Source: a virus (Duplodnaviria > Heunggongvirae > Uroviricota > Caudoviricetes). From it: 38,577 nucleotides of DNA. Shown piece by piece: positions 1 to 38,577 of the stretch (positions within the stretch are counted from its first letter, which is position 1; the number at the start of each line of letters is the position of its first letter). The DNA lies in the IMG/VR virus record IMGVR_UViG_3300020057_001228, positions 128,001 to 166,577 of that record; one strand, given 5' to 3'. The translations under genes and the position numbers were made by a program. Below the pieces are notes generated by a model that saw only the letters and a list, made by a program, of their open reading frames with translations, was not told where the DNA came from and did no database searches.

Positions 1-1114
1 TTGGCAGCACGACCGCTTGGGTCATGTGAGGGTTGTCTTCATCAAACAGTTTGAGAACCACAATGTCACAGTCGTCACCCTCGTGAGTGAGGTAATGCAT
101 AATGCAGGACTCAGTACCTAACGCATGAGCAGCTCTATCCAGACACGCAGAGTCAACTAAGACCGCTGGTGTCGTACCAGAGATATCTGCTACACCCATT
201 GGTAGGTTGATTCTACCCCTTGCGAAGTCATGAGCTGAGAGCATCATCTCCCTGGCATCCGTATCAATTGTCATACGGGCTACTTGGGTTGCTTTGGTGA
301 CTCGCAGTGTACCAACCTTATCCTTGAAGATAGGTAGATTCATTACGATGTAACCAGCGGGCTCTTTATCAAACAGGAAGTCATATGCTTCCATATCGAC
401 TTCAGTGTTCGCTACACGCATTAAGAAGTGATCGTCACCTCTACTGAAGACAACGATGTCCTCTCCAAAGTGAATGAGTACTTCACCAATGAAGGCAGGC
501 ATCTTCCTTAAGGTATTATACGGGATTTTAAACTGGAAGGGGTGACTCTTGGTAGTCAAGCGGCACTCACAACGGACCAATAGTCCTACTGTAGAATCGC
601 CTACATACCCTCTCATCTTATCAGCATCCTCTATAGTAGCGAAGCCGACATCCCCCTCTTTGTTTAGAGTTCCGTTCTGTAGTGACACCAAGAACTCAGA
701 CAACAATTCTCCTGGTACAGAAGCTGCTACACGTGGGAACACAGCTTCTGTAGGGAAGTCTTCAGCTTCAGCTGGGAACAGGTTGAAAGCTATTGAAGCT
801 CCTCCTGCCCTGATCTGTAGCTCACCAGAACCTGGATCTGATTCAAGGACCAGCACATGGTCACCTAACCGAGACACAACCTTAGAGAAGTGTTCAGCAG
901 AGATCAAGATCTCACCAGGTACCTGTACATTGACATCTACGGATAGAGTCATCTGGTGACTCGTAGTATCTACAGATGTCATAAGCAGCTTGTCAGTTCC
1001 AGTCTTCAGCTTGATAGCCGTCTGCACTGGATTGGTTTCAGTCTTAGCTACCGCACCAGCTATCTGTCTAAGAGCCGACTGGAACTTATCTGGTTCAGAG
1101 ATTACTACGTGCAT
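1..1114 (-). CDS. dnaN: DNA polymerase III beta subunit-like sliding clamp (3' end runs just off the window)
   Basis: Absent from the ORF track because it has no stop in the window. Manual translation from ATG 1114 gives MHVVISEPDKFQSALRQIAGAVAKTETNPVQTAIKLKTGTDKLLMTSVD...VQVPGEILISAEHFSKVVSRL...LQIRAGGASIAFNLFPAEAEDFP, matching the beta-clamp N-terminal pattern. About 371 codons; the frame reads ...TQAVVLP at the window edge, like the clamp C-terminal hhMP motif. The central part was not fully translated. Confidence 0.85.
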   Translation of the reverse strand, partial: MHVVISEPDKFQSALRQIAGAVAKTETNPVQTAIKLKTGTDKLLMTSVDTTSHQMTLSVDVNVQVPGEILISAEHFSKVVSRLGDHVLVLESDPGSGELQIRAGGASIAFNLFPAEAEDFPTEAVFPRVAASVPGELLSEFLVSLQNGTLNKEGDVGFATIEDADKMRGYVGDSTVGLLVRCECRLTTKSHPFQFKIPYNTLRKMPAFIGEVLIHFGEDIVVFSRGDDHFLMRVANTEVDMEAYDFLFDKEPAGYIVMNLPIFKDKVGTLRVTKATQVARMTIDTDAREMMLSAHDFARGRINLPMGVADISGTTPAVLVDSACLDRAAHALGTESCIMHYLTHEGDDCDIVVLKLFDEDNPHMTQAVVLP

Positions 1115-1254
1115 TACGGCTTCCTCATGTCTGCTATGAATCTAGTCAGCTGCTTTACACATCGGTCTAGTTCGTAATCTCTTCCATTGCTGGTATCTAT
1201 CTCTACCTTGTAGTTCTTCTTGTCATCGTCTCGGAACTCGATCGTTATCTTCAC
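1114..1254 (-). CDS. small hypothetical protein (46 aa)
   Basis: GTG start after AAGGA; MKITIEFRDDDKKNYKVEIDTSNGRDYELDRCVKQLTRFIADMRKP. Its TAA overlaps the dnaN ATG (TAATG) and it fills the polA-dnaN gap. Confidence 0.65.
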   Translation of the reverse strand: MKITIEFRDDDKKNYKVEIDTSNGRDYELDRCVKQLTRFIADMRKP

Positions 1255-1266
1255 ATTGCATCCTTG

Positions 1267-3288
1267 TTACTTGGTCCATGTCCGACCTACCCCACAGGAG
1301 GCACGATCAGGAACAATATCTTTGAGGAAGAAGTTACTACCAAGATCCATACATTCGAGAATAGCGTTTACGATGTAACGCTGCTCTGGGATATATGAAG
1401 CTAACCTATGATCACCTGGATAATCCGTGTGATCCCAGTACTGCTCCGGTGGTGTTAAGAACTCCACGAGTACTTCATCATGCACCGTACCAACGATGTA
1501 GGCAGAGATACCTAGCTTCCGGAGACTCTTGAGTCTGGTTTCTAGGAACACCAATGCCTTCTTCATCATCAGAGCACCAGTACCTTGGATAGGTACATTC
1601 ATCCCAGCTCTACCAACGGCACCCTTATCAGCATGCCTGGAGTCATTAAGGAATCGTGTACGCCCTAAAGCAAACACAGATAACCTAGTGAGGTTTGCTG
1701 CTCTGGCTGCATCGTCAAGCCATCTCTTAAGCCCTGGAAGAGGCTTGAAGAAGCGATTGATGATCTGCTTAGCTTCGTCTACAGAGATACCTAGCTGAGG
1801 CCCTAGAGCGTGCTCAGACTGACCGTAACATGTACCGAACGTAACTGCCTTTGTGCCATCTCTGTAGGTTTTGCCATTCCACTTAGGGTGCTTTGTACGT
1901 GCATCCTTAGGATCGATACCAAAAGCTAGAGCTGCCGTCTGGGCGTGTAGATCAGCATCAGGGTTCTCAACCCACTTACCATCAATCAGTGCCAACTGTG
2001 GTCTGTTCAGAATATCAATCATAGTCTTGTCCATAGATAGGACAGCCATGATAGAAGTCTCTTGCCCACTAAAGTCACTGGATGCTATGTAACCACCATC
2101 ACTAGCTGAGAAGCAGTAGCGGTAGTTTAGGTAATACCCATTACGCTTCTTGTCGAAGTACTTCTTGTCAGATTCTATTACCAACTGGTCAGGTATCCTG
2201 ATGTCCAGTTTGGGAACCTGTTGCTGATTAGGGTGGGTGCTTGAGAATCTAGCAGTGGCTGTGCCTACTTGATTGAAGGTTGGATGAATGCGTCCGGTTA
2301 CAGGATGGATGTACTTCTCGTAGTCTGTTGATAGCTGCTTGCTCAGTAGTTTGTAGTCCAAGTAGATCTGGATGATGCTATAGGTCTCAGCTAGGTTCTT
2401 TAGAGTCTCAGCTTGCAGGTCTGGTAGCTCGATACCTACCTTAAGGAAGGAGGCCAGCATATCATCCCTAGAGTTTAAGTTGATACCAGCAGGTACCAGG
2501 CTGAAGCGCTTCTCTTCTAGAACATAGACGCGTTGCATCGTAGTTCCAAAGGCTTCACATAGCTGTCTGGTGATAGCTGGGAGAGCTAGCTTAGCACACT
2601 GTTGTACACGTCTGTACATGACTAGGTCGAAACCTATACCACGTACTTCCATCTCACACACCACTGGTAGTACGTCCATCTCAAGCTGCATAGCTTCAGC
2701 TGACTCGTACTCATCGTCAATGGCAGACCGAAGGATATCGTGTAGTTCTATCAGATGTAGTACATCAGAGGCTGCGTAGTCGTATTGTTCCGTAGTTAAG
2801 CTACCTCCCCAATAGGAGGTCTGTTCTGTCTTATCCATCTCAACGGACATAAAGTCTCTCAGTAGATCCTTAAGACCTAGACCACAGGAAGCCCTTATAG
2901 ACATGCCCGTGGCATAACCGATGAGACAGCCAGCTATGTAAGTACAGTAGATCTTCTTCAGTTCAACCTTACAGTTGACCAGGAGCATCTTGTACTCGAA
3001 CTTAGCATTGTGGGCTACCCAGGTTATGTCATCTCTATTGAGGAAGTCGAAGAGAGCTTGTGGTCTCCTCAGTCTCTTCAAGTCAAAGACGTAGGTGTTT
3101 CCATTCCTAGTCTTCATCTGGATGAGTCTGATGGCATTCGTATGTGGATCTGAGAAGCCATAGATAGTCGTCACACCTGTTGAGTACGTCTCGGTGTCTA
3201 AAGCTACCAGGGGTTCTACTTGGACCTCTCTATCGAGGTGTGATAAGGCTGCTTTGAGACCTTCTGCATCTGCAACGATAGTGTACAT
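1267..3288 (-). CDS. polA: family A DNA polymerase with 3'-5' exonuclease domain, no 5'-3' exonuclease
   Basis: ExoI LDTET, ExoII HNAKFE, ExoIII YAASDV; TATARFSSTHPNQQQVP; motif A DFSGQE; motif B RDGTKAVTFGTCYG; motif C VHDEV; C-terminal GVGRTW. Confidence 0.97.
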   Translation of the reverse strand: MYTIVADAEGLKAALSHLDREVQVEPLVALDTETYSTGVTTIYGFSDPHTNAIRLIQMKTRNGNTYVFDLKRLRRPQALFDFLNRDDITWVAHNAKFEYKMLLVNCKVELKKIYCTYIAGCLIGYATGMSIRASCGLGLKDLLRDFMSVEMDKTEQTSYWGGSLTTEQYDYAASDVLHLIELHDILRSAIDDEYESAEAMQLEMDVLPVVCEMEVRGIGFDLVMYRRVQQCAKLALPAITRQLCEAFGTTMQRVYVLEEKRFSLVPAGINLNSRDDMLASFLKVGIELPDLQAETLKNLAETYSIIQIYLDYKLLSKQLSTDYEKYIHPVTGRIHPTFNQVGTATARFSSTHPNQQQVPKLDIRIPDQLVIESDKKYFDKKRNGYYLNYRYCFSASDGGYIASSDFSGQETSIMAVLSMDKTMIDILNRPQLALIDGKWVENPDADLHAQTAALAFGIDPKDARTKHPKWNGKTYRDGTKAVTFGTCYGQSEHALGPQLGISVDEAKQIINRFFKPLPGLKRWLDDAARAANLTRLSVFALGRTRFLNDSRHADKGAVGRAGMNVPIQGTGALMMKKALVFLETRLKSLRKLGISAYIVGTVHDEVLVEFLTPPEQYWDHTDYPGDHRLASYIPEQRYIVNAILECMDLGSNFFLKDIVPDRASCGVGRTWTK

Positions 3289-3291
3289 TCA

Positions 3292-3636
3292 TTACCTCAT
3301 TGGGAGTACTTTGTTCTTTGTTCGTTTTCTAGTTAGCACATCGTAGCATAGGTAATGCAGGATGGCGGTCCCCATACCAAGAAAGAGGTAGGAGGCATTA
3401 ATGACTGTGTTAGATACTTCTTTACCAGGTGGTCGTTGTTGAACCTGGAAGCACATATCTTCGATCACAGCTTTGCAGTTATCACCACCACCATGGATAT
3501 CGTAAGACCTGTAATCCCTGGTGTACTTCTTACCAACGCAGACACTGGCTTCTCTGATCACTATAGACAACGACTCTACACCATCACAGAACCGTGCTGC
3601 CACAGCTTCTACCTCGCTCGGGAGATCTTCCGTCAT
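3292..3636 (-). CDS. hypothetical protein
   Basis: Open frame. The start was moved to ATG 3636 (GGGAAGGA RBS) because the TTG start abuts the upstream terminator U-tract. Confidence 0.65.
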   Translation of the reverse strand: MTEDLPSEVEAVAARFCDGVESLSIVIREASVCVGKKYTRDYRSYDIHGGGDNCKAVIEDMCFQVQQRPPGKEVSNTVINASYLFLGMGTAILHYLCYDVLTRKRTKNKVLPMR

Positions 3637-3652
3637 CCTATTCCTTCCCAAT

Positions 3653-3678
3653 AAAAAAAGGGCCCCTTAAGGCCCCTC
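3653..3678 (-). terminator. intrinsic terminator
   Basis: Minus strand GAGGGGCC-TTAAGG-GGCCC followed by T7, directly after 3691..4002. Confidence 0.8.
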
Positions 3679-3690
3679 GGGTAGATTAGC

Positions 3691-4002
3691 TTACAGCTCG
3701 TCTACAAGGTATCCGTAGAATGAACCAGTAACACCAGCACCACTGGTCTCGTGCTTCACCGTCCCACCAGACTTAACGAAAAGAGGATCCAACTTAGCAC
3801 TACCAGATGCAACTCCAGCAGCAGTGATAGTAGTCACAGAGTGAACTACGACATCATTGAAGAGGACAGAGTTTGTGCCAGGAGCAGCTGGAACCTGTAC
3901 GCTTACACCAGTAATGACAAGCGTCTTACCAGCAGGTACGGTGTACGTTGCTTCTGTGTTGGTGACAGCCTGTACAAACAGGGCACCGCGAGGACTAGAC
4001 AT
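3691..4002 (-). CDS. small beta-rich protein, possibly virion decoration/structural
   Basis: AGGAG RBS; V/T/G/S/A-rich, with a YTVPAGKTLVIT motif and a terminal FYGYLV strand typical of small beta-sandwich virion proteins; has its own promoter and terminator. Function is inference. Confidence 0.55.
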   Translation of the reverse strand: MSSPRGALFVQAVTNTEATYTVPAGKTLVITGVSVQVPAAPGTNSVLFNDVVVHSVTTITAAGVASGSAKLDPLFVKSGGTVKHETSGAGVTGSFYGYLVDEL

Positions 4003-4063
4003 TGATGATCTCCTATGAACTAACGCGCGTTATTCAGTAGGAAGCTTGAGCTTCACTGACTGG

Positions 4064-4093
4064 ATAGTAGCACGGTATTCATACAAGTATCAA
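4064..4093 (-). promoter_or_regulatory. sigma70-type promoter with extended -10
   Basis: TTGATA-18 nt-TACTAT with TGn directly before the -10 box, upstream of 3691..4002. Confidence 0.5.
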
Positions 4094-4386
4094 TGCCTAT
4101 TTTTGAGCGCTCTCACACCTAGGTGGACCCAGCGAAGCATTTGACAGTCCATCAGTACGTTAGCACCGAACCATACATTCTCAGAACTCAGGAACCTTTG
4201 ATCTGGATCAGTATCACTATAGATATTTAGACATAGGTCGACATCGTGAGCGAAGTCCATAACTACGACTACAGTACCAAGGGTATGATCTTCACCTGTG
4301 AGACCAGCAACGAACACACTACGAAGGCTATCATTGGCCTCTGTACCATAGAGTGCTATGCACTTATCAACAAGCTGTGTATGCAC
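4090..4386 (-). CDS. hypothetical protein
   Basis: 98-aa ORF with GTG start overlapping the upstream gene end. Confidence 0.6.
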   Translation of the reverse strand: MHTQLVDKCIALYGTEANDSLRSVFVAGLTGEDHTLGTVVVVMDFAHDVDLCLNIYSDTDPDQRFLSSENVWFGANVLMDCQMLRWVHLGVRALKNRH

Positions 4387-4663
4387 GTGATTCTAACCTT
4401 ATGTTGTAGAGCATGAAGAGATGCTGACAGGCCACCAGGACGGTGCAGGAGTAGGCTCTATCTGCAGCCCAGAAGTCATGTGTAGAGAAGCTATCAACGC
4501 AGCTCAGAGCCTTTACAGGCTTAGAGAAGAGTGACTCTATCTCTGGTCTTTGCATAACGAGTGCGTTACCTTGAGCTAACTCTTTACGTGATAGTGAGAT
4601 AGATCTCAACACGTCTTTCCTATAGCTATAAAGCCGGTCAGCCAGTTGAGACCTTAAGGTCAT
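4367..4663 (-). CDS. hypothetical protein
   Basis: Start moved to ATG 4663 (AAGGGGGA RBS), coupled to the upstream TGA. Confidence 0.6.
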   Translation of the reverse strand: MTLRSQLADRLYSYRKDVLRSISLSRKELAQGNALVMQRPEIESLFSKPVKALSCVDSFSTHDFWAADRAYSCTVLVACQHLFMLYNIRLESRAYTAC

Positions 4664-4863
4664 CACGTCCCCCTTGAATACAGGTAGGCTCTGCGTATTA
4701 GTCCAACACGCCAAAGAAGTTCTATTGTACCCTGCATATCTCTAAGGAGAGCAGGTTCCATGATAGAGAGTTGCCAACTACCTGAAACATGAACAGGATT
4801 GTCAGAGAACTCATCGTTAAGCATATGTATCCAAAGTGGGTGTAAGTTAAGTGAGTCTCTCAT
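4663..4863 (-). CDS. hypothetical protein
   Basis: 66-aa ORF filling the gap and translationally coupled to the next gene. Confidence 0.55.
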   Translation of the reverse strand: MRDSLNLHPLWIHMLNDEFSDNPVHVSGSWQLSIMEPALLRDMQGTIELLWRVGLIRRAYLYSRGT

Positions 4864-4873
4864 ATTAGTGGAA

Positions 4874-4892
4874 GAGGGACACGTAGTCCCCC
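4874..4892 (-). terminator. stem-loop after nrdJ (possible weak terminator)
   Basis: GGGGGAC-TACGT-GTCCCTC followed by a poor U-tract (TTCC). Confidence 0.45.
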
Positions 4893-4904
4893 GTAGTTAT
4901 TAGG

Positions 4905-7484
4905 TTATCCGCACTTGGAATAACCACATGAGGTACAAATGATACAGCCATTAGTGTATCTCATTGTTCCCTCTGCGTCGCAGCTCCCACAATCACCCTT
5001 AGCTACCTGTCCATCTGGCATTTGCATAGCCAGGACTTTGACGATGTGGAACACAAGGGATCCAGCATAGTACTGAGGTAGCCCACTAAGAGTAGTGATG
5101 ACCTCATCAACAGGTACACCATGTCTTAGGTTGAGGCTGATCATACGACCGATGCGACGTGTATTGAGTTGGTGTGCAGATTTGAATAGCTGGTCATCTA
5201 CGAATTCATCGTCAAGGTCATGCTTTTTAGCTAGGCTGACGAGAGCATCAGTGACGGTATCAGTGTCATCTGTATTCTCTCTACGGTTAGTATCAATGAA
5301 GAGCTCGTAAGGATTGTCGTTCTTGAGGCTGAGTGTGAAGTAGAACTTCATCTTGCCAGACTTACGTACGATACGTAGGGCTGGTAGTTCATCTGGAGTA
5401 CGAGGAACAGAACGACCAGGCTCTAGACCATCACTATCAAGATAGCGAAGGATACCAGCTCTAGATCCGTCACGGTAGATCGTAACTCCCTTGAGACCTA
5501 GTTCGTAGGCCAGGAGGTAGATCTTCTCAACGTCTTCTTCTGTCACGTCTTTAGGTAGGTTGATAGTGCTGCTGATAGCATTGCTGGTGTACTTACCGAT
5601 GAGGCCCTGCATGCGTACACGCATCTCAAGGTCTATCTCAGATGTAGTAACCAGATAGTGCTTAACCAAGGGGTCTCCGAGGTCAGCTGCAGATAGGCCA
5701 GCCCTCCGCAGACAATTAGCCACAACACGGTACGTAGTATAACCCCCGTCATCCTTCTTCACCCTTCTCTCGAAGTCGAATTCAAAGATGGGTTCCAGGC
5801 CTGAACCATCGAGCTGGGCTATTAGACTGACTGTACCTGTAGGAGCCACTGTAGAGGTAGCGATGTTACGCACACCGTAAGCCCTGATAAGATCTTTAGT
5901 CTCGTCAGATAGCGTGTTCCACACTGTGGACTTAGCGAACGTATCGAAGTTGTAGGCTGGGCAAGCACCCTTCTCTTTAGCCAGGAGAGCTGTAGCCTGG
6001 TACTCAGAGTCATTCTTAAGTACCATAATACGCTCAACGAGAGCAAGAGCTTCCTTGGAATCGTAACGAAGTCCAAGCATGACAAGCATGTCAGCTAGCC
6101 CAGTGATACCAATACCAAGGCGACGGTAGTCCTTGGCCGCTTCTTCCTGCTGACGTAGAGCCTGCCGGCCTTCGTTAACAGTATGAATGTTGTCCTGAAC
6201 GCGTACTGCCAGCCTGGCATTGATCTCAAACTTGTCGAAATCAAACTCAACGACACCGTTAGCGCTACGTGTAACAAACATAGTCAGGTTGTGGTGACCT
6301 AAGCAGCACGGCTCGTAAGCCGATAAGCCGATCTCACCACAAGGATTAGTCGTTAGGAACGGGGCCTTGGCTGTCCATGCACGCTTGAAGTTACCTCTAA
6401 AGATAACGCCAGGCTCAGCTGACTTCCAAGCAGAGTGGATGATCTTCTTCCATAGGACTTTTGCCTTCTCTTTGCGGTAGACCTTAATGGGATACCCATT
6501 AGCCTTCCACTTCTCGAAGTCACCATCCCAGCGGGTGTCATAGATCGTAGCTGCAGCTTCACGCTTGCGCAGCTCTACCACATACTCCTCGTCCACATTG
6601 TAGCCATCGTACATCAGCATGTAACCAGACTGACGCTTACGCCAGACGGATAGATACTGTGCATCTGTTTCTATTGGGCAGTTGCTAATGTCAGGAAACC
6701 AGTATTCAAATTCCCTGTCATTAATAACCGCATCCATAAACTCATCAGAGATATGGGGGGAGATGTTTGCCGACGAGACCTTACGACGGTCACCAAAGGT
6801 ATCATTGAACTTCTTGGCGAGCGTAGGTGTATGCCTAGCCATCTTCTCAAGCTGTTCAGTCCACCCATCGTCCTTGATGCCAACAAAGGCATGGACGTCT
6901 GGGTGCTCACCATCAATGGAAAGCATCTCGGCACCACGACGACCCTTCTGGGCAATCGTAGCCGTGTTAGTGCTGTACAGATCCATGAAGCTGACTGCAC
7001 CAGGCGCTTCACTTCTATTAGACCTTGTAGGAGCACCAGCTGGACGTAGGATACCAATGTGGTTACCTACACCGCCATGCTTAGCATACGTGCGAGCTGT
7101 TTGTGTCAGACATGTCATGATGCCATACAAGCTATCTTCCAGGATCGGAATGGTATAGCAGTTGTTGTAGGATTCGTTCCTACCTGTGGCACCTAAACCG
7201 AACATAACCCGGCCACCGAATACGTATGTGAAGTCCTTCATCATTTCCATGATGACTGCGTACCACTTGTTTATGTCAGACTTCTCACCTAGAGCAGCAC
7301 CATAAGCTAGACGCTCCCAGAAACGATAGAGGTTTGGCTCACCGTTCCAGTAGTCCTCAGGTGCTGCGTACTTATTCGTGAAGACATCTGCAGCGATTAA
7401 GTTATCGCCATAGACCTTCTGTAGGGTGTAGTTCTCATACTCCTTTGCATCTCTGAGATGTTCCGGAACGAGTGAGCTCACCAT
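4905..7484 (-). CDS. nrdJ: class II (adenosylcobalamin-dependent) ribonucleotide reductase
   Basis: NCY, GGVG, RRGA, ANIS, EPG, TNPCGEI, LGIGITGLAD, APTGTVS, SSTINLP, KGVTIYRDGSR; C-terminal TSCPD-like domain and CxxC...CxxCGYSKCG. True start is ATG 7484 with AGGAGG. No nrdB/F is present in the window. Confidence 0.93.
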   Translation of the reverse strand: MVSSLVPEHLRDAKEYENYTLQKVYGDNLIAADVFTNKYAAPEDYWNGEPNLYRFWERLAYGAALGEKSDINKWYAVIMEMMKDFTYVFGGRVMFGLGATGRNESYNNCYTIPILEDSLYGIMTCLTQTARTYAKHGGVGNHIGILRPAGAPTRSNRSEAPGAVSFMDLYSTNTATIAQKGRRGAEMLSIDGEHPDVHAFVGIKDDGWTEQLEKMARHTPTLAKKFNDTFGDRRKVSSANISPHISDEFMDAVINDREFEYWFPDISNCPIETDAQYLSVWRKRQSGYMLMYDGYNVDEEYVVELRKREAAATIYDTRWDGDFEKWKANGYPIKVYRKEKAKVLWKKIIHSAWKSAEPGVIFRGNFKRAWTAKAPFLTTNPCGEIGLSAYEPCCLGHHNLTMFVTRSANGVVEFDFDKFEINARLAVRVQDNIHTVNEGRQALRQQEEAAKDYRRLGIGITGLADMLVMLGLRYDSKEALALVERIMVLKNDSEYQATALLAKEKGACPAYNFDTFAKSTVWNTLSDETKDLIRAYGVRNIATSTVAPTGTVSLIAQLDGSGLEPIFEFDFERRVKKDDGGYTTYRVVANCLRRAGLSAADLGDPLVKHYLVTTSEIDLEMRVRMQGLIGKYTSNAISSTINLPKDVTEEDVEKIYLLAYELGLKGVTIYRDGSRAGILRYLDSDGLEPGRSVPRTPDELPALRIVRKSGKMKFYFTLSLKNDNPYELFIDTNRRENTDDTDTVTDALVSLAKKHDLDDEFVDDQLFKSAHQLNTRRIGRMISLNLRHGVPVDEVITTLSGLPQYYAGSLVFHIVKVLAMQMPDGQVAKGDCGSCDAEGTMRYTNGCIICTSCGYSKCG

Positions 7485-7527
7485 CGATTTCCTCCTGGTA
7501 CGTTGTCTATGAAAATGAAATTCTAAT

Positions 7528-8028
7528 CTAGGTGGCTCTGGACCACAACTCATAATGATATGAGTATCCAAGGGTGGAATGTTTACGGCTAACTCTGTTA
7601 TCCAAAGTCCACTCGTCCCAATCGATGGGAGGGAAGAACTTATCACAACCAAAGCTCTCGTCGATCCTAGTGAGGTACATAGAGTTAGCTAGAGGGAGAG
7701 CTTGCTTGTAGACATCGCCACCGCCAATGATGAACATTGGTGCATAAGCTGTATGTATAGCTTCCTCTAGGTTGTTACAAAGGAAGATTGGCGGAGTGTT
7801 CTTCGTCAACATGATGGTCTGGTTGACCTTCCTGGTGAGGATAATGTTAGTCCTTCCAGGGAGAGTCTTAGGCAGGCTTTCAGCCGTCTTAGAACCCATG
7901 ATGATAGGATAACCCATCGTCAGATCTTTGAACCGCTGTAGATCCTCTGCGATGTTCCACGGCATATCACCGCCTCTAGCAATACCCATATCAGAATCTA
8001 CTGCTGCGATGATAGAGACGTGATGCAT
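7528..8028 (-). CDS. folA: dihydrofolate reductase
   Basis: IIAAV..GIA..GDMPW..EDLQRFK.LT.G..IIMG.KT.ESL..LPGRTNIILTR, FIIGGGDVY, YLTRI, DKFFP. Start at ATG 8028. Confidence 0.96.
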   Translation of the reverse strand: MHHVSIIAAVDSDMGIARGGDMPWNIAEDLQRFKDLTMGYPIIMGSKTAESLPKTLPGRTNIILTRKVNQTIMLTKNTPPIFLCNNLEEAIHTAYAPMFIIGGGDVYKQALPLANSMYLTRIDESFGCDKFFPPIDWDEWTLDNRVSRKHSTLGYSYHYELWSRAT

Positions 8029-8065
8029 GAAAACCCCACAGTTGAGATTGTTTGTATAATGTATA

Positions 8066-8238
8066 TAGGCCCTCGGCCCACTCACGTGGTCCTCAGGCCT
8101 ACGATTTTTATCTAGACTCCACTTAGTGTTCGGCTAGATCAGAAGTACTCGAAAGTAGATTCTAGTCGAACTTAGACTTACTTAAGTCTACTAGGCGGAG
8201 TTCCTCCACTTGAGCGTCCCGGCTGAGTCGTCGTACTG
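8066..8238 (-). ncRNA. candidate structured non-coding RNA of unknown family
   Basis: A 230-nt gap in an otherwise tightly packed region contains five hairpins. On the minus strand these have UUCG and GUGA (GNRA) loops and tandem G.A pairs. A TATAAT lies just upstream. Confidence 0.55.
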
Positions 8239-8243
8239 GTCTA

Positions 8244-8271
8244 ATTATACAGAACTTGTGCTACACAGCAA
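8244..8271 (-). promoter_or_regulatory. sigma70-type promoter upstream of the structured RNA and folA
   Basis: TTGCTG-16 nt-TATAAT with a perfect -10 box at 8244..8249. Confidence 0.5.
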
Positions 8272-9148
8272 TGGGTAAGATGATCCCAGGATGAGATTCG
8301 TAATCGAGCAGCTTAAAATCTTCGTAGACGTAATCATCGAGGTTCATTCTAGGAGTGAACGTAAGACCTGGTGCTTTGAATGGTTCCCTAGCCAACTGCG
8401 TTCTCATACCTTCTTCGTGGTTTGTATAGATGTGTGCATCCCCAATCGTATGCACGAAGAACCTAGGTAGAAGATCACAGACCTGGCATAGAAGAATCTG
8501 GAGTAAACTGTAGCTTGCGATGTTGTAAGGAACGCCTAATCCAATATCACCACTACGTTGGTATAGCTGCATGTCTAAGTGTCGCTTGCCATTCGAAGTC
8601 TCATTACTAACGTAGCAATGGAACATCGTGTGGCACGGAGGTAGAGCCATCTTGTCAATGTCTGAAACGTTCCAGGCACTGACGATATGTCTCCGGCTAT
8701 CTGGGTTGTTCTTGAGACCGTCTACTAGGTTAGCTATCTGATCGATAGGAGTCTTTCTAGCAAACAGCTCGCAGCCGTCGCCAGCGTCATCAACCATACC
8801 CGCTGCCCAATACGTTTCCCAAGATCTCCACTGTTTCCCATAAATAGGACCCAGCTCCCCGTTCTGGTCAGCCCAAGCCGACCAAATAGGAACCTTGTAA
8901 TCTTCTAGTTCTCTACAGTTAGTAGAGCCTTTCAAAAACCACAGAAGCTCTCTTACTATACCTTCCCATCGTTTACCATCTAACCTCTTAGTTGTAAGCA
9001 AAGGAAAGCCTGCACGTAAATCGTACCGTGATTGCGTACCAAATACACTAATGGTACCTGTACCTGTACGGTCATCTCTACGTTCACCGTAAGAGAGCAC
9101 CTGCTCAACTAGGTTTAAATACACCGATTCGTTTCTGTTCTCTGCCAC
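8261..9148 (-). CDS. thyA: thymidylate synthase (classical ThyA)
   Basis: DRTGTGT, FPLLTTK, ELLWFL.G, GPIYGKQWR, DSRR, ALPPCH, YQRSGD.GLGVPYNIASY, GDAHIY. Confidence 0.98.
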   Translation of the reverse strand: MAENRNESVYLNLVEQVLSYGERRDDRTGTGTISVFGTQSRYDLRAGFPLLTTKRLDGKRWEGIVRELLWFLKGSTNCRELEDYKVPIWSAWADQNGELGPIYGKQWRSWETYWAAGMVDDAGDGCELFARKTPIDQIANLVDGLKNNPDSRRHIVSAWNVSDIDKMALPPCHTMFHCYVSNETSNGKRHLDMQLYQRSGDIGLGVPYNIASYSLLQILLCQVCDLLPRFFVHTIGDAHIYTNHEEGMRTQLAREPFKAPGLTFTPRMNLDDYVYEDFKLLDYESHPGIILPIAV

Positions 9149-9437
9149 GTTTCCTGCCTCGATAAAGCTGCAATAGGTTCTCTGCTTCAGCTAGATACTC
9201 TAACAGTAGCTCGCCTGCAATGTAACTCTTGTGTAATGAGCACACATAGATCTTACGAATGATTAGGAAGGGACCAGGATATCGAGTCCAACCTATTACG
9301 CTGGTACACGATATCCTGTTTACAACCGCTGATACTTCCTGTTTCTCAAGAACCCTTGTGAACTCTGTAGAGAGGGCGTTCCAATCGGTCCTGATAGAAC
9401 CGGTGTACCAGTTAAACATGGAACTATTGGTCAACAA
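9105..9437 (-). CDS. hypothetical protein
   Basis: 110-aa ORF with TTG start, overlapping both neighbours. Confidence 0.55.
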   Translation of the reverse strand: MLTNSSMFNWYTGSIRTDWNALSTEFTRVLEKQEVSAVVNRISCTSVIGWTRYPGPFLIIRKIYVCSLHKSYIAGELLLEYLAEAENLLQLYRGRKRGREQKRIGVFKPS

Positions 9438-9780
9438 CAGTGTAGTTGTCCATGCGAGCGAGTACAGCTAACCAATGGGCACTCTCTACAGTGTAGTAGG
9501 TAGACGTACCAAAGGCAGGTAGGGGTCCAACACCTGAGTCGAAGGTAGCCCGGTAGTTATCTGAGTTGGGATCCTTTTCGATCACGTCTCTGATAACCCA
9601 CTTAGATACCCACTCTCCGTTCTCATAAACCCTATCACCTACCTGTAGAAGTCTCTTCCCGAGAAGACCTTCAGCAACCTTAGACTCGTATGCAGCAGAG
9701 TGCATGTACACACCTCTGTACCCAAGCACATAGACCATGATGGATACAAAGAGGAGCATCACAAAGATTGGGAGTATCAC
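9424..9780 (-). CDS. hypothetical protein with N-terminal transmembrane helix
   Basis: Start moved to GTG 9780 (AAGGGG RBS, after the clpS stop); hydrophobic segment ILPIFVMLLFVSIMVYVLGY. Confidence 0.65.
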   Translation of the reverse strand: MILPIFVMLLFVSIMVYVLGYRGVYMHSAAYESKVAEGLLGKRLLQVGDRVYENGEWVSKWVIRDVIEKDPNSDNYRATFDSGVGPLPAFGTSTYYTVESAHWLAVLARMDNYTVVDQ

Positions 9781-9794
9781 TGGCAGCCCCTTTA

Positions 9795-10124
9795 TCAGTT
9801 CTGCTCGATACTTACTGTAAGCCCCTGCCCCCAGCCTTCTAATTGATCCTTGTACATCTCGGCGTGCTCCTTGGGAGTTGTCTTCACGATAGCCTTGCCC
9901 TGGTTGTGAATCTCCCACGTCTTACTCTCCGCTTCTGCTCTACTGAGGTTACACACGCTCTTGAGGCCACCTGTGACCTCTTCAAAGGTGTTGTGCTCTG
10001 TGTTATGGACAATGACGTTCCAGTCACCACCAGAGCCTGTTCCTGTACCTTGTGTGACCTTGTCCTTAGTGGGCGTTGCGGTCATGACAGGAAAGTTATC
10101 AAGCACGCTAGCATAGTTGTACAT
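9795..10124 (-). CDS. clpS: ATP-dependent Clp protease adaptor ClpS-like protein
   Basis: WNVIVHN..HNTFEEV...L..V..LS..EA....WEIH..GKAIV.....EHAE.Y...L....LTVSIE matches the ClpS core; flexible N-terminal extension. Confidence 0.9.
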   Translation of the reverse strand: MYNYASVLDNFPVMTATPTKDKVTQGTGTGSGGDWNVIVHNTEHNTFEEVTGGLKSVCNLSRAEAESKTWEIHNQGKAIVKTTPKEHAEMYKDQLEGWGQGLTVSIEQN

Positions 10125-10133
10125 CTGTTCTCC

Positions 10134-10334
10134 TTAGAAGCGGATGGTCTGACATCCTTCATACTTACCTGTTGCTTTTGGAAGCTCCAACCTAGAACCA
10201 TAAGCGCGTTGACGAAACTCTTGTAGAGCTTCACGCTCGTTAGCATTGTTCATGCCACGTTTTACTAAGGCGTCATGTCGAAGGATCTCTGTATCCAGTA
10301 ATGCCCTTACGCGTTCGTCTGTAGTAGTTTCCAC
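10134..10334 (-). CDS. hypothetical protein
   Basis: Likely GTG start overlapping the upstream TAG (TAGTG), with GGAG RBS. Confidence 0.55.
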   Translation of the reverse strand: METTTDERVRALLDTEILRHDALVKRGMNNANEREALQEFRQRAYGSRLELPKATGKYEGCQTIRF

Positions 10335-10849
10335 TAGGGTCTCCAAGATATGTAAAGTGCAGTTCCTAGTAGTGACGCGTAGTGCCATTTCTGGTCCATC
10401 TCTATTGTCACGTGGACCTTTACGGCCGCACCTAGCATATCTACTTCAGACACCATCTTGTTGACAGTATCTGGGTAGTTCCATCCCTTAGTTACGTGGC
10501 AGAACCAACTGAGAAACCTTCTAGTATCCATCCACGCATGAGGCAAAGCTATAGATCCTAGGGCGTACCACAGGTTGAACCCTGGGTTGTAGCTCTGTAG
10601 GAATAGCAATGCTGGTAGGAACGACAACGTGTACACAAGTATGTGTGACCACAGTGGTGTATTCCACCCAGTCCAACGGGGGTTGAATTCAAGTTCTCCG
10701 GTCATTGAAGCACTCAACAGATCAAAGGGTAGAAGTCCGCGCTTACTCTTGTTGTTAGCTTGATACGGGACCTGGAACCAATAGTCTGCGATGCCATGAG
10801 TAGCATGAAATAGAGCGTATGCAGCTGCTAATATGGGTAGGTTGATCAC
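10334..10849 (-). CDS. DUF3307-like membrane protein
   Basis: H.IADY.FQ....A.NK, L.SH...Y, H..MD and DQ.WH motifs within hydrophobic helices. Confidence 0.75.
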   Translation of the reverse strand: MINLPILAAAYALFHATHGIADYWFQVPYQANNKSKRGLLPFDLLSASMTGELEFNPRWTGWNTPLWSHILVYTLSFLPALLFLQSYNPGFNLWYALGSIALPHAWMDTRRFLSWFCHVTKGWNYPDTVNKMVSEVDMLGAAVKVHVTIEMDQKWHYASLLGTALYISWRP

Positions 10850-10863
10850 TGTTACTTCCCTTT

Positions 10864-10895
10864 AAAAAGGGGGCTCCACCTTTCAGTAGAACCCC
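10864..10895 (-). terminator. intrinsic terminator
   Basis: GGGGTTCTACT-GAAA-GGTGGAGCCCC followed by CTTTTT. Confidence 0.85.
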
Positions 10896-10903
10896 AGAGC
10901 ACC

Positions 10904-11275
10904 TTACTGGAGTACGAGCTTAGCCTGCTCCCGGCTGATGGGAGCTTCGATACGAACACCTTCACGAATCTCAACCACTAGCTTAACGGAACTGACACTC
11001 CTTACGGATGGAACGTCACGAACTGTAGCTACTGCGCGAGCGTTGTTGGCTTTGATCTCTGCAGACCGACGCTTGAAGCCCTTGGCCTGAGCCTTAGACG
11101 CAGCTTCGTAGGTCTTGTACACAGTACCCTTGGACCGGGAGAGCGTAAGATAACGCTCGACAGTCTTGTACTGGGCTGCAGTGATGTTCTTCGTATCAAT
11201 CTTCAATTGGCTGCAGATCTTACCCACTACGGAGTGCCAGATGTCCAGCTTCTTGGAGGCTTCGACTAGATTCAT
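10904..11275 (-). CDS. basic putative helix-turn-helix DNA-binding protein
   Basis: Start ATG 11275 (AAGGGA RBS); MNLVEASKKLDIWHSVVGKICSQLKI resembles a MerR/excisionase-like HTH; similar to 37609..38043. Confidence 0.55.
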   Translation of the reverse strand: MNLVEASKKLDIWHSVVGKICSQLKIDTKNITAAQYKTVERYLTLSRSKGTVYKTYEAASKAQAKGFKRRSAEIKANNARAVATVRDVPSVRSVSSVKLVVEIREGVRIEAPISREQAKLVLQ

Positions 11276-11309
11276 GATGATGTTTCCCTTTACGTATGAT
11301 GTTTGTCTT

Positions 11310-12206
11310 CTAGAAGTTGCCAGGAGCAACTTGAAACACCGTAAGGCCAAGAGACCTCATGTGGTTCACAACCTGATCGCGGTCATCGAAGACCACATCT
11401 ACGTAATACTCGGGAAGGATATGCGTCTTGTATAGCTCTTCTTTGATCACATAATCGGGACGGTTGTCCCCTGTGGTTCTCATGAAGAGTCCTACGCTCT
11501 CGATCCCGTGCTTTGCCAACGCTGTTTCTGTCTGTGTGCGGTACTTGTTTTCCCGGCCTGAGAGTAGAATCAGTGGTAGCCCCCAGTGCTGTTGGTACGC
11601 ACGAATAGCGTTAGCTACTGGAGTATTCAATGGATCACGATCACATGTACTGGCGTCGAAAGGATTGCGACCATTGAGAAGGAACAGAGTTCCATCCAGG
11701 TCAGACACAATGCAACGCGGCTTGGTGGAATCGTTAATGAATGGTGTATCCGAGAGTAGCTTTTTGAAGTACTTCTCATAGGTCTCTGTGATGGCTTTGA
11801 CTCCAACAGGTTTATCCCGCTTAGAGTCTCGGTCCAGACAGACATGCAGAGGAGTATCAAACAGCTTGATCTCTACCTCTACGGTAGCTGGGAAGCTAGC
11901 TCTAGCTGTGAGGCTGACTGCTAGGTCCTGTAGCCGCGTGAGGTGTGGCTCGTAGCCATGGGTATTATCCACGACTACGTTCTTGTGGTTGAGGAGTGCT
12001 TGAGTGATGATCGAGGATTCGATCTCGACCGTGGTCTTCTCATTGTTACGGGTCCATTGACCATCGTAGAGCATAACCCGAAGGTCATCTTTGCTGGCTC
12101 TAACCCAGGAATCTGGATTCGTCTTTACAAGGTTTCTAGCAAAGGTAGATTTACCGGATGCTTGCAGGCCCCGAAGAACTAGTAGCTTCAACGTATTCGT
12201 GCTCAT
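11310..12206 (-). CDS. pseT: polynucleotide 5'-kinase / 3'-phosphatase (T4 PNKP-like)
   Basis: P-loop GLQASGKST, DDLR, VVVDNT; HAD phosphatase DLDGTL, LSGR, MR..GD.RPD..IK, FDDR..VV. Confidence 0.95.
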   Translation of the reverse strand: MSTNTLKLLVLRGLQASGKSTFARNLVKTNPDSWVRASKDDLRVMLYDGQWTRNNEKTTVEIESSIITQALLNHKNVVVDNTHGYEPHLTRLQDLAVSLTARASFPATVEVEIKLFDTPLHVCLDRDSKRDKPVGVKAITETYEKYFKKLLSDTPFINDSTKPRCIVSDLDGTLFLLNGRNPFDASTCDRDPLNTPVANAIRAYQQHWGLPLILLSGRENKYRTQTETALAKHGIESVGLFMRTTGDNRPDYVIKEELYKTHILPEYYVDVVFDDRDQVVNHMRSLGLTVFQVAPGNF

Positions 12207-12630
12207 CGTTTCTCCTAGTTAGAACGTGTGGGTATACAAGATCATCAATAGTCTTGTGAGGGTCAAGAACCCTCTCACCCATATAGCAGAACGCTTCCAT
12301 CAATTCATGTCGCACAGTCAGCTCTACAGCGTTCCATGCTTTCATGACTACCCTGGTCTCATCAGCGTCAACAGGGATGAACACCCCGCCACCATAGCCA
12401 GTCTCTATCTTACCCGTCGTAGTATCTGGCCTTTGAAAGGTTGGCCAGATGACGAAGCCCATTACGTGAGTCTCGTTCATATTGACGAGCACGCCACCTT
12501 TGTAGCCTACAGAAGCGTAGCCACCCTTCCTGTAAAGCTCTTGAATCTTCCAGCTCCACCCCATATCTACACAGGAGGGTTTAAAGGTAATCCCATCTAG
12601 GATTACTTCTATATCACGTAGTATGAGAAT
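12151..12630 (-). CDS. hypothetical protein, start uncertain (ATT 12630 or ATG 12564)
   Basis: The frame is open from 12639. A strong GGAGG lies 5 nt before ATT 12630, while ATG 12564 has no RBS. The protein contains FQRPDT.TG...GYG and RHELMEAF.Y.GERVLDPH. Confidence 0.6.
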   Translation of the reverse strand: MLILRDIEVILDGITFKPSCVDMGWSWKIQELYRKGGYASVGYKGGVLVNMNETHVMGFVIWPTFQRPDTTTGKIETGYGGGVFIPVDADETRVVMKAWNAVELTVRHELMEAFCYMGERVLDPHKTIDDLVYPHVLTRRNDEHEYVEATSSSGPASIR

Positions 12631-12639
12631 GAGGACCTC

Positions 12640-12882
12640 CTACAGGTGTATTGGCCTATGTGGGTACAGTGTTACGTATACCTTAGGGTTCAATGCACCT
12701 ATTCTTTGTGTGGGTGAATGTGGGTCAGCTAGCTCTGGGTTCTCGTCCTCTAGCTTCTTGAGCTCGTGGTAGAGTTTGTCCCATTCGTAGTCGCTGATCT
12801 TTGGCGCGTCGTGGTTATAGTAGAGTTGGCTATGATACTCAACATCTTCTCTAAGCTGGAGCACCTTCTCTTGCAGTGTCAT
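12640..12882 (-). CDS. stand-alone NAD+-dependent DNA ligase domain Ia protein
   Basis: LRE.VEYH...YY..DAP.ISD.EWD.L..EL..LE...PE.....SPTQRIG is LigA subdomain Ia; no adenylation domain follows. Confidence 0.88.
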   Translation of the reverse strand: MTLQEKVLQLREDVEYHSQLYYNHDAPKISDYEWDKLYHELKKLEDENPELADPHSPTQRIGALNPKVYVTLYPHRPIHL

Positions 12883-13963
12883 CTAGTGTTACTCCTAGTC
12901 CGTCGAAACCAGATCTGCCTTCCGGTTCCAACATACCCCAGATAGCCTTGTGGTAACCCTTGCGGTCTAACATCTTGAACATGATATAAGCCCAAGGATC
13001 ACCGTACCCAAGAATGACAACAGCTAGAGCTTTGCGATCTGCACCAAAGGGCAACGCCTTCTGAGCCTCATCTAGCTTCTCTCTAGCTTTGTCTTCGACA
13101 TCTCTGTACTTCTGCCGGAACTCCCGTTCCATAGACTTCATCCAGTTGAACATCTCGTCAGGAATATTCTCTGGGATGTCCCCTGGCAGACCGTGAACTT
13201 CTTTCATGTAGAGCATGTTCCAAATCTGTTTGGGGTTCATGCCACTCATGATGCTGTTTAGTCTGCAGTACTCTGAGAACTTGATCTTGACTCGATACCC
13301 ACTAGAGAAGCGAACGATATATCCTTCGCGATTCTCATACGTATGATTGGTCTCACTCTCTTGCACAATGCTTTCGAGAGTGGATCCTTCATACCGGTGG
13401 GCAGTGGGGAAGCCAAAGGAAGAGTCGAGCTTCAGTTCCTCACCCGTATCTGTGTTACGGATACCAGTAAGGATTAAATCCTCCTGAGTACCATAATCTA
13501 CAAGAATACGAGTCGTAGGATGCAGCAGCTCAAACATGTACGTGTTGGCTGTGTCTAACGCAGCGAGCTGGTCTTTGTATCTATTTTCAAACAACGCCTT
13601 AGCGATACCAACGTGATCAGAGGTGAAAGACCCTGAGGACGTTACTATTGGTAAACCGTCGAACCATGAAAGGGTGATCAAAGACCCATCTAGCTTGTCG
13701 TATACATCGTAATCTAGACCTACAGGAATCTCTTCCAGTGGCCGCTCTCCGTAGTTGAAGAACTTGTTGTAGGGCCTAGAGACAACTCTTCCGTCGTCAC
13801 TGATCACAATACCCCTGCAAGCAGAAGTAATGTAGTTCCAGGCCTGTGAGTACACACACAGAGGTGTGTATTTATAGATGGTTAGAGGTAGGGTAGCATG
13901 TCTACCAGACCTTACCAAACCCTCATTAACATACGGTTGAATCATCTCGTTGGTGAGCAACAT
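12851..13963 (-). CDS. RNA ligase, T4 Rnl1 family
   Basis: CRGIV, KFFNYGE, motif I KLDGSL, FEL, motif IV EGYIV, motif V KIK..EY. Start at ATG 13963 with GAGG. Confidence 0.92.
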   Translation of the reverse strand: MLLTNEMIQPYVNEGLVRSGRHATLPLTIYKYTPLCVYSQAWNYITSACRGIVISDDGRVVSRPYNKFFNYGERPLEEIPVGLDYDVYDKLDGSLITLSWFDGLPIVTSSGSFTSDHVGIAKALFENRYKDQLAALDTANTYMFELLHPTTRILVDYGTQEDLILTGIRNTDTGEELKLDSSFGFPTAHRYEGSTLESIVQESETNHTYENREGYIVRFSSGYRVKIKFSEYCRLNSIMSGMNPKQIWNMLYMKEVHGLPGDIPENIPDEMFNWMKSMEREFRQKYRDVEDKAREKLDEAQKALPFGADRKALAVVILGYGDPWAYIMFKMLDRKGYHKAIWGMLEPEGRSGFDGLGVTLDDTAREGAPA

Positions 13964-14348
13964 CAGTAGCACCTCTTCTAGCATCTTTGAAGTTTTTAAC
14001 TAGACGAAGGCGCCTTCTAGCGCTACTAATTTCACTCAGCAAGCTACCGTAATGGGTCAGTGGTAGGACCATAGCTTGTCTAAGTTCACTACCCTTTTTA
14101 ATGAAGTCTTGCTTAGCGGCGTAAGCACCAGGCCCTGTTGCTGGGGTCAAGCCAAGTAGCTGCATAGAATACCAGACCATATTCTCGTCTAAACCATCTA
14201 TGTGGTCAGCTGATATCTTGGACCACGACATTCTACCTCCAGCTCCAAGGACTACTGTCTGCCCTGGCGTAGGATTTGGGGCTATATGCCTAGCACTGAT
14301 TGTTCCCATACTCACTGGTGAAAATCCTGTTATATTGTGGTGCGACAT
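13926..14348 (-). CDS. hypothetical protein
   Basis: 140-aa ORF with AAGGA RBS. Confidence 0.65.
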   Translation of the reverse strand: MSHHNITGFSPVSMGTISARHIAPNPTPGQTVVLGAGGRMSWSKISADHIDGLDENMVWYSMQLLGLTPATGPGAYAAKQDFIKKGSELRQAMVLPLTHYGSLLSEISSARRRLRLVKNFKDARRGATDVAHQRDDSTVC

Positions 14349-14356
14349 AGTTTCCT

Positions 14357-14695
14357 TTAATCTGCAAAGACGATGGGGGCTCCCATGATAATGGTACCGT
14401 CACCTGATACGTCTCCGCAGTGCCTGGTAGTATCTGTAAGCCTCGCCACACCCTTGTCGTTGATTACTTTGGTAGAACCAGAGGAGATACTATAGGTATT
14501 TGTGCCAACACATGCAGCGTGCACACCCTTATCATCCTTCCGAGCCATAGGCTGTCCCATAACCATCACCTTCGTACTACCTTGGACGATAGGCCCAACC
14601 ACACCAAATGGTGTCGGTATGCCTATGACAGGGGGTACGAGATGAACATCTGCGGCACAGATTGCTGTGTCACCAACTCTAGCTATGGGAAGCAT
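14357..14695 (-). CDS. PAAR-repeat spike tip protein
   Basis: Three repeats (PIARVGD, PMARKDD, GVARLTD) with GS.KV segments and H/C ligands. Start ATG 14695 after AGGAG. Confidence 0.92.
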   Translation of the reverse strand: MLPIARVGDTAICAADVHLVPPVIGIPTPFGVVGPIVQGSTKVMVMGQPMARKDDKGVHAACVGTNTYSISSGSTKVINDKGVARLTDTTRHCGDVSGDGTIIMGAPIVFAD

Positions 14696-14781
14696 GATAG
14701 CAAGGCTCCTAATACACCACACACGAAGAACAATATCTCTATTAGTAGTACTGTAAGCCAGACTTCATCTTTAAATTTCAT
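14683..14781 (-). CDS. possible 32-aa membrane peptide
   Basis: MKFKDEVWLTVLLIEILFFVCGVLGALLSCFP bridges the gap and overlaps both neighbours; no clear RBS. Confidence 0.3.
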   Translation of the reverse strand: MKFKDEVWLTVLLIEILFFVCGVLGALLSCFP

Positions 14782-15355
14782 GATACCAAACTGTGGTAGC
14801 TGGCCCTTCAAACATTCTATCGGCATCTACGATAGTTAGATGTATGATGATCCTGCCAACAGGTACTCCACTATCTGTAACTATGAAGTCACCTTGGTAG
14901 TTACCAACAGGCAGAGGAGCAACGAAGGTTAACCCCACAGACAAGGTGTAGTTAGCACCTATGATTGAGTTCGTACGATTGTATACACTCTGAAAGCCAA
15001 CAGGGTCTTGTGCAGTAAAGAAGAAGAGATGAGGGTTGAGTGGATTGTTCGTGTCATCTAAGGTGATCTCGAAGAAGCTTCCTGTAAAGACTACAACGGG
15101 TTGGTTGGCGATAGCGTTTCTGCTTATCACCTCGCCTAGATTGGGCTCCGTCATCTTCCGGATCTCTTCGTAGAAGATGATGTCCTGATTGAAACCTAGG
15201 TTGTCGAAGAAACCCAGGGAAACTGAGACTCTTAATGGAATCTGGAGGACCAGGGTCGTTAGCGGAGAGGGTAACAACCCAACCATTGCCCCAGATATCC
15301 TGTCCTCGTACGTCCCAAGGTTGAGCTCCAGCCATCCGTTTTTGTTTGTTGCCAT
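14771..15355 (-). CDS. hypothetical beta-rich protein, possibly virion-associated
   Basis: 194 aa with an Ig-like C-terminal pattern (PVGNYQGDFIVTD...IIIHLTIV); next to PAAR. Confidence 0.6.
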   Translation of the reverse strand: MATNKNGWLELNLGTYEDRISGAMVGLLPSPLTTLVLQIPLRVSVSLGFFDNLGFNQDIIFYEEIRKMTEPNLGEVISRNAIANQPVVVFTGSFFEITLDDTNNPLNPHLFFFTAQDPVGFQSVYNRTNSIIGANYTLSVGLTFVAPLPVGNYQGDFIVTDSGVPVGRIIIHLTIVDADRMFEGPATTVWYHEI

Positions 15356-15506
15356 AGAGGTAAGCGTCTCTCAATCGTAGTACCGGACTGAAGATCATTC
15401 TAGCAGAATCGATATGTCTACGGGTGATGCTATCTTCCTCATAGTATTCCATAAAGAAACCAATACGTGCTCTGTCAAACGCTAGATACTGCCATGGTCC
15501 TCTCAT
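15054..15506 (-). CDS. hypothetical protein overlapping the downstream gene by about 300 nt
   Basis: AGGA RBS and ATGA coupling to the upstream gene. The first ~57 aa look like a real ORFan; the remainder overprints 14771..15355. Confidence 0.45.
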   Translation of the reverse strand: MRGPWQYLAFDRARIGFFMEYYEEDSITRRHIDSARMIFSPVLRLRDAYLYGNKQKRMAGAQPWDVRGQDIWGNGWVVTLSANDPGPPDSIKSLSFPGFLRQPRFQSGHHLLRRDPEDDGAQSRRGDKQKRYRQPTRCSLYRKLLRDHLR

Positions 15507-15679
15507 CTACGCTTCCTAACTACACTGTAGTAGCGGTTAGCTTTATGCATAGCTTCAAAGAAGACAGAAATCCTCTGGGTGTTTTCGACAACACCAAAGA
15601 CTCTCCAAAGGAATACCTCGTCATGGATATTATTAATAAGCCAACGCATCCATCGGTTTACCACAGGAAGATTAGTCAT
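15503..15679 (-). CDS. small hypothetical protein (58 aa), paralog of 15676..15873
   Basis: Not in the ORF track. MTNLPVVNRWMRWLINNIHDEVFLWRVFGVVENTQRISVFFEAMHKANRYYSVVRKRR; ATGA overlaps at both ends. Confidence 0.75.
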   Translation of the reverse strand: MTNLPVVNRWMRWLINNIHDEVFLWRVFGVVENTQRISVFFEAMHKANRYYSVVRKRR

Positions 15680-15873
15680 CTACGTTTCCGAACAGCGTCA
15701 CGGTAACGTCTAGCCTTAGCTAATCTCTCGAAGAACATGTCATCGAAGAATTTAGAGCTAGCATTCTCATCGTTACAGAAGTACTTCCAATTCAGCATCT
15801 CACCGTAGATACCACCAATGAGGTCCTTAATCCAGTAATAGACTCTTGCTGGCTGGTACACCAGTTCTATCAT
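15676..15873 (-). CDS. small hypothetical protein (65 aa), paralog of 15503..15679
   Basis: Start moved to ATG 15873 (GGGGA RBS); aligns end to end with its neighbour. Confidence 0.75.
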   Translation of the reverse strand: MIELVYQPARVYYWIKDLIGGIYGEMLNWKYFCNDENASSKFFDDMFFERLAKARRYRDAVRKRR

Positions 15874-16054
15874 GACGTCTTCCCCGTATGATGACATAGA
15901 TGTCGTATAGATCTTGTATGCTGTCCGTGGCCCCATCTGCGTCATCGCTAGGCTCGTAGAACTGACCAGCCTCCATACGGTTTATAGCCATAACACAGGC
16001 TACGTGCACATACACCCAAGCCTTGAAGTTGTCAGGCTGTGACCACGAAGTCAT
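15827..16054 (-). CDS. hypothetical protein
   Basis: ATG 16054 with AGGTGG upstream; fills the gap. Confidence 0.5.
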   Translation of the reverse strand: MTSWSQPDNFKAWVYVHVACVMAINRMEAGQFYEPSDDADGATDSIQDLYDIYVIIRGRRHDRTGVPASKSLLLD

Positions 16055-16466
16055 CTTTAGCCACCTGTAGTAGAGCGAGTACACCACCGAGTGGTTGGAT
16101 AGGAGCTAAGTCGTCTGTGTCAGGTTCCATCATGTCCATGACTGTAGCACTGACGATAAATTTGCCAATGAGATCAACGGGTTTCCCAACCATAATCTGC
16201 CATTGGTAAGATCCCGGATCAGCTCCCCGTACGAGCGATGCTGCGTAAGGACACTTTCCATCCAGCCCAAGAGCTCCAAGAGTAAACCCAATAGGTGAAG
16301 CATTTGCTTCAACACTAAGGACCACATCAGTGAGGTCTCCTGTTACCTGGATCTCGCCAGTAAGGATGATGTCCTGGAAGTTGGTTATCGTTCCTAAGTA
16401 TACACCCGCAACAGGGATCTTACCTGGGCCTAGATTAACTAGGGATAACTTTCCGTTGGCTCCCAT
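16032..16466 (-). CDS. hypothetical beta-rich acidic protein, possibly virion-associated
   Basis: AGGAG RBS; G/V/L/D-rich alternating pattern. Confidence 0.65.
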   Translation of the reverse strand: MGANGKLSLVNLGPGKIPVAGVYLGTITNFQDIILTGEIQVTGDLTDVVLSVEANASPIGFTLGALGLDGKCPYAASLVRGADPGSYQWQIMVGKPVDLIGKFIVSATVMDMMEPDTDDLAPIQPLGGVLALLQVAKDDFVVTA

Positions 16467-16740
16467 AGTCTCTCCTAGCCTTGATCAGGTTGTGTGCAGT
16501 TCTCAACCAGTCTAGCCTATACATGATGGTGTGGTAAATAGCTTTACCTACATCCAAAGCTAAGCTCTGGTGGTTGTATATATGCTCTTTAGTATTGTTA
16601 TACATACTGTACCTAAAGGTTACATCACGATGACCGATGTCTTCTAGCCCAGATACACACTGACCAAAAGAGAGCCAGTTATCTGGTGGGAGTTCACCCC
16701 ATCCTAGTTCGTCTTCGATTACTACGTATTGCATAGACAC
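16435..16740 (-). CDS. hypothetical protein
   Basis: 101-aa ORF; the start could be ATG 16734. Confidence 0.6.
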   Translation of the reverse strand: MSMQYVVIEDELGWGELPPDNWLSFGQCVSGLEDIGHRDVTFRYSMYNNTKEHIYNHQSLALDVGKAIYHTIMYRLDWLRTAHNLIKARRDYGSQRKVIPS

Positions 16741-16766
16741 CCTTTTGTTTTACTTGGACAAGAGCA

Positions 16767-16784
16767 GGGGTGGCGAACCACCCC
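16767..16784 (-). terminator. UUCG stem-loop after the first MoxR module
   Basis: GGGGTGG-TTCG-CCACCCC with a weak U-tract (TGCTCTTGT). Confidence 0.55.
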
Positions 16785-16799
16785 ATACCCATCTAATCG

Positions 16800-17237
16800 C
16801 TAGTTAGGGAAGCTTAGAAACTTCTTCTTGATGTCTGGCTCCATGTTCGGAATCTGTTCCAACCACTGAGCTCTCTCTTCGAAGCAACAATCGAAGATCA
16901 TAGACAACACAACGCCAACTAGCGGCTTTTCAGCACCACGAAGCTTCGTGATCGATTCAACATCAAAGTTCTCATTCCGTACAGCGATACGGAAGATGTG
17001 CTCGATGTTCGTACTCTTATAGGGATTCGCCAGCGTGTCATCGCTGGGAATCTCCTTAAGACAAGCGTGTTCATCGCTGTTCGGTGTATGCGGTTCAGCA
17101 CACAGCCAGCAGATGTAGGGTAGCCCCAACCTAAAGTTGGCCCACTGTTCATTGAGGTCAATGTCAGAGGGCATGGACACATCCTTGGTCAGCTCAGCAA
17201 GCTGCTCAGGGGTCAGTGTCTCTTCCAATGTTGCCAT
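16800..17237 (-). CDS. hypothetical protein with possible zinc finger
   Basis: AAGGAG RBS; CWLC..PH......EHAC. Confidence 0.7.
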   Translation of the reverse strand: MATLEETLTPEQLAELTKDVSMPSDIDLNEQWANFRLGLPYICWLCAEPHTPNSDEHACLKEIPSDDTLANPYKSTNIEHIFRIAVRNENFDVESITKLRGAEKPLVGVVLSMIFDCCFEERAQWLEQIPNMEPDIKKKFLSFPN

Positions 17238-17251
17238 GTGGTTTGTCTCCT

Positions 17252-18403
17252 TTAAGCTTTAGCAGCTTCAGCAGGCAGCGTGGTGCGGAACATATCCAGG
17301 TTACGAGTACGCCACAGTTTGAAATCTTCATTCTTGATGATCTCAATGTTGACGCCCTTCACCTTCCCAATGTCAGTGACAAACAGAGTAGCAAACTCTG
17401 TCTCAAACTTGTCGACATAACGGATGGCGTTACTCAAATACCCCTGGAACTGGAGAGCCTTCTCAGGCCTATTGTAGAACTGCACTAGCTTGGAGACGAT
17501 ACCAGAGATGGTTGCATAACGCAGACCAACATCCTCAGGCACCTCGACGTTTGTATAGCCACTAACGATGGCTTCGATGTTCGGCAGCTTATCCGTGATA
17601 GCGATGTAGTTGATGAAGGTAGTAGCTGCAGCAAACCCGATAGCACCAGACAATGCGAAGTGGAGAGCCACATTCTTATCAATGGGGATATGCGTCTTGT
17701 TGAGCTTACCCTTCAAGATACGATCAGCATACTCCCATGTACGAGGAGAGGGGAACGCAGGTTCATCAGAATCACTTCTGAAGTCGAACAGACCGGTCAC
17801 ACCCTTCCAGCTGACGAAACCAATGATCCTAGGATCAATCTTCGTGTTACCATCAGCACCAACCTGAAGTGCCCACTCTTTCCAGACATCAATGTCAGGC
17901 TGGATCTCGATGTGAACGAATCTATTGGCCAATGCTTTAGCCAGCTTGTATACAACGGAGCGATCACTCACCCGGTTACCAGCAGCTAGAACACTCCAAC
18001 CTGGAGGTAGAACAGCATCACCAACTCTACGGTCTAGCACCAGCTGATACGCAGAGGCTTGAACCATAGGAGGAGCAGAGCTCAGCTCATCGAGTAGCAG
18101 GATGCCACGCTTGCCGTGAATCTCCTCAGAGGGGAAGAAGCTAGGGATAGCCCAGTGAGCCCTCTTCAACTCACGGCCGTTCACCATGTCGTTGAGGAAG
18201 TACGGTAGACCACGAATGTCTGACGGGTCCATCTGAGATAGACGTACGTCGATCAGAGCCATCTCGTTCTTGTCCGCTAGCTCTTTGATCTTGGCGCTCT
18301 TGCCAACTCCAGGAGGGCCCCAGATGAACATAGGAGTACCCAGCTCAGCTTCAATGATTTCACCAGCTACGTTGAGATTGGTAGAGATGTTTTCGTTACT
18401 CAT
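17252..18403 (-). CDS. MoxR-type AAA+ ATPase (copy 1)
   Basis: Walker A GPPGVGKS, DVRLSQMDPSDIRGLP, Walker B LLLDEL, AAGN, ALANRF, PSPRTWE. Confidence 0.93.
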   Translation of the reverse strand: MSNENISTNLNVAGEIIEAELGTPMFIWGPPGVGKSAKIKELADKNEMALIDVRLSQMDPSDIRGLPYFLNDMVNGRELKRAHWAIPSFFPSEEIHGKRGILLLDELSSAPPMVQASAYQLVLDRRVGDAVLPPGWSVLAAGNRVSDRSVVYKLAKALANRFVHIEIQPDIDVWKEWALQVGADGNTKIDPRIIGFVSWKGVTGLFDFRSDSDEPAFPSPRTWEYADRILKGKLNKTHIPIDKNVALHFALSGAIGFAAATTFINYIAITDKLPNIEAIVSGYTNVEVPEDVGLRYATISGIVSKLVQFYNRPEKALQFQGYLSNAIRYVDKFETEFATLFVTDIGKVKGVNIEIIKNEDFKLWRTRNLDMFRTTLPAEAAKA

Positions 18404-18411
18404 GTTGGTCC

Positions 18412-19545
18412 TTAGCCTGTTATTCCAGTGAGTGGTAATACGGTGCCGAACTTTGGTATGTCCGTTCTATTGCTCAACACCCAAATTACTTCATAGTCTG
18501 GAGCTGGTGGCATCTCTTCGTAGAAGTCACCATCAGAGGCTATGATCAAGGCATCAATTGGCTCATGAACATTCTGTTCAATCCAATCAAACACAGGACT
18601 AACGTGGGTACCACCACGGTCTTCAAATCCATACCCCTCTGCAGGGATATTATCTCCAGTGATAAACTTCTTGTGACTGTGCAAGTGGGAAGAGAATGCA
18701 AGCACATCAATCTCAAAGTTTCTAAACGATCCCATGATGTCATTCAAGACGCCTACGAAGTACTGAAGCTCTTTACTGGACACTGATCCAGAGGAGTCAA
18801 TAGCTAAGACGATCCTAACCATACTTCCTGTATAGCCGTACATGTAGATCCCATGGGCGAATAGCTTCTTGTGTGGAGGTACGATGCAGTGGTCATCCTT
18901 GATAACAGATTTGATCGTCGCGTCCAGCAGTGAGTAGAAGTCAATCTTAGGGCTGAGATAGCTATCAATAACCTCTGCAACCCCATTAGGAAGCTTACCA
19001 GCAGCACGTGCCTTCTGGGCAGCCTGGATAGACCTATTGACCCAGTCACGCTTGTCACAGGCATCTATAGGAGTACCGTCAAGCATGTCATGGTCGTCAA
19101 GGGTCTTCATATCCTTGAGCTTCTCTTTGAGATCTGGGTCGTTCATGATGTAATCATAAACTTTCTCAGAGTTCCAACCCTTAAACTTGTAGGGTTCGTA
19201 CAGACAGCCTTTGATGAACTCAAACTTAGCATCAACCAGGATACTATTGATCACGTAGTCTGTTGCTAGATTCCAGGCGTGTTTGTTGCGATCTGAAACA
19301 CGATCATTGTTATGAACATGTTTAAAGACGACGTGCATGACTTCGTGGGCCATGGCAAACATGAGCTCAGCATCAGATAAACCATCTACGAATTCTTTGT
19401 TGAAGTAGATGTTCCTGCCATCGGTGGCCAAGGTGGACATCAGCTTTGTCTCAACAAGTCGAAGATACATCACCAAGCTCCCAAAGAAGGGGTGATCTAA
19501 TAGCAGGTTTACCCTAGCTTTGCTTACACGTTTAGCTGTGTCCAA
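18412..19545 (-). CDS. HExxH metallopeptidase-like + vWA domain protein (DUF2201 type, copy 1)
   Basis: PFFG, ATDG, HEVMH, WNLATDYVIN, LDDH; MIDAS DSSGS, GGT, SDG. Start TTG 19545 after GGAGG. Confidence 0.9.
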   Translation of the reverse strand: MDTAKRVSKARVNLLLDHPFFGSLVMYLRLVETKLMSTLATDGRNIYFNKEFVDGLSDAELMFAMAHEVMHVVFKHVHNNDRVSDRNKHAWNLATDYVINSILVDAKFEFIKGCLYEPYKFKGWNSEKVYDYIMNDPDLKEKLKDMKTLDDHDMLDGTPIDACDKRDWVNRSIQAAQKARAAGKLPNGVAEVIDSYLSPKIDFYSLLDATIKSVIKDDHCIVPPHKKLFAHGIYMYGYTGSMVRIVLAIDSSGSVSSKELQYFVGVLNDIMGSFRNFEIDVLAFSSHLHSHKKFITGDNIPAEGYGFEDRGGTHVSPVFDWIEQNVHEPIDALIIASDGDFYEEMPPAPDYEVIWVLSNRTDIPKFGTVLPLTGITG

Positions 19546-19636
19546 AAATCCTCCGATGTGAACACCTTTACCAGATCGATACCATCTATGATAATGATGG
19601 AACATTCTGGTGCATAGTTAGATTAGGAGCGTCGTC

Positions 19637-19864
19637 ATGGACGAGCAGGATCTGTTTTTCGAAGAGCCCAAGAACACCATTCAGATTGTTATTGGACCAG
19701 ACAAGTATGTTGTCTCATCCACGCTCACTGCTAATACATCTGACAAGACCTTCGATAAGCTCCTGAAGAGGATGCTATACGCCGAGAGGTTTATCAGAGC
19801 ATCTAAAGATGTCACCCCGGTAGAGTACGTTGATATAGTAGAGGGTGAGGATGAAGCAACTTAA
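19637..19864 (+). CDS. small acidic hypothetical protein
   Basis: AGGAG RBS; occupies a gap with no minus-strand gene; converges on 19861. Confidence 0.75.
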   Translation: MDEQDLFFEEPKNTIQIVIGPDKYVVSSTLTANTSDKTFDKLLKRMLYAERFIRASKDVTPVEYVDIVEGEDEAT

Positions 19865-20247
19865 GTCTTCTGGTATGCCTTAATAGCCTCGGGGATCAGA
19901 TGCGGTAGAGTCTTCTTCACCAGAATGTCTACCACTGCTTCTAGATCCCCACTACGGATTCTCTCTAGATTAGCTGTATCAAACTCTTCCTCGGTACCAC
20001 TGTCGCCAAGGAAGACGTACCGTGCTGCTGTTAGACGAGAATTTCTAGCACCGCTGAGATCAAGTTCACCGTCAGCTCCAAAGCTAATTGTGGATCCACT
20101 CTGTTTGTGTTTGATTTCGACTGAGCCGTCTGGTGCCTTCGTGAAGATGAGCCCCATGAACTCTTTAGTTTCAAGAGTACTAGGAGGATCAATAACCCTA
20201 GGAGTATCCACCATACGTACATTCAGTCTACCTACCACTTGAGCCAT
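19861..20247 (-). CDS. hypothetical protein with spike-like beta repeats
   Basis: Start ATG 20247 (AAGGGA); DGSVEIKHKQSGSTISFGADGELDL resembles gp5/GpV beta-helix repeats. The function call is weak. Confidence 0.55.
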   Translation of the reverse strand: MAQVVGRLNVRMVDTPRVIDPPSTLETKEFMGLIFTKAPDGSVEIKHKQSGSTISFGADGELDLSGARNSRLTAARYVFLGDSGTEEEFDTANLERIRSGDLEAVVDILVKKTLPHLIPEAIKAYQKT

Positions 20248-20719
20248 GTCCCTTGTCACCTCTGTTCGTCTCTGACAGTTCATCTACATACTCAAATGCT
20301 CTCACAATAACAGGCAAGAGTACAAGCTGAGATACACGTTCACCAGCTTCTAGGGTAACTGAGTTAAGACCTAGGTTAACGATGTTCGTCATCAACTCAC
20401 CACGATAGCTAGGGTCAACAGTCCCATACTGTACATACAGAGGGGCTATGACGTCGATGCCGCTCATGAACTTCATGAGGGTAGATGATCTAGGCCTGAT
20501 GGAGAATTGATAGCCTTCTGGGGGCTCTACGCAGATAGCATGTTTCAAACGAACAGGTAAGTTCGGCTGAAGGATGATATCTTGCTGGACGTACAGATCA
20601 TACCCAGTGTTCCCGTCTTCAGGACAACCAAGTCGAGCATAGTTATTACCAGGAATCTGTCTGACCTTGAATTGACCATAAGCGCTATCGGAGTGTAGTG
20701 GCGTGACTATGAACACCAT
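20228..20719 (-). CDS. dut: trimeric dUTPase
   Basis: Motifs GYDL, RPRSS, GTVDPSYRGE, GERVSQL, RGDKGHGSSG. Confidence 0.95.
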   Translation of the reverse strand: MVFIVTPLHSDSAYGQFKVRQIPGNNYARLGCPEDGNTGYDLYVQQDIILQPNLPVRLKHAICVEPPEGYQFSIRPRSSTLMKFMSGIDVIAPLYVQYGTVDPSYRGELMTNIVNLGLNSVTLEAGERVSQLVLLPVIVRAFEYVDELSETNRGDKGHGSSGR

Positions 20720-20819
20720 AAGGGTTCCTTTTACATTTCGTTACTTGTCATGTATTGACTACTGAGGTCTATCAAGTCATGATTCTATATGAACCTAGAC
20801 CAAGACCCAACAGGAGTCA

Positions 20820-21905
20820 GTGATGCTTCCTAGCTCAAACCGTATCGACCACATCAGACAGATCGCAGCAACAAGGGCTAATGCCAACGCTGCAGCAGCT
20901 GCTGATAGGACAGAGCTTTCCAAGATTGTTCGTAGCGAGCACTTCGCTGGCATCGATCGCGAACACCTTAAGGCACAACGCGAAATGACTGCATCAGTCG
21001 TCCGCCAGGAGCCGAAAGAGATAGCGGTAACTAACCATACCGACCGCCTATCCACCAAACAGAAGACAAATGACGTCACCCTAGATGATATGTTTGGCGA
21101 AGCCATCCGTCGTCAGGACTTCAAAACCAAGCTAACGGTACCTACCTACCCTGAGATTCATCACAATATGAAGGACGACAAGCCTATCGCTGTCACCTTC
21201 TTTTCTGATATCCACCTAGGTAGTTATGGTATGGCTTACGAACAGCTACAGGGGGACATCAAGGCGATCAAGAACACCGAGGGTATGTATGTAGTACATA
21301 ACGGTGACGAGATCAACAACTTCATCATCGGCAGGCTACAGGGCCTCTCCAGGCACGATGCACTCCAGCCGGATGACCAGTGGATGTTCCTCAAGCTAAT
21401 GTTCAAGGAGCTCGCTCCAAAGACTCTAGCAGCTACCAGGGGTAACCACACTGATTGGACTCCGATGCTCACAGCAATCGACTACAGGTCTGAGATCTGC
21501 GATAGCCTAAGCATCCTGGATGTTGGTCACGGTGGTAAGATCTACATCACTCTCGGTGGTATTATGTACACGGTGATGGTACGTCACAAGTACAAGTTCG
21601 AGTCTGGCTCCAACCAGTACAACGCTGTTGTGAAGATGTTCGAGAACTTCGGTCCATTCGATGTCGGTGTCATCGGCCATACACACACCAGTGGTATTGC
21701 TAATTTCAACAGACAGGGTAAGGACTTCGTTGCTATCCGTCCAGGTAGCTACAAGATCCACGATGAGTATGCAGAGGAATGGGGATGGGCTCCAGCTAAG
21801 TCTCTGTCACCCACCGTCATCTTGTTCCCAACCGAGAAGCGCATGGTGATCTTTGATAACTGCCAAGAAGCCTCAGAGTACCTAAAGTTCCTGAGGGCCA
21901 ACTAA
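20820..21905 (+). CDS. calcineurin-like metallophosphoesterase with N-terminal extension
   Basis: SDIHLG, NGD, GNH, RH and GHTH motifs; AGGAG RBS. Confidence 0.9.
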   Translation: MMLPSSNRIDHIRQIAATRANANAAAAADRTELSKIVRSEHFAGIDREHLKAQREMTASVVRQEPKEIAVTNHTDRLSTKQKTNDVTLDDMFGEAIRRQDFKTKLTVPTYPEIHHNMKDDKPIAVTFFSDIHLGSYGMAYEQLQGDIKAIKNTEGMYVVHNGDEINNFIIGRLQGLSRHDALQPDDQWMFLKLMFKELAPKTLAATRGNHTDWTPMLTAIDYRSEICDSLSILDVGHGGKIYITLGGIMYTVMVRHKYKFESGSNQYNAVVKMFENFGPFDVGVIGHTHTSGIANFNRQGKDFVAIRPGSYKIHDEYAEEWGWAPAKSLSPTVILFPTEKRMVIFDNCQEASEYLKFLRAN

Positions 21906-21909
21906 CCAA

Positions 21910-22173
21910 ATGCTTCAACTAGAACTTACAAGAGAGCAGCTTCCCCTATTTGGGGACACGGTGAAAGAAGACTCGCACAGTGAGTTGAAGCTTAGGTTGT
22001 GTGGATTAGACATCGAAGACGTGCTCCTGTTCTCCAATCTGGTAGACCAGGATGCACCTAAAGCAGAGATCTATATTGATTCCGGCTACGTCATCCTAGA
22101 AGGGATGAAATACGAAGTACTCTGGGTCTTGTATCTGTTCCAACAGGCAAGGCTCAGGGCCGGGGTCGTCTAG
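21910..22173 (+). CDS. hypothetical protein with putative beta-clamp-binding motif
   Basis: Starts 4 nt after the phosphoesterase; QLPLF at residues 10-14. Confidence 0.65.
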   Translation: MLQLELTREQLPLFGDTVKEDSHSELKLRLCGLDIEDVLLFSNLVDQDAPKAEIYIDSGYVILEGMKYEVLWVLYLFQQARLRAGVV

Positions 22174-22175
22174 GT

Positions 22176-22481
22176 CTAAGGGGTATGGCTTGAGCAGCTG
22201 TGCCCCTTCTTTTTGTTTGCGAACTTGTATAGCTTGTGAGCTACAACTATCTTCTCTAGAGTAGGGAGAGCCCACTGCTTCACCTCTAAGTCACGTGCCG
22301 CTGTGGTGAGCTTAGAGGCTACGTAGTCACATAAATCCCATATGGTAAACATGGTAGAGTGTGCTACAGAGCAGATAGAATCCTCAAAGGTTCTATGTAC
22401 CCAGGGTATAGCCATATGTACCCAGGGTATAGCCATTGGTGTGCTCACACCCAACGTTATCTCACTACAAGGGTTCTTCAT
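22176..22481 (-). CDS. hypothetical protein
   Basis: Start moved to ATG 22481 (ATGA overlap with the upstream stop); begins MKNPCSEITL. Confidence 0.6.
   Translation of the reverse strand: MKNPCSEITLGVSTPMAIPWVHMAIPWVHRTFEDSICSVAHSTMFTIWDLCDYVASKLTTAARDLEVKQWALPTLEKIVVAHKLYKFANKKKGHSCSSHTP
22394..22435. repeat. perfect 21-bp tandem duplication
   Basis: TATGTACCCAGGGTATAGCCA x2, encoding MAIPWVH twice. Confidence 0.95.
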
Positions 22482-22813
22482 AGCAGATTGAAGTTGTACA
22501 ACGCTGTAAGCATATGAGCCTGGTGTGTAGTGGGGATGATACTCTTCTCCACCGGGACACCTTCTTTGATCCATACAAGCGTCTCCACCATGTCTAGAGA
22601 TCGCATGACGGGGTCACTATACCCATTGTGCAGCCTAGCCTCCAGTATGGGTGCTTTGCCTGCTACCTTGACTACTACACGATGGTTATCCTGCGTGTAA
22701 TCAAACTCCAGACGTGCATTCTTATCTTCAAGGCTGAGCTTGTAGCGTAGGACACACTGCATGGTAGTTAGGTTGATACGATCTTCGAATGGGTTCTGCG
22801 GGTCAATCATCAA
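22478..22813 (-). CDS. hypothetical protein
   Basis: 111-aa ORF, GGAG RBS, overlaps neighbours. Confidence 0.65.
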   Translation of the reverse strand: MMIDPQNPFEDRINLTTMQCVLRYKLSLEDKNARLEFDYTQDNHRVVVKVAGKAPILEARLHNGYSDPVMRSLDMVETLVWIKEGVPVEKSIIPTTHQAHMLTALYNFNLL

Positions 22814-23192
22814 GGGCTCCGATTTGTTCTGCGAACCAGGTGCTGAACTTGGTAGTGAAGTACGGGATATTCAAGTGGATAGCCACGCTGGTGACAATGA
22901 GACTAACGTACACACCAGTCTTCCACATAGGTGCTGCTGGATTATGCATACCCTGCTGCACGATTGGATAGAGTGGAGTCAGTCCCAATAGATACCATAC
23001 GAGACCAATCCACACAAGATTAACAGCCAAGGTCACGAGGATGTCTATGAGCTTATAGCCATAGTGGTACACCTGGAACTTGGTCGTAGCCTTCAAGGTT
23101 GACGGAGGAATCAACTTAACGAATCCCTGAGCTATGAGTGGAGAGAACGCATCAATGGGGTCCTCATCAGCAGGTGGTAGAAAGCTATTCAT
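22803..23192 (-). CDS. membrane protein with two predicted transmembrane helices
   Basis: Hydrophobic segments ILVTLAVNLVWIGLVWYLLGL and GVYVSLIVTSVAIHLNIPYF. Confidence 0.7.
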   Translation of the reverse strand: MNSFLPPADEDPIDAFSPLIAQGFVKLIPPSTLKATTKFQVYHYGYKLIDILVTLAVNLVWIGLVWYLLGLTPLYPIVQQGMHNPAAPMWKTGVYVSLIVTSVAIHLNIPYFTTKFSTWFAEQIGALDD

Positions 23193-23706
23193 GTTTAGTC
23201 CTTACAGCTTCGATCAGGTCTTCCATCTGGGACAAGATACCTGAGGTAGGCTTTGTCTCCAGTTCTAAAACACGTTCACGAAGAGCATCTCTGTCAGCCT
23301 GCAGCTCTTTAAAGGCTGCTACGAACTCAGCTAGGATATCTTCAGGAGACTTATCGGTCTTCTTACGTTTACCCTTCTTAGCAGCTGCTACAGCTATGGG
23401 GTTAGGCTCTGGATCCATCTGTAAGAGTAATGTAGAAACACCAACGCTACTGGTCAGGAGCTTTACCTTAGACAGGAGACCGAATGAGTTCTTTACTGTG
23501 GACAGAGGCTGGTAGTTATTACTGTCGACTAACGTCATCAAGACGTCATCTGTCACTGTTACTGGGTGAGCACCAGCTATGAAGGAGATCTCCTTTAGCT
23601 GTTCCATAACCATGATTGCTGTCTTAGCAAAGTCTTGGTCCTCACACCCTATGGCCGCGTAGAAGCGTGGGTGGCTTTCTTTTATAGCGTCGAAGGCTTC
23701 GTTCAC
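23185..23706 (-). CDS. hypothetical protein with basic linker and C-terminal coiled coil
   Basis: KKGKRKK followed by heptads (FKELQADRDALRERVLELE). Confidence 0.7.
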   Translation of the reverse strand: MNEAFDAIKESHPRFYAAIGCEDQDFAKTAIMVMEQLKEISFIAGAHPVTVTDDVLMTLVDSNNYQPLSTVKNSFGLLSKVKLLTSSVGVSTLLLQMDPEPNPIAVAAAKKGKRKKTDKSPEDILAEFVAAFKELQADRDALRERVLELETKPTSGILSQMEDLIEAVRTKHE

Positions 23707-24017
23707 TGTTTGATATCCTTTGGGATGTTAAGTAGAATCTCTAACCCAACAGGTTTATCACCCGCATCTATGTCCATGAGAGCTGCGATTGCGGACCCAT
23801 CGTTTACATCTTCTTGCCTAACAATCCTACGGATAGACTTCTTAGGGTCTGCCAGGTGTATATATATGGAGTATGTTTGATCGGTCACCCTAGACGCTGC
23901 ATAAGCATGACACCAGAGTGACCGAGCGAATACACTCTCAAAGACCATACTAATTGATCGGTTTGAGAATCCCTTTAAACACAGCTCTGCTAAGTCCTTC
24001 AACGTAGCAGGAGGCAT
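23703..24017 (-). CDS. hypothetical protein
   Basis: 104-aa ORF coupled to neighbours. Confidence 0.6.
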   Translation of the reverse strand: MPPATLKDLAELCLKGFSNRSISMVFESVFARSLWCHAYAASRVTDQTYSIYIHLADPKKSIRRIVRQEDVNDGSAIAALMDIDAGDKPVGLEILLNIPKDIKQ

Positions 24018-24020
24018 GAT

Positions 24021-25175
24021 CTATTCCATTTCAGCCTTCACCTTTGTAAGCTTCTCTTTGTACAACCCAAGCAGCCGTGAACTACTCAGTACGAGTGGTT
24101 GGAATCGTTTACCAAAGTCTGTACGATAGTCTACCATGCTCACTACAAGCTTAGACCCCATCTCTGGTGGAACTAGGCAGAGGAAGGCAGACACGCTGGA
24201 GAACTGATCCTTACTGATGGACTTCATGTTCTTCAGGTAGAGGTACAGTCTGTGAACCGTGATGGCTAACAGAGAGTTCATACCCTGAGAAACCCAGGAG
24301 TCGATCTTATCCTCTACATCCTCACCAGCCAAGATAACTTCAGGGCTGATAGGCTTCTCAGTGGATTTCCATGCATCAAAGGTAGCAAGGAACTCAACAC
24401 CAAAGGTACATGTAGCGATAAGACTGAGTAGCGTTCTATCGTCTTTGATGTACGGATAGATACGAGCGAAGATCATACGCATACGAGGATTGCTGTCAGG
24501 CTTTGTGATGGAGACTCTTTCAGTCTTCAGTCCGTCCCTGTTAGCCAACCAGAAGTTCTTGAGATCTTCATGAACGTCCTGGATCTCCATCTGTTCTAGC
24601 TCTACATCGATAGCCACGTTGTATGGCACGCTAAGGAACCTAGAGAGCTGAGCTCTATCTAGTTGGGAGACGTTGTACTCCACTGTGTCAGGGTTGTCTG
24701 TGATCACAATAGCCCATGTGTTGGGAATCGATACACCAGCAAACGTACGTTCCAGAGAGAACTGTTGTAAGGCCTGTTGGATGTGTGGGAGAGCCCTAGA
24801 CATGTCATCGATGTTCAGGATACCTGTAGTGCCTTCTTTAGGCCAATCCTTTGGCACGGCTACCACAGTCTCTTTACCACCATCTGCAGAGTCAGATACC
24901 GTACTGAGTCCAAAGATCTCAGCAACGTCAGTCTTCTGTGTATCCAACTTCAGGTAGCCGATACCAGCCTTACGGCAGTAGTCTTCTACAATAGCTGTCT
25001 TACCCACACCCGGAGCACCAACTAAACGTATCACTACGTGTCTAGGTCTCAGGTTAGGATTACCTGACGCATCCAATGTAGCATGGTAAGCAGCATTAAT
25101 CAGCCTCATATAGGGGTTGATACTAAACTTACTGAGGCCTTCGCTACATACCTGTGTTGGTGTTTTATCTGACAC
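24021..25175 (-). CDS. MoxR-type AAA+ ATPase (copy 2, Walker B DD variant)
   Basis: Walker A GAPGVGKT, Walker B ILNIDDMSRA, ITDNP, LDRAQLSRF, NPR. Confidence 0.88.
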   Translation of the reverse strand: MSDKTPTQVCSEGLSKFSINPYMRLINAAYHATLDASGNPNLRPRHVVIRLVGAPGVGKTAIVEDYCRKAGIGYLKLDTQKTDVAEIFGLSTVSDSADGGKETVVAVPKDWPKEGTTGILNIDDMSRALPHIQQALQQFSLERTFAGVSIPNTWAIVITDNPDTVEYNVSQLDRAQLSRFLSVPYNVAIDVELEQMEIQDVHEDLKNFWLANRDGLKTERVSITKPDSNPRMRMIFARIYPYIKDDRTLLSLIATCTFGVEFLATFDAWKSTEKPISPEVILAGEDVEDKIDSWVSQGMNSLLAITVHRLYLYLKNMKSISKDQFSSVSAFLCLVPPEMGSKLVVSMVDYRTDFGKRFQPLVLSSSRLLGLYKEKLTKVKAEME

Positions 25176-25179
25176 TGTA

Positions 25180-26634
25180 CTACCTCTGTACTTTTAGTCT
25201 TACTACTTCACCGCAGTGCTCTGGAAATACTTCGTCAGTGGTGCATACCCACATGGTCCGAGCAAAGATCAACTCGGGTGGTGGTTTCTGTGCTGCACCA
25301 TCTGTCAACACAATGATACCTGTATAGTTCTTACGCTTCCAGATACCACGTACGTGTTTAAGAGCCTCGATAAAGCTAGTGCCGCCTCTACCCTTGATCG
25401 CGTAGCCTGCTGACCTTCTGAAGGGGCTTATATCCTGTACAGAGAAGTCAAACTGTATGACGTCGATCTGTACTCCATTCCTATAAGCACCCTCAACCTC
25501 AGACAGGAAAGAGGTTAACTCTTTGTTGCTCACAGAGCTAGAGGTATCAAGCAGGAATGCTATATAGGTTCCAGGAAGAGGTTTGATCTTCGGGGGCTGT
25601 CCATACTTGTTCAGCTGACCTGACGTAGCCCTAAGCTGAATCCCACCACAGTATCCTAAGAACCTTCTGATGTAATGCTGCCATGGTAGCTTAGACGCTT
25701 TACCAGCTTCGATGATCTGCTGAATCTTACCAGCTACGTCACCACAGTACTTCTGGAACATCTCAGGGTCTGTCATCTCTTTAGCAGAGGACATCTCCTG
25801 TGAGAGCTTGAACTGAACAGCTTCTTTCATGTTGGGATCTTCGACAGCTGTCTCCCAGTAGTCATGGTTAGAAGCTTCCTTCATCTGGGCTGTTATATCA
25901 GCAGCAGAGGAACCTTCGTCTTCACCTTCAGATGGCTCATCGCCCTCTTCTTCAGAGGATGTACCTTCATCATCGGACTCAGACTCTTCATCACTCTCAC
26001 CAGAGCTATCACTCTCACCAGAGCTATCACTCTCACCAGAGCTATCACTCTCACCAGATCCACCCATATCAGATCCAGAGCCACTAGACTCGCCTTCACC
26101 TTCACCCTCTTCTACAACCTCAGGCAGTAGGCTATATACCCACTTAACCCATTCGTAGTAAGACAGGCTGGTAGCAAACCCTTTAGGCATAGAGTTAGTT
26201 ATGTTCTGTGTAGGAGGAACAAACTTCTGCATAGCATCAAGGAAACGCTTAGGTGTAATGGAGTTAGGAAGCAGCAAAGCTCCTTGAGCCTCCATCATGA
26301 CGTTGATAGCCATATCACAGGCTACACTGTAGAGAGGGTCGCCAAACTCAGGCTGCATAGGATGTTCGTAGATCCAGTGTAGAACCTCGTGCTCCAGTAG
26401 GAACAGTCGGCTCTTCAAGGTAATGGTATCCAGTGCCTCTTCATTAATTAGAAGCACTGAGGAGCCTTCTAGCCCCTCGTAAGTGATACCAAAGTACGCG
26501 ACATCCTTACTAGGTTTGTACCTCATCTGAAGAACCCAAGCATAATAGAAAGGGTTCCTGGTCAGAAGAGCAATTACCGTTTCGCTATAAGCTTGGGTCA
26601 AACCTTTCCCCCTTGTCGTCCAGAAGAGTGGCAT
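25180..26634 (-). CDS. HExxH metallopeptidase-like + vWA domain protein (DUF2201 type, copy 2) with acidic linker
   Basis: PFY, HEVLH, VACDMAIN, HDYW, LPW; MIDAS DTSSS, GRGGTSF, TDG. Confidence 0.9.
   Translation of the reverse strand: MPLFWTTRGKGLTQAYSETVIALLTRNPFYYAWVLQMRYKPSKDVAYFGITYEGLEGSSVLLINEEALDTITLKSRLFLLEHEVLHWIYEHPMQPEFGDPLYSVACDMAINVMMEAQGALLLPNSITPKRFLDAMQKFVPPTQNITNSMPKGFATSLSYYEWVKWVYSLLPEVVEEGEGEGESSGSGSDMGGSGESDSSGESDSSGESDSSGESDEESESDDEGTSSEEEGDEPSEGEDEGSSAADITAQMKEASNHDYWETAVEDPNMKEAVQFKLSQEMSSAKEMTDPEMFQKYCGDVAGKIQQIIEAGKASKLPWQHYIRRFLGYCGGIQLRATSGQLNKYGQPPKIKPLPGTYIAFLLDTSSSVSNKELTSFLSEVEGAYRNGVQIDVIQFDFSVQDISPFRRSAGYAIKGRGGTSFIEALKHVRGIWKRKNYTGIIVLTDGAAQKPPPELIFARTMWVCTTDEVFPEHCGEVVRLKVQR
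25990..26058. repeat. 18-bp tandem repeat, about 3.8 copies
   Basis: ATCACTCTCACCAGAGCT units encoding (SGESDS)n in the acidic linker. Confidence 0.95.
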
Positions 26635-26953
26635 CCAACTCTTCCTGCCCTTTGGTGATGTATAGAGCTTTTCTGATCGGCTCGTCTACTACAGCAATGA
26701 TAGTCCCTTTACACAGCTTGGCAACCTGTCTGATTATTTCCACACCATCCTCTGTTTTTAGCTGGATGGCCATGATCCTAAGACGCTTCCCTTTGAAGCC
26801 ACCTGTAAGAGCAATGTGGGTTGACTGGATACACCAACTGTTATCGGAAGCAGCGAACATGACTTTGAGACGATCTGCACTTGGGAAGAACCCAATGATC
26901 TCCATAAGATCATCTCTGTACACGTTCATTACAATGCTGTAGACAGTGATCAT
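26585..26953 (-). CDS. hypothetical protein
   Basis: 122-aa ORF with ATGA coupling to the upstream gene. Confidence 0.65.
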   Translation of the reverse strand: MITVYSIVMNVYRDDLMEIIGFFPSADRLKVMFAASDNSWCIQSTHIALTGGFKGKRLRIMAIQLKTEDGVEIIRQVAKLCKGTIIAVVDEPIRKALYITKGQEELDATLLDDKGERFDPSL

Positions 26954-28194
26954 AACCCTCTACTCCTAATGGCAGTGTTAGCCTGCTGGAGGTACGTACC
27001 GAGGTACTCGTACTCCTTCTGTATAGAGTAATAACTCACTCTCTCTAGCAGGTGTTGAGCAGTAGTGTTCCCAGTCTTAGCAACTTTGTAAGCACTAGCC
27101 ACGATTTGTATAAAGCTCTCTAGGCCAATACACTCTAAGATGAACTTGTTGACATTGTGTCGAGTCGTATGTTGCATACGAAGTACCGATAGTACACCTC
27201 GCCACGTAGCAGCGTTAAGAGTTTCAGGATACTCCAACCAGAGAGTCCTCAGACAGCTCAGAGTAGGACTATCACCATCGGTGTGATCGATCGTGAGCTG
27301 GATAGCTTTAGTGACCGTTCTAGCGAGTCCTACAGGGTCTGGGTGTGACTTGAGGTAGCTTACGATACCCGTGGTAAGTACAGAAGACCACTCTCGTATA
27401 CTCTGCTTGTCATTAATGCCAGCACCGTAAGAGAGTTCGATCAGATCACAAACTCTTCTTATAGATACTTCTGTTGGTCTGTTGGTCGTTAGTTTCAGAA
27501 GCTCCATGTCTTCAACCACTAGAGAGTCAATGACGTCGCTGGGTACAGTTGGATGGAGTACACAAGCTCGTAGTGTTAACTTCTTATCAGCATCGTTAAC
27601 ACTGGTGAGTGTAGGATGGTCAGCAACTGCTGGTTTCAATCCTGCCCAGGTCATGATCAACCAGGCTGGACATGCAATAGCCGTCGTGACTATCTCGTTG
27701 ATAGTTAGAACACTCTTCGGTTGTGTATTCAGTATCCGTAAGCCAATGTCTTCAGGTAACAACCTGCTACGGAATGGCATAGATAAGTCGATACCACCCA
27801 CCCGTTCATAGAGACAGGCTAGCATCTCCCAGCGGCCGTTGTGAATCCAGGAGGTTGCTATATCATGTCGATCTTGTGGGTGAGAGTTAGCTTTGAGCTG
27901 ACCAAAGATGATACTTTTGTACGGATCATGGTCTATTTCCTGATCCATAAATCGTACAGTGTGCGGGTAGTTAGATGCTAAGGATAAGAGCTGGAGGGTA
28001 GTTAGCATAGACCTAGTGTTAGCTAAATAAGATGCTGCACTTTGGTAGATGTCACGCCCTACTCTGGTAAGGAGGAAGTGGAGTGCTGCTTCAGCTTCGG
28101 CTGGACTCTGTGAGTCACCTACAACATCGGCAACAGTATCATGCCGGTCAATCTTCTCTAGTCTTTCCAGCATTGCTAAGAACGATGTGTCCAC
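26950..28194 (-). CDS. hypothetical alpha-helical protein (414 aa)
   Basis: Long ORF with GGGGAG RBS and GTG start; no recognisable motif. Confidence 0.8.
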   Translation of the reverse strand: MDTSFLAMLERLEKIDRHDTVADVVGDSQSPAEAEAALHFLLTRVGRDIYQSAASYLANTRSMLTTLQLLSLASNYPHTVRFMDQEIDHDPYKSIIFGQLKANSHPQDRHDIATSWIHNGRWEMLACLYERVGGIDLSMPFRSRLLPEDIGLRILNTQPKSVLTINEIVTTAIACPAWLIMTWAGLKPAVADHPTLTSVNDADKKLTLRACVLHPTVPSDVIDSLVVEDMELLKLTTNRPTEVSIRRVCDLIELSYGAGINDKQSIREWSSVLTTGIVSYLKSHPDPVGLARTVTKAIQLTIDHTDGDSPTLSCLRTLWLEYPETLNAATWRGVLSVLRMQHTTRHNVNKFILECIGLESFIQIVASAYKVAKTGNTTAQHLLERVSYYSIQKEYEYLGTYLQQANTAIRSRGL

Positions 28195-28519
28195 GTCTCT
28201 CCCCGTATGGTCCCATTAATCTTCTGTCTGGACGACGTTGTAGTTCACGTGCTGAGTACTTCATATATAGAGCACGAAAGCACCAGCTGAGGCCCCTAAG
28301 AGCTTCCCACTGCCAGTAAAGAATCTGTACCACGTTGTGGGTCTGTTCTTTACCTGCATAGTGCATAACATTTAGATGAACTGAAGCAACCCTGTGTCTT
28401 AGATCTGTGATGCCCGCGAGTTCAGCTTTACTTAGAGTTGGTAGTACTGACTTAGCAGTCGCCTTTACAACTCTATTCCTGATCCTGTTTCTGGTGTGGG
28501 CAACAGTTCTATAGTCCAA
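28148..28519 (-). CDS. basic hypothetical protein
   Basis: 123-aa ORF, TTG start 1 nt after the upstream stop. Confidence 0.6.
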   Translation of the reverse strand: MDYRTVAHTRNRIRNRVVKATAKSVLPTLSKAELAGITDLRHRVASVHLNVMHYAGKEQTHNVVQILYWQWEALRGLSWCFRALYMKYSARELQRRPDRRLMGPYGERRGHIVLSNAGKTRED

Positions 28520-28520
28520 T

Positions 28521-28838
28521 TTAGATACCTACATCGGTCATACACTCCGTTACTCTGAACACAATATCAAAGACTACTTCAGCCTCTGGTTCAGTGTACT
28601 TAACTTCCTTGAGATAACTCTCTTTGTACTCAGCTAGCAACGCTTTGCTAATAGCTTGGTACGTATCATTAGTATCGCAGGCAACGTGTACCACAACAAG
28701 AGGCATACCATCGTCACTGACACTATATTGACGGAGCACTAGAAAGCCATCGATGACGTCTGTCTCTAGGATCAACCCATCTGTACCACTGGTAACAGAC
28801 TGCAAAAGATCATCCAGATCTTCAAACCTATGTATCAC
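28521..28838 (-). CDS. acidic hypothetical protein
   Basis: 105-aa ORF with AGGAAGGT RBS. Confidence 0.7.
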   Translation of the reverse strand: MIHRFEDLDDLLQSVTSGTDGLILETDVIDGFLVLRQYSVSDDGMPLVVVHVACDTNDTYQAISKALLAEYKESYLKEVKYTEPEAEVVFDIVFRVTECMTDVGI

Positions 28839-28867
28839 AACTTACCTTCCTAATTAGTTTATAGGTA

Positions 28868-28887
28868 GGAGGGGACTAACCCCCTCC
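28868..28887 (-). terminator. GC-rich stem-loop after the genes downstream of the E2 gene
   Basis: GGAGGGGG-TTAG-TCCCCTCC with no clear U-tract. Confidence 0.45.
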
Positions 28888-28893
28888 CGATAC

Positions 28894-29142
28894 CTATATT
28901 GTCAGGACTACGTTGAGTGCTTTGTACGCTTCCAACAAGTTTAATCCTGCTGTTGTACCTTTGAGCACCTTGGAAATGTCGTGCCTAGCTTTGATAACAA
29001 GATCTAGTTCTTCTTGCTCCATAGCTTCCTGGTCTACACAAGTTTGTAGTAGCTGAGCCACAACACTAAAGTCGTGGTCAGCTTGCAATAGGGCCAACCG
29101 CATTGCTGCAGCTTCTACCTCTAGCTCTGAGTAACTACTCAT
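28894..29142 (-). CDS. hypothetical helical protein
   Basis: 82-aa ORF overlapping the upstream stop. Confidence 0.65.
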   Translation of the reverse strand: MSSYSELEVEAAAMRLALLQADHDFSVVAQLLQTCVDQEAMEQEELDLVIKARHDISKVLKGTTAGLNLLEAYKALNVVLTI

Positions 29143-29452
29143 CGTTGAACATAGCGCGTATCGTCTCTTCTATTTCTACATGATCAGCAAAGCCGCGAGG
29201 TGCTGGTGTAACTGGGGCTACTACGATATGAGGGAAACGGTCTCTAAAGAATGGATTCTGAGGACGGTTTCTACCTACCCCATTATCCAAATCCCGTTGC
29301 CTAGCATCTCGTATCTGCTGCATAACGTCAGCCTCAGTAGCATGGGGACCAAGTTCCATACGGTATCTACGGCCATCAACAGCTTCCGCTGTGACTATAG
29401 CGCCATAGGGCCCGAAGTCCCTATTGATAGACACGATACCTAGGTCGTTCAT
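29135..29452 (-). CDS. hypothetical protein
   Basis: 105-aa ORF starting 17 nt after the E2 gene. Confidence 0.7.
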   Translation of the reverse strand: MNDLGIVSINRDFGPYGAIVTAEAVDGRRYRMELGPHATEADVMQQIRDARQRDLDNGVGRNRPQNPFFRDRFPHIVVAPVTPAPRGFADHVEIEETIRAMFNDE

Positions 29453-29469
29453 GGTGTTCTGCTGACGGT

Positions 29470-31716
29470 CTACCAGGTCCCTGTAGTTGCGACGGTTGTT
29501 CCCCAGTTCCCGGTACCTGTGATGGTTATCGTCGATCCTGACGTTATTGTCGACGTCGACGGCTGGTACTGGACTTTTGGGACAGCGGATACTCCACCAA
29601 CAGCCTTGAGCAGAGCGATCTGCTCTGTGATATAGCTAGCTTCGTCGCTGTCACGCTTGAAGATATCCTTGGTAGCAACGTTGTAGTACTCACAGAAAGC
29701 TACAACATCGTCACCAGAGAACTCACGAGCTAGGATGGGTCTAAGCTGACCTAGTGGTGGACGGCAGCTGGCTGCGATCGCACGACTACTCTTCTTAAAC
29801 ATGTACTTAGAAGCACGTGTGATAGCCTTCTGTAGCTTCTCATGAAGTACTGCTCCCTCAGGAACAAACGTCACGGCAAACTTGAAGTCATCAGGCGTAG
29901 CTGTTGGGTACACGGTAATCCTAGACCCTTGAGGGATAGGCATACCACGCCATTCCATAGGACTGGCAACTGCCATCTCTAGACTCAATGCAGCTAGCTC
30001 AGGGTTATCTGGGTTGGCTGTACGAGCGTTCTCATAGAGACCTGCAAAGGTACCAGAGATATGATTACGGATATCATCTTCGTAGATATCATCCCTATTG
30101 ACGTGATACAGAGCTGCAAGCAGGTTCTCACCACGACCTCCAATGTAGGCAGGCCTAGTGGTCAAGACGGTTCTACACACCCCAGGAACACGGAACGAAG
30201 TCGTAGCCCCTGTGTAGACTGTATCAGGACCCTCAGTAGACATAGTGAAGTAATCAGCTCCACCATTCTCATGAGCTGCTGGTGACAACAGACCAGAGAA
30301 CGCAGCACGAGCAACTTGTCTACCCCAGTTATTGATTGCTAGAACTGCCTGCGGGACAACGTCTCCCAGAACCTCATTGATAAGCTTGTTTACCGTATTG
30401 CCATTCTTATCAAGAGTCTTATGTACAGAGAGTTGCAGCAGTAGAGTATGTACAGGCATGAGGATCTGCTCCCCACCACCGTTGCGTCCTGTGTACTGAC
30501 CAAGGAAGGCATCGATCTCAGGGATGTACCTAGTTATCCGACTCAACGAGTTGATATAGTTAGAGCCAATTTGCATAGCCTTCTCTGTACCAACGTAGTG
30601 TTGAAGAACGATAGCCCTAAGGTTATCCATCTCCTTCTTGTGAACCTGGATAGCTTTGTCTAGAGCTATGTCTAACTTCGGATTGGTAGTACGGACATAG
30701 GTGACAGGAGCCTTCCGTGTGGTCAGTCTAGAACGGATCTCTGAGTAATGCTGTTGCGCTACTCTAGCCCAGTTCACACTGTTGTTAGCAATCGCAGCTA
30801 CCTTATAGCACTCTGCAGTCACAAAGATCGACTGAGGATTCACTGGGATCTCTTGATCACCAACTACTGCTACATAGCCCTCTGGTGTGGACTTACAAGG
30901 GTAGGTAAAGAACTTGTTGCCCTCAGATAGGACCAGCACTTTATTATGCTCACCAGTAATGGCGTCTACGTACTTGAAGCTATCTTTAGCCATCGCGCGA
31001 TACGGTACACCATTCAGCAGGAGCACAGACTGGTCTCTAACCACCTGATCATTACCAGTACGAGAGTTCTCACCATTCATAAGAGCGGTGAGGTCTCTGC
31101 CAGATACAGGAACAGGATAGTCCGTAACGTCTGCCAAGCTTAGCTTGGACCATGCTCTGAACATACCACGTCTAGGCTCCTGACTCTGTGCTGTAGAGAA
31201 CTTGGGGTTCTTCGCTAGGATCTCAGGCTTGATGAAGCACAGGTTACCTTCCAAGTGATGGTTGAATGGAGAGCTAAGGAAGTACGTGATAGCCTGCATC
31301 AGGCTCGTACTCTGTCCGTGCCCACCAAAACAGATCTTACCGTTAGACCAAACGTTACCAACCTGGAATGCATTCAGTCTAGAGTACGTCACATCGAGTG
31401 AAGATCTAGTAAAGACACGTAGCTTGTCGTAAGCTGTTCGACCTGGAGTCATATCCCATAGGAACACAAGATTCGGAACAGGGACGGTGAGTCGCTCATC
31501 CAGAAAGATAACTTCTCTATTGTGAGCTGGAAGTTCAAAGGCGAACGTAGTGTTCAAGCCTCTAACCATCTTCAACCCAGAGAATTCCAACATAGTTGCC
31601 ATTGCTGGGATAGTAACCCGCTGTGGTTTCACTACGTTTCCATTGGGGAGTACATTCTCTCCAACTTCAACTAGGACACAGGGGGTACCCCCGATGACTG
31701 CTTCGATTGTATCCAT
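29470..31716 (-). CDS. large protein with N-terminal prokaryotic E2 domain (Prok-E2_D / PRTRC protein B-like)
   Basis: VPVPNLVF...LRVF...L.AF..GNVWSNGKICFG...YFLSSPFNHHL matches the E2 family D pattern (P.LVF; NV...G.hC.G with catalytic Cys; F..S.F); sits beside E1, Ubl and JAB genes. Confidence 0.8.
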   Translation of the reverse strand: MDTIEAVIGGTPCVLVEVGENVLPNGNVVKPQRVTIPAMATMLEFSGLKMVRGLNTTFAFELPAHNREVIFLDERLTVPVPNLVFLWDMTPGRTAYDKLRVFTRSSLDVTYSRLNAFQVGNVWSNGKICFGGHGQSTSLMQAITYFLSSPFNHHLEGNLCFIKPEILAKNPKFSTAQSQEPRRGMFRAWSKLSLADVTDYPVPVSGRDLTALMNGENSRTGNDQVVRDQSVLLLNGVPYRAMAKDSFKYVDAITGEHNKVLVLSEGNKFFTYPCKSTPEGYVAVVGDQEIPVNPQSIFVTAECYKVAAIANNSVNWARVAQQHYSEIRSRLTTRKAPVTYVRTTNPKLDIALDKAIQVHKKEMDNLRAIVLQHYVGTEKAMQIGSNYINSLSRITRYIPEIDAFLGQYTGRNGGGEQILMPVHTLLLQLSVHKTLDKNGNTVNKLINEVLGDVVPQAVLAINNWGRQVARAAFSGLLSPAAHENGGADYFTMSTEGPDTVYTGATTSFRVPGVCRTVLTTRPAYIGGRGENLLAALYHVNRDDIYEDDIRNHISGTFAGLYENARTANPDNPELAALSLEMAVASPMEWRGMPIPQGSRITVYPTATPDDFKFAVTFVPEGAVLHEKLQKAITRASKYMFKKSSRAIAASCRPPLGQLRPILAREFSGDDVVAFCEYYNVATKDIFKRDSDEASYITEQIALLKAVGGVSAVPKVQYQPSTSTITSGSTITITGTGNWGTTVATTGTW

Positions 31717-31730
31717 TGTTCCGTCCCGCT

Positions 31731-31765
31731 AAAAAGGGGGTCAGGAACACCACGTTCCCAACCCC
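31731..31765 (-). terminator. intrinsic terminator between the Ubl and E2 genes
   Basis: GGGGTTGGGAAC-GTGGT-GTTCCTGACCCC followed by CTTTTT. Confidence 0.85.
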
Positions 31766-31773
31766 AAGGTCTA

Positions 31774-32430
31774 CTACCTGTCCCGAACTGAAATGGTCAC
31801 ACGGATAGCGTCACGCTCAACACCCAGCGCATTGGCTAGAGTTGCGATGATACTGTCACGTGCGGCATCTGTAGCCTGACGAGGCGTGGCCGGTGCTGTA
31901 GCTGTAGCTACGGGCACTACCACTGCTGCACGCTGGGCAGCCTTAGCATCGAGTGTCTGCTTTAGCAGGACAGCTGCGATGAGCTTCGGGCTCCCAACGT
32001 CTGCATACTCCAACCTTTCGGTTGCTGACACAACGACACTATGCTCAGCATGAGTCTCGTCGTTGGAGAAGTGGAAGATACCTGGCTCGTCTGCGTCAGC
32101 ATCAACGCTCCAGCCGGCATCCGCCAATTCCCCTAGCAGCCGGCGTGCAGAGGATGTGTCAAAAGACTGCTTGGTTCCAGTAGTGGCTACCAGAGTCACA
32201 TAGACTTCGGTAGTACCAGCGGGAAGCTGGGCCACGATGGAATCAGCCGAGGTATCCAGACCACCGAGGTTCTGGTTGTTGACGTTCACGGTAACCCCTG
32301 TGAGCTGGTTCTCACCGATGAGGCCACGGGACATCGCGTTCTCAAACAGCTGACGAAGGGTCCGACCCTGCCAGTTACGAGTGATAGCGGTCTCATTGTT
32401 GACCGTTAGGTTGAATACTGTTTCAGCCAT
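31774..32430 (-). CDS. ubiquitin-like (beta-grasp) precursor with long C-terminal extension
   Basis: The N-terminal ~88 aa follow a beta-beta-alpha-beta pattern (FNLTVN; TLRQLF; VTVNVNN; VYVTLVATTGTK). The tail resembles the ...GTKG end of PRTRC protein C. Lies between E1 and E2; AAGGAG RBS. Confidence 0.65.
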   Translation of the reverse strand: MAETVFNLTVNNETAITRNWQGRTLRQLFENAMSRGLIGENQLTGVTVNVNNQNLGGLDTSADSIVAQLPAGTTEVYVTLVATTGTKQSFDTSSARRLLGELADAGWSVDADADEPGIFHFSNDETHAEHSVVVSATERLEYADVGSPKLIAAVLLKQTLDAKAAQRAAVVVPVATATAPATPRQATDAARDSIIATLANALGVERDAIRVTISVRDR

Positions 32431-32502
32431 TTAGCTGTCGTCTCCTTGGAGCGATGGTGTGTTGTAATTCTAGAAAATACGCTCTAACTAGGCGACGTAG
32501 CC

Positions 32503-33279
32503 TTAACTAACTACAGGTTCAGTTACCTGGACAGTAGGTTCCACCACAGCAGCAATCGCTACGGGTGTCAGGGTAGCCTTCTTGTTCTCAAGCAACTTCG
32601 CTAACGTTGCCACAGGGCCAATAGCGTTCTGCTTGAAGTTGACTGAGTCGTAGAACACATCAGCTGGAACTGCCGTACCCTTGTACAGAGCAGAAACCAA
32701 CTGAAGGATCACCGTTGCTCCAGTCACATTCGTACTGATGAGCTGAGGGCTACCTTCATCTGCTGTAGCCATGCATGACGGTTCATTGGGATGCCTATCT
32801 TGTGGATTGGCAATCTCAGGGTGGAACTGTGTGATGGGAGGCAGCAGATCCTGACCTTCAAGCCGAGCATACAGAAGCACATTGCCGTTGCTGAGATTGC
32901 CTGTCCCACAGATGTAGGCGACGTTCTCAAGGGTTCCGCAGTGATCCTGAATGAGCTTATTGGTCTTATGGTTATCAACCGCACTGATGACTAGGGATTC
33001 ATCAGGAATAGCGGTGACGTTATCCACGTCTAGGAAGGTAGCGATCGTGAACACATCGATCGGAGAGCCCTTTAGCTGGGCCTGCAATGCTTTTGCTTTG
33101 GGTAGTGTGATGTCATTGGTACCAAAACTCTGCCTAGCCAGGTTAGAGCGCTCAACCGTGTCGCCATCAATGATGGTCAACGCTGGCTTTGCCTCCAAGG
33201 AGCTAAGGAATCTATGTAGGGGGCCGAAGAGATTACTCCCGACTCCACCTAATCCAATAAGAATCACATTGCTGAACAT
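32503..33279 (-). CDS. ThiF/E1-like adenylyltransferase (ubiquitin-activating type)
   Basis: GLGGVGS, IIDGDTVE.SNLARQ.F, PKA, SAVDN, then LP...HPE......PSC......Q....N...A with the putative thioester Cys; lacks the MoeB/ThiF CxxC zinc pairs. Confidence 0.92.
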   Translation of the reverse strand: MFSNVILIGLGGVGSNLFGPLHRFLSSLEAKPALTIIDGDTVERSNLARQSFGTNDITLPKAKALQAQLKGSPIDVFTIATFLDVDNVTAIPDESLVISAVDNHKTNKLIQDHCGTLENVAYICGTGNLSNGNVLLYARLEGQDLLPPITQFHPEIANPQDRHPNEPSCMATADEGSPQLISTNVTGATVILQLVSALYKGTAVPADVFYDSVNFKQNAIGPVATLAKLLENKKATLTPVAIAAVVEPTVQVTEPVVS

Positions 33280-35208
33280 TTAGCCAAGTACCTTCTTGCG
33301 CGCATGTGTGAGAACATCGATTTGTTCTTGCAGATAAGTGCCGATGTCAGCACCTCTGTTGAACTCTATACCCATCAAAGTCAAAGCCCTGACTAGCTGC
33401 TGACCCTTCATGAACATATCAAACACACCACGCACAGAGCTAAGAATACGAATACTCTTTACTGCGCCTGCATGTGTGACGTTCTTCTTGATCAGGTCAA
33501 CGTCGTTGTTCAGATAGCTACCAATAGATAGCACACCACCAACAGTTGCGAGGTCTGTTGTCTCTCTATACATATAGAAAGATTCAGCCGAACCTCTAAC
33601 ACCAGAGGGCAATTGGATAGTCAGAGAACCAGACACGAGGTCAACCTTTATAGGTTCACTACGACGTCTAGTAATACTGAAGACCAAGTCCTCGTAGACA
33701 CCAGTTGCTTCGTCCTTCATAGGGAACGCCCAGTAGCGTGAGATAGACTGTGTGTCTACCACGTTACCAAAGGGCCCTACTCTGTTCTGGTTGGTGGTCT
33801 GCTGACGAAGTCTATCTGCTCTAGAGTCCAGATCGAGTGCGTCAAACTGTGCTTGATACTGGGCCAACTCCATAATCACCCCGTCAGGCATAACTATGTC
33901 GTTAAACTCCAAGTAGCACTTTGGCATGAACATCAGACTATGCTGCAGTCTATGCTCTAACTGATCCGGAGCACTAGAACACAGATAACCATCATCATAG
34001 GCTTTCAGTACAACAGCGTTGTACCAACCACCATGACCCTGTTTGACTCTGATCCTAGATCCAGTGACCAAGTCTTCAGCTGTAGCACCCTTGATCACCA
34101 TGAACCTACGATTAGCAGGTAGATCAGCTGCATTACTGTACAACTGCAATGGGTGCAAGTAGAAAGGTAGAGTGTTACCAAGCATCTCAAACTTCAAGAA
34201 GCCATGCTCTCTACCCTTGTACACGATCTTGTTAGGATACAGGCCACCGTATGCATTAGTATTGATAACCAATGCATGTTCGTCTATCACTAGAGTGGCA
34301 GCATACTCCTCAGCCTTCTCGATAAGCTTAGCCGAAGCTTGCTTCCGTAAAGGCTCACCTTGGGTACCAAAGGTATGTCGGCCAGCAATCTGTGCAATGA
34401 CAGCCTCGTACTGCCTTAGAACACCACCAGCGTGGGATATGTTGTCATACAGAGAGATAACCTTATCGGCCTCTGTATTTGCATTCATATACCCACCCTT
34501 AGGGTAGTCCTTGTATTCATCGGAGCAGTGAAGTTCTGTGCACCAACCAACCCTAGGTGGAGTGGACATCAAGATATCCATACGCCTAGTCTTCGGTCTG
34601 TAGATCCAGAGCTTACCATCGATCTTTGAAACAGGGATGATCACGTCGTTGTGGAACACAAGAACGTTGGTATCCGGTCTGGCCTCAAAGTTGATAACCC
34701 TAGACTTCACTACACCTAAGAACCAGGAGTCCTCTAGCTTGATATGGTTACTCCCATCACTGAATCTAGATCCACCCTTCAAGATGGATACTAGTTCAGC
34801 GTCTGAGTGACAACCAACAGCTGTGTAGCCCGTGGTAGCAAGCTGGGCACTTACCTTGAGTTCAAGTTTACCCTGAGTCTCAAAGTACATCTGGTTAGTG
34901 CCAGACTTGATCACGCCATACTTACCCTCAGCATCCTTCAGGAGAAACTGGAAGTATAGAACATCCATAGCTACAAAGAACGCAACGTGTACAGCTGGGG
35001 ATTTGTTCAGACGAACAACAGCTACCGTTGGGTGAGGCAGACTAACCAAAGTGGCGTCTATACCCCCCAGGCCCACCTCTATAGATGTCCTGAGGGAGTC
35101 AGACCTAGGAGCAAAATAAGAACCACTGTCACCAGGGGCCTTTGCTACCGGTAGAAGATCAATCTCACTCTGGAGTTTGAGTTCTACTTGTTGACCAATC
35201 TGGCCCAT
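33280..35208 (-). CDS. large hypothetical protein, distant paralog of the E2-fusion protein
   Basis: 642 aa; coupled to the JAB and E1 genes; three segments align with 29470..31716 (see findings). Confidence 0.75.
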   Translation of the reverse strand: MGQIGQQVELKLQSEIDLLPVAKAPGDSGSYFAPRSDSLRTSIEVGLGGIDATLVSLPHPTVAVVRLNKSPAVHVAFFVAMDVLYFQFLLKDAEGKYGVIKSGTNQMYFETQGKLELKVSAQLATTGYTAVGCHSDAELVSILKGGSRFSDGSNHIKLEDSWFLGVVKSRVINFEARPDTNVLVFHNDVIIPVSKIDGKLWIYRPKTRRMDILMSTPPRVGWCTELHCSDEYKDYPKGGYMNANTEADKVISLYDNISHAGGVLRQYEAVIAQIAGRHTFGTQGEPLRKQASAKLIEKAEEYAATLVIDEHALVINTNAYGGLYPNKIVYKGREHGFLKFEMLGNTLPFYLHPLQLYSNAADLPANRRFMVIKGATAEDLVTGSRIRVKQGHGGWYNAVVLKAYDDGYLCSSAPDQLEHRLQHSLMFMPKCYLEFNDIVMPDGVIMELAQYQAQFDALDLDSRADRLRQQTTNQNRVGPFGNVVDTQSISRYWAFPMKDEATGVYEDLVFSITRRRSEPIKVDLVSGSLTIQLPSGVRGSAESFYMYRETTDLATVGGVLSIGSYLNNDVDLIKKNVTHAGAVKSIRILSSVRGVFDMFMKGQQLVRALTLMGIEFNRGADIGTYLQEQIDVLTHARKKVLG

Positions 35209-36275
35209 GTGCTCTCCGTTGCTGGTTCAGTGATACCAGCATCTTGCTGCTCTAGTTCAGCAAGCAAAGCGATATCACGAGGGTCGATAGGCAGATCATC
35301 AAGAGGAAGATCTTCACCTTCATAGAGATGGGGATATTGTCTTCTGAGGCGAGCGTCGATTGCGTCTTCTTCCCCTGGGGACAGAGGAGCCCTGGCGCCC
35401 GCCCATGCTCGGTCCCAGTCCGCATCCTCCGACGCTTGACTTCCCCGGTGGGAACCATAGTCAGCAGCAGCAGGAGCTCCCTTAGGAAGCCACGCACTGT
35501 TAGGTCCACCTACAGGAGCAGGAGCCCCCTTAGTGACCGTAGCAGCCTTGTAGGTATCCTTGACGACCTGATCCAGAACTGACTGGTGAGGCTTGTAGTA
35601 CTCGATAGGTTCGATGTCAAACACCTGGTGTGCAGGAAGCACGAACCGTGTATGACGAACTACCAATGAGCATGCTAAAGCAGGAATGGGATCCAAGACC
35701 TTACCAAAGGTGACGTGGAATCCATTGATGGGTAGCTCATTGATGTTGTCACCACCGGACCAGAAGGCACCCATCATACCGTGACTGTGTGCTGAACCAG
35801 CTAGGACCCACCCCTTGGTGTTGTCGATGTCTGCTTCTTCACCTGTCTCAAGGTTGAGGATACGTCCGACACTAAGGTCATAGCTAGCCTGTCCACCAGA
35901 ACACTTCTGACTCGGGATGACTGTCTGCCATTCTGTTGTGTTCTTGTTGTAGTAGAACAGGACGACTGCTTCAGTCTTCTGCTGTTCATAGATGTACTTG
36001 AAGAGATCACGAGTAGCTTCGAACAGGCGCCCTGGAATCTTTAGGGCTGACTGTTGAACGACAGGCGTGATTTCTCTGGTCTTACGAGTGTCTTTGACAA
36101 GGGCCGTACCAAAGATGGTAGGAACCTTAATGAATCGTCCACCGTCTCCGATAACCGTATCGAAGTCTTCGAGCTTCTCGATCTGCTCAAGCTCCCATGC
36201 GATCTCCTGGTTAGGATCGACAGCGGGCGGAAGTGGTGCCAATTCACCGGACTGCCGCATTCCTCTCTTAGACAT
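35184..36275 (-). CDS. JAB/MPN+ metalloisopeptidase (PRTRC protein A-like) with low-complexity C-terminal tail
   Basis: Upstream Glu (TEAVV), IPSQ, and the JAMM motif HSH-x7-S-x2-D (HSHGMMGAFWSGGD). Start ATG 36275 after GGAGG. Confidence 0.9.
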   Translation of the reverse strand: MSKRGMRQSGELAPLPPAVDPNQEIAWELEQIEKLEDFDTVIGDGGRFIKVPTIFGTALVKDTRKTREITPVVQQSALKIPGRLFEATRDLFKYIYEQQKTEAVVLFYYNKNTTEWQTVIPSQKCSGGQASYDLSVGRILNLETGEEADIDNTKGWVLAGSAHSHGMMGAFWSGGDNINELPINGFHVTFGKVLDPIPALACSLVVRHTRFVLPAHQVFDIEPIEYYKPHQSVLDQVVKDTYKAATVTKGAPAPVGGPNSAWLPKGAPAAADYGSHRGSQASEDADWDRAWAGARAPLSPGEEDAIDARLRRQYPHLYEGEDLPLDDLPIDPRDIALLAELEQQDAGITEPATESTWARLVNK

Positions 36276-36363
36276 TAAACCTCCATTAGTGTGTATCTTT
36301 GGGTTGCTAAAACAGCTAAGCTGTATCAAAGATATACATAGGCTTGGAGGCCGCTATAGAAAC

Positions 36364-36405
36364 GTTGAGAGGTAGGGAAGGCCAAAGCCCTCACCTACCC
36401 TCAAC
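36364..36405 (-). terminator. long stem-loop upstream of the Ubl operon
   Basis: GTTGAG-GGTAGG-TGAGGGC-TTTG-GCCTTC-CCTACC-T-CTCAAC followed by GTTTCT. Confidence 0.55.
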
Positions 36406-36432
36406 CTGGTGGCGATCAGAAGTCTTGAAAGA

Positions 36433-36762
36433 TCAGATCGAACCAGATGAAACCTTAGAACCGTTGACGAATATCCAGTAGCCCATCTGTAGCTTCGATA
36501 CTGTCATGTGGCAAGCCACAGATATACCTTCAAGCATTCCAGTTGCTTCGTCTTCACTCTTGTGAATGAGGACAATATGGCTACCCATGGCGCCGGTGTT
36601 CTGATCAGTCTTCAGAGCAAGCCGAAGCTTCGCTAGACTGGCGGGCTCGCCTGCAAAGAGGGTTACCACTTTATCAGGGAAGTTCTGTTTCACATACGCC
36701 TGCAAGAGGGTCTCTTCCCCAAGCACACATAGGCGAGACTGGAGTGGTTGCTGAGACATCAT
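36433..36762 (-). CDS. hypothetical protein
   Basis: Start moved to ATG 36762 (AAGGA RBS). Confidence 0.6.
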   Translation of the reverse strand: MMSQQPLQSRLCVLGEETLLQAYVKQNFPDKVVTLFAGEPASLAKLRLALKTDQNTGAMGSHIVLIHKSEDEATGMLEGISVACHMTVSKLQMGYWIFVNGSKVSSGSI

Positions 36763-37108
36763 ATGGTTGGATCCTTTCAACATCAATACCGGCCATAAGT
36801 AGTTCGTGATTCACAGCCTCCAATAAAGCAGCTGCAACAGCCGCTCTTGCTCTGACTGCGGGATCATTCTCCGCTGGCCTACCTACGAACTTCCATTCGC
36901 CTTCTTGAGTTCTTCGCCAGTTGGACGCCTTAGCATAATGCTCTAGCGTATTTAGAACGGCGTTCCTAACCCGTTCGAAGCTTCGTCGTCGCTCTTCAAG
37001 TTCAGCGACGATCATTGGTAAGTAGTTGAGTGCGTTCTCTATTTCATCTGCACTAGACGCAGCAGTAACCTGTTTGAGATTATTAATCTCCTTAGCAGGA
37101 ACCCTCAC
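36674..37108 (-). CDS. hypothetical helical protein
   Basis: GTGA coupling to the upstream gene; GAGGG RBS. Confidence 0.65.
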   Translation of the reverse strand: MRVPAKEINNLKQVTAASSADEIENALNYLPMIVAELEERRRSFERVRNAVLNTLEHYAKASNWRRTQEGEWKFVGRPAENDPAVRARAAVAAALLEAVNHELLMAGIDVERIQPYDVSATTPVSPMCAWGRDPLAGVCETELP

Positions 37109-37584
37109 GTAACCCTCTTAAAGACTATGAAGTCTTCTATGTACTCAATGTCACTATAACCATTATGTAGCAGGATTGCGGTGAAACATCTGGCCACAGG
37201 TGTATAGCGCCATAACTGAGTGGGGTCAGCTACTATCCGGTCTTCGTATCTTGCGGCTATCACCTCATCTTCAAGGACGTACTGTGGTCTCCCATACGAT
37301 GAGTACTGGTGAGATGCAATCTCATAGGAGAAGACAGATTCGTACTCGCCTTTGAAGCGGGTTATATCAGTCGTTGCAATCTTTTTGTTTTCGAGCTTAT
37401 CGCAGTAAGAGCTTGAAGATGTCAGTGCGACACCTAGCTCCATGTACGTTGTTTCTATGTAGAGTTGGGGTGGTTGCCCAGAACCTGTAACAAAGTAGTT
37501 GACCACTCTGACAATGTTCTTGGGCAACCTGGTGAGCGACTCAGGTGTAAGGAGGTTGGCCTCTTGTAGAAAGATATCTAGCAA
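37105..37584 (-). CDS. hypothetical protein
   Basis: TTG start with strong GGGGAGGT RBS. Confidence 0.7.
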   Translation of the reverse strand: MLDIFLQEANLLTPESLTRLPKNIVRVVNYFVTGSGQPPQLYIETTYMELGVALTSSSSYCDKLENKKIATTDITRFKGEYESVFSYEIASHQYSSYGRPQYVLEDEVIAARYEDRIVADPTQLWRYTPVARCFTAILLHNGYSDIEYIEDFIVFKRVT

Positions 37585-37608
37585 ACCAACCTCCCCTTAG
37601 GCTACTAC

Positions 37609-38043
37609 TTATCCCTCGCGGAACAGAGCAACCAATGCACCAAAGTTAGGCTCCTTGATAGAACCTGTCATTCTAATCGGATCTGTGTCGGACCCAATAT
37701 ACACAGTAACAGGAAGCCTGCCCTGTGTGACAGCCCTAGACGGACGAGTGGGAGTTGCTGGCTTGGCTACCGCCACTGGAGCCTGAGGAGCTGGGATAGC
37801 GACACCGTTATTAGCGGCTGCTAGCTCTGCGTCTCTGACACTCTTGTAGTCAATCAACTGATTCAGCTGTGCTCCAGTTACGAAGCGCAGAGGGTGCCCA
37901 CCACGAGGGTTGGGACGGTTGACTGCTTCAATGTTCAGCTTGCTGATCCAGGATGCAATCGTTGTGTACGACACGTCCAGAGCGGACGCTACTTCGTTGA
38001 AGTTGTACATTTCGATCTTTTTGCGGGTTGCTGTTGCTACCAT
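37609..38043 (-). CDS. MerR/excisionase-like helix-turn-helix protein
   Basis: YNFNEVASALDVSYTTIASWISKLNI...R...G..LRFVT..QL; start ATG 38043 after GAGGA. Confidence 0.75.
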   Translation of the reverse strand: MVATATRKKIEMYNFNEVASALDVSYTTIASWISKLNIEAVNRPNPRGGHPLRFVTGAQLNQLIDYKSVRDAELAAANNGVAIPAPQAPVAVAKPATPTRPSRAVTQGRLPVTVYIGSDTDPIRMTGSIKEPNFGALVALFREG

Positions 38044-38202
38044 GTTGTTCCTCACATTTGCGATAGTGATGCTACGTTTCTAGCTATTCAGTCGTTACGA
38101 CCTTACACGGAAGTTATCCGTTTCAATAGCGTAGACCTGTACCTTAGCCCTACAGGGGCTCCTGTGTACATGGTTGGTATAAAGTCTACCGCCTATGATA
38201 AG

Positions 38203-38577
38203 TCACTTGATCTTGAGCCCGCCATAGAGCTCTAGGAGAACGTCGTCCACTTCCATTACTTCACCGTGCTCCACACAGACACCATCAGCATACTCATGCT
38301 CTCCCATAGAGGGATCGCTGAAGTAGACACTGATCTGTCCGTCGTAATCAATGGTAATCTCAACGTCTCTTTTGTTGACATGCCATTCGATCTGAACACC
38401 ACCATCCCCCAAGGGAACGATACTCGGTGAGGATAGGTTATCAGGCATACCATCTACCAGCTTGATAGCTGCTGCAATGGATACCTCAGAGATCTCATGA
38501 CCTCCATAACTATCCCAGTTTGCTTCTAGCTCCCTGAGTGACTCAATGGAAGCCTTAGTGCTAGTCTTGGAAAACAT
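38203..38577 (-). CDS. conserved-looking hypothetical protein (5' end may extend beyond the window)
   Basis: L.EL..NWDSYG...I...A..L......P.IVP..DGGVQIEW is a pattern I recognise from uncharacterised proteins; function unknown. Confidence 0.7.
   Translation of the reverse strand: MFSKTSTKASIESLRELEANWDSYGGHEISEVSIAAAIKLVDGMPDNLSSPSIVPLGDGGVQIEWHVNKRDVEITIDYDGQISVYFSDPSMGEHEYADGVCVEHGEVMEVDDVLLELYGGLKIK

Follow-up and report, generated by a model that had tools for sequence, protein, structure and literature searches.

What occupies the gap between the thymidylate synthase and dihydrofolate reductase genes of the virus record G000 (166,577 nt, 87% complete by CheckV), a sequence present in microbial-mat DNA runs? 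We addressed this within the window, the whole 38,577-nt stretch of G000 that was analysed. On the minus strand, thyA (8261..9148; phrog_160, E 1e-103) is intact and carries no intron, and folA (7528..8028; phrog_316 over residues 1-164) is complete, with its ATG at 8028. The gap is filled by the element described here, and folA is followed by a minus-strand, nrdJ-like ribonucleotide reductase gene (4905..7484) whose best phage matches are annotated as B12-dependent. Within the folA-nrdJ gap, at 7505-7512, runs X1-X3 all carry a 1-nt insertion and a 1-nt deletion relative to the window, possibly an assembly difference.

The window also encodes, all on the minus strand, ClpS (9795-10124), an RNA repair pair of polynucleotide kinase and RNA ligase (11310-13984), two gene pairs combining an AAA ATPase with a VWA/metallopeptidase protein of DUF2201 type (17252-19605 and 24021-26634), and a ubiquitin-like conjugation cluster (29470-33279) in which a 218-aa ORF lies between Prok-E2_D (a weak match, E 3.5e-5) and ThiF/E1 proteins. 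The capsid protein of G000 matched 10 phage records only, all of them cyanophages, at 29-32% identity. SpoVS is also encoded (L172:14902-15180, minus strand; G000 122901-123179), and since this protein and the strong Shine-Dalgarno sites fit poorly with a cyanophage-like capsid, the host is uncertain.

A preliminary description had proposed that the minus strand of the gap specifies a folded RNA, either a novel ncRNA or ribozyme or a ligand-sensing leader for folA-nrdJ. The TATAAT that it described is present, at 8249-8244 (minus strand), as are all five of its hairpin and helix strings, the UUCG loop, the GUGA (GNRA) loop and the tandem G.A loop of the 3' hairpin. Its failure to recognise a known RNA family is matched by Rfam, which gave 0 matches at gathering score in the window and, at E<=10, nothing that overlapped the element; ARAGORN and Rfam found no tRNA or tmRNA in the window, and no second copy of the element was found in G000. 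Folding of the 186-nt stretch gave a z-score of -2.68 on the minus strand (3 of 200 shuffles equally good) and -2.89 on the plus strand (1 of 200), and the fold of the element exceeds chance modestly. Because these values are near equal, folding energy selects no strand. A folded minus-strand RNA that belongs to no Rfam family was borne out. Across 762 strand-windows of 150 nt in the ORF gaps of the whole genome, the best minus-strand window of the element reached a z-score of -1.05, with many other stretches below -6.

One of the other folded stretches is a multi-branched RNA of about 310 nt just upstream of tRNA-Arg (L173:2985-3300, minus strand; G000 about 26984-27299, outside the window). 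It has a 13-bp closing stem and a CCA end, a z-score of -8.06 (0 of 100 shuffles as good) and no Rfam match over the RNA at E<=1, and as a candidate ncRNA it is far stronger than the thyA-folA element. Further folded gaps lie at G000 26270-26600, 32450-32650, 38300-38560, 39700-40880, 41857-42520, 53680-53900 and 85861-86020 (z-scores of -6 to -11 from 8 shuffles each). In several of them, GC-rich hairpins that resemble terminators recur, each with a conserved hairpin and a strong GAAAGGA ribosome site behind it. A long inverted repeat lies within a small ORF near G000 38400, and a fourth tRNA-like match of low score (34 bits; L174:544-617, minus strand), uncalled by ARAGORN, lies beside tRNA-Phe.

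The best fold of the element is a three-way junction with a separate 3' hairpin; the latter (8102-8065) folds alone at -24.6 kcal/mol and is solid. Several of the helices first proposed are mutually exclusive. The CTAGT/ACTAG and ATCTAG/CTAGAT helices are possible, but as alternatives to the best fold (-58.2 kcal/mol when forced against -60.8 kcal/mol when free), and the supposed GTTCG/CGAAC pseudoknot is an ordinary nested helix with a pair probability of about 0.99. Forcing the long-range TACGA/TCGTA pair costs energy (-57.1 kcal/mol), and two substitutions in a natural variant (8102, 8104) break it. The UUCG loop is closed by a U-A pair rather than the extra-stable C-G. Likenesses to RNase P CR-I and to c-di-GMP RNAs were also considered and set aside, as neither motif had partner strands or an Rfam match.

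The conserved-looking parts of the element instead find counterparts in IA2 group I introns, in the 3' half, which weakens the case for a novel ncRNA or ribozyme class. Read 5' to 3' on the minus strand, the first part (8225..8236) corresponds to J6/7 and the 5' strand of P7, with 9 of 11 consensus positions; it contains A8231, the bulged C8230 and G8229 at the G-site position. Two small hairpins follow at the P7.1 position (8195..8224), the second of which has a 3' strand that can pair instead with 8122-8117 to give a competing helix. Next come GUA and a P7.2-like hairpin with 5 of 5 pairs and an AAGU loop (8175..8191; the best covariance model match in the window, E 2.3), and then a long irregular rod capped by the UUCG hairpin (8128..8171), whose outer helices have pair probabilities mostly of 0.9-1.0. 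From its position the rod would be the P3/P8 equivalent, although in the predicted fold the strand at the P3 position pairs in cis with 8132-8128. The J8/7 position (8120..8127) keeps 2 of 6 consensus bases. The 3' strand of P7 (8114..8119) makes 6 of 6 pairs with 8231-8225, one of them swapped from A-U to C-G. An A-rich linker, variable in the natural variant, lies at the place of P9 (8103..8113), and the stable hairpin with its tandem G.A loop and GUGA tetraloop (8065..8102) takes the P9/P9.1 position. When P7 is forced, the RNA adopts a multiloop like that of an intron, at a cost of 4.8 kcal/mol relative to the free fold. With downstream sequence included, the competing helix is predicted in 99% of the ensemble against 0.03% for P7, in a model limited to secondary structure.

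We evaluated this likeness against phage introns, aligning 15 3' halves taken from Twort, the td intron record and another 12 phage loci. The names P7.1, P7.2, J8/7 and P9.1 on the fetched introns are our own assignments. A block model was built from the 15 phage introns alone; it let the spacers vary freely (0-70 and 15-90 nt) and scored stems by pairing. Scanned over the 167-kb G000, it placed the element first at 17.3 bits, the next independent site scoring 11.2, and the best score in 4,120,470 nt of background was 14.7 bits. Without the mismatched J8/7 block the element reached 27.1 bits against a background best of 15.0. Among the intron loci themselves, 12 of 14 scored 43-52 bits and the others 30.6 and 14.9. 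The score was steady in leave-one-out models (17.3-18.3), was reached by 1 of 20,000 dinucleotide shuffles and by none of 20,000 column-permuted decoy models (maximum 13.3), and fell to -8.6 on the antisense strand. These figures are to be read as a post hoc test, because the model was made only after the P7-like strand pair had been noticed by eye; moreover, the shuffle p of about 5e-5 would fail correction over all 4,227 Rfam families.

MAFFT aligned the element in register unaided, with P7.2 aligned. In this register P7 makes 6 of 6 pairs and keeps the bulged C and the G-C guanosine-site pair, its swapped C-G pair being unique to the element among the 15 aligned rows, the other 14 of which are introns. 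The P7.1/P7.2 extension after P7 is also present, as GUA, a 5-bp stem with the AAGU loop and two hairpins at the P7.1 position. Standard searches were not significant: a profile HMM of the intron 3' halves did not place the element among its 10 matches at E<=50, the corresponding covariance model picked out nothing of the element beyond the P7.2 hairpin (best in the window at 8.4 bits, E 2.3), and RF00028 gave 0 matches at E<=10. A separate block for the intron 3' end fell in register at 4.8 bits, which 22% of 3,000 stretches drawn at random from the genome also attained, and a terminal G in register is absent. Likeness of the element to P4-P5 or P1-P2 of the td intron was rejected, as it overlaps the P7.2 reading, has no pairing partners and is absent from the 5'-half scan.

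The element is not a working group I intron: J8/7, a canonical P9, the terminal G and P1-P6 are all missing, with J8/7 (GAUA) matching at 2 of 6 consensus positions. No P4-P6 scaffold or P3 5' strand lies upstream of P7 in cis. The best 5'-half score in the 87% complete G000 was 14.7, in a coding region, against a background maximum of 18.8, and a search for a P3 partner in trans in three registers gave 0, 0 and 1 weak candidates. There is no P1 with a U.G splice site and no split host gene, thyA and folA each being whole, and a Pfam scan of 51 of the larger ORFs in the genome showed no endonuclease family. The possibility that thyA itself sits inside an intron loop was discarded, the upstream region being packed with ORFs.

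The element shows no differences in runs X1-X3. Freshwater run X4 contained two 151-nt contigs that align to 7984-8132 and 8163-8253, the former with 6 substitutions and 4 gap letters and the latter with 2 substitutions; they leave 8133-8162 uncovered, and we assume from their equal depth of 4 that they belong to a common genome. The located changes are substitutions at 8102 and 8104 with a 3-nt insertion at 8107, in the linker and its edge, a substitution at 8041 in the loop of a hairpin at the folA start and a deletion at 8030, five of the eight substitutions being unlocated. Every located change inside 8060-8132 falls in or adjoins the unpaired linker. Upstream of 8253 the contig continues with 60 unrelated letters, similarity stopping 4 nt upstream of the TATAAT, so that the variant keeps the promoter-like site, element and folA start together and differs upstream. 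It tells little about selection because identity is about 96%, folA start included.

This partial, near-identical variant was the only homolog available for covariation. A blastn search with the element matched none of 50,697 phage records and gave only 3 short chance matches in 72,556 plasmids. Pattern scans returned 5, 33 and 2 loci from the viral_contigs set, none related by inspection or nhmmer, and 0 and 0 loci from genome_contigs. The element was not found in any of the loci collected through thyA (52, 80 and 80), for which the metagenome scan covered 18 of 64 parts and did not take in the contig of the 73%-identical thyA P0002, and scans based on DHFR and nrdJ gave no relative. A covariance model of the single sequence matched 0 of 49, 0 of 46 and 0 of 5 records, in about 100 of some 175 viral loci picked for length, and three capsid relatives were fragments without the element region.

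A candidate sigma70-type promoter is predicted at 8244..8271 on the minus strand, with a TTGC-containing -35 (8271-8266), a 16-nt spacer and the TATAAT, although it is absent from the listing of the consensus promoter scan. The TTGC-to-TATAAT distance is the same in the freshwater variant, in which the spacer and upstream sequence differ, and this conservation (n=2) is consistent with a real promoter. A plus-strand TATAAT at 8055-8060 points into the element from the other side without a recognisable -35 and is probably incidental. The idea that the two TATAAT boxes mark the ends of a MITE was dropped, as no second copy was found in G000, and an N-terminal extension of folA (a longer frame from GTG-8085) was rejected, as the 1-nt deletion at 8030 in the variant breaks the frame. 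A weak hairpin is predicted at 8032..8049 (minus strand) that includes the Shine-Dalgarno-like GGGG of folA and has the variant change 8041 in its loop. The one helix that could couple the domain to this hairpin has a probability of about 0.23 and loses one pair through that change.

The joint retention of promoter-like site, element and folA start in the variant makes a leader for folA-nrdJ the likeliest setting for the element, as had been suggested; for the ligand-sensing part of that suggestion, an expression platform is not predicted. Pairing takes up the folA Shine-Dalgarno bases in either fold, and the 3' hairpin is not succeeded by a U-tract, the terminator scan listing no terminator there, so no switch is predicted. 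Neither a riboswitch nor a new ribozyme class is supported.

These data allow us to propose an origin for the element. It probably descends from an IA2 group I intron, a view taken from one sequence. More tentatively, and at somewhat less than an even chance, we suggest that it is the 3' half, with the P7 catalytic domain, of a phage IA2 intron that has lost its 5' half, and that it would now serve as a non-splicing, structured leader of folA-nrdJ. The break would have fallen in loop L6, the site of the endonuclease ORF in these introns; in 5 of 12 fetched intron loci, the matched 3' half begins where an annotated endonuclease CDS stops or shortly after it. Regions with contacts to the absent half (J8/7, P9 and the terminal G) would then have decayed, the strand at the P3 position would have gained its cis partner, and a new helix would have come to compete with P7. 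Transcription of the leader may start at the promoter-like site directly before it and run on into folA-nrdJ, and the leader would most likely act by protecting the transcript. It would guard the 5' end of a late or second message that raises dihydrofolate reductase and ribonucleotide reductase without dependence on thyA; translation of folA would presumably be governed by the local Shine-Dalgarno hairpin and not by a ligand switch.

It is possible, if doubtful, that the element is instead an unrelated novel phage leader or small RNA with the minimum-energy three-way junction and 3' hairpin, its intron likeness arising by chance. The minimum-energy fold does dominate the ensemble, the standard HMM and covariance searches were not significant, and G000 is rich in folded intergenic RNA with no assigned family. 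Set against this are three blocks in the right order and spacing and a compensatory P7 pair, which together beat 4.1 Mb of background, the shuffles and the decoys.

Rather unlikely, in our view, is that the element is of intron origin but inert, a half left by recombination at the promoter and now decaying without function. Loss of the catalytic J8/7, P9 and terminal G would fit such debris, as would a thermodynamically disfavoured P7 and the absence of homologs from 100 other phage records and every scan. However, the losses cluster in the parts that contact the missing half, both helices are fully paired, new stable helices are present and the located variant changes spare the stems.

That the element is a natural stand-alone group I catalytic domain, released from splicing and rearranged to close P3 in cis, its P7 pocket being a guanine-nucleotide sensor on folA-nrdJ or the whole being the first phage trans-acting half-intron, is improbable. 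Taken singly, a sensor in which ligand bound in the P7 pocket shifts the competing helix to the P7 fold and so tunes folA-nrdJ is very unlikely. The G-site pair and bulged C are kept (PMC3984707 gives P7 as the G site), two exclusive folds are separated by 4.8 kcal/mol, and the element precedes nucleotide-synthesis genes; yet Shine-Dalgarno pairing is similar in both folds, there is no terminator U-tract, and the sole possible coupling helix to the Shine-Dalgarno hairpin (about 0.23) loses a pair at variant position 8041. Hardly credible is that the element still functions as the 3' portion of a group I intron, trans-spliced or permuted, with its 5' half elsewhere: the predicted start at L6, the ORF loop, would suit it, and a partner could be unseen given that G000 is 87% complete and a 198.8-kb contig carries the same proteins, but G000 holds no 5' half above background and only 0, 0 and 1 weak P3 partners, J8/7 and the terminal G are absent, and a complete folA requires no 5' exon.

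The closest known system is the IA2 introns of phages (RB3 td, T4-type; Twort; JSE nrdD; and others), which share with the element the order and spacing of J6/7-P7, the P7.1 region, GUA-P7.2 with its AAGU loop and P7', together with the bulged C, the G-C site pair and a neighbourhood of nucleotide-metabolism genes. Unlike them, the element lacks P1-P6, the GAUA of J8/7, an in-register terminal G and an endonuclease, has the GAAA after P7.2 replaced and an A-rich linker in place of P9, and is intergenic with its own promoter-like site rather than lying inside a gene. Isolated P3-P7/P3-P9 catalytic domain constructs were reportedly made by Ikawa et al. in 2000; such constructs are engineered and are said to keep the P3 pseudoknot and J8/7. 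The element, in contrast, is natural, its P3 partner has apparently moved 3' of P8, and J8/7 is lost. Like the isolated-domain constructs and the Twort P7.1/7.2 subdomain, described in PMC6257700 as a stabiliser, it combines a catalytic domain with P7.1/P7.2 in the absence of P4-P6.

Trans-split mitochondrial group I introns break in the ORF loop, according to PMC3873408, and so resemble the element in being bounded at a loop that bears an ORF in cis relatives; they differ in having a partner piece, flanking exons, breaks mostly in L8 or L9 and the ability to splice. No such partner piece or split gene was found in G000. PMC3984707 assigns the guanosine site to P7 and the catalytic domain to P3/P9, and includes a metabolite-sensing allosteric intron and IStrons, in which intron RNA has likewise been recruited before a gene, although these are complete and splicing. 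Partial model matches in phage genomes belong to whole introns split by long loops according to PMC11878797, PMC8541194 concerns ordinary introns, and PMC10085705 records permutations in nature for other RNAs but gives no group I example. The full-text literature searched, in which few subscription papers are included, yielded no report of a phage group I half that occurs naturally on its own or is spliced in trans.

Were the element debris or its likeness due to chance, it would be one more folded spacer with no assigned family in a genome rich in such spacers. If the ancestry holds and the RNA has been kept, a ribozyme domain would have been recycled as a regulatory leader. The element would then be the equivalent in nature of the isolated catalytic domain made by engineering, would make the group I guanosine pocket testable as a riboswitch aptamer without P4-P6, and would represent a class of intron derivative that Rfam and ordinary covariance searches miss.

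What the first reader, a model, noticed from the sequence alone, without database searches (positions are those of the whole stretch)
29476..32190. The Ubl tail hexapeptide VATTGT recurs at the extreme C-terminus of the E2 protein
Seen: the Ubl domain ends TLVATTGT-KQ (32173..32190; codons GTA GCC ACT ACT GGA ACC). The E2 protein ends TTVATTGT-W-stop (29476..29493; codons GTC GCA ACT ACA GGG ACC) at the tip of a flexible S/T/G tail. Four of six codons differ synonymously, so the match is at protein level rather than a recent DNA duplication. The E2 paralog also has an internal LATTG (34828..34842). Inference: VATTG|T is the JAB cleavage and E1 recognition signal, exposing a C-terminal Gly in both proteins. 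The E2 could then itself be activated and ligated (self-conjugation, polymerisation or tethering to targets), or its tail could be a pseudo-substrate regulating E1/JAB. T/G-rich composition raises the chance-match probability somewhat.
Basis: partly seen in the sequence, partly recalled or inferred. Interest (0 to 1): 0.85.

Follow-up and report, generated by a model that had tools for sequence, protein, structure and literature searches.

The report
Phage ubiquitin-like tag missing terminal glycine
An uncultured phage carries a ubiquitin-style tagging kit whose tag has glutamine where its relatives have the reactive terminal glycine, and the six-residue match between the tag and the end of the carrier enzyme is real but likely a coincidence rather than the cutting signal.

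Summary
The match is real: VATTGT is at residues 81-86 of a 218-aa Ubl fusion and 742-747 of a 748-aa E2 fusion. It is rare by shuffling (1e-4 to 1e-3), and 0 of 1404 neighbours in 78 related loci show even five shared residues. The locus is a divergent phage PRTRC/6d-type operon; this scan has noted such kits on other DNA.

The proposed cut after Gly85 is poorly supported. Family Ubls end [AST]GxKG, often at the stop codon, and this one aligns as TGTKQ, so Gln88 holds the reactive-Gly position. Superposition puts Gly85 at ubiquitin Arg74 (14 of 15 rows; model pLDDT 60). None of three long E2 homologs has VATTG, though one ends in Gly at nearly the same distance.

The unexpected result is that the E1 has lost two residues invariant in 47 of 47 relatives, predicted to line the tail channel. 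My best reading (0.5) is a Gln-ended tag with a remodelled E1 and a chance tail match. A shared cleavage signal (0.2) or a pseudo-substrate tail (0.2) stays open. No homolog's Ubl/E2 pair could be read, so co-variation is untested.

The parts
35184..36329 (-). JAB/JAMM metalloprotease, PRTRC-A-like (381 aa from TTG; the database call is 363 aa from Met19)
   Evidence: E120, H181-S-H183, S191 and D194 are invariant in 49 of 49 aligned relatives; weak TIGR03735 hit; the family profile hits Rpn11. D197 (48 of 49) and D202 (43 of 49) are Asn here and in P0003.
33280..35208 (-). 642-aa protein, weak paralog of the non-E2 part of the 748-aa protein; no detectable E2 domain; ends in Gly
34828..34842 (-). 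internal LATTG in the 642-aa protein (residues 123-127); not a tail
32503..33279 (-). ThiF-type E1, 258 aa, with nucleotide-binding motifs and crossover-loop Cys169; Asn107 and Gly127 replace an invariant Arg and Asn
   Evidence: PF00899 E 8e-16; TIGR03736 E 4e-17, below cut-off; C169, R107 and N127 each in 47 of 47 aligned relatives
31774..32430 (-). 218-aa precursor: N-terminal beta-grasp Ubl (about 1-88) plus a 130-aa extension of unknown family
   Evidence: AF2 model with beta-grasp element order, mean pLDDT 60; superposes on ubiquitin, SUMO and UBX domains, best Z 7.4, rmsd 2.8 over 78 residues; the same Ubl-plus-extension layout occurs in L151, L153, L155, L156 and L158
32167..32190 (-). 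Ubl tail V81-A-T-T-G85-T-K87-Q88; Gln88 (32167-32169) is in the position of the family's terminal Gly
31737..31765 (-). terminator-like hairpin plus T run between the Ubl and E2 genes
   Evidence: consensus match only; 2 found in the region, 5.4 expected in shuffles
29470..31716 (-). 748-aa fusion: N-terminal Prok-E2_D / PRTRC-B domain with Cys129, about 530 aa of unnamed domains, and a Ser/Thr/Gly-rich tail
   Evidence: PF14460 E 3.5e-05, residues 62-172; TIGR03737; C129 invariant in 7 of 7; homologs P0005-P0007
29473..29493 (-). C-terminal VATTGTW of the E2 fusion; it ends at the position of Ubl Lys87, one residue short of the family's reactive position

Best explanation
This is a divergent phage PRTRC-type ubiquitin-like operon whose tag has Gln88 where the family has its reactive terminal glycine; the tag is likely cut after Gln88 and activated by an E1 whose tail channel is predicted to be widened, and the VATTGT at the end of the E2 fusion is likely a coincidence of two Thr/Gly-rich tails. 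Shown: gene content, intact catalytic motifs, the sequence register of the tail, and the E1 and JAB substitutions. Inferred: JAB releases Ubl 1-88 from the 218-aa precursor, E1 adenylates it and passes it through Cys169 to E2 Cys129, and the E2 fusion's extra domains choose targets. Arg107 to Asn and Asn127 to Gly would make room for a side chain at the last position.
For: 45 of 80 family Ubl ORFs stop exactly at GxK[GA] and 14 more one residue later. This Ubl keeps G85 and K87 in that register (+12.4 against -9.6 bits). In 14 of 15 ubiquitin rows of the structural comparison the aligned range ends at offset 11, so G85 = Arg74 and K87 = Gly76; the exception is a C-terminally retracted ubiquitin mutant. 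E1 R107 and N127 are invariant in 47 of 47 relatives and both are smaller residues here. In human UBA1, Arg581 and Thr600 bind ubiquitin Gly75 (PMC10448642, passages); that position 107 corresponds to Arg581 is recalled, not aligned here. Non-Gly last residues exist: Ala in L088, no Gly in L091's tail, and E. cloacae cGAS ends in Ala (10.1101/2022.03.31.486616, passages). VATTG is absent in P0005, P0006 and P0007, and P0006 has no tail at all. The E2 tail is 12 Thr and 5 Gly in 30 aa. VATTG and LATTG also occur inside two other proteins of the phage.
Against: An exact 6-mer within the last 10 aa arose in only 0.009-0.039% of shuffles. 0 of 1404 neighbours in 78 other loci share 5 or more residues, so chance needs the size of the whole scan to be plausible. 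P0007 ends in Gly 50 residues after the last conserved helix against 51 for Gly746, P0005 has Gly second to last, and the 642-aa paralog ends in Gly; background for Gly in the last three residues is 19-28%. DSSP puts the model's last strand at 75-80, which taken alone fits a Gly85 end by recalled ubiquitin spacing. The model is of modest confidence, residues 85-100 are under pLDDT 50, and only range ends were available. I saw no paper describing an E1 that activates a C-terminal Gln; a Gly-to-Glu change abolished function in CBASS (10.1101/2022.03.31.486616, passages).
Confidence: 0.5

Rival explanations
1. Shifted shared signal: after losing the terminal Gly, this lineage moved the cut to VATTG|T. 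JAB would trim both the Ubl precursor and the E2 fusion, and E1 would activate both, so that the E2 fusion becomes a conjugated payload like the CD-NTase of type II CBASS.
For: Rarity of the match; it occurs in a locus whose Ubl lacks the canonical Gly; E1 and JAB are changed at conserved positions; Gly at or near the end of P0005, P0007 and the 642-aa paralog; strand 75-82 alternates so that a two-residue slip is conceivable (inference); there is precedent for activation of a disordered tail on a non-beta-grasp protein (10.1101/2022.03.31.486616 and 10.1101/2022.05.25.493364, passages).
Against: Gly85 sits at ubiquitin Arg74, 2 residues short of ubiquitin's end and 3 short of the family's; retention of T86-K87 is unexplained; P0006, likely from the same contig as the closest JAB (equal contig length), has no tail; similarity between this tail and P0007's is not significant (11% of shuffles).
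Confidence: 0.2
2. Uncut mimic: the E2 tail copies Ubl positions 81-86, has Trp in place of Lys87 and stops one residue before the reactive position. It would sit in the E1 or JAB tail groove without reacting, as a tether or brake that the Ubl displaces.
For: In the family register the tail ends one residue short of the reactive position; rarity of the match; the tail follows a low-complexity linker.
Against: Absent in 3 of 3 long homologs; no such tail in 0 of 244 core enzymes of other loci; six residues without a beta-grasp body would bind weakly (inference).
Confidence: 0.2
3. Uncleaved or decaying tag: the 218-aa protein is never processed and its beta-grasp domain acts non-covalently, while E1 has drifted from Ubl activation.
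For: Loss of the terminal Gly and of two invariant E1 residues; all operon proteins fall below curated family cut-offs except ThiF.
Against: All reading frames are intact, and E1 Cys169, E2 Cys129 and the JAB zinc and Glu residues are kept; G85 and K87 are kept.
Confidence: 0.1

Closest known systems
PRTRC cassette (NCBIfam TIGR03735-03737 hit here), which I equate with operon type 6d of Iyer, Burroughs and Aravind 2006 (PMC1779556, section 14 read)
   Same: Separate JAB, ThiF-type E1, Cys-bearing E2_D and Ubl; nearest families for three of the proteins
   Different: The Ubl is the N-terminal domain of a 218-aa precursor and has Gln at the conserved Gly; the E2 is fused to about 530 further residues; there is an extra paralog without the E2 domain; E1 lacks two invariant residues; no ParB hit among the 28 ORFs scanned
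Uncharacterised PRTRC-like kits of cultured phages: Bacillus KLEB27-3, Edson, WH1; Vibrio D69; Salmonella Arash
   Same: Phage-borne Ubl, E2, JAB and E1 set
   Different: Their Ubls end G[TV]KG, mostly in tandem repeats; their E2s are single domains of 229-255 aa without a Ubl-like tail
Type II Bil (PMC10557695, passages) and type I Bub (PMC11601596, parts 1-3 of 7)
   Same: JAB trims a Ubl precursor after its conserved Gly; Bub encodes the Ubl at the N-terminus of a fusion that JAB cuts
   Different: Both are host-encoded and use a terminal Gly. Bil E1 has IAD-AAD-CYS domains; Bub uses Tyr and Ser instead of Cys and carries DUF6527
Type II CBASS Cap2/Cap3 and E2-CBASS (10.1101/2022.03.31.486616; 10.1101/2022.05.25.493364; passages)
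   Same: Precedent for rival 1: a disordered tail on a large non-Ubl protein is trimmed, activated and conjugated
   Different: No CD-NTase and no E2-E1 fusion here; there the payload is not the E2 itself

Membership tests
PRTRC / operon type 6d | JAB peptidase next to an E1-like enzyme | tested here: met
   JAMM motif intact; ThiF hit; one gene lies between them
PRTRC / operon type 6d | E2-like protein with a conserved Cys | tested here: met
   PF14460 24 bits against cut-off 25; C129 in 7 of 7
PRTRC / operon type 6d | beta-grasp Ubl | tested here: met
   (model pLDDT 60, best Z 7.4); no Pfam hit for this sequence itself
PRTRC / operon type 6d | small stand-alone Ubl with a highly conserved C-terminal Gly | tested here: not met
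   218-aa fusion with Gln88 in that position; filed as a divergent relative, not a member
PRTRC / operon type 6d | conserved alpha-helical accessory protein, and ParB (named in PRTRC) | tested here: inconclusive
   no hit among 28 of 131 ORFs in Pfam and 8 in NCBIfam; the rest of the genome was not scanned
PRTRC / operon type 6d | actual Ubl conjugation | not testable with these tools
   needs biochemistry
Bub (6E / DUF6527) | E1 Tyr and E2 Ser instead of catalytic Cys; DUF6527 protease | tested here: not met
   E1 C169 and E2 C129 present; no DUF6527 hit in 28 ORFs
Bil type I/II | E1 with IAD-AAD-CYS domains | tested here: not met
   E1 is 258 aa with a single ThiF domain
Type II CBASS | CD-NTase plus E2-E1 fusion | tested here: not met
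   E1 and E2 are separate genes; no nucleotidyltransferase hit among the operon proteins

The most novel reading that the evidence does not exclude
A phage ubiquitin-like system that has abandoned the family's terminal glycine and reads a short linear VATTG signal instead, so that JAB and E1 process both the tag and the E2 fusion, turning the conjugating enzyme and its Gly-ended paralog into covalently attached payloads.
Probability: 0.2. Interest if true: 0.85.

Novelty: new variant of a known kind. Interest (0 to 1): 0.5.

Why it matters
I found no functional study of PRTRC/6d kits in six literature searches, and the Bil and Bub tags I read about end in Gly. This locus has to solve activation differently: either an E1 that accepts a C-terminal Gln, or a shifted cut that could also arm the E2 itself. 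One JAB digest read by mass spectrometry separates the two. The natural E1 substitutions also point to the residues that enforce glycine specificity in this family.

Tried and rejected
Stop-codon readthrough that would give the E2 tail a Gln matching Gln88: rejected, TAG is an ordinary stop and no suppressor tRNA was found. Recent DNA duplication: rejected. A genome-wide library of proteins with this tail: none among 268 ORFs; the next best C-terminal score was 15 against 29. Pup-like chemistry for a Gln-ended tag: no Pup ligase in the 87%-complete record.

Close relatives with DNA context were not found: viral scans with Ubl, E2, the JAB pair, P0007 and P0006, both metagenome scans (42, 78), both genome scans (87, 131), and phage tblastn (12, 137) gave nothing. 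One search gave two distant single-domain E2 loci. The Ubl has no homolog among 2380 candidates.

The single-sequence AF2 model of the E2 fusion was unusable (pLDDT 34). Atlas searches gave no named family for the Ubl or the 642-aa protein. No RNA holder was listed. The three other runs did not cover the E2 tail and showed no variants. The regex count was noisy and only its locus tally is used. One search returned only irrelevant hits, so the UBA1 numbering stays recalled.

Full report
Observation. The coordinates, codons and peptides are correct. VATTGT is at residues 81-86 of a 218-aa ORF and 742-747 of a 748-aa ORF that ends Trp-stop. It is the only shared 5-mer or longer among the ten pairs of the five operon proteins. 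DNA identity drops to 36-37% on both flanks, so it is not a recent duplication. With local composition kept, the hexapeptide appeared in 0.04-0.12% of shuffles of the last 20-40 aa. Allowing any 6-mer of Ubl 76-88, it appeared in 0.009-0.039% within the last 10 aa, and 5-mers in 0.25-1.9%. VATTG also lies inside an unrelated 573-aa protein of the genome. The 642-aa gene is a weak paralog of the non-E2 part of the 748-aa protein with no detectable E2 domain; its LATTG is internal.

What the locus is. The window is the end of a 166,577-base phage record, 87% complete, held in runs labelled microbial mat metagenome. The minus-strand block reads JAB, 642-aa protein, E1, Ubl precursor, terminator-like hairpin, E2 fusion. 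The nearest families are PRTRC_A, PRTRC_ThiF and PRTRC_B / Prok-E2_D, all under their curated cut-offs. This matches operon type 6d of PMC1779556 (outline and section 14 read). JAB keeps E120, H181, H183 and D194, E1 keeps Cys169, and E2 keeps Cys129. Cultured phages KLEB27-3, Edson, WH1, D69 and Arash carry related kits.

Where the tag ends. I fetched 160 viral loci with JAB and E1 alignments (the best 80 of 125 and of 142). A profile seeded on the motif [AST]GxKG found Ubls in 87 of 108 loci that have both JAB and E1. Because the seed and filter used that motif, the residue counts are partly circular. The position of the stop is not: 45 of 80 distinct Ubl ORFs end exactly at GxK[GA] and 14 one residue later. 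The window's Ubl aligns as TGTKQ with G85 and K87 on the invariant columns. A position-specific score over 68 family tails gave +12.4 bits for Gln88 as last residue and -9.6 for Gly85; family members score 19.8 or more.

Because Gly85 could fit a ubiquitin-like spacing if the last strand were shifted by two, I folded residues 1-100 with 19 family rows cut before the last strand (17 of 24 picked domains plus L073 and L091). The model is a beta-grasp of modest confidence (mean pLDDT 60; 85-100 under 50) with the last strand at 75-80, which taken alone favoured Gly85. Superposition said otherwise. In 14 of 15 ubiquitin rows the ranges end at offset 11 (for example 84 on 73, 87 on 76), and 87 falls on residue 97 of SUMO1 in its E1 complex. 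The exception is a C-terminally retracted ubiquitin mutant. I left out two Affilin rows and one row with non-standard numbering, and only range ends are given. On this evidence Gly85 corresponds to Arg74, and a cut there leaves the tail two to three residues short.

E1 and JAB are altered. In an alignment with 47 of 53 picked E1 relatives, position 107 is Arg in 47 and position 127 is Asn in 47; here they are Asn and Gly. The Gly127 change could also be read as a one-residue shift of the Asn. In human UBA1, Arg581 and Thr600 hydrogen-bond ubiquitin Gly75 (PMC10448642, two passages); that these are the same motifs is recalled, and my attempt to align them failed. In JAB (49 of 60 picked relatives), Asp197 (48 of 49) and Asp202 (43 of 49) are Asn here and in the closest homolog P0003. 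So tail recognition has probably changed in this lineage. Smaller residues in the channel fit a Gln at the last position, which explains the register, the kept G-x-K and the E1 changes without any role for the E2 tail. Non-Gly ends are rare but seen: Ala in L088 and no Gly in L091.

Is the E2 tail conserved? A search of 1.84 billion representatives gave five hits: the query, three long homologs and one single-domain E2. None has VATTG. P0005 has Gly second to last. P0007 lacks the E2 domain and ends in Gly 50 residues after that helix, against 51 for Gly746; its tail similarity is not significant (11% of shuffles) and I could not check that its end is a true stop. The 642-aa paralog also ends in Gly. 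With Gly in the last three residues in 19% of locus ORFs and 28 of 99 own-genome ORFs, 3 of 4 is only a weak signal. In 78 other loci, 0 of 1404 neighbouring proteins and 0 of 244 core enzymes share five or more residues of their Ubl tail in their last 15 aa. That makes the match unusual, and also shows tail copying is not a family trait.

Weighing. A match of this rarity is expected now and then across a scan that meets many such operons, and the tail is 12 Thr and 5 Gly in 30 residues. I give 0.5 to a Gln-ended tag with a remodelled E1 and a chance match, 0.2 to a shifted shared cut, 0.2 to an uncut mimic and 0.1 to an unprocessed or decaying tag. These weights are judgement, not computed. 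Precedent for rival 1 exists in CBASS, where a disordered tail on a large enzyme is trimmed and conjugated (10.1101/2022.03.31.486616 and 10.1101/2022.05.25.493364, passages only).

Comparison and novelty. It works like PRTRC/6d but fails the test of a small Ubl with a terminal Gly, so I file it as a divergent relative. It is not Bub (PMC11601596, parts 1-3 of 7; PMC11601603, part 1 of 6), Bil (PMC10557695, passages) or CBASS. Searches showed no functional study of such phage kits and no E2 carrying a copy of its Ubl tail. I saw listings only, the library lacks most subscription papers, and supplements were not read. Earlier notes of this scan describe similar phage kits on other DNA; none on this genome.

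Noticed in passing
window 17252-19605 and 24021-26634 (minus strand): Two separate pairs of a MoxR-like AAA ATPase and a DUF2201 metallopeptidase-VWA protein lie downstream of the operon.
   Followed up: no
window 1267-13984: DNA polymerase A, ribonucleotide reductase, DHFR, thymidylate synthase, and a PNKP plus T4 Rnl1-type RNA ligase repair pair.
   Followed up: no
window 31255-31257 (E2 residue 154): The E2 motif reads PFNHHL where the six aligned relatives and P0005/P0006 have Asp at the second His, another lineage-specific change near a predicted active site.
   Followed up: no
L091:8761-9204: A Ubl with no Gly in its tail (ends KSQSN) in a JAB/E1/E2 locus whose E1 keeps the Arg; a reverse-transcriptase-like gene lies just upstream (3951-5042).
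   Followed up: partly
L151:357-2737: Nine tandem proteins of 78-86 aa with similar starts and ends (xxLF) directly upstream of the E1 and Ubl genes.
   Followed up: no
L155:8705-8869 and L158:8705-8857: A short truncated copy of the Ubl domain without the GxKG tail sits right before the full Ubl gene; similar in L079:5931-6110.
   Followed up: no
many of L008-L047, as seen: A large phage group with an 830-890-aa E2 fusion, JAB, E1, Ubl and a second degenerate E1; long E2 fusions are common in phage kits.
   Followed up: partly
L073:6101-9819: A locus with two E2-domain genes flanking JAB and a Ubl ending DTKGA.
   Followed up: no
G000 44437-53238 and 99609-108485: Two very large ORFs (2933 and 2958 aa) elsewhere in the phage record.
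   Followed up: no
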